Assembly (NCBI GenBank): GCA_030390025.1 | Contig: JASTWF010000034.1 | Coordinates: forward strand, 2,108,001 to 2,172,000 | Direction of reading: 5' to 3' | DNA from: Squalus acanthias | Taxonomy: Eukaryota | DNA length: 64,000 bases | Shown: one piece after another, positions 1-64,000 of the stretch | Layout of the letters: each line of letters opens with the position of its first letter | Numbering within the stretch: the stretch's first letter is position 1 | Notes under the pieces: generated by a model | The model's database searches: none | What the model was told of the DNA's origin: nothing | The model's input: only the letters and a program-made list of their open reading frames with translations | Made by a program: the position numbers and the translations under genes

Positions 1-316
1 TGTGTGTGGACGAGGCTTCAACCGATCGTCCAAACAGGAGAGACAGATGGACCTTGGAGTAACCGTGGGAATGTGCGGACTGTGAGAAGGGATTCAATTA
101 TCCGTCTGAGTTGCAAATTCATCGGGGCAGACACACAGGGGAGAGACTGTTTACCCGCTCCGTATGTGGGAAGGGATTCAGTCGGTCATCCATCCTGCTG
201 AAACACCAGCGAGTTCACACTGACGAGAGAATCTGTTCACCTGCTCCATGTGTGCGAGGGGATTCACAAGGCCATCCAGTCTGGTGAAACGCAAGCGAAT
301 ACACTCTGAAAGCTGA
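1..316 (+). pseudogene. Decayed C2H2 (Kruppel-type) zinc-finger array, 3' part
   Basis: Manual translation across frameshifts gives [69 protein letters not shown] and [26 protein letters not shown]. TGERxF linkers are present; several zinc ligands are lost (C>R, H>R) and the frame shifts near 55-60 and 232. Confidence 0.85.
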
Positions 317-769
317 CCTTTTAAAAGTTCTTGTAAGTATTGGTATGCATAGATTATTAAATATAATACACTGGTTTACATATGGAATAATATCAATATT
401 AAGCTAGAATAACCAGGGATTACGTTAGGTTAGAATACAGTCAAGAAAAACGCACATCTGCTGCCGAGCATGGGTAAGTGTGAAGTTTGAATTTAATGCC
501 AGCAGGGTATCTGGAGGACTGCGGGGGAGTGTGGCCAAAGAATTAGTCCCTTTTGTAAAGGACATTGGAAGCTGTGAGGGTTTGAAGGTTAAATAAGCAG
601 GTAATTAACACTCCTGTGTGGGAGAGTAAAGAACAAACTGATAGAGATTTATGGGCACGCACAACGAATGATAACAGCTCACCTCCCCACAAAACGAGCA
701 GCTCACCTCCCCACTTCACCAGCAGCTCACTCCGCACCACATATGCAGCTCGCCTCCCCACTGAATCAT

Positions 770-1368
770 AGTGTTACTGTGAGGCCTGTGGGGTATATCA
801 GTGTTACAGTGAGGGGTGTGTGGTATATCAGTGTCACAGTGAGGGGTGTGGGGTATATCAGAGTTACAGTGAAGGGTGTGGGGTATATCAGTGTTACGGT
901 GAGGGGTGTGGGGTATATCTGTGTCACAGTGAGGGGTGTGGGGTATATCAGTGTTACAGTGAGGGGTGTGGGGTATATCAGTGTTACAGTGAGGGGTCTG
1001 GGGTATATCAGTGTTACAGTGAGGGGTGTGGGGTATATCAGTGTTACAGTGAGGGGTGTGGGGTATATCAGTGTTAAAGTGAGGGGTGTGGGGTATATCA
1101 GTGTTACAGTGAGGGGTGTGGGGTATATCCGTGTTAGTGAGGGGTGTGGGGTATATCAGTGTTAGAGTGAGGGGTGTGGGGTATATCAGTGTTACAGTGA
1201 GGGGTGTGGGGTATATCAGTGTTACAGTGAGGGGTGTGGGGTATATCAGTGTTAGTGAGGGATGTGGGGTATATCAGTGCTTTACAGTGAGGGGTGTGGG
1301 GTATATCAGTGTTACAGTGAGGGGTGTGGGATATATCATTGTTACAGTGAGGGGTGTCGGGTATATCA
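770..1368 (+). repeat. 30-bp minisatellite (GAGGGGTGTGGGGTATATCAGTGTTACAGT)n, ~20 copies
   Basis: Tandem units are directly visible and account for the repetitive ORFs 668..1165, 820..1077 and 1116..1460. Confidence 0.97.
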
Positions 1369-1478
1369 AAAGGGGATTGGATAAGTGGGACTTGCTGAAG
1401 TGCTCTTGCAGAGAGCCGGCACGGGCTCGATGGGCCGTAAGGCCTCCTTCTGTGGTGTAACCATTCTATGATTCTATA
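1368..1478 (+). mobile_element. CR1 LINE 3'-terminal fragment
   Basis: GGCACGGGCTCGATGGGCCG..GGCCTCCTTCTGTG stem-loop followed by an (ATTCTATG)-type tail, the typical CR1 3' end. Confidence 0.7.
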
Positions 1479-1491
1479 GAGCCAGAGATGT

Positions 1492-2590
1492 CCAACAACA
1501 ATAACTTGTATTTAAATAGAGCCTTTAACGTAGTAACACGTCCTAAGGCGCTTCACAGGAGTATTTTAAGACAAACAATTTTGACATTGAGCCACAGAAG
1601 GTTAAATTCGGACAGGTGACTAAAAGCTTGGCCAAAGTGGAAGGTTTTAATGAGCGTCTTCAAGGAGGAAAGAGTGGTAGCGAGGCGGAGAGGTTTAGGT
1701 TGGGAATTCTAGAACTTAGGGCCTAGGCAACAGGAGGCACGGCACCAAATGTTGAGCGATTATAATCAGGGATGCTCAAGAGGGCAGAATTAGAGGAGTG
1801 CAGATATCTCGGGGGGTAGGGGGGCAGAGTTGTGGGCTGAAGGAAATTAGAGATAGGAAGGGGCGAGGCCATGGAGGGATTTGAAAACAAGGATGAGAAT
1901 TTTGAAATCGAGGTGCTGCTTAACCGGGAGCCAGTGTAGGTCAGCGAGCACAGGGGAGATGGGTGAACGGGACTTGGTCCGAGTTAGGACACGGGCAGCC
2001 GAGTTTTGGATGGCCTCAAGTTTACATAGGGTGGAATGTGGGAGGCCAGCCAGGAGTGCGTTGGAATAGTCAAGTCTAGAAGTAACAAAGGCATGGATGA
2101 GGGTTTCAGCAGTGGATGAGATGAGGCAAGGGCGGAGACGGGCGATGTTACGGAGGTGGAAGTTAGCGGCCTTTGTTATGCTGCGGATATGTGGTCGGAG
2201 GCTCACTTCAGGGTCAAATATGACACCAATGTTGTGAACAGTGTGGTTCAGCCTCAGAGAGATGTTTGGGAGAGGGATTGAGTCTGTGACGAGGGAACGG
2301 TGTTGGTGGCAGGGACCAAAAACAATGGCTTCGGTCTTCCCAATATTGACTTGGAGAAACTTTTGCTCATGTCAGTCAAGCAGTCTGACAATTTAGACAC
2401 CGTGGAGGGGTCGAGAGAAGAGGTAGTGAGGTAGAGCTGGGTGTCGTCAGCGTACATGTGGAAACTGACTGTGTTTCTGGATGATGTCACCAAGGGGCAA
2501 CATGTAGATGAGAAATAGGAGGGGGGCCAAGGAGAGATCCTTGGGGGACACCAGAGGTAACGATGCGGGAGCAGGAAGAGAGGCTGACTG
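1492..2590 (-). mobile_element. L2-clade LINE, 5'-truncated and frameshifted
   Basis: Minus-strand ORFs contain FHMYADDTQLYL (RT) and FHLRNIARLRP..ETLIHAFVTSRLDYSNALL..LHWLPV..GLAPSYL (L2 ORF2 C-terminus); short (TTG)n-like tail near 1492-1500. Confidence 0.9.
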
Positions 2591-2942
2591 ATATTCTGAT
2601 TCTTTTTGCACAGTGTGATCCCAGCCCCAGACGCATCCCTCACTGTGGAGAGAGAGAGAGAGAGGCAGAGACAGTGAGGGAGCAGATACGTAGAGAAGGA
2701 AATAAATACTGGGGTAGAGTTTAACGTTCAGTAGGTGCTATAGTACAAACTGGGTAATTGTGAATCAGCCACCCATTTTACACCGATGGAAATAAAACCC
2801 GGGAGAGATGTAGGGCAGGATCCCGGTTGATTCGCGGAGACGGGGCTGATTGTACACCCTGTGTTCATGCCCAGTGAGACTGCACACCAGGAGCAGAGCC
2901 TGGTCAATGTGACCCTGTGACACCTCGAGTGGGAGGGGCTCC

Positions 2943-3690
2943 GGCCGCTTTGTGACATCGTTCCTGGCTGCTGTGTGATGTCACCTGGAGACATGGCCCT
3001 GCCCCTGGTTACGGCCCATCAGTGGGATGTCAGTGTGGGAGGAGCTGGAGTGACAGCTGACACTGGGGGTGAGTTTAGTCCCAATAAACAGGGCAAAGGA
3101 CAGAAAAGAACTATTCAATATTAAAGTAAGTAATTCAAACACACTGATTAATTGCAAAAATAATCAAATTGAATATAATTATGGTCACAAAAATGCTCCC
3201 CCCGTATTCTGGAATTAACATGAATGATTTTTCTATTGACAGTCTTTGGGAGTGAGCAATATCTCAGAAAGGTGGAGAGAGAGAAGTCGAATCATCGCCT
3301 CACTGACTGGGACTGGAGAAATGTCGCTGGGTTCACAGAGCAGATCTGGTGGGATCGAGAACCCCAGTGTCGGAGACGGGATAAAACGGGAAGCTTCAAC
3401 AATGATTGGAAAGGTGAGGAACTTTACTGAGAATCCCATCAGTCCAGGGTTTTGCTGAGGTGAGAGTCTAACCAGATACTGGGAGCTGTCCAACATCTAC
3501 CATCAGGCTCGGCCTTTGATGTGGCAAGTTGAGCGGAGCTTAACTCGGAGATAAACCTTGCCCGTACCTCACCCGGGAGTGTTTGACACTTGCTTGCAGA
3601 GGGATCTTTATTCTGTATTCATCCCATGCTGTACCTGAGCTGGTTGTGCTTCATTGGGTAGTGTCAAGGGAGCTGTACGCTGCACATGCT
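2943..3690 (+). promoter_or_regulatory. Duplicated cassette, copy 1: promoter-like segment, donor GTGAGT (3069), acceptor TTGACAG, 217-nt exon-like segment (3243-3459), donor GTGAGA
   Basis: Highly similar copies at ~10798-11575 and ~16860-17380. A TGATGTCA CRE-like site is in all three; GC box GGCCCCGCCCC and ATTGG are intact in copies 2 and 3. Function is inferred. Confidence 0.5.
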
Positions 3691-3699
3691 GTATTAGAG

Positions 3700-4080
3700 G
3701 GAGCTTTGCATGTCACCCGCGCTGTACCTGCTCTGCGAGTGTTTGAGTGGACAGTGCGGAGGAAGGTTTAGTCTGTATCTCTCTATCTAACCCGTGCTGT
3801 TCGTGCCCTTGGACTGTTTGATCGGGCAGTGTAAAGGGAGCTTTATTCTGTATCTCTCTATCTAACCCGTGCTGTACCTGCCCTTGGACTGTTTGATTGG
3901 CAGTGTAAAGGGAGCTTTACTCTGTATCTCTCTATCTCACCCGTGCTATACCTGCCCTTGGACTGTTTGATTGGACAGTGTAAAGGGAGCTTTGCTCTGT
4001 ATCTATCGATCTAACCAGTGCTATACCTGCCCTTGGACTATTTGATTGGGCAGTGTAAAGGGAGCTTTACTCTGTGTATA
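3700..4080 (+). repeat. 67-bp satellite family, variant units (GAGCTTTACTCTGTATCTAACCCGTGCTGTACCTGCCCTGGGAGTGTTTGATGGGACAGTGTAGAGG)
   Basis: Tandem units visible; units here carry a short CTCTAT-type insertion. Confidence 0.9.
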
Positions 4081-4184
4081 ACTCATGCCACATTCAGGAA
4101 GATTGTGGCAAATGGAATTCAATCCGGAGAAGTGTGTGGTAATGCATTTGGGGAGAGCTAGCAAGTCAACGGATCCTACACTGA

Positions 4185-5245
4185 GGAACATAGAAAGAGG
4201 AGTCGGCCATTCAGACCCTCGAGCCTGTTGCCCCATTCAATGCGATCATTTACAAATCTGCAATCTAACTCCATAAACCCACCTTTGGCCCATATCCCTT
4301 CATACCTTTGGTTAACAAAAAGCAATAAATCTCCGATATAAAATTAACAATTTATCTAGCGTCCACTTCCGTTTGTGGAAGAGTTTTCCAAATTTCCACC
4401 ACATTGTGTGTAGAAGTGTTTCCTAATTTCACTCCTGAAAGGACTGCCTCTAATTCTTAGACTGTGCCTCCAGTCCTAGTATCCCCACCAATGGAAATAG
4501 TTTCTCGCTATCTACTCTATCTGTTCCCCAAAAAATCCTGAAAACTTCGCTCAGATCACCCCTTAACCTTCTAAATTCTGGGGAATAGTACCCTAATTTG
4601 TGTAATCTCTCCTCGTAACTTAACCCTTGAAGTCTGGGTATCATTCTGGTAAACCTGCGCTGCACTCCCTCCAAGGCCAATATATCCTTCCTAAGGTGTG
4701 GTGCCCAGAACTGCTCACAGTACTCCAGGTGTGGTCTAACCAGGGTTTTGTATAGCTGCAGAATAACTTCTACCCCCTTGTAATCTAGTCCTTTAGATAT
4801 AAAGACCAGCTTTCCATGAGCCTTTTTAATTATATACTATACCTGTCCATGATATTTTAATGATCTATTTACCTGGACCCCCCAGGTCTCTTTGGACATC
4901 CACTCGTTTTAGCTTTTCACATTTAGAAAGTAACCTGTTCTATCCTTTTAGGGTCCAAAGTGATTGCCCTCACATTTGCTTACATTGAAATCCATTTGCC
5001 ATAGTTTTGCCCATTCCCTTAATCTGTCAATATCCCTTTGTAATTTTATGGTTTCACCTACACTGCTTACAATGCTGCCTATCTTTGTGTCATCGGCAAA
5101 TTTGGGTATATGACTTTCTATGACATCACCTAAGTCATTAATAAATATTGTGAATAGGTGAGGCCCCAAAACACAGCCCTGCCAGACACCAGGAGTCACA
5201 TCCTGCCAATTTAAGTACCTACCCATTATCCCTACGCTGTATCCT
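4185..5245 (-). mobile_element. CR1 LINE, 5'-truncated
   Basis: ORFs 4948..5226 (QGCVLGP..FINDL..KFADDTK) and 4450..4680 (ALEGVQRRFTRMIP); CR1 3' tail at ~4185-4240. Confidence 0.9.
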
Positions 5246-5519
5246 GACGCTTTATAAAGGGTTATAATGGATTATGCTGGGTTATAAATTATTATAAATG
5301 AATATAAAGTATTATAATGATATATAAAGGTTGATAATAGAATATAAAGTGTTATGATGAATGGTTAAGGAATGTAAAGGGATTTGAATGGGGTACAAAG
5401 TGATGCAAAATATGATAAAGGGACATGACCCTTTATAAATCATTATAATCCTTAATAACCCGTTATACACCTTTTGTAAATGATTATTAAGGATTCTAAT
5501 GTTATAAAGAGTTATAAGG

Positions 5520-7515
5520 CTCCCACTACACTGTCCCATCAAACACTCGCAGGTTAGGTACAGCATGGGTTAGATATAGAGTAAAGCGCACAATACACTG
5601 CCCGTCAAGCACTACCAGGGCAGGTACAGCAAGGTTCAGATACAGAGTAAAGATCCCTCTACACTGTCCCAACACACACTGCCAGGGCAGGTTGAGTACG
5701 GGTTAGATACAGAGTAATGCTCTCTCCACATTATGCCATCAAACAATCCCAGGTCAAAAATGTGCGGGTTAGGTTGATTTGGCTATGATAAATTGACCCT
5801 TAGTGTTAGGGGGGGATTAAATATGTGGGGTTACGGGGATAGGATAGGAAGGGATATGTTAGGGGGAATTAAATACGTGGGGTTACGGGGATAGGGTGGG
5901 ATATGTGTTGGTGCAGGCTCGATGGGGATTCTGTGTGAGAAAGCAGGGACAGGGTGCTGGATTTGGATGATCAGCCATGATCGTATTGAATGGTGGAGCA
6001 GGCTCGACGGGCCGAATGGCCTACTCCTGCTCCTAGTTTCTATGTTTCTATGTTTCTATGTGCAGCACGGGTTACATACAGAGTAAAGCTCTCTCTATAC
6101 TGTCCCAACAAGCATTCCCAGGCAGCTACAGCACGAGTTAGATGCAGAGTAAAGCTCCCTCTACACTGTCCCATCAAACACGCCCAGGGCAGGAACAGTA
6201 TGGTGTAGATACAGATTAAAGATCCCTCTACACTGTCCCATCAAACATTTGCAGGGCAGATACTGCACGGGTGAGATACAGAGTAAAGCTCCCGCTACAC
6301 TTTGTGCCATTAAACACACCAAGTGCAGATACAACAATGGTTAGATACAGAGTAAAGCTCCCTCTACACTGTTGCATCCAACACTCCCAGGGCAGGTACA
6401 GCACAGGTTAGATACAGAGTAAAGATCCCTCTGCACTGTCCCATCCAACACTCCCAGGGCAGGTAGTGCAATGGTTAGATATAGAATAAAGCTCCCTCTA
6501 CACTGTCCCATCAAACACTCGCTGGGCAGTTAGTGCATGGGTTAGTTACAGAGTAAAGCTCCCTCTACACTGTCCCATCAAACACTCCCAGGACAGGTAC
6601 AGCACGGGTTAGATACAGAGTAAAGCTCCCTTTACACTGCCCCATCAAACACTCCCAGGGCAGGTACAGCACGGGTTAGATACAGAGTAAAGCTCCCTCA
6701 ACACTGTCACATCGAACACTCCCAGGGCAGGTACAGCACGGGTTAGATACAGAGTAAAGCTCCCTCTTCACTGTCCCATCAAACACTCGCAGGACAGGTA
6801 GTGCACGGGTTAGATACAGAGTAAAGCTGCCTTTACAAAGACCCATCAAATACTCCCAGGCCAGGTACAGCACGGGTTAGATGCAGATTTAAGATACCTC
6901 TACAGAATCCCATCATACAATCCCAGGGCAGGTACAGCACAGTTTAGATACCAAATAAAGCTCCCTCTATACTATCCCATCAAACACTGCCAGGTCAGCT
7001 ACAGCTCAGGTACGATACAGAGTAAAGTTTCCTCTACACTGACCCATCAAACTTTCTCAGGCAGATACAGCCCGCGTTAGATAACGAATAAAGCTCCCTC
7101 TACAGTGTCCCATCAAACACTCTCAGGGCAAGTACAGCACAGGTTAGATGCAGAGTAAAGCTCCCTCTACACTGTCCCATCTAACACTCGCAAGGCAAGT
7201 AGTGCATGGGTTAGGTACAGAGTAAAGCTCCCTTTACACTGCCCTGGCACTTTTTGATAGGACAGTTACAGAACAGTTTAGATGTAGAGTAAAGCTTGCT
7301 GGACACTGACATCAAATATTCCCAGGAAGATACAGCCCGGGTTCAATACAGAGTAAAGCTCCCTCTACACTGTCCCATCAAACACTCCCAGGGCAGGTAC
7401 AGCACGGGTTAGATACAGAGTAAAGCTCCCTCTACACTGTCCCATCAAACACTCCCAGGGCAGATACAGCACGGGTTAGATACAGAGTAAAGCTCCCTCT
7501 ACACTGCCCCATCAA
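5520..7515 (-). repeat. 67-bp satellite array in reverse orientation, interrupted by a SINE fragment at 5755-6060
   Basis: The GAGTAAAGCTCCCTCTACACTGTCCCATCAAACACTCCCAGGGCAGGTACAGCACGGGTTAGATACA unit recurs with period 67 (e.g. 7351 and 7418). Confidence 0.97.
5755..6060 (+). mobile_element. HE1/V-SINE 3' half (5'-truncated)
   Basis: Near-identical to 17567-17855 of the full SINE; ends in a CR1-type tail GGCCGAATGGCCTACTCCTGCTCC-(TTTCTATG)n. Confidence 0.85.
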
Positions 7516-7517
7516 AT

Positions 7518-10500
7518 TAGAGAGATGAATGCGTAACTCAAAGACTGGTATGGGAGAAATTGGTTTCGCTTCCTGGGGCACTAGCACCAGTACTGGGGAA
7601 TGTGCGATCTGTACCGTTGGGTTGGTCTTCACCTGAACCGTGCTGGGACCAGTGTTCTGGCGAGTCATATAACTAGGTCGGTAGAGAGGGCTTTCAACTA
7701 AATATTGGGTCCAGGGATCAAATCTGGGAAGATGTGGTAATTCAAAGAGTAGAAACAAGACAAGGGAGAAAGGTATTAACATGGGAAATGATAAACAGAC
7801 CGTGACGGGAGGGGACAGAGAGCACAAATCTAAGAGTAAATCAACAGATAAGGCTAAAGGTTACAAAAATTATAAAAGGACAAAACTAAAGGCTCTGTAT
7901 CTGAATGCACGTGGCATTCGAAACAAAACAGATGAACTGATGGCGCAAATAGAATTAAATAAGTACAATCTGATAGTCATTACAGAGACATGGCTGCAGG
8001 ATGACAAACATTGGGACCTGAATATTGAAGGGTACATGATATTTAGGAAAAAGTGGAGGGGTGGCTCTGTAAATTAATAATGGTATTAACGCAATAGAGG
8101 GATGACTTAAGTTCAGGAAACCAGGATGTAGAAGCGGTTTGGGTAGAGATGAGAAATGATGAAGGCAAGAAGTCACTTGTGGAAGTGGTTAGAGGCCCCC
8201 TAACAGTAACCACACGTTAGGATGGAGTATCAAGGAAGAAATAATGGGAGCTTGTCAGAAAGGTACGGCAATAATCATGGGGGATTTTAATCTACATATA
8301 GATGGAAAAATCAGATGGGCAAAGGTAGCCTAGATGAGGAGTTCATAGAATGTTTTTGGGACAGTTTCTTAGAACAGCACGTTCTGGAGCTAACCAGAGA
8401 GCAGGCTATTGTGGACCTGGTATTGTGAAACAAGATCAGATTAATTAATGACCACATAGTGAAGGTGCCCCTAGGTCGCAGCGATCATAATATGATTGAA
8501 TTTTACATTCAGTTTGAGGGAGAGAAGATTTGGTCCAAGACTAGTTTTTTTTAACTTAAATAAGGGCAATTATGAGGGCATGATAGGAGAGCTAGCTAAA
8601 GTGAACTGGCAAACTAGAGTAAGCGATAGGTCAATAGAGCTGCAGTGGCAGACATTTAATGGGATATTTCAGAATACACAGAATAGATCCATTCCAACGA
8701 GAAAGAAAAATTCCAAGGGGAGGACCCACCATCCGTGGTTAACTAAAAAAGGTAAATATTGTATCAAACTTAAAGAAAAAGCAAATCATTGTGCAAAGAT
8801 GGATGGCAGGTCAGAAGATTGGACAGAATATAAACCAACAGCAAAGAATTCCTAAAAGATTAATAAGGAGAGAAAAATTAGAGTACGAGAGAAAGCTAGC
8901 TAGAAATATAAAAACAGATAGTAAGAGTTTCTATAGCTATTCTAAAAAAGAAAAGAGTTAACAAAGGGAGCGTTGGTCCTATTAAAAAGTGAGTCTGGGG
9001 AATTAATAATGGGAAATAAGGAGATGGCAGTTGAATTGAACAGGTATTTTGCATCGGTCTTCACTATAGAGGATTCAAGTAACATCCCAGAAACAGCTGT
9101 AAATCAGGGAATGGAAGGGAGGGAGGAAGTCAAGAAAATTACAATCACCAGGGAAGTAGTACTGAGGAAATTGTTGGAGATGCGGGCTAACAAGTCCCCG
9201 GGTCCTGATGGACTTCATCCTAGGGTCTTAAAAGAAGTAGCTAGTGAGACAGTTGATGCGTTGGTTTTAATTTTCCAAAATTCCCTTGATTCGGGGAAGG
9301 TTACATTAGATTAGAAAATAGCGATTGTAACTCCTTTATTCAAAAAGGGAGGGAGACAGAAAGCAGGAAACTACAGGCCAGTTAGCTTAACTCCTGTCTT
9401 AGGGAAGATGCTAGAAACTATTATTTAAGACGTTACAGCAGGGCACTTGTAAAAGTTCAAGGTAATCAGGCAGAGTCAGCATGTTTTTGTGAAAGGGAAA
9501 TCATGTTTAACCAATTTATTGGAGTTCTTTGAGGAAGTAACATGTGCTGTGGATAAAGGGGAACCGGTGGATGTACTGTACTTAGATTTCCAGAAGGCAT
9601 TTGAAAAGTTGCCACATCAAAGGTTATTTCGGAAAATAAAAGCTCATGGTGTAGGGGGCAACATATTGGCATGGATAGAAGATTGGCTAGCTAACCGGAA
9701 ACAGAGTGTAGGCATAAATGGGTCATTTTCTGGTTAGCAAATGTAATGTGTAGTGTGCCACAGGGATAATGCTGGGGCCTCAACTTTTTACAATTTATAT
9801 AAATAACTTGGATGAAGGGACCGAAGGTATGGTTGCTAAATTTGCTGATGACACAAAGATAGGTAGGAAAGTAAATTGTGAGGAGGACATATGGAGGCTA
9901 CAAAGGTATATAAATAGGTTAAGTGAGTGGGCAAAGATCTGGCAAATAGAGTATAATGTGTGAAAATGTGCAATTGCGCATTTTTGCAGGAAAATATTAA
10001 ATTAGCATATTATCTAAATGGTGAGAGATTGCAGAGCTTTGAGATGCAGAGGGTTCTGGGTGTCCTAGTGCATGAATCGCAAAAGGTTAGTATGCAGGTA
10101 CAGCAAGTAATTAGGAAAGCTAATAGAATGTTAACCTTTATTGCGAGGGGAATTGAATACAAAAGTAGGGAGTTTATGCTTCACTTATAGAGGGCATTGG
10201 TGAGAGCACATCTGGAGTACTGAGTACAGTATTAGTCTCCTTATTTAAGGAAGGATGTAAATGCGTTGGAAGCAGTTCAGAGAAGGTTTACTAGACTAAT
10301 ACCTGGAATGGGCGGGTTGTCTTATGAGGAAAGGTTGAACAGGCTAGGCTTGTATCCACTGGAGTTTAGAAGAGTAAGAGGTGACTTGATTGAAACCTAT
10401 AAGATCCTGAGGGGTCTTGACAGGGTGGATGCAGAGAGGATGTTTCCTCTTGTGGGAGAATCTAGAACTAGGGGTCACTGTTTAAAAATAATGGAGCGCC

Positions 10501-10765
10501 CATTTTAGACAGAGATGAGGAGTATTTTTTTTCTCAGAGGGTCGTGAGTCTTTGGAACTCCCTTCCTCAGAGGGCGGTGGAAGCAGAGTCTTTGAATATT
10601 TTTAAGGCGGACGTAGATAGATTCTTGATGAGCAAGGAGTTGAAAGGTTATCGGGGGTTGGATGGGAATGTGGAGTAATCAGATCAGCCATGATCTTATT
10701 GAATGGCGGAACAGGCTTGAGGGGCCGAATGGCCGACTCCTGCTCCTAATTCGTATGTTCGTTCT
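7518..10765 (+). mobile_element. CR1 LINE: end of ORF1 esterase, frameshifted ORF2 (APE and RT), 3' UTR
   Basis: Fragments [65 protein letters not shown] and VQRRFTRLIPG; many stops and frameshifts; CR1 tail at ~10700-10765. Confidence 0.95.
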
Positions 10766-10797
10766 GTACCTGCCCCGGGGGGGATTGGGAGGGGCTT

Positions 10798-11575
10798 GGC
10801 CGCTTTAACATTTTTCCAGGCTGCTCTTTGATTGATTGGCTCCCTGCTCCTGTGTGATGTCACTTGGAAACAGGGCCCCGCCCCTGGTTACGGCCCATCA
10901 GTGGGATGTCAGTGTGGGAGGAGCTGGAGTGACAGCTGACACTGGGGGTGAGTTTAGTCCCAATAAACAGGGCAAAGGGCTGAAAGGAACAATTTAATAT
11001 AAATGTCAGTAATTCAAATACACATTAATTGCAAATATAATGAAATTAGATACAAGCCCAGTCACAAAAACAGCCCCACTGTATTCCAGGTACTGGATCT
11101 GGGATTATGATGAATCATTTTTCGATTGACCGTCTCTGGGAGTGAGCAGTATCTCAGGAAGGTGGAGAGAGAGAAGTCGAATCAGCGCCTAACTGACTGG
11201 GACTGGAGAAACGTCGCTGGGTTCACAGAGCAGATCTGGTGGGATCGAGACCCCCGTGTCGGAGACGGGATAAAACGGGAAGCTTCAACAATAATTGGAA
11301 AGGTGAGGAACTTTACTGAGAATTCCACCAGTCCAGGATTTTGCTGAGGTGAGAGTCTAACCAGATACTGGGAGCTGTTCAACATCTGCCATCAGGCTCG
11401 GCCTTGGATGTGGCAAGTTGAGTGGAGCTTCACTCGGAGATAAACCTTGCCCGTACCTCACCCGGGAGTGTTTGACACTGACATGTAGTGAGATGTTTAT
11501 TCCGTATTCACCCCATGCTGCACCCGAGCTGGTTGTGCTTCATTGGGTAGTGTCAAGGGAGCTGTACGCTGCATT
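10798..11575 (+). promoter_or_regulatory. Duplicated cassette, copy 2 (ATTGG, TGATGTCA, GC box, donor at 10948; second-exon acceptor mutated AG>CG at 11131)
   Basis: Direct similarity to 2943-3690 and 16860-17380. Confidence 0.5.
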
Positions 11576-11624
11576 GAACACATGATGTTTCAGAGTTGGA
11601 TGTGTTGATGAACCAAATTGGAGA

Positions 11625-11960
11625 GAACTTTACTCTGTACCTAACCCGTGCTGTACCTGCCCTGGGAGTGTTTGCTGGGGCAGTGTAGAGGGAGCTTTAC
11701 TCTGTAGCTAACGCGTGCTGTCCCTGCCCTGGGAATGTTTGGTGGGACAGTGTAGAGGGAGCTTTACTTTGTCCCTAACCCGTGCTGTACCTGCCCTTGG
11801 AATGTTTGGTGGGGCCGTGTAGAGGGAGCTTTACTTTGTATCTCACCCGTGCTGTACCTGCCCTGGGTCTGTTTGGTGGGGCAGCGTAGAGGCAGCTGAA
11901 CTGTGTATCTAACCCAATGTACCTGCCCTGGAGGTATTTGATGAGAGCTTTACTCTGTAA
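11625..11960 (+). repeat. 67-bp satellite, ~5 units
   Basis: Tandem units visible. Confidence 0.9.
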
Positions 11961-11969
11961 CAGGGGATT

Positions 11970-13000
11970 ACATGGGGTATACAGCACAGAACCAGGCCAT
12001 TCGACTCAACCAGTCCATGCCGGCGTTTATGCTTCACTCAAGCCTCCTCCCGTCTTACCTCATCTAATTCTATCAGCGTAACCCTCTATTCCCTTCTCCC
12101 ACATATGCTTATCTAACTGGCCCTTAAATGCATCAATACTATTCGCTTCAACCACTCCCTGTGCTAGCGAGTTCCACATTCTCACCACTCTCTGGGTAAA
12201 GAGGTTTCTTCTGAATTCCCTATTTGATTTCTTGGTGACTACCTTATATTGATGGCCTCTAATTTTGCTGTTCCCCACAAGTGGAAACATTCTCTCTGTA
12301 TCCACTCCATCAAAACCTTTCCTCATTTTAAAGAGCTTTATCAGGTCACCCCTCCGCCTTCAAGAGAAAGGAGACCCAACGTTTTCATCCGTTCCTGATA
12401 TGTATTTTGTTTTATTCGTTTAAGGGATCTGGGCGCCGCTGGCAAGGTCAGCATTTATTGCCCATTCCGATTTGCCCTTGAGAAGGTGGTGGTGAGCCGC
12501 CTTCTTGAACCGCTGCAGTCCGTGTGGTGATGGTACTCCCACAGTGCTGTTAGGTAGGGTGTTCCAGGATTTTAACCCAGCGACGATGAAGGATCGGCGA
12601 TATACTTCGAAGTCACCCTAGATTTTCTGGTATTATCCATGTAAATCTTCTCTGCACCCTCTCCAGTGCCTCTATCCTTTTTAGAATACAGCGACCAGAA
12701 CTGTACACAGTTTTCCAAGTGTGGTCTAAACAAGGTTCGATACAAGTTTAGCATAAATTCACTACTTTTCAATTCTACCTTTCCAGATATAAACCCGAAT
12801 GATTGGTTTGCTTTTTATGGCCTTATTAACCTGTGTCGCTACTTTCAGTAATTTGTGTATTTGTACTCCGAGATTCCTTTGCTCATCTACCCCATTTAGT
12901 TTCTTATTTTCCAAGTAATATGTGACCTCTACATTTCTTACCAAAATGTAACACCTCAGATTCATCTGTGTTATATTTCATTTGCAGTTATATGCCCATT
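11970..13000 (-). mobile_element. Old CR1 fragments, interrupted at ~12405-12615 by the 3' end of a second CR1/L2-like LINE family
   Basis: ORFs 12060..12326 (FTQRVVRMWNSL), 12572..12772 (LFRPHLENCVQFWS) and 12762..12965. The inserted piece (GCATTTATTGCCCAT..CTTGAGAAGGTGGTGGTGAG) recurs at ~53620-53812 and ~63514-63860. Confidence 0.8.
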
Positions 13001-13254
13001 AAAGAGCTATTAGAAATAGATAATAAATAATATCAATCAGTAATGCAAATCTATGACAATAACTATAATATTTACGCCTCCTATGCCTCTCTCTCTCAAT
13101 CCCTCTCCCTCAGAATTATAAAATGTCTCTTTGACGATAACAGGCCATTCGGCCCAACCAGTCCATGCCATATTCCAGGTCTCCAAGCCACTGGGATCTG
13201 CCTGAGAGGACAAAGATGGTTATTGTGTCAGCCTGTAATCCAGGCTCCATTCAC

Positions 13255-13500
13255 CGGGCGAGAATCAGGCTAACTCAGCACAGGCCGGGGATGGAGCCTG
13301 GGCCTTTCCTGCTCTGTGTGTGGGGGTCACAGTCCCTCACCGGGTGAGAATCAGGCTAACTCAGCACAGGCCGGGGATGGAGCCTGGGCCTTTCCTGCTC
13401 TGTGTGTGGGGGTCACAGTCCCTCACCGGGGGAGATCAGGCTAACTCAGCACAGGCCGGGGATGGAGCCTGGGCCTTTCCTGCTCTGTGTGTGGGGGATC
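13255..13500 (+). repeat. ~86-bp tandem repeat, 3 copies, inside the first PEX5 intron
   Basis: ATCAGGCTAACTCAGCACAGGCCGGGGATGGAGCCTGGGCCTTTCCTGCTCTGTGTGTGGGG occurs three times; a partial relative lies at ~13750. Confidence 0.92.
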
Positions 13501-13964
13501 TCAGTAACCACTCCGGATGGGGATATTTCAGGGGTGGGCACCCATCATTGTCTGGGTCTAATTGCCGCCTCTCTCTCTCTTGCAGTTAGTCTCGGAGTTC
13601 GTGACTGAGCAGAATGGCCCGCTGCTGCCCCGCGAATCCCACACGTTCAAGATGGACGACCTGCTGGCGGAGATGCAGGAGGTTGAGAACTGAAGGATTT
13701 GACATGCTTAGCAGCGAGGTAAGATCACCCCTGGGAGCAGAGGGTCGAATCAGCACAGGCCGGTGATGGAGCCTGGGTGTTTCCTGCCCAGATTCGGGCC
13801 TTGTTTTCACACCCCAAGCCCCCGTTGTGGCAGACCTGGCGATGTCGGGGACCTGGGTCGAGGGGTTTCTGGCCACCGAGCCGACGGCAGACACATCGCA
13901 GGCCGACAGTGAATCTGATTGGTCAATGGAGTTCATCGCCCAGGTGATCGGTATGTGGACGGGA

Positions 13965-15115
13965 CACTCAGCATTGTGGGTACAGCGTCACTGAGCCCGG
14001 GCATTGTGGGCACAGGATCATTGACACTGGGCATTGTGGGTACAGGGCCACTGACCCCGGGCATTTTGGGTACAGGGGCACTGATACTGGGCATTGTGGG
14101 TACAGTGCCACTGACCCCGGGCATTGTGGGTACAGAGTCACTGACACTGGGCATTGTGGGTACAGGGTCACAGACCCCGGGCATTGTGGGTACAGAGTCA
14201 CTGACACTGGGTATTGTGGGTACAGAGTCACTGACACTGGCATTGTGGGTACAGCGTCACTGACACTGGGCATTGTGGGTACAGGGCCACTGACCCCGGG
14301 CATTGTGGGTACAGAGTCACTGACAATGGGCATTGTGGGTACAGCGTCATTGACACTGGGCATTGTGGGTACGGGGCCACTGACATTGGGCATTGTGGGT
14401 ACAGAGTCACTGACACTGGGCATTGTGGGTACAGGGTCATTGACACTGGACATTGTGGGTAAAGGGTCACGCAGCCCGGGCATTGTGGGCACAGGGTCAT
14501 TGACACTGGGCATTGTGGGTACAGGGCCACTGACCCCGGGCATTGTGGGTACAGGGTCACTGACCCCAGGCATTGTGGGTTCAGAGTCACTCGCCCTGTG
14601 CATTGTGGGTACAGAGTCAATGACACTGAGCATTGTGGGTACAGGGCCACTGACCCTGGGCATTGTGGACACAGGGCCACTGACCCTGGGCATTGTGGAC
14701 ACAGGGTCACTGACACTGGGCATTGTGGGTACAGGGACACTGACCCCGGGCATTATGGACACAGGGTCACTGACACTGGGCATTGTGGGTACAGGGTCAC
14801 TGACACCGGGCATTGTGGACACAGGGCCACTGACCCTGGGCATTGTGGACACAGGGTCACTGACACTGGGCATTGTGGGTACAGGGACACTGACCCCGGG
14901 CATTATGGACACAGGATCACTGACCCTGGGCATTTTCGGTACAGGGTCACTGACACCGGGCATTGTGGGTACAGGGTCACTGACACTGGGCATTATGGAC
15001 ACAGGGTCACTGACCCTGGGCATTGTGGTTACAGGGTCACTGATCCTGGGCATTGTGGGTACAGGGTCACTGACCCCGGCCATGATGGACACAGGGTCAC
15101 TGACACTGGGCATTC
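13965..15115 (+). repeat. 30-bp minisatellite (GGGCATTGTGGGTACAGGGTCACTGACACT)n, ~38 copies, intronic in the PEX5 pseudogene
   Basis: Tandem units visible; they account for the long repetitive ORFs on both strands. Confidence 0.97.
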
Positions 15116-15339
15116 TGGTTAAGGTCCTGAGGGTGATTACGGCCCCTCTGCCTGTTTCACTTTAAATGGTGTTTGACCTCTGAATCTTCCTCTACCCCTA
15201 GACCCCGCTGTGACCAGTCCAGCAAAGTGGACCCTGGAATACCTGGAACAAACGGCAGAGGAACTGTGGCTGGGGAACCCGAGCTGGAGCAGAGTCAGGA
15301 ACAGAAATGGTATGTAGCGGGAGGGAGTAACAGTGGTAA

Positions 15340-15545
15340 TGTCAGGGTAATGTAGAGGGAGCTCTGTACTGTTCCTGCCCTGGGAGTGCACGATGCTGAC
15401 ACTGGGTATAAAGTGGGGGTACACTCTCAGGGTAATGTAGAGGGAGCTCTGTATTGTATCTGCCCTGGGAGCATTCGATGCTGACACTGGGTATAAAGTT
15501 GGGGTACACTGTCAGGGTAATGTAGAGGGAGCTCTGTATTGTAGA
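15340..15545 (+). repeat. ~85-bp tandem repeat, ~2.5 copies, related to the 67-bp satellite
   Basis: TCAGGGTAATGTAGAGGGAGCTCTGTA..CTGCCCTGGGAG..GATGCTGACACTGGGTATAAAGT repeated. Confidence 0.75.
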
Positions 15546-15551
15546 GTGGGA

Positions 15552-16848
15552 GAAACATAGAAGATAGGAGCAGGAGTAGGCCATTCGGCCGCTCGAGCCT
15601 GCTCCGCTATTCAATGTGATCATGGCTGATCATCCAAACTCAGTACCCTGTCCCTGCTTTCTCCCCATATCCCTTGATCCCTTTAGCCTTAAGAAATATA
15701 TCCAACTCCTTCTTGAATATGTTTAATGAATTGGCCTCTGCTGCCTTCTGTGGTAGAGAATTCCACAGGTTCACCAGTCTCTGGGTGAAGAAATTCCTCC
15801 TCATTTCTGTCCTAAATGTCTTACCCCTTATCCTTAGACTGTGACCCCTGGTTCTGGACTCCCCGACCATCGGGAACATCCTTCCTGCATCTAGTCTGTC
15901 CAGTCCTGTTAGAATTTTATAAGTTTCAATGAGATCCCCTCTCATTCTTCTAAACTCCAGCGAGTATAAGCCCAATCGATCCAATCTCTCCTCATACGTC
16001 ATTCCTGCCATCCCAGGTACCAGCCTGGTGAATCTTCGCGGAACTCCTTCAATGGCAAGAACCTCCTTCCTCAGATAAGGCGACGAAAACTGCACACAAT
16101 ACTCAAGATGTGGTCTCACCAAGGCCCTGTACAACTGCAGCAAGACATCCTTGTTCTTGCACTCAAACCCTCGCTCCGAAGGCCAACATTCATTTACCAT
16201 CTTAACCGCCTGCTGCACCTGCATGCTTACCTTCAGCGACTGGTGCACAAGGACACACAGGTCTCGTTGCACTTCCCCTTCTCCCAATCTATTGCCATTC
16301 AGATCATAATCTGCCTTCCTGTTTTTGACACCAAAGTGGATAACCTCGCATTTATCCACGTTATATTGCATCTGCCCTGCTTCTGCCCAATCACCCAACC
16401 TGTCCAAATCATCCTGGAGTTTCTCGGCATCCTCCTCACGGCACACACTCCCACCCAGCTTTGTGTCATCTGCAAAATTGGAGATATTACATCTAGGTCC
16501 CTCGTCTAGATCATTAATATATATTGTGAATAGCTGGGGTCCAAGGACCGATCCCTGCGGTACCCCACCAGTCACTGCCTGCCACTCGGAAAAAGACCCA
16601 TTAATTCTTACTCTCTGCTTTCTGTCTGCCAACCAGTTCTCTATCCAAGTCCATACCTTGCCCCCCAATCCCATGTGCCTTAGCTTTACACGCTAATCTC
16701 TTATGCGGGACCTTATCAAAAGCCTTTTGAAAGTCCAAATACACCACATCCACTGGTTCTCCCTTATCTATTTTACCAGTTGCATCCTCAAAAAATTCCA
16801 GTAGATTAGTCAAACACGATTTACCTTTTGTAAATCCATGTTGACTTT
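15552..16848 (-). mobile_element. CR1 LINE, 5'-truncated (RT to 3' tail)
   Basis: ORFs 16601..16813 ([21 protein letters not shown]) and 15640..16674 ([21 protein letters not shown]); tail at 15552-15640. Confidence 0.95.
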
Positions 16849-16859
16849 GGAGGGGCTAT

Positions 16860-17380
16860 GGCCGCTTTGTGTCATTATTCCCGGCTGCTGTGTGATTGGC
16901 TCCCGGTTCCTTTGTGATGTCACCTGGAGTCAGGGCCCCGCCCCTGGTTACGGCCCATCAGTGGGATGTCGGTGTGGGATGAGCTGGAGTGACAGCTGAC
17001 ACTGGGGGTGAGTTTAGTCAAATTAAATATAATCAGTTACAAAAACAGTCCCACTGTATTCCAGTTACAGATTCTCGGATTAATATGAATGATTTTTCTA
17101 TTGACAGTCTCTGGGAGTGAGCAATATCTCAGGAAGGTGGAGAGAGAGAAGTCGAATCATCGCCGCACTCACTGGGACTGGAGAAATGTCGCTGGGTTCA
17201 CAGAGCAGCTCCGGCGGGACCGAGATCCCCATTTTCGGAAAAGGGATAAAACAGGAAGCTTCAACAATGATTGGAAAGGTGAGGAACTTTACTGAGAATC
17301 CCATCAGTCCAGGAGTTTTCCAATGTGAGAGTCTAACCAGGTACTGGGAGCTGGTCAACATCTCGCATCAGGCTCGGCTG
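16860..17380 (+). promoter_or_regulatory. Duplicated cassette, copy 3 (ATTGG, TGATGTCA, GC box, donor 17008, acceptor 17106-17107)
   Basis: Direct similarity to copies 1 and 2. Homology with copy 1 resumes after the SINE: 17980-18126 resembles 4060-4180. Confidence 0.5.
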
Positions 17381-17413
17381 AACCAAAATAGTGGGAGCTT
17401 TACTCTGTACGCC

Positions 17414-17856
17414 ACCCACGGTGGCATAGTGGTTAGCACTGGTGCCTCACAGCGCCAGAGACCCGGGTTCGAATCTGGCCTCGGGTGACTGTCTGTGTGG
17501 AGTTTGCACATTCTCCCCGTGTCTGCGTGGGTTTCCTGCGGGTGCTCCGGTTTCCTCCCACAGTCCAAAAATGTGCGGGTTAGGTGATTTGGCTATGATA
17601 AATTGACCCTTAGTGTTAGGGGGGGATTAAATATGTGGGGTTACAGGGATAGGATGGGATATGTTAGGGGGAATTAAATACGTGGGGTTACGGGGATAGG
17701 GTGGGATATGTGTCGGTGCAGGCTCGATGGGGATTCTGTGTGAGGGGGCAGGGACAGGGTACTGGATTTGGATGATCAGCCATGATCGTATTGAATGGTG
17801 GAGCAGGCTCGACGGGCCGAATGGCCTACTCCTGCTCCTAGTTTCTATGTTTCTAT
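17414..17856 (+). mobile_element. Full-length HE1-type V-SINE (tRNA-derived head, V domain, CR1-like tail)
   Basis: A box GGTGGCATAGTGG, B box GGTTCGAATC, central GTGTGGAGTTTGCACATTCTCCCCGTGTCTGCGTGGGTTTCC..CTCCGGTTTCCTCCCACA V domain, and CR1-like 3' stem-loop with TTTCTATG tail. Confidence 0.92.
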
Positions 17857-18310
17857 ATATTCCGTGCCTGCCCAGAGAGTGTTTTGGGTGTCCATTGTAG
17901 AGAAAGCTTTATTTTGCATCTCTCTATCTTACCCATGCTTTACCTGCCCTTTGACTGTCTGATTGGGCAGTGTAATGGAAGCTTTAGTCTGTGTATAACG
18001 CATGATATATGCAGGAAGAAATCACTGGACTCGTCAGTTGTGCAGAAAAGAGGCAAATGGAATTCAATCTGGAGAATTGTGAGGTTATGCGTTTCGGAAG
18101 GGCTGACAAGGCAAGGGATCCCACAGTATCAGAGATTGTCAGATGCAGAATGAATCGCACACTCACACACCGCACCAGAGACTGACAGAAACAGAATGAA
18201 TCGCAAACTCACACAGAGGGTGTCACAGAGTGGCTCTGTACTTAGGGACACCACAGATGGTGTCACAGAGTGGGTCTATACTTAGGGACTCCACAGATGG
18301 AGTCACAGTG

Positions 18311-21300
18311 TCTTCTTCTTAGGCAGTCCCTCGGAAACGAGGATGACTTGCTTCCACACGAAAAATTAGTTCTCAGGTGACTGATGAGTCCAATGCGGGA
18401 CCTACAGTCTCTGTCACAGGTGGGGCAGACGGTGGTTGAAGGGGTGGGTTGTGTGGGGTGCTTGGTTTGACGTGCGCTCCTTACGCTGTTTGCGCTTGTC
18501 TCCCGCTTGCTCCCGGCGAAGAGACTTGAGGTGTTCGGCGCCTTCCCGGATGCTTTTCCTCCACTTTGTGCGGTCTTGGGCCGGGGATTCCCAGGTGTCG
18601 CTGGGGATGTTGCACTTTTTCAAGAAGGCTTTGAGAGTGTCCTTGAAGCGTTTCCTCTGCCCACCTGGGGCTCTCCTGCGGTGCCGGAGCTCCGAGTAGA
18701 GCGCTAATTTTGGAAGTCTCTTATCGGGCATGCGGACGATGTGGCCCGGCCATTGGAGCTGATCGAGCATGGTCAAAGCTTCGATGCTGGGGATGTTGGC
18801 CTGAGCGAGAAGGCTGAGGTTGGTGCGCCTATCCTGCCAATGGATTTGCAGGATCTTGCGGAGGCAGCATTTGTGGTACCTCTCCAGTGCTTTGAGGTAC
18901 CTGCTGTACATGCTCCATGTCTCTGAAGCATACAGGAGGTTGAGTGTCACTACTGCTCTGTAGACCATGAGCTTGGGGCTGGGTTTGAGGTCCAGGTCTT
19001 TAAACATTCTCTTCCTCAGGCGACCGAAGGCTGCACTGGCAAACTGACGGCGGTGTTGGACATTGTCATCGACGTCTCCCCTTGTTGACGGTAGGCTCCC
19101 GAGATATGGAAAGTGGTCCACGTTGTCCAAGGCCTCGTCATGGATTTTGATAATGGGGGAGCAGTACTTGTGGCGGGTTGGGGGAGGACCTTTGTCTTAC
19201 GGATGTTTAGTGTAAGGCCCATGCTCTCGTACGCTTCGTTGAAGATGTTGACGATGGTTTAGAGTTCAACTGCTGAGTGAGCACAGATGCAGGCGTCGTC
19301 TGCATACTGTAATTCGATGACAGAGGATGGAACGACCTATGATCTGGACTGGAGGCGATGGAGTTTGAACAGTTTTTCCATTTGTTCTGTAGATTAGCTC
19401 CACTCCGGCGCAGAGCTTACTGAGGGTGAGATGGAGCATTGCAGCCAGGAAGAACGAGAAGAGCGTTGTTGCGATGACACAGCCTTGCTTGACCCCAGTC
19501 CATACATGAATTGGGTCTCTGGTGGATCTGTTTGTCAGGATTACAGCTTGAATGTCGTCCTGAAGCAGGCGGAGGATGGTGACAAACTTTTGAGGGCAGC
19601 TGAATTTGAGGAGGATACTCCATAATCCCTCACGGTTGATGGTGTCGAAGGCCTTTATGAGGTCAAAGAAGACCATGTACAGCGGTTGGTGCTGTTCCCT
19701 GCATTTCTCTTGTAGTTGACGCGCGGTGAAGATCATGTTCATTGTGCCCCTTAGTGGGCGTAATCCGCATTGCGACTCTGGGAGGAGCTCTTCAGCCACT
19801 GGGAGAAGGCGATTGAGGAGGATTCTTGCGATGACTTTCCCTGTGGCAGACAGCAGGGAGACCGCTCTGTAATTACCACAATCAGACTTGTCACCTTTCT
19901 TGAAGATGGTCACGATTACGGTGTCTCTGAGATCCCCTGGCATGCTCTCCTCCTTCCAAATAAGAGAAATGAGTTCATGTATTCGCGCCAATAGTACTTC
20001 TTCACCATGTTTTAGCGCCTCGGCGGGGATTCCATCTGCTCCTGAGGCCTTGTTGTTCTTCAGTTGTTGGATGGCCTTTTCAACCTCATGCCGGACTGAG
20101 GTTGTGCTGAGGTGGTTGCGGGTAGCATGCTGCGGGATGGAGTTGAGGACACTCGCATCGAAGACAGAGTTTTGGTTAAGGAGATCTTCGAAGTGCTCCT
20201 TCCAGCGGGCACTGTCTGCCTCTCTGTCCTTGATGAGTACCTCTCCATTCTTAGCCCGCAGTGGGGTAGGACCATGGGTGCTTGGGCAGCAGGTGGTCTT
20301 GAATGCGCTAAAGAATCCACGCACGTCGTGGTTGTCGGCTCGCTGCTGGATCTCCTGCGCTTTCTCCACCCACCATCTGTTCTTAGGTCGCAAGTTTTTT
20401 GTTGGACCTCGGCCTTCAATGTCTGCAGAGCTGCTTTCTGGCTCTCGAGTTCTGTTACTGTTTCCAGATCAGCAATGCCTTGCCCTTGCGACTTATTAGC
20501 TCCTGGATCTCCTGGTCGTTCTTGTTGAACCAGTCTTGATTTTTCCTGGTCGAGTGACCGAGCGTCTCTTTGCAGGTGCTGATTATGGAGGCCTTGAGTG
20601 CAGACCAGGCGCCGTGGACACTCTGTGTCTCTGAATCACTGGGAGTCGTCAGGGTGGTTGTGAGGCGCAGGCTGAATAGGGCTTTGTTGGCAGGGTCTTT
20701 GAGTGCTCCAGCGTTGATTTTCCTGCGGCATTGCATCTGTTGCCGCCGCGGTTTTGGGGCTACGTTGATGGAGATGACAGAGCTGATTAGGCAGTGGGCT
20801 GTCCAGCAGTTGTCAGCTCCTGTCGTGGCACAGGTGATGCGGACGTCCTTGCGGTCCCTCGCTCGGGCGATGACGTCGTCCAACAGATACCAGTGCTTGG
20901 AGCGAGGGTGTTGCCATGAAGCCTTGTACTTGTCTCTCTGATGGAACAAGGTGTTGGTTATGACAAGGCCATGTTCTTAGCATTTCGTCAGGAGGAGGGT
21001 ACCATTGGAGTTGGCTTTCCCTACCCCCTCTCTGCCGATCACACCTCCCCAGAGTTCTGTGTCCTTTCCACCTCTGGTGTTGAAGTCGCCAAGGGGGATC
21101 AACTTGTCGCCCATTGGGACTCGGGACAGGGATTGTTCGAGGCTGGAGTAGAATTCCTCTTTGGTCTTGTCTGTGGCTTCCAGTGTTGGGGCGTATGCAC
21201 TGATGACCGTAGCGCACTGGTTCCGGGATAGGTTGTGCCATGAGTGATGAGGCGTTCATTTATTCCACAAGGGGAGTCTATGTCGAAACGTCTGAGATCC

Positions 21301-21540
21301 CGGGCAACGATAGCACAATGGCGTTCCGGTCTGTCGCTGTTGGACTTGTCCATGAGGGTCCTGATGTTCCAGGTCCCGAGCTTCATTTTAAAGGGTGGAA
21401 GATGCCTGTGCGTGAATTCTTTTAACGTGGGGTGGCCGTTGCACACCAGCTACCACACAGGCTTGACAGAACAAGGTCTTGGTCCAATGGCAAGGGGATC
21501 CAAGACGATTGGAGACCAGGCTCTGCTACATCGGCCGAGC
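18311..21540 (-). mobile_element. RTE-clade LINE, near full length but frameshifted
   Basis: Successive minus-strand ORFs: MKLGTWNIRTLMD..RPER (APE N-terminus), SWQHPRSKHWYLLD, KASGADGIPAE..NYRAVSLL..FDLIKAFD..GVKQGC (RT), GLTLNIRKTKV, FPYLGS..LLYASETW..GGQRKRFKDTLK; (AAG)n 3' tail at 18311-18320. Confidence 0.93.
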
Positions 21541-21711
21541 ACACACACACAAACCCACTCCTACTGTCGTCCTCCCTCTTCCCGCAGGTCCTCTCTGCCT
21601 GGGTTTCCTAGGCTGCAGTGTGATGCTCCCGACCCCGCTGCGCCACTCCTGGGCATCGACCTCGCCCCCGGGCCCCTCCCTCGCCCCTGGGCCCCGCCCT
21701 TCTCATCGTGT

Positions 21712-22297
21712 GCCTCCTTCCAGTGAGTGTGTCCCGCGGTGTGTCTACTTCCAGTGAGTGTGTCCCGCGGTGACTCCTTCCAGTGAGTGTGGCCCGTGGT
21801 GTGACTCCTTCCAGTGAGTGTGTCCCGCGGTGTCTCCTTCCAGTGAGTGTGGCCCGTGGTGTGACTCCTTCCAGTGAGTGTGGCCCGTGGTGTGTCTCCT
21901 TCCAGTGAGTGTGTCCCGCGGTGTCTCCTTCCAGTGAGTGTGGCCCGTGGTGTGACTCCTTCCAGTGAGTGTGGCCCGCGGTGTGACTCCTTCCAGTGAG
22001 TATGTCCCGCGGTGTCTCCTTCCAGTGAGTGTGGCCCGCGGTGTGTCTCCTTCCAGTGAGTGTGTCACGCGGTGCCTCCTTCCAGTGAGTGTGTCCCGCG
22101 GTGTGTCTACTTCCAGTGAGTGTGTCCCGCGGTGTGTCTACTTCCAGTGAGTGTGTCCCGCGGTGTGTCTCCTTCAGTGAGTGTGTCCCGCGGTGTGTAT
22201 CCTTCCAGTGAGTGTGTCCCGCGGTGTGTCTCCTTCCAGTGAGTGTGTCCCGCGGTGTCTCCAGTGAGTGTGTCCTGCGGTGTGTGTCCTTCTAGTG
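21712..22297 (+). repeat. 32-34-bp minisatellite (CCTTCCAGTGAGTGTGTCCCGCGGTGTGTCT)n, ~18 copies
   Basis: Tandem units visible. Confidence 0.95.
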
Positions 22298-23698
22298 AGG
22301 GAGCTTTATGCTGTATCTAACGTGTACTGTACCTGCCCTGCGAGTGTTGATGGGAAACTGTAGAGGGAGCTTAACTCTGTATCTAACTCTTGTTGTGCCT
22401 GTCCTGGAAGGGTTTGATGGGACAGTATACAGGCAGCTTTACTCTGCATTTAACCCGTATTATACGTTTCATGGGAGTGATTTGATGGGACAGTGTAGAG
22501 GCAGCTTTCATCTGTATCTAATCTGTGCTGCACCTGCCCAGGGAGCGTTTGATGGGACAGAGTAGAGGGAGCTTTAATCTGTATCTAATCCGTGCTGCAC
22601 CTGCCCTGGGAGTGTTTGATTGGACAGTATAGAGGGAGCTTTACTCTGTTTACTCGTGTTCTCCCTGTCCTGGACGGGTTTGATGGGACAGTGTAAAGGG
22701 AGCTTTACTCTATCACACATGGTCTGAATGTGTCCTGGAAGTGTTTGATGGGATAGTGCAGAGGGAGCTTTGCTCTGTTTCTAACTCCCGCTGTACTTGC
22801 CCTGGGAAAGTTTGATGGGACAATGTTGAGGGAGCTTTACTCTGTATCAAACGTGGTCTGAACCTGCCCTGGGAGTGTTTGATGGGACAGTTTAGAGGAA
22901 GCTTTACTCTGCACATTCACTTTCAATGACTCGTGTACAAGGACACCCAGGTCCCTTTGTGCATCTGCGTTCCCCAATCTTTCACCATTTAGGAAATACT
23001 CTGCCTTTCTGTTTTGTCGACCAAACTGGATAACTTCACATTTATCGACATTATATTCCATCTGCCATGTTCACGCCCCTCACTGAGCCCTTTGAGATCC
23101 CCGTGAAGTCTCTTCACAACTGACACTGCCACCTAGCTTTGTATCATCAGCAAATTTGGAAATGTTACATTTAGTCCCCTCATCCAAATCCTTGGTATAG
23201 ATTGTGAATAGCTGGGGCCCAAGCACCGATCCTTGCGGTACACCACTAGTCGCAGCCTGCCATCCTGAAAAAGACCAGTTTTTCCCTACTCTTTGTTTTC
23301 TGACTGTTAACCAATTCTCAAACCATGCTAGTATATTACCCCCAATTCCATGTGCCCTCATTTTGTTCACCAACCTCTTGTGTGGGACCTTATTGAAGGT
23401 CTTATGAAAATCCAGATACACCACATCTACCGGTTCTCCTTTGTCTACTCCACTAGTTACATCCTCAAAGAACTCCAATATGTTTGTCAAACAGGATTTC
23501 CCAATCATAAATCCATGTTGACTCTGCCCAATCTTACTATTAGTTTCTAAGTGCCCAGTTATTGCATCCTTTATAATAGATTCCAGCATTTTCCCAACTA
23601 CTGATCTACCTGCGCTAGGAATGTATGATGGGACATTGTAGAGGGAGCTTTACTCTTTATCTAACCCGTGCTTTACCTGCCCTGGGAGTGTTTGATGG
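22297..23698 (+). repeat. 67-bp satellite array, interrupted by a CR1 fragment (22910-23605)
   Basis: Tandem units on both sides of the CR1 piece; the array resumes at 32339 after the Penelope/Tx1 insertion. Confidence 0.9.
22910..23605 (-). mobile_element. CR1 internal RT fragment
   Basis: ORFs 23080..23589 ([29 protein letters not shown]) and 22837..23061. Confidence 0.92.
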
Positions 23699-24787
23699 TG
23701 CGGAGATGCCGGTGTTGGACAGGCGTGGACAAAATTGAGAGGTCGCACAACACCAGGTTATAGTCCAACAGTTTTATTTGAAATCACAAGCTTTCGGAGC
23801 TGCTGACTGAGGAGCAGCAGAAGCAGCAGCAGAGTGGTGGTCTCTGTGGCCAGGAAGAGGAGAAGGAGAAGGAGACCAGACAGCAGACCACCACCACCAA
23901 CCAACACATCCACAACTGAGGTGCCTGGAGAGAGAGGACAGGAGAGGAGAAAGAAAAGAAAAGAAGGCCAAGGCCATTAACAACAGAGGAGAGGCCTTTC
24001 CACACTGCCTCCTCAATTGGCCTCCATTTTAGGAGAGGGAGAGAGGGGAGAAAACAACACAACATCCATCATCTGTTTGGAAGGAGGAAGGAAGAACATC
24101 TACAGGTGGGTGTGATTCTGGGGCACTCTCCCAGAGACTTTGTTTTGTAGGTGGGGGGAGGAAAGAAGAAAAAAAAGAAGGCCGGAACATCCAAGGGGTG
24201 TGTGTGTGTGTGTGTGTGTGTGGCTTCTGTAAAAGCTAGGCCGCACACACCATATTAAACACCCCTTTCCCATTGCCTGACCTGGGACAGCTGGAGCTGC
24301 CTAGGTGAAGTTCCCCAATTAATTTAATCTTATTGGGCATCGTTAAGATCTGGTGCAGGACTGAGCCTGGGCATCTCCAGCTATCCCAGGTGAAGACATC
24401 TTCTCCCCCCACCAGAAGACCACCACCAAAGACTTTTATTACATCGGAGAGTGCACCCCCCCTGCCAACACCCACCCACCCACCATCCTGAGTGGCGACC
24501 CTGCCCTTGCGGCTTCCCTCCTTCCCACCCCCTCTCTCTCTCTCTTTGTCTCTTGTGTCTCTCTCTGCCTCTCTCTCTAAGAGGCACCTCAATTTACTTT
24601 TTATTAAGTACCCATTGAGCAGAGGGCAGAAGGCCCCTCTCCTAATTAATTCATAAAAAGGGAGAGGTGTGCCTTCAATTTAAGAGCTCCCTCTGCTCAG
24701 GGGAAAACAAAAACAAAAAACCAGAGGCCATTAACACCTTCAGGCCTGTGACTTGGGGTGAGTGTAGCCCTTAAAGACCCGTCCATT

Positions 24788-26943
24788 ATGGCGAGCACAT
24801 CTTCGTCGGTGGCGGGGGCAGCGAGGACGTATGCGAGCGTGGCAGCCGCGGCCACGGCCGCAGCCACGAGTCCTCCTGTTACCCCGTCACCTTTTACCCT
24901 CCTTACGAGGAAGAATGGGGTCAAGAGCTACACTCACCCCAACATGACTATAGAGGCGTGTGTTAAAGCCATGGCTGGGGTTGTCGGCCCTTCAGCCATC
25001 GTCGCCGCCTCTAAAATGTACGGCAAGGCTGTGTTCTTCCTGGGGTCGGAGCGGGCGGTGTCCCTGGCCATCGAGAAGGGGCTCACCGTGGGCGGGACCT
25101 TCCTGCCGGTGGACCCCCTTGAGGCCACCGCGCAAAGGATTGTGGTTTCCAACGTCCCGCCCTTTGTTCCGGGTGAGCTCCTCCTCCCCCACCTACGCCA
25201 ACTGGGGGAGGTGAGGTCGGGGATCACACCCATCCCGCTCGGCTTCCGGGAAGCCAGCCTTCGGCACGTCTTCTCCTTCCGGCGCCAGCTTTTCGTCCGG
25301 CTGGCGCGGGAGGAGGACGCGGACGGTGCGTTCACGGTGCTCCACGGGGGGACCGCCCACCGCGTCTTCTGGACCTCGGACGGCGTGCGGTGCTATGCCT
25401 GTAAGGAGGTGGGGCACGTCCGCAAAAACTGCCCCGCCTCCAAGGCCGCCACGACACCTAGCGCGGCCAGGGCTGGCGCCGCCGCCCCCCCTCCCCCTGA
25501 TACTGTCCGCGCATCGAAGACCACGCATGCGCGGTCGAAATCGGAGGCCAACACCATCACGGCCTCCGGCGGGGGGGAGGGAGAGCATCCGAGGGGAAGG
25601 AAGGCGCGTAGAAGAAATAAACACCTAAGGGCGGGTCCCCTCGTGGAGGAAACATCCGAGTTGACCGAACTCACGCCCGAGTACATCGCGGAGTTGATCG
25701 GGACGCATGAGACTGGGGGGGTCCTCGTGCCCGGGCCCGTGACCATGACCGCATCTGCCAAGGCAGCTGAATCAAGACCTGCGGCCGGGCTCGGGCCCGA
25801 GGGGCCCAAGAAACCCAGTCGTCGGAAGGGGGCAGAGAGGGAGGCCCCAGCAGACATGGAGGCCTCCCCCTCTCCGGGCCCCAATATGTTAAAAAGGAAG
25901 CTCGACCCCCCAGGAGGAGGACTGCGAGGAGGAAGGTCCCTCTGCAGAAGGGGAGTCATCGCCCGCCTCGGGTGCTGCGCCCCACCCCACCACCGTCATC
26001 GTCGCGCGCGAGCGGCAGGGGTCGCCTGTCCCTCGGGAGGGTGAGACAGCCGAGTCTGTCCGACCTGTGCCTCCCGGGGATGGGGAAGAGACCCTGCCCG
26101 TGGGGGGGGGCGCGGAACAACCCGCGGAGGGAAATGTAGTTCCGGAACCGTTGCTCCTCGCCGGATCGGGCGTCCTGGGGACTGGGGCGGGCGAGGCCAA
26201 AGAGGCTGAAGCCGAGCACGCCTTTTATAACCCAGATATCTCCCAGGGACTGCTCGACCTGGTGGAGGAGTATAACAATCCCCAGCCCGCTGGGTCGGAG
26301 GTTGGTGGCGGGGAGACAGAAAGCCCCCTGACTCCGTCTCTGATGTTGGCGCCGGACGTACTGGAGGAATTTGAGATTATTTTCTCCCCGGTTTCTCCGG
26401 TCGCTCCGGCGCCTGAGGCGGGGGGGGGGGCCCGAACCGCCGCCGCCTCCCGGCCCGGCGCCCCTGAAGGAGCCCAGGGTGGACTCCTCTGCCACCGATC
26501 CTGGGGGTGGGATCGTGACGGAGGCGGGGCTGGCCGGTGCGGCCGAGCCGTTCGCTGCACCCCGTGTGACGGACGGGTTGGCCGCCGGTGACGACCTCCC
26601 GGAGGAGGACGGGGACTCGGTGTTGGGCACCGAGGATGATTTGGAGTCCATCAGCAGCGAGGCGATGGACGCCCTCGTACCCTTCACCGACTCTCCCCTC
26701 ATCCCCGTAGGGGAACTCTGGGATTTTATGGCCATGAGCCAGGGTCGTCACAAGAAGATCCGGCTGGCCCTCGACAAGTGGTCGGAGCTGGCGCTGCTCG
26801 TCGTGTCCGTCCGCGCCGCCGTTAAAATCATGGGCGCGGACAAGGACGTTGGTCGGCTCGAGCTGCGTCGGCTCAAGAGTTTCCACACTGGGCTGCTGAG
26901 GGAGTGGCGGTCGTCAGTGACCGCGCTCCCTCCCCTCCGTTAG
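24788..26943 (+). pseudogene. Tx1 ORF1 (gag-like RNA-binding protein), broken by two frameshifts
   Basis: ATG at 24788; LTRKNGVK..IEACVKAMAGVVGPSAIVAASKMYGKAVFFL, VSNVPPF, FSFRRQ and knuckle CYACKEVGHVRKNC. The reading frame continues via ORFs 26067..26591 and 26371..26943, with shifts near the C6 run (25906-25911) and G11 run (26420-26430). Confidence 0.85.
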
Positions 26944-26968
26944 GTAGAGGTTGCACTATGCTTCTGAG

Positions 26969-29900
26969 ATGAAGATAACCATAGCCAGCCTCAACATCAA
27001 CGGCAGCAGGGAGGCGCGCCGTAGATTCAATAATTTCTCGGTCCTTCGGGACGGGAAATATGCGGTGTGTTTCCTGCAAGAAACCCACACTGTTCCGGGA
27101 GACGAGGCCACGTGGCTCCTGGAGTGGCAAGGAGGGGTCAGCATGAGTCACCTCTCTAACAATTCCTGCGGGGTGGCTGTCTTGCTGGCCCCGCATTTTC
27201 AGCCGGAGATCTTGAGGGTCAAGGAGCACGTGCCGGGCCGCTTGCTCCAGGTCACTGTTCGCCTGGGAGGCGTGCCGCTCCATTTAGTGAACGTGTACGC
27301 CCCCCGGACCGGTGCGCAGCAAGTGCGCTTCTTCGGAGAAGTGTCCGCTCTTCTGGGCTCCATCGACGTGGGCGAGTGCGTCATCCTCGGGGGGGATTTC
27401 AATTGTACCCTCGAGGCGCGGGACCGGTCGGGTCCCCCGCGAAGCCCGGCGGCGATGGAGAAGTTGCGGGACCTGGTCGGGTCCTTCGACTTGGTGGACG
27501 TCTGGCGAAATCTCCATCCCGACTCCAGCGCCTTCACGAGCGTGAGGTCTGGAGGAGGAAGGTCCAGAATCGACCACCTTTACATTTCCCGGGCGTACGT
27601 CTCCTGCGTTCCGGCGGCTTCCATGCGGCCGGTGCCGTGCACGGACCACCACCTGGTGTGGGCGGAGCTCGCTCCGCTGCGCGCGCGGGGGGGGTCCGCG
27701 TACTGGCATTTTAACAACCTGCTGCTGGAGGACGCGCGGTTCCGGGATTCGTTTCGCCGGTTCTGGGCCGACTGGAGAAGGAAGCGGGGAGGCTTCCCCT
27801 CCTTGAGGCTATGGTGGGACGTGGGCAAGGCTCACGTCCGCGTCTTCTGTCAGGAGTACGCGAAGGGGTCGACCAAGAGGCGGGAGGCCCTGGTCGGGCG
27901 ATTGGAGAAAGAAGTGCTCGACCTGGAGTCCCGTCTCGGTCAAGTCGTCGAGGACCCGGCCCTGCGGAAGGTGTACGAAGAGAAGAAGGGCGCACTGAAG
28001 GACCTGCAGCTGGTCGGGTCCCGAGGCACGTACGTGAGGTCGCGGATCCAGTTCCTGCGGGACCTGGACCGCGGCTCCCCCTTCTTCTACTCGCTGGAAA
28101 AAAGACGGGGGGTCCGTAAGCAGCTCTTGGGGCTGCTGGCCGACGACGGATCTCTGGTCTCGGATCCGGAGGGCATCAGCGCGGAGGCCCGGGCCTATTA
28201 CGGGGCTCTGTTCTCTTCGGATCCGTCCAGCAAGGATGCGCGCAGAGTTTTGTGGGAGGACCTGCCGAAGGTCGGCCCGGAGGGCGCCGAGAATTTAGAA
28301 GCTCCGCTAAGCCTGGCGGAGCTGACCGGCGCCCTGCGCCAGCTCTCGAGGGGCAAGTCCCCGGGGCTGGACGGGCTGACCGTGGAGTTCCACAGGGCGT
28401 TCTGGGACGTCTTGGGGGACGACTACGCGCGGGTCCTGGGGGAAAGTCTGGCGACCGGGGAGATGCCCCTCTCTTGGCGCAGGGCGGTCATCGTCCTGCT
28501 GCCCAAGAAGGGCGATCTCCGCCTACTTAAGAACTGGCGCTCGGTCTCCCTCCTCAGCACGGACTACAAAATTTTCGCCAGGGCTATGTCTGCTCGCCTT
28601 GGCACCGTGCTGGCCCGCATGATCCACCCCGACCAGTCCTACACGGTCCCGGGCCGGAGTATCCACGATAACATCCATCTGGTCCGGGACCTGATCCACC
28701 ATTCCCAGAGGGCTGGTCTGTCGGTCGCCTTCCTTTCCCTGGATCAGGAGAAGGTGTTCGACAGGGTGGATCACGAGTATCTTTTCGGGACTCTGCGCGC
28801 ATTCGGGTTCGGGACGCATTTCGTCGCCCGGATCCGACTTCTGTACGCCGCCGCGGAGTGTCTCATTAAAGTTAACGGGTCTTTGACGGCGCCCCTTCGC
28901 TTCGGGAGGGGGGTGCGTCAGGGATGCCCCATGTCCGGTCAGTTATACGCCGTTTGCGTGGAGCCTTTCCTGCGCCTCTTGCGGAAGAGGTTGACGGGAC
29001 TGGCTCTGCAAGGGCCGGGCGTGGAGGTGGTCCTCTCGGCTTACGCCGATGACGTGCTCCTCGCGGTCACGGATCCCGTCGACTTGCGGAGGATGCGAGA
29101 ATGCCAGCAGATTTACTCGGACGCATCCTCCGCCAAGATCAACTGGGAGAAATGTTCTGGACTCCTGGTGGGCCCATGGCAGGTGGACTCCCTGCCGGAG
29201 GAGTTCGGGCCTTTCGCCTGGAGCACCACGCACCTCCTCTACCTGGGAGTCTACCTCAGCCCGGCCGAGGACGCCTGGCCGGCGAACTGGCAAGAGCTGG
29301 AGGCCAAAGTCACCGCTCGCCTAGGGCGCTGGACAGGACTGCTCCGAGTGTTGTCCTACAGGGGTCGAGCGCTGGTCATAAACCAGCTGGTGGCCGCCAT
29401 GTTGTGGTACCGGTTGGTCACTTTGATCCCTCCCCCTGCGTTTGTCGCCAAGATGCAGAAGAAGCTCGTCGACTTCTTCTGGGACAAAAGGAAGCACTGG
29501 GTCTCTGCCGCGGTTTTGAGTCTCCCGCTTAGGGAGGGCGGTCAGGCGCTGGTGTGCCTTCGCACCCAGGCGGCGACTTTCCGTCTTCAGACGCTGCAGA
29601 GATACCTGTACGTGGAGAATCCTCCTAGGTGGCGTGCGCTGGCGACGTATTTCTTCCGCCAGCTGCACGGCCTCAATTACGACACGCAGCTCCTGTTTGT
29701 GAGAGTGGGTGGCACGCGTGCCAGCCTGCGGGAGCTGCCTGTCTTCTACCAGGAACTGCTATGGGTTTGGAACAGCGTCGCCTCCGAGCGCAGTTCTCCC
29801 CCGTCTGGAGTGGCGGCCGTCCTTCGGGAGCCGCTGTTCAGGAATCCGCACCTCCACGACCGCGGGTTCGGCTGGCTGGCGGAGGGCAGGGCTGTGCCCG

Positions 29901-30868
29901 GTAAGGTGACCAGAGTCGGGGACCTGCTCGATGGCGGAGGAGCGGGCTGGATGGCGCCGGAGGAGTTGGCGAGGCGCATGTCCTGGGTCAACGTCCGGCT
30001 CGCGGTCAAAACCATCGAGTCGCTAAAAGTGGCACTGGGCCCCGTCTCCACTAGGTGTGTCGAGGAGGCTCAGGCACGTGGGGCGATCCCGTCCGAACTG
30101 ACCCCCGTTCGGACGGAATTCCTTATCGGCGCCCGGCCCCGAATCCTCCCTCGGGAGCCGCCGCCTCACCACTTGAGCCTTCTCGGAGAAATGCCCTCCG
30201 TGCCCTTTCAATCCGCACGGAGGCGTTTCCTGTACGGGCTGCTCCTGCACACTCTCCACTTTGCCATCTTCGTCTGCCGTCCGGACACGCCTTGGCGTAC
30301 CATCCTGCTGTCCGGCGGAGGCGAAGGTCCCCATTGGAAGGCTCTCTACGCGGGAGTCTTCCCTTGTTCTATTGGGGACTTGGCCTGGAGGGTGTTGCAC
30401 GGAGCAGTCCCGTGCAATAGGATTTTAAGTAGGTTTACGGACTCCCAGGCTGCTTGCCATTTCTGCGGCCTGGAGGAGTCCGTCTATCACATTTATATTG
30501 AGTGTGAGAGGTTGCAGCCCCTCTTTCATTATTTGAAGGGGCTGCTCCTCAATTTCTGGTTGCACTTCAGCCCCACGCTCCTGATCTACGGTCACCCGGT
30601 GCGGAGGGGAGCGGGTAGGTCGGAGGACCTCCTCGTAGGACTGCTCCTGGGCCTGGCCAAGAAAGCCATTAATTGGTCCAGGCAGCGGGCGGTCGAGGGG
30701 GTCGTTCGGCCCGATTGCCTGCCTCTCTTCCGCGGCCATGTTCGCGCCCGGGTGGCCCTGGAGATGGAGCACGCGGTGTCCGCCGGCACGCTTGAGTTTT
30801 TCCGCGACCGGTGGGCGCCGCGTGGGCTGGAGTGCATCGTCACCCCGGACTTCCAAATTTTGATTTGA
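26969..30868 (+). CDS. Tx1 ORF2: APE endonuclease, reverse transcriptase and C-terminal zinc finger (1299 aa from the ATG)
   Basis: Uninterrupted ORF with SLNING, FLQETH, NVYAP, GGDFN, SRIDH and TDH (APE); KSPGLDGL, DQEKVFDRV, GVRQGCPMS, YADDV and YLGV (RT); CHFCGLEESVYHIYIEC. Confidence 0.97.
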   Translation: MKITIASLNINGSREARRRFNNFSVLRDGKYAVCFLQETHTVPGDEATWLLEWQGGVSMSHLSNNSCGVAVLLAPHFQPEILRVKEHVPGRLLQVTVRLGGVPLHLVNVYAPRTGAQQVRFFGEVSALLGSIDVGECVILGGDFNCTLEARDRSGPPRSPAAMEKLRDLVGSFDLVDVWRNLHPDSSAFTSVRSGGGRSRIDHLYISRAYVSCVPAASMRPVPCTDHHLVWAELAPLRARGGSAYWHFNNLLLEDARFRDSFRRFWADWRRKRGGFPSLRLWWDVGKAHVRVFCQEYAKGSTKRREALVGRLEKEVLDLESRLGQVVEDPALRKVYEEKKGALKDLQLVGSRGTYVRSRIQFLRDLDRGSPFFYSLEKRRGVRKQLLGLLADDGSLVSDPEGISAEARAYYGALFSSDPSSKDARRVLWEDLPKVGPEGAENLEAPLSLAELTGALRQLSRGKSPGLDGLTVEFHRAFWDVLGDDYARVLGESLATGEMPLSWRRAVIVLLPKKGDLRLLKNWRSVSLLSTDYKIFARAMSARLGTVLARMIHPDQSYTVPGRSIHDNIHLVRDLIHHSQRAGLSVAFLSLDQEKVFDRVDHEYLFGTLRAFGFGTHFVARIRLLYAAAECLIKVNGSLTAPLRFGRGVRQGCPMSGQLYAVCVEPFLRLLRKRLTGLALQGPGVEVVLSAYADDVLLAVTDPVDLRRMRECQQIYSDASSAKINWEKCSGLLVGPWQVDSLPEEFGPFAWSTTHLLYLGVYLSPAEDAWPANWQELEAKVTARLGRWTGLLRVLSYRGRALVINQLVAAMLWYRLVTLIPPPAFVAKMQKKLVDFFWDKRKHWVSAAVLSLPLREGGQALVCLRTQAATFRLQTLQRYLYVENPPRWRALATYFFRQLHGLNYDTQLLFVRVGGTRASLRELPVFYQELLWVWNSVASERSSPPSGVAAVLREPLFRNPHLHDRGFGWLAEGRAVPGKVTRVGDLLDGGGAGWMAPEELARRMSWVNVRLAVKTIESLKVALGPVSTRCVEEAQARGAIPSELTPVRTEFLIGARPRILPREPPPHHLSLLGEMPSVPFQSARRRFLYGLLLHTLHFAIFVCRPDTPWRTILLSGGGEGPHWKALYAGVFPCSIGDLAWRVLHGAVPCNRILSRFTDSQAACHFCGLEESVYHIYIECERLQPLFHYLKGLLLNFWLHFSPTLLIYGHPVRRGAGRSEDLLVGLLLGLAKKAINWSRQRAVEGVVRPDCLPLFRGHVRARVALEMEHAVSAGTLEFFRDRWAPRGLECIVTPDFQILI

Positions 30869-30971
30869 TTTATTAAGTTTCATTTAAAGTTTTAATTGAT
30901 TTACAGTAAATTTTGATTTGTCCAACCAAAAAGAGCAACACCAGGTTATAGTCCAACAGTTTTATTTGAAA

Positions 30972-31010
30972 TCACAAGCTTTCGGAGCTTACTACTCCTT
31001 CGTCGGGTGA
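30972..31010 (-). ncRNA. Minimal type I hammerhead ribozyme motif in the inverted Penelope pseudo-LTR
   Basis: Exact reverse complement of 32253-32291. Confidence 0.65.
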
Positions 31011-32252
31011 AGTAAAGAGATACAGAATCGCCAAAGCATATATAGATAGAGAACAATGCATGTGTACCTTACAATTGCAGACAACTAAATTAAATCATCC
31101 TGACTGTTTATCTGCCGAGGTGTGATAAAGTTAATCAGGTCAGCCAGGAAGGTACCACATCAAAGACATAGCAAGATACAACTGAGACAATGAGGTGGAG
31201 TCGCAGGGGGTCTAACGTGTCAAAAGCTGCCGTCTGTATGTAAAACGATAAGCTTTAAAATTTTTACTTTTTTACTGGGAATCACATCTGTGAACAAGCC
31301 AACGAAGACTCGAGTCCGGATCACGTCATGTATCGTGACATAAACAACGCCATGTTCTTCGCAGCCTTCAACATGTCATCGATGACGACAAACACCTCGC
31401 TAAGGCCATCCCCACGCCTCCACTACTTGCCTTCAAACAGCCGCCTAACCTCAAGTACCATCGTTCGCAGCAAATTACCCAGCTTTCAGGATAACAGCGA
31501 CCACGACACCACACAACCCTGCCACGGCAAACTCTGCAAGACATGCCAGATCATCAACACAGATACCACCATCACACGTGAGGACACTACCCACCAGGTA
31601 CATGGTACATACTCATGTGACTCGGCCAACGTTGTCTACCTCATACGTTGCAGGAAAGAATGCACCGCGGCATGGTACATCGGCGAGACCATGCAGACAC
31701 TGAGACAACGTATGAACGAGCACCGCGCAACAATCGCCAGGCAGGATTGTTACCTCCCACTCGGGGAACACTTCAGCAGTCAAGGACATTCAGCCTCGGA
31801 TCTGCGGGTAAGCGTTCTCCAAGGCGACCTTAGGAACACACGACAACGCAAAATCATCGAGCAGAAACTGATAGCCAAGTGTCGCACTCATGAAGACGGT
31901 CTCAACCGGGATCTTGGGTTTATGTCACGATACATGACGTGATCCGGACTCGAGTCTTCGTTGGCTTGTTCACAGATGTGATTCCCAGTAAAAAAGTAAA
32001 AATTTTAAAGCTTATCGTTTTACATACAGACGGCAGCTTTTGACACGTTAGACCTCCTGCGACTCCACCTCATTGTCTCAGTTGTATCTTGCTATGTCTT
32101 TGATGTGGTACCTTCCTGGCTGACCTGATTAACTTTATCACACCTCGGCAGATAAACAGTCAGGATGATTTAATTTAGTTGTCTGCAATTGTAAGGTACA
32201 CATGCATTGTTCTCTATCTATATATGCTTTGGCGATTCTGTATCTCTTTACT

Positions 32253-32291
32253 TCACCCGACGAAGGAGTAGTAAGCTCCGAAAGCTTGTGA
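32253..32291 (+). ncRNA. Minimal type I hammerhead ribozyme motif in the Penelope 3' pseudo-LTR
   Basis: TCAC-CCGACGA-A-GGAG-tagtaag-CTCC-GAAA-GCTT-GTGA: stem I TCAC/GTGA, stem II GGAG/CTCC, GAAA box and palindromic AGCT in place of stem III. The core reads CCGACGA instead of canonical CUGANGA. Confidence 0.7.
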
Positions 32292-32338
32292 TTTCAAATA
32301 AAACTGTTGGACTATAACCTGGTGTTGTGCGACCTCTC

Positions 32339-33345
32339 AGTGTTTGATGGGACAGTGTAGAAGCAGCTTTACACTGTATCAAACGTGGTCTGAACCTGCC
32401 CTGGTAGTGTTTGATGGGACAGTGTAGAGGCAGCTTTACTCTGCATCTAATACAAGCTGTACCTGCCCCGGGAGCATTTGATGGGACATTGTAGAGGGAG
32501 CTTTACTCTGTGTCTAACCTGTGCTGTACCTGCAGTGGGAGTGTTTGATGCGACAGTGTGGAGAGAGCTTTACTCTATCTAACGCGTGCTGTAACTGCCC
32601 TGAGGGTTTGATGGGACATTGTAGAGGGAGCTTTACTCTGTATCGAACCCGTGCTGTACCTGTCCTGGGAGTGATTTGATGGGATAGTGTAGAGGGAGAT
32701 TTACTCTTTATCTAATCCTGCTTTAACTGCCTTGGGAGTGTTTGATGGGTTAGTGCAGAGGGAGCTTTACTCTGTATGAAACATCGTCTGAACCTGCCCT
32801 GTGGGTGTTTGATGGGACAGTGTAGAGGAGTTTTACTCTGTATCTAACCCGTGCTGTACCTGCCCTGGGAGTGTTTGATGAGACAGTGTAAAGGGAGCTT
32901 TACTCGGCATCTAACCCGTATTACACGTGTCCTGGGAGTGAGTTGATGGGATAGTGTAGAGGGAATTTTACTCTGTATCTAACCCATGCTGTACATGCCC
33001 TGGGAGAGTTTGATGGGACAGTGTAGAGGGAGCTTTACTCTGTATCTAACCCATGGTGTTCCTGCCCTGGGAGTGTTTGATGGGACCTTGTAGAGGGAGC
33101 TTTACTCTGTATCAAGCTTGGTCTGAACCTTCCCTGAGAGTGTTTGATGAGACAGTTTAGTGACAGCTTTACTCTGAATTCAACACATGCTGTACCTGCC
33201 CTGGGTGTGTTTGATGGGACATTGTAGAGGAAGCTTTACTCTGTTTCTAACCCGTGCTGTTCCTGCCCTGGGAATGTTTGATGGGACGTTGTTGCTGGGG
33301 CTTTACTCTGTATCTAAACCATGCTATACCTGCCCTGGAGTGTTT
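32339..33345 (+). repeat. 67-bp satellite array, ~15 units
   Basis: Tandem units visible. Confidence 0.95.
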
Positions 33346-33892
33346 ATAGAGTTATACAGCACAGAAAGAGGCCCTTCGGCCCATCCTGTCTACACCGGCC
33401 ATCAAGCCCTGTCTATTCCAATCCCATTTTCCAGCACTTGGTCCGTAGCCTTGTATGCTATGGCGTTTCAAGTGCTCATCTAAATGCTTCTTGAATGTTG
33501 TGAGCGTTCCCGCCTCTACCACCCTTTAAGGGAGTGAGCTCCAGATTTCAACCACTCTCTGGGTGAAAATGTTTTGCCTCAAATCCCCTCTAAACCTCCT
33601 GCCCCTTACCTTGAAACTATGCTCCTAGTTATTGACCCCTTTACGAAGGGAATTATTTCCTTTTTATCCACCCTAGCTATGCCCCTCATAATTTTGTACA
33701 CCTCAATCAGTTACCCCCTCAGCCTTCTCTGCTCTAAGGAAAACAACCCCATCCTGTCCAGTCTCTCTTCACAGCTGAAATGCTCCAGCCCAGGTAACAT
33801 CCTGGTGAATCTCCTCTCCACCCTCTCCAATGCAATCACATCCCTCCTATAGTGTGGCGACCAGAACTGCACATAGTATTCCAGCTGTGGCC

Positions 33893-34483
33893 TGTTAGGG
33901 AGAAATTATTTCACTCCAGTCTGTTGATGGGTAAAAGCAAAAACAGTGTATTTAATGTTCAGAGATCCCTGGGAGAAGCGTCACAGACCTTGCTCAGTCT
34001 GGTGACTACAACTTCTCGACCTCTCGTTGTCAATGACAACCTTTTATTGAAGAGTTGTCCAATCACATAGTTACAAAATATCACATGTTTACAAGTATGT
34101 CAATTCAAACTTAAACAATTAATTTGTTATATTCTAAACAATTTATGTCAGTTCAAACTAAATCATTAATTCGTTATATTTCAATTCAAACTAAATAATT
34201 ATGTTGCAAACTGAACCATTAATTTGTTATATTCTTATCTCTGTCAGTTACAAACTAAAAGCATTAATGACGTTTCTATGCAGTCTGTGGAGAGGCCCTG
34301 TGTCTGGTTTTTACAGTCTTCTATTGTGTTATGGCCTTGGATGTTGCTAAGTATCACAACGCTCAACCAGGCCTTATCTTCCACCTGGGCTCTTCTATTT
34401 CATACAGAAACGAGAACTTATTATTTTAATTTAACATGAGTTCAAATTAACTCTTTCACTCCCATTAACTCTTTCACTCCCCT
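33893..34483 (-). repeat. ERV 3' LTR, preceded on the minus strand by polypurine tract AAAAGGAGGGAA
   Basis: Direct repeat of 41185-41775; its inner terminal TGT is replaced by A residues. Confidence 0.95.
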
Positions 34484-34725
34484 TTTTCCCTCCTTTTGGT
34501 CCCGTACCAAATTAAAAATTCTGGTCAGGGATACCGACTTTCCCGCATTTATCATCCCCGGATTACATCTGTGTTGATAAATTCGCCTCTCTCTTCTATC
34601 TATCCTTGGTGTCGGGTGTCTGTATGAAAAGGAAAGAGCTTTACATTTCGATATCCTGTAGTGGCTATTCATTGCTTGGTTCAATAGTGACTACAGCAAC
34701 CGGCATCATTCTGTCCATAGCTGCC

Positions 34726-35491
34726 TTACAACATGCATTTAAAATCATCAAGGTAACAGAGTGCTATTCCAATTACAAGAATAATTATCAGTCCATGCAT
34801 CAAATATGAAACGCATGACCCCCCAAACAACCATCCCCACCAGTTTGCTCCTGCGGTTTCGTGTAACTTCCGAACTTCCCTCTGTATGTGCTCAGCCAAA
34901 TCAGTTATATTTTCTGAACTGTCAGGAATGTATGTACAGCACTCTGTCCCAATCAATCCACATGTACCCCCTTTTTCTGCTAGGAGGTAATCAAGTGCCA
35001 TTCGGTTCTGTAGCGTCACTGTCCTTATCGCTACCATCTCGGCGTTCATGTCTGTTAGAGCTTCTGCTGTATCATTCCCAACCTGTTCTAAAATCTCTGC
35101 CAACAACCGTATCTCTTTAATAGCTCTTGCGACTCCGTATGGGGGTAGATAGATCGCGAAGTATCTTTCAGCCTCATTAATTTCTCGTTTATAACGATAG
35201 GCTGGGTGTTCCTTGAGGTTTAGGCAGTGATGTACAAAGGGTACGACATACCCCAATGAAGTAAGTGTTATTATAGGCTTCATACCTACTCCATATGTTA
35301 TTCATTATCATGATTTTACCCTTCCATGGCCCCCCACTGGTCATGTTTGGAATAGTACCGAGATTCCACGTCCCATACGTGAAGGTTGCACCACCGTACC
35401 CACTCCTGGTCACCTTTAATTCATATTTCTGCTCGCATTTACTCCAACCCAATGTGAAGCAAATCAGAATGAGGCATAATGCCCAGACCAA
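34726..35491 (-). pseudogene. env: Gamma-type retroviral env remnant (SU mostly deleted, TM largely intact)
   Basis: Signal-like VWALCLILICFTLGWSKC, furin site RYKR, fusion peptide FAIYLPPYGVA, immunosuppressive domain LQNRMALDYLLAEKGGTC, CX6CC (CGLIGTECC) and membrane anchor LMHGLIIILVIGIALC. Confidence 0.95.
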
Positions 35492-35579
35492 TCCCTTTAC
35501 CAGGGGCCATTCCCATTCTGTATACAGTATCCACTCTTCCTCACTCCTATACCAGGAATTTGTTTTGTTGCGTCCATTT

Positions 35580-36402
35580 CTACACTGGTGAAGGATTATA
35601 GGTCTTCAGCTGGGTCCAGTGTTTCCACCTTCCCATTCCCTTTATATCAATACAGGCACACGTGTCTCCACTGATAATGGCTTGATAAGGACCGGACCAC
35701 CTTGGGGCAAACCCCTGCTTTGCAGGCAGGACCTTAACCGTTACTTTCGTTCCTGCAGAGGGAACGTTTGTTAACGCAGTCAAGTCTAAATTTTTATCCT
35801 TTTCTTCCTATCTTTCTCTAACCTGCTGTCTCATTTCTTTTAACTGCTTGCTTAATTCAAGGACATACCGCCGGATCCTGTCCTGTAAGGGTCCTAGTTC
35901 CTCTCCTCCCATGATAATTCCATAAGGGAGTTCCATTGCTCGCCCTGTCATTAATTCATAGGGAGATAAGCCTGTCGTTCGATTAGGAATAGCTCGCAAT
36001 TTCATCAGGATTGCGGGCAGAGCATCTACCCAAAATTGGTGGTTTTCACTCAGAGCCTTTGCTAATGCGGTTTTTAGGGTCCGATTCATTCGCTCCACCA
36101 TCCCAGAGCTCTGAGGACGGTAGGGAATGTGGAATTGTTGTTTTATTCCCATCCATGCGCAGATATTCTTTACTACCTTTCCCGTGAAATGGGTTCCCTG
36201 GTCAGAGTCGATTTGAGTAGGAACCCCCCATCTCGGTATTATTTCCTCTGCCATTATCCGGGCCACTGTGGCAGCTGTGCAGTTTCGTCTGGGGAAAGCT
36301 TCCACCCATCGGGTGAATTGATCTATTACCACTCGGCAGTAAACCCTTCCCCTTGAGATCGGTAGGGGTCCCGTAAAGTCTATTTGTATCTTTTCCCAGG
36401 GA
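35580..36402 (-). pseudogene. pol: Retroviral integrase core and C-terminus (N-terminal HHCC domain missing)
   Basis: PWEKIQIDFTGPLP..VIDQFTRWVEAFP..IDSDQGTHF..PYRPQSSGMVERMNRTLK (DDE triad), then APRWSGPY..WKHWTQLK after a frameshift. Confidence 0.95.
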
Positions 36403-36564
36403 CACCTTATTCAAATTAAATTCATTGTTCCGGTGTTCCAATTCTGCCCCGCCTGGGGTATCCTCTGTTTCTTCTATCTTTCCTGATGTTACCCCGCCTG
36501 GGGTCTCCTCTACATTGCTTTGGATCTTCTCTTTCGGTGTGCTCAATTAATTTGTTGGTGCTGG

Positions 36565-37700
36565 TTAGTCATAGGCATGAGTACCCAATTGGCTTATGTA
36601 TCTTACTACATAGGTTACATATATCAAATACATTATCATTACAAGTTGGAGAACTACCAGAGCGTGTGAAATAATACAAACGTAAGGGTGTGCTGATGTA
36701 TTAAGCTCAATATCCCACCAGTGTGAGTTGTCCCCTATGCTGTCAATTTCAATATCTATTCTCGAATTGTCTTGCTCCAAAACATAAAAATGCTTTAGGG
36801 AGGAGTTCAGTCGCATCACGAGCTCACTGAAATTCTCAAACAACAGGGGAATGGAGTATCCGAATTGTGCCACATAATTGTGTAACTCATACGTAAAAAC
36901 GTGTTGGTTGATGGGACAGGTCCTGTTAGACCCATAAGCATGGTAATTTCGGTAGTGGTGACACAGGAGGCACCACCAAAACCACCTCATACTGGATTCG
37001 CACTGGTTTTTTCCCACGCTCTTTTACCAACAAAACACAATTATTACAGTCATAGTTCAATTCAGTCTTACAATCATTTCAAGCGACATTACAGTTTAAC
37101 ATCTAGTCAACAAATCATGGACTTAAAAGATTCTCCAGATCTCTCTTTTACTCATATCCATCTTGTGGATAATTCTTACTAAACATGATTTCTCCTTAGC
37201 CCTCAATTGTCCCAATCCAGATTCCATGTAACTCTCCACTTCAACTTCAATTTCAATCCCTCCAACAGGTACCAGTGTATTTAACTCTATTCTGATTGTT
37301 TCATTAATTAGATAGTTTCTCGATGGAGTATGTGTCAATGCTTTAAAAGTTGTCTCGCTCTCCTGAACCACATTAACCATTTCATGTTTTGCTGTTATCA
37401 AGTAACTGAGCATGTCTGAGACCCGTTCTTCAGTGCAGTTTCAACATACATTCCCGGATGGCAACTGCCTCACATGTAACAAATCACATTTGCACACTCA
37501 TATCGGTATCTCCACATCATGCCACATGTGCCCTTCTCGGGCATTCAGGTATCTTATCAAAAGATTGTCTGGAGGTCTTTGTTCATCTTCGTCTGCATGG
37601 TCCCGATGTCTTTGATAGTGGCCAGACTATCAAATTCAGTTTCCTTAAAAAGTTCATTATAGGCAGGGACACAAATGTCTCCAAGAGAAAGCTATCAATT
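36565..37700 (-). pseudogene. Decayed membrane-glycoprotein (second env-like) remnant inside the ERV
   Basis: ORF 36565..37017 has a Cys-containing ectodomain piece with N-x-S/T sites, a heptad-like stretch (FSELVMRLNSSLKHFYVLEQDNSRIDIEI), HWWD and a hydrophobic anchor (IISHALVVLQLVMIMYLIYVTYVV). Upstream fragments lie at 37123..37413 and ~37550-37660. No ISD or CX6CC. Confidence 0.6.
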
Positions 37701-38524
37701 TACTATTCTTAGCTACTCTTTCCTGACTTTCACTAAGAAGTTTGGAAAATTCTCAATTGGTGGTGTAATTCTCCTGTTTCTATCTCACCCTCAATCACTT
37801 CCTTTCTCCATTTTACACATCCTATTCATTACCATTCATATCTCATTCATGAGCCCTGGAGGAACTTTACTGTCCAGTACAATATTTAAGATTGAAAACA
37901 TAGATCAAACATTCTCACTTGGTCCAAGTTATTAACACTTCTTATTTATCATTATTTTAGAGGATCTTTTATTTTCCCAAAAGTAACCCAATATATAGTG
38001 CCTGAGTTCATTTTGTCATTTCAAAATTATCCCAAAATCCAAACAGCAGTACTGTTGAACTGACAGGTTTGTCAATGTTCAATTTCATTTCTATAACTTA
38101 AACAGCTGTCAGTGGAAAGGGTTAACTCCTTTGCAGGGTTTTTTTTTAAGAAGGCACAACGAAACATTGTCAGACGCACGCAATTGCGTCATTTCACGTA
38201 ACTGAACACGAACAGAAAAAACAAAACAAACCAGTACATGCTTGTAGAAAACCATATATTACATCATATTTCTTATTGGCCTTTCTTCAGATGCCTTTCC
38301 AAAATACTGTAAAAACATTGAATATAACTGGAGAAAAATTAGTTTTTCACATTTAAGCAAATCAAATTGCTTTGGAAGAGTTCACCATAGCAACCGCGAC
38401 TCCAAGGTTAAATCTTAGACCAAAACTTAATATTTTGTTGAACAAACTTTTTGTTCTTCTCAGTTTTGCACATCAGCTTAACTTAAATTGTAGTTCAAAG
38501 TTTTTTTTTCAATTCTTGTGGCAC

Positions 38525-38750
38525 AATTTATTGCAGCCACACATCGTGGCATTGCCTTCGCTACTGGATCCCTCTTTAACTAACTGTTGAATCGGCTCTG
38601 CTTTCCCTGCAAAGTCTGATATAAAACTCCTGTCTATCCCTGACAGTAAAGGCGAATTTCCCTTGTGATTCCTCTGCCAATGGTATGGACCAGAACCCGT
38701 TCTGTATCCAAGACTGTAAATATTTTAAAGTCTGGTTTCAGACCATTAAA
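38525..38750 (-). pseudogene. pol: Fused remnants of retroviral RT
   Basis: Manual translation gives FKIFTVLD..QNGFWSIPLAEESQGKFAFTV, then RSFISDFAGKAEPIQQLVK, then DPVAKAMPRCVAAI; the YxDD region is deleted. Confidence 0.8.
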
Positions 38751-39439
38751 TATCATATTCAATGTGGTCTACACAAATTTACACCAACCAGAATTTCACC
38801 GTGCACAATAAAAGTCTGGTTTTAATAGGTTAATTAACCTTAATAACTCAAATTCAATCTAGATCAACATTTTCTTTTAAACTAACCAGTACCACATGGA
38901 AAAGAAAGAAACCATAGCCACATTAACAAAGAAACAATTACCCATGCCTTGTCCATCATTCAAATTCATTTTTCTTCCAGGCACATTGGCAACTGTGACT
39001 TCAAGGCTGAAGCTTATTTTTTGTAAAACAATTAACAAACTTAAAACAACAAAACAAGTCTTCAAAGGGTTAAACAGCTTTTCGTTCTCTGTACAAAAGA
39101 GTGGGTGGAGCCAAAACAAAAATGACAGACACTTTTTTAAAGACAGACTTTCAGACAAAAGAAATACTGCAACTCCTTAAACATTCACAGTCAGGCAAAC
39201 TCTCACTCTTTGACACACACTTTCACGCAAACTTAGATCCCAGCATTCCTTTTAAGATTCCTTTCACTCAACAAATCTTGTGTTTTATTTGTCTCGGCAC
39301 AGACATTAATAACTTCCATGTCGGTAAAACTTTAAATTTCTCTCTTTTTTTTCTTTTTACATAGGTGTCTCAGCAGCTTTCCTAGCATTCCAAATCCCTT
39401 TTTTTTGGTCTAAGCTGAGTTTCAGATTGGTTAGCCTGC

Positions 39440-39603
39440 AATTTAGATCTTTTCCGTCTTTATCTTTGGTTTGTTGGACGGGGCAAATCAGTTAAAGATA
39501 CTGATGCTCCTGTATCAACGAGCATTTCACACGATTGGCCCCCTAATAATGCTGCAACGTAGACTCGGTTATCCGAGCCTCCTTTTACTGGGGCCACCTC
39601 CCG
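39440..39603 (-). pseudogene. pro: Retroviral aspartic protease N-terminal half, in frame after the gag TGA
   Basis: KSQ*REVAPVKGGSDNRVYVAALLGGQSCEMLVDTGASVSLTDL; DTG at 39516-39508 is in the same frame as gag. Confidence 0.9.
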
Positions 39604-40733
39604 TCATTGACTCTTCCCCTTTGACTTGAGGTACTCCATAAAGTCCCTTCTATTCTCCAGACTGAGATAAGCACCCTGTGTCTGGTCCACGTCTCCTTTC
39701 TTCTGCCAGCAGTTGTGACTCTGGTGTCCTAGCTTACCACAATAGTCACATGCCCCTTTCTTTCCAGTCCTGCAATCATTTGCCATATGTCCCACTTTTC
39801 CACAACTATAACAGCTCCCCTGAATCCTCTTGTACGGTTGCGATGCCCCCCCTGCTGCTACCCTTTCCTGTTTAATTTTAACACCTCCCTTTTCGGTGGG
39901 TTCAGAGTCCTTCGCATCTATCTGACTTGCCCATTGAACTGCGAGATCATACGTAGGGGCAATCAACACTCCTAATTTTAGGCGTTGTGGATTTGCTTGC
40001 CCTGATGATTCGCAATAAGCGTCATCCCACATTTCCTCTGGATTTCTCCAGAACTCTGCGTTCTGGCTACGGGGTTTCAGGGTTCCCAAATCTTTGAGAA
40101 TGGCTTGTTTTTCAAGAGGCGTGAAAGCCCGGTATTGATCTTGTGCTGCCCCCTGGTGTCGTAATACGGATGCCATCGGTACTGCCGGTACGTCCCCTTT
40201 AATTTCGATTGGGGCCGAGGCATACGGTGGGGGCTTTTCTTTATCCTCATCATTTCTGTTTCCTCTATCTGTCAATTCCATCCGTTTTATTGTTCTTTCT
40301 AATTCGGCTATTTTCTTTTCTTGTTCTTCCATCTTACTAGTTTGTGTCGTAATCTTTTCTGTTAACATTATTAACTGATGTGTTAAAATTACTCAAGCCT
40401 TTCTAGTTTTCTTTTGTTTCTGCTCCTCCCACCACTCCCATTGCGCCAGGGATTTTCCTAATGGATCCCACCCATCTTTCCTCATTTTATCAATCAAACC
40501 CTTTTGGTCCTCGGCGTAGAGCCGACTCATGGGGCCCCAATCGGGTTCCTCACCTTTCTCCATAATGTATTAATATCGTTACTAGCTTACCGCTCTCCGG
40601 CCCACCCTAGCAACTCGTTTTCAGAGGTCTGCCTATCATCCACCATAAGTATGGTGGCGGCCCCGACTTGGAACAATCTTGCTCACAGAGGTGAGTTTTG
40701 GGCAGCCACTTGGCCCCTTTCACATGTAGCCAT
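39604..40733 (-). pseudogene. gag: gag remnant: coiled coil, PPPY late domain, deleted capsid, two CCHC knuckles
   Basis: ORF 39604..40368 has KMEEQEKKIAELERTIKRM, KPPPYAS, CYSCGKVGHMANDC and CDYCGKLGHQSHNC. The probable ATG at 40733 is followed by stops. Confidence 0.9.
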
Positions 40734-41166
40734 TAATACATTATCACAACACGTCATACAATCCAACAGATCCCGCAACGCAACACATCAGAGAGGTTCT
40801 TACAGATTCTTTTGTCTGTCTCGGATTCCCAACTACCTCTGATTATCACGTGGGGCCCAATCGCCCTCTTAATTTCGGCTCAGTATGGGTCCTCGAGACA
40901 TTTACAGTCCGAAATAACACATCAGGCTTCAAATATCTTAACTACTATTAATACGTTTGGTTAACCTTATTATTTCAATATTACAAACACCTTATGCGCT
41001 CCCTAGGTTTTAATAAACTGTTTGTTACCCGTCACAGACACCAAATACGTCACATACTGCGGTTGCCTTCACACCGCCCTGCCAAGTGACCCAATTTCTG
41101 GGTGGTCAAAGATTTGACTACTCGCCCTGTTCACTGGTACAGACAGTCTTTCAGCTCCGAAGTATC

Positions 41167-41182
41167 CCTGCCGACTACGCCA
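41167..41182 (-). other. Primer-binding site complementary to the tRNA-Ser 3' end
   Basis: The minus strand reads TGGCGTAGTCGGCAGG starting 2 nt after the 5' LTR, complementary to ..CCUGCCGACUACGCCA of vertebrate tRNA-Ser (recalled sequence). Confidence 0.88.
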
Positions 41183-41184
41183 AT

Positions 41185-41778
41185 TGTTAGGGAGAAATTA
41201 TTTCACTCCAGTCTGTTGATAGGTAAAAGCAAAAACAGTGTATTTAATATTCAGAGATCCCTGGGAGAAGCGTCACAGACCTTGCTCAGTCTGGTGACTA
41301 CAACGTCTCAACCTCTCGTTGTCAATGACAACCTTTTATTGAAGAGTTGTCCAATCACATAGTTACAAAATATCACATGTTTACAAGTATGTCAATTCAA
41401 TCTTAAACAATTAATTTGTTATATTCTAAACAATTTATGTCAGTTCAAACTAAATCATTAATTCGTTATATTTCAATTCAAACTAAATAATTATGCTGCA
41501 AACTGAACCATTAATTCGTTATATTCTTATCTCTGTCAGTTACAAACTAAAAGCATTAATGACGTTTCTATGCAGTCTGTGGAGAGGCCCTGTGTCTGGT
41601 TTTTACAGTCTTCTATTGTGTTATGGCCTTGGATGTTGCTAAGTATCACAACGCTCAACCAGGCCTTATCTTCCACCTGGGCTCTTCTATTTCATACAGA
41701 AACGAGAACTTATTATTTTAATTTAACATGAGTTCAAATTAACTCTTTCACTCCCATTAACTCTTTCACTCCCCTACA
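41185..41778 (-). repeat. ERV 5' LTR, 594 bp
   Basis: TGT..ACA termini; AATAAA-type and AT-rich internal repeats; adjacent to the PBS. Confidence 0.96.
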
Positions 41779-42931
41779 GGCCTAACCAGCGTTTTGTACA
41801 ACTCCATCATAACCTACCTGCTCTTATCTTCTATGCCTCGGCTAATGAAGGCAAGTATCCAATATGCCTTTTTAACCACCTTATCTACCTGTCCTGCTGC
41901 CTTCAGGGATCTATGTACATGCACGCCAAGGTCCCTCTGATCCTCTGTCCTTCCTAGGGTCCTACCATTCATTGTGTATTCCCTTGCCTTGTTTGTCCTC
42001 CCAAAATGCATCACCTCACACTTTTCAGTGTTAAATTCCATTTGCCACTGTTCTGCCCATCTAACCATCCCGCCTATATCGTCCTGTAGTCTGAGGCTTC
42101 CCTCCTCGCTATTTACCACTCCACCAATTTTCGTGTCATCTGTGAACTTACATTCATATCTAAATCATTAATGTAAACTACAAACAGCAAAGGAGCCAGC
42201 ACCGATCCCTGCGGTACACCACTGGCCACAGGCTTCCAGTCACAAAAACAACCTTCGACCATCACCATCTGCCTCCTGCCACTAAGCCAATTTTGAATCC
42301 AATGTGCCAAATTGCCCTGGATCCCATGGCCTCTTACCTTCTTGACCAGTCTCCCATGTGGGACTTTATCAAAAGCCTTACTGAAGATCATGTAGACGAC
42401 ATCAACTGCACTATCCTCATCCACACACCTAGTCACCCCCTCAAAAAATTCTATCAAATTGGTTAGAAATGATCTCCCCCTGACAAAGCCATGCTGACTA
42501 ACCCTGATTAATCCTTGCCTCTCCAAGTGGAGACTAATTCTGTCCCTCAGAATTTTTTCCATTAATTTCCCTATCACTGATGTTAGGCTCACTGGCCTGT
42601 AATTCCCTGGTTTATCCCTACTACACTTCTTGAACAATGGTACTACGTTAGCTGTTCTCCAGTCCTCTGGCACCTCCCCTGTGGTCAGAGAGGTTCTGAA
42701 AATGTGTGTCTTGTGTCGCAGCCCCTGCAGTCACCCCGCTTGCCTCACACAGCAGCCTGATATACATCCCGTCAGGGCCTGGGGATTTATCCTCTTTTAA
42801 GCCCGCTAAAACCGCTAGTACCTCCTCCCTCTCAATACTAATTTGTTCAAGTATATCACAATCCCCTTGCCTGACTTCTATGCCTACATCGTCCTTCTCC
42901 ACAGTTAACACAGATGCAAAATATTCATTTC

Positions 42932-45085
42932 CGAGCTTTACTCTGGACCAAACATTGTCTGAACCTGCCCTGGGATTTTTTGATTGGACAGTTTAGAGAG
43001 TTTTTCTCTGTATCTAACCCGTGCTGTACCTGCCCTGAGAGTGTTTGATGTTACATTGTAGAGGAAGGTTCACTCTGTATCTACCCTGTGCTTTACCTGC
43101 CCTGGGAGAGTTTGATGGGACAGTGTAAACGGATCTTTAATCTGTATCTAATCTATGCTGCACCTGCTTTGGGAGTGTTTGATGGGCCAGTGTTGATGCA
43201 ACTTTACTTTGTGTCTAACTCGTGTTGTGCCTGTCTTGGAAGGGTTTGATGGGACACTGTAGAGGCAGCTTTAGTCTGTATCTAACACATGCTGTACCTG
43301 CTCTGGGAGAGTTTAATGGGATAGTGTCGAGGGAGTTTTAATCTGTTTTACTCGTGTTCTGCATGTCCTGGATGGGTTTAATGGGACAGTGTAGAGAGAG
43401 CTTTACTCTATCAAGCGTGGTTTGAATCTGCCCTGGGAGTGTTTTCCTGGGACTGTTCAGAGGGAGATTTACTCTATCTAACCTGTTTTGAACCTGCCCA
43501 GGCAGTGTTTGATGGGACAGTGTAGAGGGATCTTTACTCTGTATCAAACGTGGTCTGAACCTGCCATGGGAGTGTTTGATGGGACAGTGTAGAGGGATCT
43601 TTACTCTGTATCAAACGTGGTCTGAACCTGCCATGGGAGTGTTTGATGGAACAGTGTAGAGGGAGCTTTACTCTGTATCGAACCGGTGCTGTCCCTACCC
43701 TGGGGTTGTTTGATGGGACAGTGTAGAGGCAGCTTTACTCTGTATCTAACCCATGCTGTACATGCCCTGGGGGTGTTTGATGGGACAGTGTAGAGGGAGC
43801 TTTACTCTGTACCTAACCCGTGCTGTACCTGCCCCGGGAGTGTTTGATGGGACAGTGCAGAGGGAGCTTTACTCTGTATCTAACCCATGCTGTACCTGCC
43901 CTGGGAGTGTTAAATTGGACAGTGTTGATGCAGCTTTACTCTCTCTGTCGAACTCGTGTTCTGCCTGTCCTGGACGGGTTTGATGGAACAGTGTATAGGG
44001 AGTTTTACTCTGTATCTTAAGCGTGCTGTACCTGCCATGGGGATGTTTGATGGGATATTGTAGAGGGAGCTTTACTCTGTATCTAACCTATGCTGTTCCT
44101 GCCCTGGGAGAGTTTGATGAGACAGTTTAGAGGGAGCTTTACTCTGTATCTACACATGCTTTACCTGCCCTGGGAGTGTTTGATGGGACAGTGTAGTGAG
44201 AGCTTTACTCTTTACCAATCATTGTTTGAACCTGCCCTGGGAGTGCTGGATGGGACAATGTAGAGGGAGATTTACTCTGTATCTAACCAGTGCTGTACCT
44301 GCCCTGGCCGTGTTTGATGGGACAGTGTAGAGGGAGCTCTAAACTGTATCAAACATGATCTGAACCTGCCAGGGGAGTGTTTGATGGGACAATGCAGAGA
44401 TGAAATTTACACTGTATCTAACCTGTGCTGTACCTGCCCTGAGAGTTTAATGGGACACTGTAGAGGGAACTTTACTCTGTGTCAAACATATTCTGAAGCT
44501 CCTGTGGGAGTGTTTGATGAGATAGTGTAGAGTGAGATTTACTCTGTATCTAACCTGTGCTGAAACTGCCCTGGGTTGATTTGATGGGACATTGAAGAGG
44601 GCGCTTAACTCTGTAGCTAAATCGTGTTGTGCCTGTCCTGGGAGAGTTTGAGGGGAAAGTCTAGAGTCAGCATTACCAGTATAAAACATGGTCTCAACCT
44701 GTCCTGGGAGTGTTTCATGGGACAGTGAAGAGGGAACTTTACTCTGCATCTAACCCGTGTTATACGTGTCCTGGGAGCGATTTGATGGAATAGTGTAGAG
44801 GGAACTTTACTGTGTATCTAAATCGTGCTGTACCTACTCTGGGAGTGTTTGATGGGACATTGTAGAGGGAGCTTTACTCTGTATCTAACCTACGCTGCAC
44901 CTGCCCTGGCAGTGTTTGATTTGACAGTGTAGAGGGAGCTTTACTCTGTATCTAACCCGTGCTGTACCTGTCCTGGGAGTGTTTGATGGGACAGTGTAGA
45001 GGGATCTTTGCTCTGTATCTAACGCGTGTTGTGCCTGTCCTGGACAGGTTTGATGGAACAGTGTAGAGGAAGGTTTACTCTGTGT
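42932..45085 (+). repeat. 67-bp satellite array, ~32 units; a few more units at ~45615-45810
   Basis: Tandem units visible, with recurring variants (AAACGTGGTCTGAA and CTCGTGTTGTGCCTGTC types). Confidence 0.97.
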
Positions 45086-45615
45086 CAAATGGTATGTGGG
45101 CGTTCATTGCAAGAGGATTTGAGTACAGGAGCAAGAATGTCTTACTGCAGTTATACAGGGCCTTGGTGAGACCACACCTGGTGTACTGTGTGCTGTTTTG
45201 GTCTCCCTACCTAAGAAAGGATATACTTGCCACAGATGGAGTGCAGCGAAGGTTCACCAGACTGATTCCTGGGAGGATAGGACTGTCGTTTTAGGAGAGG
45301 TTGGGTCGACTAGGCCTGTACTCACTAGAGATTAGAAGAAGGAGTGGGCATCTGATTGAAACGTATAAAATTCTGACAGTGCGAGAAAGGCTGGATACAG
45401 GGAGGATGTTTCCCCTGGCTGGGGTGTCTAGAACGAGGGGTCACAGTCTCAGGATACGGGATAGGTCATTTAGAACTGAGATGAGGCGAAATATCTTCAC
45501 TCGGAGGGTGTTGACCCTGTGAAATTCTCTACCACAGAGGCTATGGAGTCCAAATCACTGAATATATTTATGAAGGAGATATAGATTTCTAGACACAGGC
45601 TCGAAAGGCCGAATG
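45086..45615 (+). mobile_element. CR1 3' fragment
   Basis: ORFs 45082..45294 (LYRALVRPHL) and 45301..45522. Confidence 0.9.
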
Positions 45616-45819
45616 CTGAAACTGCCCTGGGAGAGTTTGTTGGGCCAGTGTAGAGGGACCTTTACTCTGTATCTAACCTTTGCTGAAACTGCCCTGGGAG
45701 TATTTAATGGGAAAGTGCTGAGGGAGACTTACACTGTGTCTAAGTCGTGTTGTGCCTGTCCTAGGAGAGTTTGATGGGGCAGTGTTGGGGCAGATTTACT
45801 CTGCCTCTGAACTATTCTG

Positions 45820-46100
45820 CCCAATTGGTTTGTGCCGGTGTTTATTCCCCACACAAGCCTCCTCCCACCCCTCTTCATCTAATTCTATTAGCATAACCTT
45901 ATATTCCTTTCTCCCTCATGTGTTTATCTAGCTTCTCCTTAAATGCATCTGTACTATCCGCCTCCACTACTCCCTGTGGTAGCGAGTTCCACATTCTCAC
46001 CTCTCTTTGCGTGAAGAATTTCTCCTGAATTCTCCATTGGATTTATTAGTGACTATCTTATATTGATGATCTCCAGTTTTGGACTCCCACAAGTGGAAAC
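45820..46100 (-). mobile_element. Old CR1 3' fragment
   Basis: Similar to 11990-12290 (MFPLVG, WNSLP region and tail). Confidence 0.75.
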
Positions 46101-47633
46101 ATCGCTGCACAGGACCTCCAACCAACGCTGTACACCAGATACATCGACGATATTTTCTTCCTTTGGACCCATGGCGAAGGATCACTGAAAAGACTACACG
46201 ATAACATAAACAAGTTCCATCCCCCCATCAAACTCACCATGGACTACTCCTCAGAATCGGTTTCATTCCTGGACACACGAATCTCCATCAAAGACGGACA
46301 CCTCAGCACTTCACTCTACCGCAAGCCCACGGACAACCTCACGATGCTCCACTTCTCCAGCTTCCACCCTAACCACGTTAAAGAAGCCATCCCCTATGGA
46401 CAAGCCCTGCGAATACACAGGATCTGCTCAGACGAGGAGGAACGCGATGGACACCTACGGATGCTGAAAAATGCCCTGGTAAGAACGTGATATGACGCTC
46501 GACTCATCGATCGACAGTTCCGACGGGCCACAGCGAAAAATCGCATAGAACTCCTCAGAAGGCAAACACGGGACACAACCAACAGGGTACCCTACGTCGT
46601 CCAGTACTTCCCCGGAGCGGAGAAACTACGCCATGTTCTGCGCAGCCTTCAACATGTCATCGATGACGACGAACACCTCGGTAAGGCCATCCCCACGCCT
46701 CCACTACTTGCCTTCAAACAGCCGCCTAACCTCAGAAGTACCATCGTTCGCAGCAAATTACCCAGCTTTCAGGATAACAGCGACCACGACACCACACAAC
46801 CCTGCCACGGCAACCTCTGCAAGACATTCCAGATCATCAACACAGATACCATCATCACACATGAGGACACTACCCACCAGGTACATGGTACATACTCATG
46901 TGACTCGGCCAAAATTTTCTACCTCATACATTGCAGGAAAGAATGCACCGCGGCATGGTACATCGGCGAGACCATGCAGACACTGAGATAACGTATGAAC
47001 GGACACCGTGCAACAATCACCAGGCAGGAGTGTTCCCTCCCAGTCGGGGAACACTGCAGCAGTCAAGGACATTCAGCCTCGGATATGCGGGTAAGCGTTC
47101 TCCAAGGCGGCCTTAGAAACACACGACAACGCAAAATCATCGAGCAGAAACTGATAGCCAAGTTCCGCACTCATGAGGACGGCCTCAACTGGGATCTTGG
47201 GTTTATGTCACGATACATGACGTGATCCAGACTCGAGTCGTCGTTGGCTTGTTCACAGATGTGATTCCCAGTAAAAAAGTAAAAATTTTAAAGTTTATCG
47301 TTTTACATACCGACTGCAGCTTTTGACACATTAGACCCCCTGTAACTCCACCTCATTTTCTCAGTTGTATCTTGCTATGTCTTTGATGTGGTACCTTCCT
47401 GTCTGACCTGATTGCCTTTTGTCACACCTCGGCAGATAAACAGTCAGGATGATTAAATTTAGTCGTCTGCCATTGTAAGTTACACATGCATTGTTCTCTA
47501 TCTATATATGCTTTGTCGATTCTGTATTTCTTTACTTCACCTTTGGAAGGGGCCACGTAAGCTCCGAAAGCTTGTGATTTCAAATAAAACTGTTGGACTA
47601 TAACCTGGTGTTGTGCGACTTCTCATTTTTGCC
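46100..47633 (+). mobile_element. Penelope-like element, 5'-truncated (RT C-terminus, GIY-YIG, pseudo-LTR)
   Basis: YTRYIDDIFFLW, VSFLD, SLYRKPTD..SFHPNHVKEAIPYGQALRIHRICS and GIY-YIG region closely similar to 31350-32338; hammerhead core degraded (CCTTTGGAAGGGG..CTCCGAAAGC). Confidence 0.93.
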
Positions 47634-47639
47634 CTCAAT

Positions 47640-49552
47640 TTAACACTCTTATATACCTCACACACCTCATTAACACTCTGATATACCCCATCATTTAATC
47701 CCCTCTCATATTTCAAACCTCTCACTGTAACAGACCGATATACCCCACTCACATCCCTTTAACACTCTGATATACCTCACACCATTCACTTAAATTCTCT
47801 TACATATCCCAAACCTCTCACTGCAACAGGTCGATATAGCCAACTCACCTCCCTTTAACACTCTGATATAACCCACACCCCTCGCTGTAACAATTTGTTA
47901 TTCCCCACACCCCTCACTTCAATGGTCTGATGTACCCCACACCCATCACTGTAATAATCTGATATACCCCACACCCCTCACTATAACACTCTGATATAAA
48001 CCACACCCCTCACTGTAACACTCTGATATACCCCACACTCCTGATTATAACACTCTCTTACATACCCCAAGGAAGGCAAATGGAATGCTGGCCTTCATTA
48101 CAAGAGGATTTGAGTACAGGAGTAAACAGGTCTTAATCCCTTGATATAGGACCTTGGTGAGACCACACCTGGAGTACTGTGTACAATTTCGGCCTCCTTA
48201 CCTAAGGAAGGATATACTTGCCATAGAGGGAGTGCAACGAAGGTTCACGAGATTGATTCCTGGGAAGGCGGGACTGTCATATGAGAAGAGATTGAGTGAA
48301 CTAGGCCTGTATTCTCTTCAAATCAGAAGAATGACTGAGGATCTCATTGAAGCATGAAAAAATATTACAGGGCTTGATAAGTTGGAAGCTGGGAGAATGT
48401 TTCTCTTGGCTGGGGAGTCTAGAACCAGGGGCCACAGACTTATGATAAAGGGTAGGCCATTCACGACTAAGATGAGAAGCATAGAAACATAGAAGCTAGG
48501 AGCAGGTTTAGGCCGTTCGGCCCCTCGAGCCTGCTCCATCATTCAATGCGATCATGGCTGATGATCCAAATTCAGTACCCTGTCCCTGCTTTCTCCCCAT
48601 ATCCCTTGATCCCCTTAGCCTTAAGAAATATATCTAACTCTAATAAAGACATTTCTTCACACAGAGGGTGGTGAATCTTTGGAATTATCTACCCCAGAGG
48701 GCTGTGGAAATCAGTCATTGGGAATATTCAAAACAGAAGTCGATAGATTTCTGACGAGTAAGGGCATCAAGGGATATCGAGATAAGGCCGGTGAAAGGAA
48801 TTGAGGCAGAAAATCAGCCATGATCTCATTGAATGGCGGAGCAGGCTCAAGGGGCCGAATGGCCTACTCCTGCTCCTATTTCTTACATTCTTATGTTCTT
48901 AAACCTCTCAGTGTAACACACCGTTTTACCCCACGCCCTTCGCTGTAACACTCTCTGATATACTCCATAACCCTCGCTGTAACACTATGATATACCCAAC
49001 ACCCCTCACTGTAACACTCTCTGATATACTCCACGCCCCTCACTGTAACACTCTCTGATATACTCCATACCCCTCACTGTAACACTCTGATATACCCAAC
49101 ACACCTCACTGTAACACTCTCTGATATACCCCATACCCCTCGCTGTAACACTCTGATATACCCAACACCCCTCACTGTAACACTCTCTGATATACTCCAT
49201 GCCCCTCACTGTAACACTCTCTGATATACTCCATACCCCTCACTGTAACACTCTGATATACCCACACCCCTGATTGTAACACTCTGTTATACACCACTGC
49301 TCTCACTATAACACTCTGTTATACCCAACACCGCTCATTGTATTACTGTGATGTACCCCACACTCCTCACTATAGCACTCTGTTATGCACCACACCCCAT
49401 GTATAAACCTGATGTACCCCACACCCCTCACTGTAGCACTTTGATGTAAACCCACTCCCCTGACTATAACACTCTGATATACCCCACACATCCCTTACTG
49501 TAGCACACTGATATACATCACACACCTCTCTGTACCACTCTGATATACCCCT
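47640..49552 (-). repeat. 32-34-bp variants of the CCCCACACCCCTCACTGTAACACTCTGATATA minisatellite, interrupted by CR1 (48070-48900)
   Basis: Reverse-complement relative of the 770-1368 array. Confidence 0.88.
48070..48900 (+). mobile_element. CR1 3' fragment containing an antisense CR1 tail (48480-48641)
   Basis: ORF 48154..48357 (VRPHLEYCVQF); the insert closely matches 15553-15710. Confidence 0.88.
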
Positions 49553-49554
49553 TC

Positions 49555-52390
49555 ACTCTATGTTAATAAAGAAAGAAATCACTGTAATACAGAAAAATGA
49601 TGTTGGATCAAAAGATCAGGATAATGAAACTGTTTGGGTGGAGTTAAGGAATAATAAGGGGAAAAAACACTAGTGGGCGTAGTCTATAGGCCTCCGAACA
49701 GTTGCAACTCTGTTTGACGGAGTATCAATCAGGAAATAGTTGAGGCTTGTAATAAAAGAACATATATAATTATGGGGGATTTTAACTATCATATTAATTG
49801 GACAAATCAAATTGGGCAGGGCTGCCTTGAGGATGAGTTCATTGAGTGTATTAGGGATGGGTTTCTTGAGCAGTATGTAACTGAACCGACCAGGGGGCAA
49901 GCAAACTTAGATCTGGTCCTGTGTAACGAGACAGGATTAATTAAAAATGTCCGAGTAAAGAATCCCCTTGGAATGAGTGACCATAACATGGTTGAATTCC
50001 ATATTCAATTAGAGGGTGAGAAGGTTGGATCTCAAACAAGCGTGCTAAGCTTGAATAAAGGCGACTATGAAGGTATGCGAGTGGAATTGAGTAGAGTGGA
50101 TTGGGTAAATAGATTAAAGGGTAAGACGATACATGATCAGTGGTGTACATTTAAGGAGTTATTTTACAACTTCCAAAAAATATATATTCCACTGAGAAGA
50201 AAAGGGTGTAAAAGAAAAGACAGTCATCCGTGGCTAAGTAAAGAAATTAAGGATAGTATTCGACTAAAAACAAGGGCTTATAAGGTAGCCAAATCTAGTG
50301 GGAGGATAGAGGATTGGGAAAACTTTAAAAGACAGCAAAAAATAACAAAAAGATTGATTAAGAAAGGGAAGATAGATTATGAAAGTAAATTAGCAAAAAA
50401 TATAAAAACAGAAAGTAAGAGTTTTTATAGTTATATAAAATAAAAAAGGGTGGCTAAAGTAAATGTTGGTCCATTAGAGGATGAGACCGGGAAATTAATG
50501 GTGGGAAATATGGAGGTGGCAAATCCACTGAATATTTTGTATCAGTCTTTACAGTAGAGGATCCTAAGAATATCCCAACACTGGACAAACAGGGGGCTAG
50601 GGGGGGGGAGGAGCTAAACACGATCAAAATCACTAAGGAAGTGGTACTCGGTAAAATAATGGGACTCAAGGCGGATAAATAACCTGGGCCTGATGGCTTA
50701 CATCCTAGGGTCTTGAGGGAAGTGGCGGTAGGGATTGTGGATGCATTGGTAATAATTTTCCCAAACTCCCTGGACTCAGCAAAGATCCCGGCAGACTGGA
50801 AAACTGCTAATGTAACACCCTTATTTAAAAAGGGCAGTAGACAGAAGGCTGGAAACTATAGACCGGTTAGCCTAACATCTGTGGTAGGTAAAATTTTAGA
50901 GTCCATTCTTAAGGAGACAGTAACAGGACATTTGGATAATCATAATTTAATAGGACAAAGTCAGCATGGTTTTATGAAGGGGAAGTCATGTTTGACAAAT
51001 TTGCTGGAGTTCTTTGAGGATTGAACATACAGGGTGAATAAAGGGGAACCAGTGGATGTGGTGTATTTAGACTTCCAAAAGGCATTTGACAAAGTGCCAC
51101 ACAAAAGATTATTGCTTAAGGTAAAAAATCACAGGATTGGGGGTAATATTCTGGCATGGATAGAGGATTGGCTATCTAACCGAAGGCAGAGAGTTGGGAT
51201 AAATGGTTCATTCTCAGACTGGCAATCAGTAACTAGTGGTGTTCCGCAGGGGTCAGTGCTGGGTCCCCAACTCTTTACAATCTATATTAACGATATGGAG
51301 GAGGGGCCGAGTGTAACATATCAAAGTTTGCAGATGATACTAAGATGGGAGGGAAAGTAGTGAGTGAGGAGGACATAAAATATCTGCAAGGGGACATCGA
51401 CAGGATAAGTAAGTGGGCAGAGATTTGGCAGATGGAATACAATACTGGAAAGTGTGAGGTTGTGCACTTTGGCAGGAAAAATAGTCGAGCAAGTTATTAT
51501 CTTAATGGCAAGAAACTGGAAAGTACTGAAGTACAAAGATATCTGGGGGTCCTGGTGCACGAAACTCAAAAGGTTAGTATGCAGGTGCAGCAAGTGATTA
51601 AGAAGGCCAATGGAATGTTGCCATTCATTGCTAGGGGGATAGAATATAAAAATAGAGAGGTATTGCTTCAGTTGTACAAGGTATTGGTGAGACCGCACCT
51701 GGAATACTGGATACAGTTTTGGTGTCCATACTTAAGAAAAGACATACTTGCTCTCGAGTCAGTACAAAGATGGTTCACTCGGTTTATCCCGGGGATGAGG
51801 GGATGGACATATGAGGAGAGGTTGGGTAGATTGGGACTCTACTCATTGGAGTTCAGAAGAATGAGAGGCGATCTTATTGAAACATATAAGATTGTGAAGG
51901 GGTTGGATTGGGTGGATGCGGGGAGGATGTTCCCGATGATGGGTGAAACTAGAACTAGGGGGCATAGTCTTCGAATAAGGGGCTGCTCTTTCAAAACTGA
52001 GATGAGAAGGAACTCCTTCACTCAGAGGGTGGTAGGTCCATGGAATATGCTGCCCCAAAAAGCTGTAGAAGCTACATCATTACATAAATTTAAAACAGAA
52101 ATAGATAGTTTCCTCGAAGTAAAGGGAATTAAGGGTTACGGGGAGGGGGAAGGAATTTGGACATGAGTCTAGGTTCGGATCGGTTCTGGCCCTGTGGGTA
52201 GCGTAGCGGCCCAGGGGCCGTGTAGCCTGATCCTGCTCCTATTGCGTGTGTCCAATTCTGTTATGTTCAGGCGATGGCTCTGTGATAGTAGATTAGCGGT
52301 TAGGATCAGATCAGCCATGATCGCATTGAATGGCGGAGCAGGCTCGAGGGGACAATAGGCCTACTCCGGCTCCTATTTCTTATGTTCTTT
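49555..52390 (+). mobile_element. CR1 LINE ORF2 (5'-truncated within APE) and 3' UTR
   Basis: ORFs 49772..50443 (MGDFN, LDLV, SDH), 50713..51024, 51034..51360 and 51345..52166; tail TTCTTATGTTCTT. Confidence 0.95.
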
Positions 52391-53360
52391 AATCCTCTCT
52401 TACATATTCCAAACCTCTTACTGTAATGCTCTAATATACCGCACACCCCTCACTGTATCACTTTGATATACGCAAAAACATCAATGTTACACTATGATAT
52501 ACCTCACACCCCTCACTGTAACACTATGATATACCCCAAACACCTCAGTGCAACATGTTGGTATTCCCCACACCCCTCACTGTAACACTGATATACCCCA
52601 CACCCCTCACTGTAACACTGATATACCCCACACCCCTCACTGTAACACTGATATACCCCACACCCCTCACTGTAACACTGATATACCCCACACCCCTCAC
52701 GGTAACACCGATATACCCCACACCCCTCACTGTAACACTGATATACCCCACACCCCTCACTGTAACACTGATATACCCCACACCCCTCAGTGTAACACTG
52801 ATATACGCCACACCCCTCACGGTAACACTGATATACCCGACACCCCTCACTGTAACACTGATATACCCCACACCCCTCACGGTAACACTGATATACCCCA
52901 AACACCATCAATGTAACACTATGATATACCCCACACCCCTCACGGTAACACTGTGAAATACACCACACCCCTCAACGTAACTCTCTGATATACCCCACAT
53001 TCCTCGCTGCAACATGCTGATAAACCCCACACCCCTCACTGTAGCACTCTGATAATCCCCACACCCTCCCTGTAACACTCTGATAAACCCCATACCCCTC
53101 ACTGTAACACTGTGATATACCCCACACCCCTCACTGTAACTCTCTGATATACCCCACACACCTCACTGTAACACACTGATAAACACCGCACCCCTCACTG
53201 TAACACTGTGATATACCCCACACCCCTCACTGTAACTCTCTGATATACCCCACACACCTCCGTACAACACGCTGATAAACCCAGCGCCCCTCATTGTAAC
53301 ACTCTGATACAGCCCTCAATGTAATTCTCTCTTACATACTGATATACCCCACACCACTAA
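52390..53360 (-). repeat. 30-bp minisatellite, reverse complement of 770-1368 (pure core 52560-52900)
   Basis: ATATACCCCACACCCCTCACTGTAACACTG tandem units. Confidence 0.96.
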
Positions 53361-53619
53361 CTGTTGTCACTGCCACTTTATTCCCATGGGCTTCAATTTT
53401 GGTAATATCTGATCCTTTATTAAGCACCTTTTTTAATGATTGGGAAATTGGGAAAGTGTGAGTAGTATCATTCATACAACGATAGAATTGGAGATCCAAG
53501 TGTTGTTGACAATTTGTTTATCGTACTTGACGCCCCGCTCTGATCACAGGCCTCATCTGGTTTCAATCAATGAATTAAAAAATCATTGATTTTAATCCTA
53601 TTTTATTATTTCGATGTGT

Positions 53620-53812
53620 TTGTTCTCAGGCTAGGGGTGACGCTGTCAAGGTTGGTATCACTTGCCCATCCCTAGTTACCCATGTGAAAATGGTGGGCAT
53701 TCATCTTGAGCCGCTGCAGTCCGTGTGGTGAAGGTGCTCCCACAATACTGTTACAGAAGGATTTTCAAGCTTTTGACCTAGTGACGATGAAAGAACGGCG
53801 ATATATTTGAAG
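53620..53812 (-). mobile_element. Old CR1/L2-like LINE 3' end
   Basis: Similar to 12405-12615 and 63514-63720. Confidence 0.7.
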
Positions 53813-54263
53813 AGTCGCCATCTTTGTGCGGAGCTCCAGAGCTGCCATCTTTGTGCTGGGCCCCAGAGCCGCAATCTTTGTTCGCAGGCCCAGAGCTGCC
53901 ATCTTTGTGCAGGGCCCCAGAGCCGCCATATTTGTGCTGGGCCCCGGAGCCGCCATTTTTGGGCGGGGACCCAGAGCTGCCATCTTGGTGCGGGGACCCA
54001 GAGCCGCCATATTTGTGCTGGGCCCCGGAGCCGCCATTTTTGGGCGGGAACCCAGAGCTGCCATCTTTGTGCGGGGCCCCAGAGCCGCCATCTTTGTGCG
54101 GGGCCGCGGAGCCTACATCTTTGTGCGGGGCCCCGGAGCCGCCATCTTTGTGCGGGGCCGCGGAGCCGCCATCTTTGTGCTGCCCTCCGGAGCCGCTATC
54201 TTTGGGCGGAGCCCGAGAGCCGCCATCTTTGTGCGGGGCCCCAGAGCCGCCATTTTTGTGTGG
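53812..54263 (+). repeat. 27-bp GC-rich minisatellite (GAGCCGCCATCTTTGTGCGGGGCCCCA)n, ~17 copies
   Basis: Tandem units visible; 9-aa periodicity in all overlapping ORFs. Confidence 0.95.
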
Positions 54264-54325
54264 GGCACCACAATATCAGGCTCAGGCAACTGTCAACTCT
54301 TGGTCTGCAAAGTCTCCGCTTCTTC

Positions 54326-55227
54326 TCATTCTTTAATGAATTTTACAATCAGAGTAAAGGGATATTTCCCCACATTCTTCAACTGCTGTCTAAACTTAGT
54401 CTGGGTCACGGCGTAAATCCCAGTGTTTGTGCAGCAACTCAGCAGTTGCAGCATGAATCCCAGTTCCTGTACATAGTACGGTAGATTTACAGAATAATAC
54501 CCCAACCACCCCATCCGTCTCCATATAGAATTCACCATAAACACTGCCCATAACAGGATGAAATTGCTGGAGATAACAAGCAGTAAAATGATGGATTTCC
54601 TGCGGCTCTCCATCTCTGGGTCTCTGGCACTCTCGCCACTGCTGGGACCCCGGAGTCTCCTGCGGGCTCTGCTGGCCACTAAAATGTGTCTGACGATGAC
54701 AGCATTGAGCAGCAGAATCACCACAAATGGGACCCCTGGGGTGAGAATATAATGAAGGAGCTCGATTGTTCCCCAGACCCATGAATACAGAACATCATTT
54801 GTGACATCACAAAACCAGGGGCTGTTCCCAAGCGTATACCCACCTGTGAACATAAAATACCAGAAGATGTTCTTTAAACCGCTCAGCACAGTCACTGTTC
54901 CCAGAACCACAGCCGCCGTTTTCTCGGTGCAATATTTAGTTTTCAGCTTCTGGCAACAAATGGCCACAAATCGATCAAAGGTGAAAGTGACGGTGAACCA
55001 GACAGAACAGTCTGTGGCTGTGAACAGCAGGACGGCGTGGATATTACACACGCGGATGGGCAGCACGAAATAAAACTGTTCCCTATAAACAATCGGAATG
55101 TGCCTCAATATCAGGTCGAGGATAACAACCAGTAGATCCGCCGTTGCCATGGCCACCAGGTAGCGAGTGACACATTTGGATAGTCCACACTTTCCCCGAG
55201 ACAGGATCACAATCGTCACTAAGTTCA
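54326..55227 (-). CDS. Main coding exon of a GPR139/GPR142-like class A GPCR (end of TM1 to C-terminus); first exon not found in this window
   Basis: Open 300-codon frame after acceptor CCCTTCCTCACAG: NLVTIVILSRGKCGLS..YLVAMATADLLV..DCSVWFTVTFTFDRFVAIC..KYCTEKTA..RRKSIILL..LLSCCTNTGIYAVTQTKFR. Six full hydrophobic helices, DRF motif and NxxxY equivalent. Confidence 0.9.
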
Positions 55228-56502
55228 CTGTGAGGAAGGGAAATAAACAGGGAAATTATTCATCAGGCTGGGAGCAAAAGCAGCAGTTTGAGGGAATTCG
55301 GGGTGAAATCTGCAACTCATTACCGACATTGAATGATATAATCTAATCCTATTACCTGTGGAGCTGAATACAGGGCTTAGTGTAAGAATAATCGGGAATA
55401 CATTGTGGAATCAATAAATGAAATGGGAATAAATACAATATGAAAGTAACAGATGTTTGATCAAGGAGAGATTAAATGATCAATCTCAATTTAGCCCAGC
55501 AGACAAAAGCACCGCCCGAGGTACCAGGGACACAAAGGACCAGACCCTCTCAGGAAGCCTTCGTGTCCCTGGACCAGTCAGCATTTGGAGCGGTGAAGTT
55601 CGCTTCTGTGCCCCTGTGTTAGGGAGGTGGAAATCCCGCTTGGATTCCTGCTCTTGGTCAGAATATCCATTCTATTTAGAACTGAAAATGAATGCAACAG
55701 CAAAATACAGAAACTGCAACCTTGGCATGCAACAATCACAGGCAATTGTATGTAAAATGTACGGATGTAATACGACAATGCTAAGATAATAAATACAAGT
55801 GCACTGCAGTTATAAAGATAACTGAACTGTCAGATATGTTTTGAAGATTGAGATTTCTGCATTTTTGTTGAAATACACAAATTCTAGCTTATGGAAAGAA
55901 AGATTTGCCAAGTAACATTGCAAATAATGGACTCTGAACTAAAGTAAATAGTGATGATTGACCAGGTAATGTCCCACTAAATGCATTTTTCGGCATCGAA
56001 ATCAGACGACTTAACCCACAGGCAAAGTGCCGCCAAATGCTGTTGTAAAGTATCTGAACACAAATGGAAGAGATTTATCCTTGTACTTTTTCACCTGTTG
56101 TTTCCAACCTGTGCAGAGAATATTAGACGAGAAGGTATCAAAGGATTTTCTTATCCTCAGTACTTCAGTTACAATCAGCTGGGATTGTTTATCCTGAAGT
56201 ACAGCAGGAGGCAATAGAGAATCACTCTGGGTCTCACTGAGAGATCCACTGAACTGTGACAGACGGGCATGGGATGCAATTGTAAATTCAAAACAATGAT
56301 CAGAAAGAAATGTATTGAAATCTGGCTGAATTAACGTTTTGTGAGAATGTAATTTATCCGTTTAATCCTACTTTAACCATCAGAAGCAGTGCCAATAATG
56401 CAGAACTGGAGAGGGTGGGAAAGGAGACACTGACTGGAACTGAATGATTAGCGGATACTTCAGACATTTAAAGATGTGTAAGTAACCATACCGAGCATTA
56501 GG

Positions 56503-56640
56503 TGAAAACAAAAGCAAAATACTGCGGATACTGGAAATCTGAAATGAAAACAGAAAATGATGGAAATACTCAGCGGGTCAGACAGCATCTGTGGAGAGAG
56601 AGAGAGACAGAGTTAACGTTTCAGGACGATGGCCTTTCGC
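56503..56640 (-). mobile_element. Short 3' fragment of a different Penelope-like or non-autonomous repeat
   Basis: The minus strand reads ..CCTGAAACGTTAACTCTG..CCACAGATGCTG..CTGAGTATTTCCA..ATTTCAGATTTCCAG..CCGCAGTATTTTGC; GAAACGTT resembles the 3' half of a hammerhead. Family assignment is from recall. Confidence 0.5.
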
Positions 56641-56864
56641 CATTAGGTGAAAAGTCTCCTAAACCAAGACAGCATTCTTCTGACCTGATACAAATGTTCA
56701 GTGTCGGTAGCAGACTGAAATTCGTTCAATAAAGAGGCACCACCAATAAATTTACTTGAGTTGAACATTTGAATCTTGGTAACACGAAATCAGCTTCACA
56801 ATCAATAGCTGACAGCAGCGTGGATGGGATGGGGAACGACAGAGAGAGAAACACAGATAATCAT

Positions 56865-58200
56865 GGGGGGAAAAGTGGGTTGGTCAGCACCTCCCCTGAG
56901 CACCTTCGGGGGAGGAGGGGTAACGGGGCGATAGGAGCTTAGCGCCCAAGCGCTGCTATTTTAGCGCCGCTCACAAAATTAACCAGTCATTTTGCGCTGG
57001 CACTAAACACTGCCGCCACGATCTCCTGCGCCTGCAGATCGTGACATCAGTCGAGCGTGCAATGCCCTGGTAGCGCCCCGGACTGAAAATTGAGTCGCGT
57101 GCCCTGCCTTAGCCCCTGCCGCTAGGAACGACACGTAGATGGGGAATGTTTTCACGTCAGGAAGGGGCTGGGGGAGCGCTATTTAAAGGCGGTTGCCTCC
57201 TGCCGTTTCTTTTTGGCGAAATTTTTGTTACATTCAGGTTGAGAGACGTCGAGAGAGATTCGACGCTCACAGAAGGAGTTTTGGGTCCTGAGCACCAATT
57301 TGGAGGTTTATTTTTATTTCACCTTCCTTCTAACGATATTAAGAAGCTTCGATGGGGGCTGCACTAACTTGGGGCGTCGACGTCCAGCTTCACCTTCGGA
57401 GGCAGCAGAGGCGCAGAGAGAGAGAGAGTGGCAAACGCGACCAGAGGGTGTGTGACCACTGACAGCTCATACTCGCCGTTAATGCCCGCTATCCTGGCAG
57501 CAGCGACATCTTCCAACCAACGTGTCAACCTAGTGGATGGCTCCTCGGAGACAAGGGTTATCCACTCTGCGTCTGGCTGATGACACCGATCCATAACCCC
57601 AACACCCCTGTCGAACTGCAATACAATGAGAGCCATAGCGCCACCAGGAACATGATAGAGCAGGTGTTCGGCGTCTTGAAACAACGGTTCCGCTTTTTGA
57701 TCACTCAGGAGGAGCCCTGCAATACTCTCCCGAGCGAGTCTCCCTCTTGATTGTTGTGTGCTGCATGCTTTATAACATTGCAGTCATGAGGACCCAGCCA
57801 TTGCCACTAGGGATTGTTGCACCACCTGAGGAGGAGGAGGAAGGGTGAGAGGAGGAGGAGGATGAGTAGCAGGAGGATGAAGAGGAGAATCAGCAGCACC
57901 AACGTGGGAGGGAGGTGTACAATGTTGCCACTGAAAGGGCCGTCCGTGAACGGCTCATAAGACACCGATTCTAACCCCTTACTGAGAAGATGGCTTCTGT
58001 GATGAAGAAGCACATCATTGAAAGCATCCCGCACCCCCTATTGCTGGACAAAGCTGCAATGAGTCAAATCAGAAAAGATGTAAAGTAACAATTAAAAAAA
58101 TTAGTTGTGTTAGCAACTCTGTGTCATTTATTCAGGACAAACAAATTGAAACAAACACAACAATTCATGAACTAACAAAACTCGTTCTCACAACATGGAG
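56865..58200 (+). mobile_element. PIF/Harbinger DNA transposon remnant with internally deleted HARBI1-like DDE nuclease (~57350-57975)
   Basis: Manual translation gives VNARYPGSS..GWLLGDKGYPL..WLMTP..YNESHSATRNMIEQVFGVLKQRFR..HSGGALQYSPERVS..IVVCCMLYNIA, then an acidic tail. Element ends are uncertain. Confidence 0.85.
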
Positions 58201-58214
58201 ATGAGCGGGAAAAC

Positions 58215-61200
58215 TGTCAACAAATAGATGAATAGCCATTACTGTGTGCAGCCATGTGTTTGGCAGAGGTACCAATCATAGTTGAATAGCCATTACTGTG
58301 TGCAGCCATGTGTTTGGCTGAGGTGCCTACGATAGTTGAATAGCCATTACTGTGTTCAGCCATGCGTTTGGCAGAGGTGCCTATCATAGTTGAATAGCCA
58401 TTACTGTGTGCAGCCATGTGTTTGGCAGAGGTGCCTACCATAGTTGAATAGCCATTACTGTGTGCAGACATGTGTTTGGCAGATGTGCCTATCATAGTTG
58501 AATAGCCATTACTGTGTGCAGACATGTGTTTGGCAGAGGTGCCTACCATAGTTGAATAGCCATTACTGTGTGCAGCCATATGTTTGGCAGAGGTGCCTAC
58601 CATAGTTGAATAGCCATTACTGTGTGCAGCCATGTGTTTGGCAGAGGTACCTACCATAGTTGAATAGCCATTACTGTGTGCAGCCATGTGTTTGGCAGAG
58701 GTGTCTACCATAGTTCAGGGATGTAATTACTCCAAAGCATGAAGATAGATGGGTGATGGTGAGAGGGGCTAGGAGGAAGCAGTCAGTGCAGGGATCCTCT
58801 GTGATCGTTCCCCTCAGTAACAGGTATACCGCTTTGAATACTGTTGAGGGGGACGACTTACCAGTGGTAAGCCACGGTGACCGGATCTCCGGCGCTGGGT
58901 CGGTCCCTGTGGCTCAGAAGGGAAGGGGGGAGAGCAGGAGAGCAATAGTTATTGGGGACTCAATAGTCAGAGGGACAGATAGGAGGTTCTGTGGCAGCAA
59001 AAGAGACTCACGGATGGTATGTTGCCTCCCGGGTGCCAGGGTCCGTGACGTCTCGGACCGTGTTTTCAGAATCCTCAAAGGGGAAGGGGAACAATCACAA
59101 GTCGTGGTACACATCGGTACCAACGACATTGGTAGGAGAAGGGACGGGGATTTAAAACAGGAATTTAGGGAGCTAGGTTGGAAGCTGAGAGCCAGTACAA
59201 ACCATGTTGTAATTTCTGGTTTATTGCCGGTGCCACGTGCTAGCGAGTTGAGGAACAGGGAGAGAGTGCAGATAAACACGTGGCTGCAGGGATGGTGTAG
59301 GGGGGAGGGTTTCAGTTATGTGGATAATTGGAGCACATTCTGGGGAAGGTGGGACCTGTACAAACAGGACGGTTTGCACCTGAACCAGAGGGGCACCAAT
59401 ATCCTGGGAGGGAAATTTGCTACGGCTCTTCGGGGGGTTTAAACTAATTTGTCAGGGGGATGGGAAAAAGGGCTGTAGTCCACGAGCCAGTGGTGAGTGT
59501 AGGGAGGTACTGAGGAGGGTATCAAGGTCGCAGGAATGTACTGGCAGACAGGAAGATGGCTTGAAGTGTGTCTACTTCAATGCAAGGAGCATCCGGAATA
59601 AGGTAGGAGAACTTGGAGCGTAGATTGGTACTTGGGACTATGATGTGGTGGCCATTATGGAGACATGGTTAGAACAGGGACAGGAATGGTTGTTGGAAGT
59701 TCCGGGGTATAGATGTTTCAGTAAGAGTAGGGAAGTTGGTAAGAAAGGTGGAGGAGTAGCATTGTTAATCAAGGATAGTTTAACAGCGGCAGAAAGGCAG
59801 TTCGAGGGGGATCTGCCGTCTGAGGTAATATGGGCTGAAGTTAGAAATAGGAAAGGAGCAGTCACGTTGTTAGGAGTTTTCTACAGGCCCCCAAATAGTA
59901 ATAAAGATGTGGAGGAAGAAATTGCAAAGCAGATTATGAATAGGTGTGGAGGTCACAGAGTAGTTGTCATGGGTGACTTCAACTTTCCAAATATTGATTG
60001 GAACCTTTATAGGTCAAACAGTTCGGATGGGATATTTTTTGCACAGTGTGTGCAGGAGGGTTTCCTGACACAATATGTGGATAGGCCGACAAGAGGTGGG
60101 GCTACGTTGGATTTGGTACTGGGTAATGAACCGGGCCAAGTGTTTGATTTGTCTGTGGGAGAGCACTTTGGAGATAGTGACCACAATTCGGTAACTTTCA
60201 CTATTGCAATGGAGAGGGATAGGGCCATACGGCAGGGCAGGGTTTATAATTGGGGGAGGGGTAATTATGATGCGATTAGGCAAGAATTAGGGAGCATAAG
60301 ATGGGAACAGAAACTATCAGGGAAAGGCACAAACGAAAAGTGGAGCTTTTTCATGGAGCAATTACTGCGTGTCCTTGATAGGTATGTCCCTGTCAGGCAG
60401 GGAGGAAATGGCCGAGTGAGAGAACCATGGTTCACAAAAGAGGTTGAATGTCTAGTCAAGAGGAAAAAGGAAGCGTATGTAAGGATGAGAAAACAAGGTT
60501 CAGTTGGGTCGATTGAGGGGTACAAGGTAGCAAGGAATGAGCTAAAAAAAGAGCTTAGGAGAGCTAGGAGGGGGCATGAGAAGTCCTTGGCGGGTCGGAT
60601 CAAGAAAAACCCCAAGGCTTTTTACTCTTATGTGAGAAATAAAAGAATGACCAGGGTGAGGGTAGGGCCGGTCAAGGACAGTAGTGGGAACTTGTGCATG
60701 GAGTCAGAAGAGATAGGAGAGGTGATGAATGAATACTTTTCGTCAGTGTTCACCGAGGAGAGGGGCCATGTTCTTGAGGATGAGAGTGTGATAAAGGTGG
60801 ATAGGCTGGAGGTGGTAGATGTTCTGAGGGAAGATGTTTTAGCAATTTTGAAGAACCTGAGGGTCGATAGGTCCCCTGGGCCAGATGGGATATATCCTAG
60901 GATTCTTTGGGAGGCAAGGGAGGAGATTGCAGAGCCTCTGGCTTTGATCTTTGGGTCCTCACTGTCCACGGGGATGGTGCCAGAGGACTGGAGAGTGGCG
61001 AATGTTGTTCCTCTCTTCAAGAAAGGAAATAGGAATGACCCTGGTAATTATAGGCCGGTTAGTCTTACTTCGGTGGTTGGTAAGATAATGGAAAAGGTCC
61101 TGAGGGATAGGATTTATGACCACTTGGAAAGGGGCAACTTAATCAGGGATAGTCAACACGGATTCGTGAAGGGTAAGTCTTGCCTAACAAATTTGATTGA

Positions 61201-63512
61201 ATTCTTTGAGGAGGTAACTAAGTGTGTAGATGAAGGTAGAGCAGTTGATGTCGTATACATGGATTTTAGTAAGGCGTTTGATAAGGTTCCCCATGGTCGT
61301 CTCATGAAGAAAGTAAGGAGTTGTGGGATAGAGGGAAATTTGGCCGATTGGATAAGTAACTGGCTATCTCATAGAAGGCAGAGGGTGGTGGTGGATGGAA
61401 CATTTTCGGACTGGAGACCAGTTACCAGCGGTGTGCCACAGGGGTCGGTGCTGGGTCCTCTGCTGTTTGTGATTTTTATCAATGACTTGGAGGAGGGGAC
61501 TGAAGGGTGGATCAGTAAATTTGCTGATGACACCAAGATTGGTGGAGTAGTGGATGAGGTGGAGGGCAGTTGTAGGCTGCAAAGAGACATTGATAGGATG
61601 CAGAGCTGGACCGAAAAATGGCAGATGGAATTTAACCCGGATAAGTGCGAGCTGATTCATTTTGGTAGGGCAAATGTGAATAAGGATTACAGGGTCAACG
61701 GCAGGGTTCTGAGGAACGTGGAGGAGCAGAGGGATCTGGGGGTTCATATCCACAGATCTCTGAAGGTTGCCACTCAAGTGGATAGAGCAGTAAAGAAGGC
61801 CTATGGTGTGTTGGCGTTTGTTAACAGAGGGTTTGAGTTTAAGAACCGTGAGGTTATGCTGCAACTGTACAGGACCTTGGTGAGACCACATTTGGAATAT
61901 TGTGTGCAGTTCTGGACACCTCACTATAGGAAGGACGTGGAAGCATTGGAAAGAGTGCAAAGGAGATTTACCAGGATGCTGCCTGGTTTGGTGGGGAGGT
62001 CTTATGAGGAAAGAGTGAGGGAGTTGGGGCTTTTCTCTTTAGAGCGGAGGAGGATGAGAGGCGACTTAATAGAGGTTTATAAGATGATGAGGGGGACAGA
62101 TAGAGTGGATGTTCAGAGACTATTTCCTCGGGTAGAGGCAGCTGTTACAAGTGGGCATAACTATAAGGTGCATGGGGGGAGATAGAGAAGGGATGTCCGA
62201 GGTAGATTCTTTACTCAGAGAGTGGTTGGGGTGTGGAATGGACTGCCTGCTGTGATAGTGGAGTCGGACACTTTAGGAACTTTCAAGCGATAATTGGATA
62301 AGCACATGGAGCACACCAGAGTGATAGGGAGTGTGATAGCTTGATCTTGGTCTCGGACAATGCTCGGCACAACATCGAGGGCCGAAGGGCCTGTACTGTG
62401 CTGTACTGTTCTATGTTCTATGTTCTATAGTTGAATAGCCATTACTGCGTGCAGACATGTGTTTGGCAGAGGTGCCTACCATAGTTGAATAGCCATTACT
62501 GTGTGCAGACATGTGTTTGGCAGAGGTGCCTACCATAGTTGAATAGCCATTACTGTGTGAAGACATGTGTTTCGCAGAGGTGCCTATTATAGTTGAATAG
62601 CCATTACTGTGTGCAGACATGTGTGTTGGCAGATGTGCCTATGTTAGTTGAATAGCCATTACTGAGTGCAGACATGTGTTTGGCAGATGTGCCTATCTAA
62701 GTTGAATAGCCTTTACTGTGTGCAGACATGTGTTTGGCAGAGATGCCTTACATAGTTGAAGAGCCATTACTTTGTGCAGCCATGTGTTTGGCAGATATGC
62801 CTATCATAGTTGAATAGCCATTACTGTGTGCAGCCATGTGTTTGGCAGATGTGCCTATTATAGTTGAATAGCCATTACTGTGTGCAGACATGTGTTTGGC
62901 AGAGGTGCCTATCATAGTTGAATAGCCATAACTGTGTGCAGACATGTGTTTGGCAGAGGTGCCTATCATAGTTGAATAGCCATTACTGTGTGCAGCCATG
63001 TGTTTGGCAGATGTGCCTATCATAGTTGAATAGCCGTTACTGTGTGCAGCCATGTGTTTGGCAGAGGTGCCTATTATAGTTGAATAGCCATTACTGTGTG
63101 CAGACATGTGCTTGGTAGATTTGCCTCCCATAGTTGAATAGCCATTACTGTGTGCAGACATGTGTTTGGCAGATGTGCCTATTATAGTTGAATAGCCATT
63201 ACTGTGTGCAGACATGTGTTTGGCAGAGGTGCCTATTATAGTTGAATAGCCATTACTGTGTGCAGACATGTGTTTGGCAGAGGTGCCTTACATAGTTGAA
63301 GAGCCATTACTGTGAGCAGCCATGTGTTTGGCAGATATGCCTATCTTAGTTGAATAGCCATTACTATGTGCAGCCATGTGTTTGGCAGATATGCCTCCCA
63401 TAGTTGAATAGCCATTACTGTGTGCAGCCATGTGTTTTCAGATGTGCCTATCATAGTTGAATAGCCAGTGCTGTGTGCAATCATGTGTTTGGCTGATGTA
63501 CCTCCCATAGTA
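58215..63512 (+). repeat. 54-bp satellite (CATAGTTGAATAGCCATTACTGTGTGCAGCCATGTGTTTGGCAGAGGTGCCTAC)n, split by CR1 at 58716-62426
   Basis: ~9 units on the left and ~20 on the right; 18-aa periodic ORFs. Confidence 0.97.
58716..62426 (+). mobile_element. Young CR1 LINE: ORF1 SGNH-esterase part (to 59442), almost intact ORF2, 3' tail
   Basis: ORF1 has IVIGDSIVRG, VHIGTND and DGLHLN. ORF2 is open for 846 aa (ETW, GDFN, SDH, YMDFSKAFD, FADDTK) between nonsense codons at 59621 and 62183. (TTCTATG)n tail; ATAGTT duplicated at 58710-58715 and 62427-62432. Confidence 0.96.
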
Positions 63513-63513
63513 T

Positions 63514-63860
63514 ATTTTTATTCGTTTATGGGATGTGGGCTTCGCTGGCATGGCTAGCATTTATTGCCCATCCCTAGTTGCCTTTGAGAAGGTGGTGGTG
63601 AGCTGCCTTCTTGAACCGCTGCAGTCTGTGTGGTGAAGGTACTCCCACATTGCTGTTAAGTAGGGAGTTACAGGATTTCGACCCAGCGATGATGAAGGAT
63701 CGGCAATATACTTCTAAGTCAGAATGGTGTGTGACTTGGAGGGGAACTTGAAGGTGGTGGTGTTCCCATGCGCCTGCCCTTGTCCTTCTAGGTGGAAGAG
63801 GTCGCGGGTTTGGGAGGAGCTGCCGAAGAAGCCTTGGTGAGTTGCTGTAGTGTATCTTGT
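63514..63860 (-). mobile_element. CR1/L2-like LINE 3' end
   Basis: The minus strand ends ..CTAGGGATGGGCAATAAATGCT..GCCCACATCCCATAAACGAATAAAAA; same family as 12405-12615. Confidence 0.8.
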
Positions 63861-64000
63861 TGAATAGCGGTTAATCTGTGCAAGGTGTGGGATGTGGATG
63901 TGTGTTTTATGAAATTGCCATAGGTTTGAATGAGTGTTGGGCATTTGGGTTTGTCAACCCTCTGGGCAAAGAGTGAAGTTGAGATGGAGAGATGTGGAGG

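Follow-up and report, generated by a model that had tools for sequence, protein, structure and literature searches.

A Tx1 LINE family of the shark Squalus acanthias inserts at a single position in the terminal repeat of a Penelope-like retroelement

The Tx1 copy and its Penelope-like surroundings

The window analyzed here is a 64,000-nucleotide stretch of the Squalus acanthias genome (assembly GCA_030390025.1, contig JASTWF010000034.1, positions 2,108,001 to 2,172,000, forward strand). A fold-back Penelope-like unit holds a Tx1 LINE in its antisense arm, confirming the first-pass annotation, which had placed the LINE inside an inverted pseudo-LTR. The arms at 30936–31345 and 31918–32327 are 100% complementary, and the entire unit, including Tx1, is bounded by a 12-bp duplication. 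The following features were identified, in window coordinates:

23687–23698, plus strand: left copy of the Penelope-like 12-bp duplication, inside a 67-bp satellite
23699–23747, minus strand: upstream of Tx1, the tail of Penelope's antisense terminal-repeat arm
23748–23763, plus strand: true target-site duplication, 5' copy, about 15–16 bp, starting CAACAC (14–16 bp in truncated and short-head copies)
23764–23801, plus strand: likely element-borne head of antisense terminal-repeat origin (unlike the local target in 22/29 copies)
23802–24787, plus strand: Tx1 5' UTR, opening with a fold-back sense-hammerhead remnant and an (AGC)n stretch
24788–26943, plus strand: ORF1 with a CCHC zinc knuckle, frameshifted, with 1-bp indels at about 25954 and 26420; the frame stays open to 26044 (418 aa), whereas intact copies encode 718 aa
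26969–30868, plus strand: ORF2, 1299 aa, with predicted APE endonuclease, reverse transcriptase (RT) and C-terminal zinc finger; 10 private substitutions
30869–30936, plus strand: 3' UTR without poly(A); terminus AAAAAGAG, one further base that is C or G depending on the copy, then AACAC
30936–31345, minus strand: remaining antisense terminal-repeat arm, with the 3' duplication copy at 30936–30951 and the antisense hammerhead at 30972–31010
31259–31942, plus strand: 3' fragment of a Penelope-like ORF (candidate GIY-YIG); RT present in longer copies elsewhere
31918–32338, plus strand: sense terminal repeat, with a minimal hammerhead motif at 32253–32291 and an empty target site at 32312–32327
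32339–32350, plus strand: right copy of the Penelope 12-bp duplication

ORF2 is uninterrupted, as first reported, and a domain search recovered endonuclease, RT and zf-RVT domains. Its best named full-length match is Xenopus Tx1 ORF2 (YTX2_XENLA; 647 of 1299 residues identical, 50%, 1378 bits), with which the catalytic residues align; human L1 scores 280 bits, in a comparison of similarity rather than a tree. An ORF2 with APE, RT and C-terminal CCHC, an ORF1 zinc knuckle (zf-CCHC at residues 201–216 in both the window copy and a 718-aa copy) and greater nearness to Tx1L than to L1 point to membership of the Tx1 clade. The description of the element as intact, in the sense of both ORFs being open with conserved motifs, does not hold for the window copy: ORF1 stops at 418 aa, compared with 716–718 aa in open copies, and ORF2 carries 10 residues absent from 32 other open copies, three of them in conserved motifs (R203H, P525S, A596V). 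Among 53 full-length copies, ORF1 reaches at least 680 aa in 21, and both ORFs are open in 15. Divergence of ORF2 is 0.5% across the family, and its shared variants comprise 24 synonymous and 9 replacement changes, versus 35 and 76 among singletons (p 4e-5), which together suggest recent activity under selection. The window copy belongs to a young LINE family of the Tx1 clade, numbering about 1,100 copies.

The target is a Penelope-like element with one ORF comprising RT plus, at its C-terminus, GIY-YIG. The window fragment scores 21.2 bits for GIY-YIG, just below the cut-off of 22.6 (E 4e-4), and a longer copy, L283, has an RT domain above the cut-off and the same C-terminus as the window fragment. 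As far as the passages of PMC4209133 and PMC11167929 used for comparison describe these structures, the terminal repeat fits a pseudo-LTR with a tail and a minimal type I hammerhead, a predicted ribozyme. Stem I covaries among 44 distinct motifs (C-G in 26, T-A in 14, G-U in 1, unpaired in 3). The core of the window copy reads CCGA rather than CUGA, as do 8 of 128 motifs. An Rfam scan of the window gave no match at E ≤ 1, and a search by eye for a hammerhead in cis on the Tx1 strand found none. As between the Penelope start codon and unrelated flanks, the terminal-repeat tail led into the latter at 12 loci, with L294 a possible exception.

Target-site specificity

A single site in the Penelope terminal repeat adjoins 1,040 of the 1,128 Tx1 3' ends ending in AACAC, and 81 of 89 3' ends lie on target in a flank-blind sample, whose ends were not selected by their flanks; all counts derive from one assembly. 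Both shares exceed the >20% of flanks in one sequence type that serves as Kojima's specificity criterion. When the Tx1 3' end was used as a BLAST query and the flanks were tabulated, as the first-pass annotation had proposed, the predicted junction recurred, with 23 of the best 30 matches on target. Terminal-repeat sequence also lies upstream of 30/30 Tx1 5' ends, and of 30/30 in a second set. Because on-target matches occupy many contigs with different outer flanks, segmental duplication of one insertion is ruled out as their origin. Known duplicate loci are L010–L012, L007/L014 and L201/L203, of which L203 was removed prior to the counts, and L226 is a chance pattern match containing no Tx1.

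Targeting of the Penelope terminal repeat, first put forward as a candidate from one insertion, is real, and the family inserts at one base position, antisense to the Penelope-like element. Base +1 is C in the 5' duplication copy and either C or G at the 3' junction. The predicted endonuclease likely nicks the sense strand of Penelope at GTGTT^G, which lies 39 nt to the 3' side of where the hammerhead is predicted to cleave itself. Of the ribozyme and pseudo-LTR segment originally suggested as the target, the terminal repeat stands; the ribozyme itself, on the predicted positions of nick and cleavage site, is not the target.

Among 24 listed sequencing runs, 18 hold at least half of the element's words (seven organism codes plus one unlabelled), and four runs cover 30 of 30 bins of the element. 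Contigs, of presumed RNA origin, that clearly bridge the 3' junction come from organism A only, those of organism B reaching 19 letters, below the 31-letter rule. In raw reads, sampled at about 6% of each run, organism I yielded the Penelope repeat alone, and in organism J nothing was found.

Duplication length and the target-derived head

The 5' junction had been assigned to stem II of the antisense hammerhead, where the sequence does switch, at 23801/23802. The insertion point lies elsewhere, since true duplications measure 14–16 bp, and the stem II junction is likely part of a head carried by the element. Junctions of the 23801/23802 type recur in 413 places, independently of the local target sequence there. 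Head length is at most 16 nt in about one seventh of heads and 45–54 nt in the others.

Heads matched the local target exactly in 7 of 29 copies and departed from it in 22, a comparison that left out L192 (no motif), L198 (3' side formed by another Tx1) and short-head copies. The window head (23764–23801) is identical to the local target there. Only one mismatch falls at positions 2–16, versus 52 at positions 17–46 (L195 omitted; p 1e-8). Beyond the duplication, the 54-bp repeat thus departs from the local target in 22 of 29 copies, so the head likely travels with the element. At eight loci (L199, L216, L087, L093, L207, L214, L083, L078) the sister arm agrees with the 3' target at diagnostic head positions, and the outer Penelope duplication of 9–15 bp is still present. 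Inter-locus crossover as the source of head mismatch is ruled out wherever the outer duplication is readable (20 loci; that of L092 is only 7 bp, and for L087 and L209, situated within repeats, the reading was made by eye). Targets at L195 and L217 are too short to supply the head, and could reflect later deletions. Position 12 is G in 12 of 29 short heads versus 0 of 136 non-head sites. Private target variants are shared between both sides at L204, L205 and L068 as far as roughly position 20, which means that a larger contribution sometimes comes from the target. The upstream tail of L093 disagrees with its sister arm.

Head type is unsupported as a heritable clade marker: it does not cluster on the 5' UTR tree, where it requires 26 changes against a mean of 27.4 after shuffling (138 of 500 shuffles needed no more), and no linkage of head type to the nearest variants was found. 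Unclustered head types contradict simple parent-to-daughter inheritance of the head unless recombination is very frequent.

Arrays, mosaicism and a proposed insertion route

Among the first 100 on-target ends, 59 pair with a 5' end, compared with 0 of 8 off-target events in the position-ordered set (p 0.0013) and 0 of 13 in all (p 3e-5); all 13 are truncated. Another Tx1 copy precedes 24 of 68 5' ends. A 5' tract of at least 400 nt is common to 7 of 14 adjacent full-length pairs, three of which are a68 pairs and not independent, versus 0 of 666 solitary pairs. No adjacent full-length pair shares the 3' part alone (0/14); of the remainder, six share neither end beyond the head and one is a near-whole duplicate. 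In truncated arrays, the truncation point is shared and the 3' ends differ in 6 of 7. Of the eight partial neighbour pairs, near-identity extended over 1.7 kb only in L085 and L198, and over 314 nt in L090. Tx1 copies are mosaics, array neighbours sharing 5' parts and differing at their 3' ends. CpG hotspots behind the four-gamete violations were ruled out, as 121 non-CpG sites give the same result.

From the established site, duplication length, head mismatch, truncation bias, array polarity and mosaicism, we infer steps of cleavage, transcript-end formation and strand switching. The nicked end would pair with the 3'-terminal AACAC of a poly(A)-less read-through RNA and prime reverse transcription, the other strand being cut 14–16 bp away. 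The RNA would start inside the target, so that full-length cDNA would end in a target copy, which may anneal to the cut end and complete the insertion. Off target, the cDNA would have nothing to anneal to, so only truncated copies would survive; poor second-strand cutting off target could be an alternative cause of this bias. Each insertion would recreate the target site, allowing arrays to grow, and beside a resident copy the cDNA may often switch to the resident DNA and take its 5' part, thereby producing mosaic copies. The genomic junctions would fit a co-transcribed, R1/R2-like RNA carrying target sequence at its ends, against which stand the heads unlinked to bodies; by analogy, truncation bias, array polarity and mosaicism fit R1/R2-like annealing of new DNA to target or neighbour. 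We assign a probability of about 0.8 to this model as a whole, that is, a site-specific Tx1 in a Penelope repeat with a target-derived head, annealing and neighbour switching. That a LINE uses base-pairing at both RNA ends with a captured retroelement piece and routinely completes its copies from neighbour DNA is a more tentative proposal, somewhat short of even odds.

The strongest competing account, unlikely in our judgement, accepts the targeting and attributes heads, mosaics and array polarity to post-insertion gene conversion and unequal exchange. It would accommodate the absence of linkage between head type and body and the decay of linkage among copies within 100–300 nt, and whole-copy duplication does occur (a68_1 and a68_3 differ at 5 sites, a132_1 and a132_2 at 7). 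Random conversion, however, lacks polarity, whereas the shared tracts are 5'-anchored; new 3' ends often do not match the array, and head mismatches begin exactly where the duplication ends. Assembly or polishing artefacts in near-identical repeats are considerably less probable as the origin of mosaics and head mismatches. Although linkage decays on the scale of read length and many copies carry 1-bp frameshifts, long haplotypes are preserved (13 differences between a105_1 and a105_2; 2 between L081 and L095 over the whole copy; 37, evenly spread, between L201 and L203), heads often carry minority variants, and shared variants show purifying selection. Marginally weaker again is the proposal that the endonuclease cuts the ribozyme region and makes its second cut in hammerhead stem II, the 54-bp repeat being a true long duplication. 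The two 54-mers are identical in the window, as in the seven matching copies, and the junction is fixed, as this would predict; if the assembly is right, it is refuted by the mismatches of the other 22, almost all past position 16, as well as by the 14–16 bp in truncated and short-head copies and the existence of at least four different junctions. Hardly credible is a weak CAACAC preference that hits the Penelope target through sheer abundance (105,451 exact target 16-mers): AACAC does start all 30 flanks of the best 30 BLAST matches, the seven off-target ones included, but the expected on-target share is about 4% if CAACAC alone decides, 14% for ACAACAC (estimated from 376 kb of strand) and up to 43% for the best 8-mer, on small counts, compared with 91–92% observed, and a second CAACACC, which the opposite strand of this Penelope-like element has at 8 of 30 empty sites, received 8 Tx1 ends versus 1,040 at the main site.

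Published systems are compared here through the cited passages. Xenopus laevis Tx1L (ORF2 YTX2_XENLA) shares the two-ORF layout and a mobile element as target, which is the piggyBac-type Tx1D rather than a Penelope-like retroelement (PMC4494074). The crocodilian Tx1-Mar, Tx1-8_Crp, Tx1-4_AMi, Tx1-9_AMi and SINEU prefer Mariner, LTR-retrotransposon or Harbinger targets (Kojima 2015, PMC4494074); these families are old (85–87% to consensus) and specific at >20%, in contrast to 91–92% at one base in the shark family. In SINEU-2B, the 5' end is extended by sequence of its Mariner target in the opposite direction, and co-transcription was suggested for this case (PMC4494074). The main text of PMC4494074 contains 0 mentions of Penelope or shark, and its supplements list Tx1 targets. 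Tx1 targeting of other transposons is already known; a Penelope-like target was not found in the literature searched, a scope ending short of Repbase and subscription journals.

Drosophila R1, an APE-type site-specific LINE, resembles the shark family in its 14-bp duplication, its tandem arrays formed by re-insertion, and proposed annealing at both ends, of 3' read-through to the nicked strand and likewise of 5' target sequence in melanogaster-type transcripts (Stage and Eickbush 2009, PMC2718515). R1 differs in that it lives in co-transcribed rDNA, carries sequence upstream of its site, whereas the shark head runs from the site 30–40 nt downstream, and shows little recombination between subfamilies, unlike the mosaic shark copies (PMC2718515). 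R2Bm carries 27 nt of target on its RNA 5' end, noted by Khadgi et al. (2019, PMC6895275) as necessary if strand invasion is to yield full-length insertions, a likeness to the target-derived RNA end proposed here; R2, however, uses a restriction-like endonuclease and possesses an HDV-like ribozyme of its own (PMC6895275), whereas no ribozyme was found on the shark Tx1 strand by Rfam or by eye. Templated insertions of L1 are rare and <250 bp (bioRxiv 10.1101/2024.08.27.596794), whereas neighbour-derived parts of shark Tx1 appear routine and reach kilobases.

About 1,000 young, single-base-precise insertions lie in a polymorphic target with the sister arm as a built-in control, so the strand supplying each 5'-junction base can be read. 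This is the step that PMC6895275, in the passage used, calls an open question for APE LINEs. If both-end pairing and neighbour completion are true, some 1,000 scattered copies would act as one recombining population, aborted insertions would be rescued to full length, and a dispersed vertebrate LINE would provide genomic evidence for a strand-invasion route to 5' junctions in APE-type LINEs. Close sister families ending in a different motif also exist, and an APE endonuclease with such relatives would be useful for studies of specificity change.

Targeting of Penelope-like terminal repeats

Targeting of Penelope ends by this Tx1 family is real. The first-pass annotation had proposed such targeting from a single insertion, and a search with the Tx1 3' end (1,264 candidates, 40 scored, 30 fetched) bore it out: 23 of the 30 enter the same terminal-repeat base, and AACAC follows the Tx1 end in all 30, the best of the 1,264 candidates. 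Whole-genome exact counts gave 1,128 Tx1 ends with AACAC, CAGG coming next in 1,040. A pattern ignoring the flank found 954 Tx1 ends; among the 89 listed up to 109.6 Mb of C4, 81 are in the on-target list and two of the remaining eight are variant targets. Terminal-repeat sequence also precedes the Tx1 5' end in 30/30 best-matching and 30/30 position-ordered cases.

The target 16-mer occurs 105,451 times in the genome, so that approximately 1% of target sites are filled. With motif frequencies estimated from 376 kb of strand, motif preference alone would place ~4% (CAACAC) or ~14% (ACAACAC) of insertions on target, and another CAACACC in this Penelope element, on its opposite strand and seen at 8/30 empty sites, holds only 8 ends; target abundance is therefore insufficient to account for the on-target share. 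The family is target-specific by Kojima's 20% criterion, as it appears in excerpts of PMC4494074. The same excerpts report Tx1 families targeting piggyBac, Mariner, Harbinger and LTR elements; a Penelope-like target of Tx1 was not found in the literature searched, Repbase being outside that search.

Tx1 and Penelope-like features in the window
~23748-30936: Tx1 LINE, 7.1 kb
26969-30868: open ORF2, 1299 aa, with endonuclease, RT and zinc-finger domains
30936-31345 and 31918-32327: Penelope fold-back arms, fully complementary

By its domains and similarity, the window LINE is a Tx1-clade member. Xenopus Tx1 ORF2 is the best named full-length relative (647/1299 residues identical), human L1 scoring far below it, and partial ORF2 matches in ray and horn shark (69-74%) suggest a cartilaginous fish host. 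Near-identical element sequence is present in runs under seven organism codes, with the 3' junction bridged in one (organism A) and weakly in another (organism B). Contrary to the earlier claim, the copy is not intact: its ORF1 is open for 418 aa versus 718 aa in intact copies, and its ORF2 carries 10 residues absent from all 32 other open copies.

The LINE splits one arm, the antisense one, of a Penelope-like fold-back that has a GIY-YIG fragment between its arms; longer copies elsewhere include an RT. The whole unit is bounded by a 12-bp duplication and lies within a 67-bp satellite. A minimal type I hammerhead motif, of the kind described in the available text of PMC4209133, was matched 128 times in terminal repeats of the loci examined, with a CUGA core in 120, and 40 of the 44 distinct motifs show compensatory pairing in stem I; an Rfam scan of the window did not detect a hammerhead. 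The core of the window motif (at 32257-32263) is of a subfamily with CCGA (8/128 motifs), many copies of which are nonetheless 99% identical. Tiny perfect palindromes, their arms 80-200 bp apart, account for many of the Penelope copies (loci L131-L160 and the target 16-mer listing); one tail is full and the other clipped, and either arm is used by Tx1. The target 16-mer also occurs a fourth time, at 47598, as an empty site in a different Penelope remnant.

Inferred nick position, proposed priming and truncation

Duplications of 14-16 bp from CAACAC flank truncated copies both on target (L076, L106, L110, L122) and off target (L061, L064, L066, L219, L222, L223, L224). Two further off-target copies have duplications of 11-15 bp (L065) and ~12 bp, imperfect (L128), and six truncated copies have none (L062, L112, L114, L220, L221, L225). 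The first base of the duplication reads C on the 5' side, whereas 3' junctions show either C or G, so this base comes from the element and the nick would lie directly behind it. The nicked site would be GTGTT^G in the sense strand of Penelope, 39 nt 3' of the position at which hammerhead cleavage is predicted; the ribozyme itself, in whose stem II the 5' junction had been placed, is not the cut site.

The absence of a poly(A) tail at the Tx1 3' junctions read suggests that read-through Tx1 RNA pairs with the nicked strand, similar to the 3' read-through annealing proposed for R1 (excerpts of PMC2718515).

Exact 5' markers number 820 versus 1,128 3' ends, and a 5' marker was paired with 59 of the first 100 on-target ends. 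Off-target events longer than 2.3 kb numbered 0/8 among position-ordered cases and 0/13 in total (p 0.0013 and 3e-5, respectively). Full-length insertion only on target is the pattern of R2Bm, where, according to sections of PMC6895275, full-length products depend on upstream target sequence in the RNA. The bias could also arise if the second strand is cut poorly off target.

Target-derived heads at the 5' end

The 54-bp repeat flanking the Tx1 of the window has two identical copies, and this identity misled the first-pass annotation. In a set of 29 long-head copies, none with a further Tx1 on its 3' side, positions 2-46 are identical in only 7. Head-target mismatches numbered 1 at positions 2-16 versus 52 at positions 17-46 (L195 left out). 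In eight loci (L199, L216, L087, L093, L207, L214, L083 and L078), all retaining the outer Penelope duplication, the sister arm of the fold-back copy matches the 3' target and not the head. L195 and L217 have long heads, and their local targets are too short to be the source.

Short heads, found at about one in seven 5' ends (4/30 position-ordered; 80 exact matches), comprise 16 bp followed by an old leader that also occurs in a sister family with a different target (L228, L267). G occupies position 12 in 12/29 short heads versus 0/136 non-head sites. At least four long-head junctions exist among 97 distinct 5' ends; the two commonest, with 413 occurrences, look like Penelope fold-backs in which antisense turns into sense hammerhead sequence (L078). 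The family thus took up target sequence on several occasions, and the element likely carries it along. For R1 and R2, both arrays and target sequence carried by the element have already been published.

Some loci run contrary to this simple picture: L204, L205 and L068 have the same private variants on both sides, and the L093 tail disagrees with its own sister arm. Head type showed no clustering when mapped onto a tree built from 56 5' regions (26 changes; 138/500 shuffles as low) and was not linked to nearby variants. L075, a truncated Tx1, has a folded-back terminal-repeat piece at its 5' side whose variant differs from the local target.

Arrays, mosaics and neighboring elements

Head-to-tail arrangement is frequent, with 24/68 5' ends following another Tx1 copy. 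Of 14 adjacent full-length pairs from five arrays (three pairs come from one array and are not independent), 7 have at least 400 nt of 5' sequence in common, versus 0/666 solitary pairs; these seven include a near-whole duplicate. Another adjacent pair has only 20 differing sites, mostly 3', and six have the head alone or nothing in common. The 3' part alone was common to 0/14 pairs. In 6/7 arrays of truncated copies, the units have a common truncation point and private junction but different 3' ends: C3 (three units, three ends), C2 (six units), L065, L106/107, L109/110 and L219, L121/122 being the exception. Across 38 solitary copies, non-CpG variants >100 nt apart gave r2 of 0.07-0.11, with four gametes in 72-83% of pairs.

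The simplest reading of these arrays and mosaics is a template switch, in which new cDNA would begin on the incoming RNA and then switch to the neighbor's DNA; such switching would also leave heads unlinked to bodies. The same process has been proposed for rare L1 templated insertions (portions of bioRxiv 10.1101/2024.08.27.596794). Conversion after insertion remains a rival source of both patterns. Assembly error is a further rival, although long haplotypes are preserved and shared variants show purifying selection (24:9 vs 35:76).

Penelope palindromes with facing Tx1 copies in both arms occur in the genome (G000) on C2 at 164.56 Mb and 164.78 Mb (L201-L203) and at L213. The two on C2 are inverted duplicates of each other, differing by 37 substitutions within the element and by 5 across ~2.6 kb of flank. 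Sister Tx1 families (L082, L091, L092, L219, L228, L267) are 76-95% identical, with a few residue differences in their endonucleases, and end in AAAAGAG followed by TACAC, not CAACAC; they occupy other sites, some within the 5' UTR or end of the CAACAC family.

Other window features
54329-55255 (-): 309-aa single-exon ORF, 7tm_1 match (E 3e-19), a rhodopsin-family receptor gene amid repeats
59624-62185 (+), 18414-20468 (-), 15640-16692 (-), 51291-52166 (+), 39604-40392 (-): other LINE fragments, comprising an 853-aa endonuclease-RT ORF, three RT pieces and a zinc-knuckle ORF
5500-7600, 11500-11900, 22300-22900, 32340-33400, 42900-45800: several blocks of the 67-bp satellite, plus 27-, 30-, 31-, 32- and 54-bp minisatellites

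Follow-up and report, generated by a model that had tools for sequence, protein, structure and literature searches.

Organization of the provirus

The window analyzed here, a 64,000-nucleotide stretch of the Squalus acanthias genome, carries an endogenous retrovirus (ERV) whose parts all lie on the minus strand. Its 5' LTR (41185..41778) has TGT...ACA ends, belongs to the family A LTR cluster, where it groups with those of loci L083, L086, and L087, and is 98.8% identical over 591 nt to the 3' LTR, which LTR comparison places at about 33893..34486. The element is flanked by a GGCC target-site duplication, with the 5' copy (41779..41782) inside a CR1-like LINE and the 3' copy at 33889..33892; the empty-site pattern for this 4-bp insertion point was found at 3 of 203 loci with one mismatch. 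The primer-binding site (PBS; 41164..41182) directly follows the 5' LTR, is common to parent family A (see below), and is presumably of the tRNA-Ser type. A polypurine tract occupies 34487..34502.

The order LTR, gag, protease piece, reverse transcriptase (RT) scrap, glycoprotein remnant, integrase (IN) core, and gamma-type env, as read in the initial annotation, is real. The gag gene (39604..40563; zf-CCHC, E 2e-8) is of parent family A origin (92-98% nucleotide identity) and has a coiled-coil N-terminus, two CCHC knuckles, one in-frame stop, and an internal deletion of about 0.34 kb. It is followed by the 5' part of a parent-A protease (39463..39603), which ends abruptly at an insert. Beyond the insert lie the IN catalytic core and C-terminal domain of parent A (35580..36408; rve, E 7e-20), with one in-frame stop and the zinc finger gone, and a truncated parent-A gamma-type env (34690..35451; TLV_coat, E 4.6e-11; 93-98% nucleotide identity to the parent). 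The immunosuppressive domain (ISD; from 35013) and CX6CC motif (34962-34936) reported for this env are visible in its transmembrane (TM) part, and a furin site is present as well. As a gene it is broken: parent residues 1-238 are missing, frameshifts occur near 35256 and 34761, and the window copy has no signal peptide or N-terminal SU.

The backbone resembles a single snakehead retrovirus-like family

Four loci, L083, L085, L086, and L087, are near-complete, with gag-pro-RT-RNase H-IN-gamma env and without the F-like remnant described below. The gag, IN, and gamma env of the window are mostly 91-98% identical to them at the nucleotide level, and in an IN tree the window falls inside the parent-A clade (support 100/97), next to other snakehead retrovirus (SnRV)-like families of the genome. 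These comparisons trace the LTRs, gag, the start of protease, the IN, and the gamma env to one family, parent family A, which appears SnRV-like.

The best PDB match for RT was 7ksf (218 bits), which we take to be a foamy virus protease-RT-RNase H chain; MLV-type chains scored lower, at 204 bits. By eye, the RT motifs of backbone and insert fit the SnRV row, not the lokiretrovirus RT shown in the supplement of PMC7947760. In the supplement text searched, GFWSI occurred in the two snakehead retrovirus rows only and the loki RT shown there differs; by this comparison the backbone is not lokiretrovirus-like. Because no SnRV or loki RT references were found in viral contigs (0 of 132 pattern matches confirmed) and no tree includes them, the SnRV-like clade call rests on the motifs and the PDB ranking. 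No SMC match was detected in the window or in parent gag.

A foreign mosaic cassette within pol

The insert is a foreign, AT-rich cassette of 3.05 kb (36409..39462; GC 0.37; CpG o/e 0.42) and takes the place of about 2.6 kb of the parent's pol. It is missing from all four parent-A loci, apart from a 74% RT match, and is 89-98% identical to sequences in elements with other LTRs. The cassette is mosaic in turn: AT-rich filler is combined with an RT scrap of a second family and with the tail of a dead F-type env, which a third family supplied. With the parent-A backbone, the element maps to three sources. The RT scraps (38570..38753), fused over a deletion of about 0.37 kb, are 94-96% identical at the nucleotide level to a second SnRV-like family (family D) and 74% to parent A. 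The match of the window scrap to RVT_1 is weak (E 0.029), and longer RT versions in other cassette copies group with family D in a quick RT tree (SH-aLRT 96). The F-type tail shares about 35% of amino acids with the family-D env and has no nucleotide match to it. From these identities, RT scrap and tail have two different sources, both distinct from parent A. The earlier assignment of gag, RT, and F-like env to one source thus fails, with gag going to parent A, the RT scrap to family D, and the tail to a third family.

The cassette joins the IN core at an 8-nt microhomology (36401..36408; AAGGGGTC in relatives), and in loci L079, L181, L195, L046, L082, and L191 parent RNase H is retained behind this motif. 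The 5' junction near 39462 shows no clear microhomology. The cassette has no long homology to parent A at either junction, and neither a target duplication nor LTR termini were found around it; parent pol was lost, not split. The separate duplication that the initial annotation named as a sign of a later nested insertion is thus absent.

The remnant is the dead end of an F-type env

The stretch 37700-36565, originally read as one glycoprotein open reading frame, is broken by stops and spread over three frames, and env similarity holds only in its downstream part. This part (36565..37042) corresponds to the last ~150 codons of an F-type (class Ib-like) env, now dead, as indicated by a profile, a frameshift-aware match, and the predicted fold of a relative. 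It contains Cys-rich strands, a heptad, a WW motif, and a membrane anchor, together with a 32-codon deletion and frameshifts. The terminal heptad-HWWD-HP-anchor arrangement noticed at the outset is present, and 36897-36610 scored 83.6 bits against a profile built from 25 shark env proteins. The frameshift-aware match restricted to 37042-36593, including the 32-codon deletion, reached 117 bits; 37042-36904 by itself was marginal (26.9 bits, a level reached by 1 of 40 shuffles). In the same kind of comparison, 37760-37045 did not rise above shuffles (mean 16.6 and maximum 19.0 bits in the window and 41 copies; null mean 15.6, maximum 21.5), and hhalign gave env homology there a probability of 0.2%. 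Sequence evidence places the demonstrable env identity in 37042-36565 only.

Upstream, 37050..37712 is decayed coding-like sequence with a 105-codon open stretch (37440-37126) and no Pfam, profile, or hhalign support. A by-eye likeness of 37712-37050 to env N-terminal heptads failed the shuffle test and hhalign. The 105-codon stretch was also considered as a selected reading frame and rejected (pN/pS 1.06; frame open in 20 of 31 copies). The position of 37050-37712 would suit the upstream part of this same env; no homology was seen.

The remnant evolves neutrally, without protein-level selection (pN/pS 0.8-1.1). Values were 1.06 (37050-37712) and 0.81 in the remnant region versus 0.42 for IN and 0.48 for gamma TM, the latter two calculated with four parent copies included, and the F-tail frame was unbroken in 8 of 32 copies. 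Both envs in the window copy are broken, and neither is intact.

Direct searches for fusion proteins were negative. Pfam gave no match in any of the three frames of the remnant, and there was no direct PF00523 match to the remnant or its relatives. A PF00523 profile search of the genome, itself flagged as uninformative, confirmed 0 of 7 candidates, and a word-index protein search with the C-terminal frame, restricted to longer proteins, 0 of 57. Long-frame relatives had no significant fusion-protein match in Pfam or PDB sequence searches. The link to F proteins comes from P0010, a long-frame shark env relative whose family shares 35% of amino acids with the remnant and which the atlas relates to F at 0.93. 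The two structure models are of low confidence (pLDDT 44 and 47, P0010 having 47); with the P0010 model, every Foldseek match listed at E<=0.001 (13 rows of 14) was a paramyxo/pneumovirus F, with a best E of 2.7e-6 and TM-scores near 0.2. In VIA, foamy Env and F took ranks 1-11, the best with Z 7.1 over 179 aligned residues at rmsd 4.8, and the first unrelated entry had Z 4.7. The shark env class of the remnant thus includes a long-frame relative whose predicted fold resembles that of both paramyxo/pneumovirus F and foamy Env, with a single N-terminal arm and a possible Ig-like domain (Ig_3, E 0.51). The F-like assignment made from pattern recognition is upheld for the C-terminal end, through the profile and the P0010 fold, and not by a direct PF00523 match.

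Four protein queries and one tail piece, used to look for the family that donated the tail, returned just cassette copies or envs less than 45% identical, and every long-frame env examined was below 45% amino acid identity to the tail. P0006/P0009, considered as a co-opted gene also retained here, was rejected, as its closest matches in the genome (63-83%) have stops or lie in pieces.

These data bear on the reading first proposed, in which a lokiretrovirus-like backbone supplied gag, RT, and F-like env and another virus the segment with IN and gamma env. The tail is indeed F-type, RT scrap and tail stand in normal order within the cassette, and loki Env and shark F-type envs look alike in layout by eye (supplement of PMC7947760). 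However, the parent-A loci refute this division, which runs the wrong way round: gag, LTR, IN, and gamma env share a single parent. Separate families gave the RT scrap and the tail, the RT motifs fit snakehead retrovirus, and the loki survey, as far as its accessible parts go, includes no cartilaginous fish, with one supplement row at 0 of 3 genomes (PMC7947760). We consider this reading very improbable. The broader claim, that the element is recombinant and retains pieces of two unrelated kinds of envelope, is supported by the parent-A loci, the profile, and the fold of the relative.

One cassette is shared among many LTR families

A first look in the genome gave at least 2131 DNA candidates, and all 39 of the other matches scored were 95-97% identical. 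Near-complete parent-A loci are among the genomic copies, and the F-like remnant is in none of them. The 39 loci examined fall into 12 LTR clusters, and 9 of these clusters include elements with the cassette, which is 91-97% identical to that of the window and is combined with four or more different PBS sequences. Across these nine LTR families, it rides ahead of gamma-type or F-type envs. In 46 loci with the cassette 3' end, hand-picked from top matches and not random, the junction to the IN core lies at the identical point in 20 and parent RNase H is retained in 6; a gamma env lies within 2.6 kb in 30, and another F-type tail comes immediately after in 6.

Did a virus with two working envelopes exist in this family, or does one still? 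In sister family B, the same F tail is followed by a gamma env with an open frame of 528 codons. The tail, however, has no detectable signal peptide, fusion peptide, or N-terminal heptad, it evolves neutrally, and among its 150 best matches the longest open frame is 291 codons, with a stop in most. Such a virus is extremely unlikely.

The spread over nine LTR clusters and at least four PBS types could also mean that the cassette is retained as a cis-acting RNA signal (packaging, dimerization, or export) or as shared homology through which unrelated elements trade ends. L188 and some others consist of hardly more than LTRs around the cassette. Against this, identity stays level at 88-96% per 100 nt when 12 distant backbones are compared, and no island of conservation stands out clearly; different parts are cut or deleted in different copies, and founder hitchhiking accounts for the spread. 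This reading, compatible with the explanation that we favor, seems rather unlikely to us.

Proposed origin

We propose that the window element is very probably a non-autonomous recombinant provirus with parent-A ends, in which a 3-kb cassette that decays neutrally and ends in a dead F-type tail took the place of most of pol, likely via RT template switching between co-packaged RNAs. The order of steps that we infer is as follows. Non-autonomous elements would already have carried the filler, the family-D RT scrap, and the dead tail. RT on a family-A RNA would have jumped to such an RNA within RNase H and returned within protease. A deletion over the 8-nt microhomology would then have taken out RNase H and the IN zinc finger, so that the F tail now abuts the IN core; the loci that keep RNase H are intermediates. 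Further deletions may have shortened gag and env. Helpers with working pol would have copied the hybrid and its sister lineages, which would have continued to exchange their LTR, gag, and env ends on either side of the cassette they share. The two envelopes are likely a recombination fossil and not two working genes, because the enzyme gene was probably swapped by RT jumping between co-packaged RNAs.

Alternatively, the mosaic may have formed at the DNA level, either because integrated copies exchanged sequence through ectopic recombination or gene conversion, or because a nested insertion was afterward cut back by deletions. With thousands of copies, partners are plentiful, and the lack of clear microhomology at the 5' junction fits this origin. 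Against it stand the missing target duplication and LTR termini, the loss rather than splitting of parent pol, and the absence of long homology at both junctions. In addition, the copies show many different downstream junctions, and hybrids have both LTRs as a matching pair and, in those read, target duplications of their own. We regard a DNA-level origin as unlikely. Template switching is itself a deduced step, and it counts against our explanation that DNA-level ectopic recombination could yield the first hybrid.

Comparison with known systems

The closest parallel is recKoRV1, a recombinant of koala KoRV and PhER for which the excerpts of PMC6112702 describe microhomologies and suggest co-packaging. 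In both, the LTRs, gag start, and env end come from one young ERV and the middle from an unrelated decayed ERV, target duplications are normal, and the hybrid was remobilized to many copies (PMC6112702, same excerpts). Microhomology marks some recKoRV1 breakpoints; in the window there are 8 nt at the 3' junction and none clear at the 5' junction. The shark element differs in that its middle is itself a mosaic of at least three sources, its two env remains belong to different fusion subclasses, and nine LTR families have the one cassette in common. The window element works like recKoRV1, most likely having been formed by template switching and copied by helpers; the sharing of its cassette among nine LTR families is unusual.

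ERV-SA.a-Ppe (bioRxiv 10.1101/2021.11.23.469661), XtERV-S (PMC8278194), and CmiERV lineage I (PMC4422223) are class III/SnRV-related ERVs with a gamma-type env, and parent family A likewise has a gamma-type env together with an RT that is SnRV-like in its motifs; in the available portions of these sources, no F-type remnant inside pol is described. XtERV-S also uses a Ser PBS, the type presumed for the window, but is ERV-L-related and intact (PMC8278194, in part). Lokiretroviruses (PMC7947760, in part) have an Env related to paramyxo/pneumovirus F, a likeness that in the window concerns the last ~150 codons, via P0010, and that foamy Env shares. Their RT is sister to that of all other retroviruses and their IN is related to CGIN1; the window IN groups with parent A. 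RT motifs differ between the two, smc, an optional loki gene, was not seen in the window, and the F-type piece of the window is a dead passenger. The covered parts of that survey report none from cartilaginous fish. Foamy Env and paramyxo/pneumovirus F (PMC11468914, in part; PDB 8rm0, 3rki, and 1ztm) are the sole top matches to the predicted fold of the long-frame relative, which differs in its single N-terminal arm; the window retains the membrane-proximal end only. Among the open-access titles listed, none dealt with an ERV that has two env genes or with a captured cassette common to different elements. The window element reveals neither a two-envelope virus nor a shark lokiretrovirus.

Env swapping between retroviral lineages is usually inferred from mismatched trees. 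Here, thousands of copies preserve the steps: what is left of an F-type and of a gamma-type env shares one RNA, and junction intermediates persist. The two envelope classes met in the same elements of a cartilaginous fish, and distant-family recombination becomes countable within one genome. There is also a modest chance that the non-coding cassette with its dead F-type tail has a common role in nine or more unrelated LTR families, either as a hub for recombination or as a cis-acting RNA signal. If so, shark retroelements with different primers could trade LTR, gag, and env ends, and a route for the exchange of gamma-type and F-type envelopes would be visible.

Structure and sources of the provirus

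The provirus lies on the minus strand at 33893-41778, within a CR1-like LINE, and is flanked by a GGCC target duplication. Its 594-nt LTRs are 98.8% identical over 591 nt. Under the shark rate adopted by PMC4422223, this 1.2% divergence corresponds to ~27 My; the mammalian rate that the paper cites gives ~2.7 My, and the element is thus young, as first annotated, only in a relative sense. An 18-nt stretch is duplicated in tandem at the start of each LTR, and the 3′ LTR begins AAA (34484-34486) where the 5′ LTR begins TGT. Pfam matches comprised two gag zinc knuckles, an RT scrap (weak), the IN core, and a gamma-type env. Arrays of a 67-nt tandem satellite (32277-33376 and 42911-45802) lie on either side of the LINE, and the perfect inverted repeat at 30936-32327 (410-nt arms, 572-nt spacer) probably marks a non-autonomous DNA transposon of very recent origin.

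Searching with a gag piece recovered near-complete relatives (L083, L085, L086, and L087), each broken at some point, with the order gag-pro-RT-RNase H-IN-gamma env and without the F-like remnant. In 200-nt bins, the window was mostly 91-98% identical to this snakehead-retrovirus-like parent family A over the leader, gag, protease start, IN, and env, and had no match from 39462 to 36409 save one RT match at 74%. This foreign 3.05-kb cassette occupies a site at which ~2.6 kb of parent pol is absent; a target duplication of its own would mark the first env as a later nested insertion, and none was found at the insert ends. The initial annotation had joined a backbone from one virus to an IN and gamma-env segment from another; instead, gag, IN, and env all match parent A, with which the window IN groups in an IN tree (support 100/97).

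The cassette is itself a mosaic. Its RT scrap is 94-96% identical to family D, a second snakehead-retrovirus-like family with a pol of its own, followed by an F-type env in the normal order. Cassette RTs grouped with family D in a quick RT tree (SH-aLRT 96) that excluded the window's own scrap, which is too short; both trees were built from 38 chosen loci, and only rows with more than 120 or 90 aligned residues were retained. The remnant has ~35% amino acid identity to the family D env and no nucleotide match to it, and the AT-rich filler is common to other non-autonomous elements.

A loki-like backbone had been proposed from a coiled-coil gag, the GFWSIPL..KFAFT RT motif, and an F-like env. 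In the examined text of the PMC7947760 supplement, GFWSI occurs twice, both times in snakehead retrovirus, and the loki RT shown differs there and in the next motif; the shark RTs have the snakehead pattern. An F-like env is not exclusive to loki, because foamy Env has the same fold (PMC11468914). Judged by these sequence motifs, the window element is not a lokiretrovirus. Earlier reports already describe a snakehead-retrovirus-related pol with a gamma-type env (bioRxiv 10.1101/2021.11.23.469661) and a class III backbone that combines gamma env with a Ser PBS (XtERV-S; PMC8278194).

Identity of the F-type remnant

The first glycoprotein (37700-36565) had been read as F-like. With X in place of stops, it had six matches among 1.84 billion proteins, all within its last ~100 residues and five named from cartilaginous fish. 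A genome search with these relatives identified several retroviral families whose envs belong to this class and have long frames. The top atlas match of one such env, P0010 (natural frame, 836 aa), was Fusion glycoprotein F0 (0.93, 203/256 features). With its predicted ectodomain, a low-confidence model (pLDDT 47), all Foldseek matches listed at E≤0.001 were paramyxo/pneumovirus F proteins, and the top 11 VIA rows were foamy Env and F proteins.

A profile built from 25 shark F-type envs scored 83.6 bits on 36897-36610, and frameshift-aware alignment widened the match to 37042-36593; the wider alignment scored 117 bits and contained a 32-codon deletion. Copies without this deletion were 35% identical to P0010 over 155 columns. 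In the window and in 41 copies, env scores at 37760-37045 did not exceed those of shuffles, and hhalign gave no support. The F-like identity, which relies on transitive homology, therefore holds for the last ~150 codons only. Two full-length F-type envs named from two shark genera, P0006 and P0009, are 85-87% identical and possibly represent a co-opted gene; their closest matches in the Squalus acanthias genome are broken.

Origin of the env-before-integrase order

The abnormal position of an env remnant before integrase is real. Among 46 chosen loci containing the cassette 3′ end, six run on into parent RNase H, whereas 20 reach the IN core directly, the join lying at an 8-nt motif found in cassette and parent alike. 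A shorter cassette is joined to RNase H/IN at four further loci, four lead directly to gamma env, and six continue into a second F-type tail. Loci keeping parent RNase H are likely ancestors of those joined straight to the IN core; pol replacement would have come first, followed by deletion. From this junction series, the order is a scar of pol replacement plus later deletion. The element resembles recKoRV1, whose middle is filled by an unrelated decayed ERV and for which co-packaging was suggested (PMC6112702), in having pol replaced by a foreign decayed middle. In L076, L162, L180, and L190, a different F-type env has its tail directly behind the dead F tail of the cassette, and F+F doubles thus exist too.

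Spread of the cassette

A DNA search of the 3.7-Gb genome gave 2131 first-look candidates for the cassette. It was present in nine of 12 LTR clusters (39 loci, some with partial LTR boundaries), with at least four PBS sequences, in copies 91-97% identical to that of the window. Because identity is flat along the cassette, hitchhiking and use of the cassette as shared homology seem preferable to a conserved signal. Carriers with other PBS sequences (L180, L186-L190, and L196) had no recognizable gag, and three of their frames lacked a Pfam match; for some of them, an origin from non-retroviral LTR elements is possible. Among the titles listed by searches of an open-access library, none matched an ERV with two env genes or a shared captured cassette.

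Coding capacity and helper dependence

Two envelope genes had been annotated, and neither is intact. The window gamma env is frameshifted and lacks the parent's first 238 residues. The remnant has pN/pS of 1.06 in its middle stretch (37712-37050) and 0.81 in its tail (37042-36565), whose frame is intact in eight of 32 copies; values for IN and gamma TM were 0.42 and 0.48 (four parent copies included). The window copy can make neither envelope nor RT, and for this reason we infer that helpers must have copied its lineage. In family-A hybrids L036, L038, L039, L041, and L194, the truncated gamma env is a single open frame of ~335 codons. It begins within the IN tail, in an alternative frame, and may encode a TM-only product.

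Sister family B shares the cassette and IN core and differs in LTR, PBS, and gag start. Its gamma env, different from the window's, is open over 528 codons in three of 20 stretches examined, and in most copies the two LTRs have 99-100% identity. Family members L033-L035 are pol-less and have near-identical LTRs, and their dead F tail is followed by the open gamma env of 528 codons; this env and the LTR seem to derive from an L177-like family. The window element is a recombination-degraded, helper-dependent ERV.
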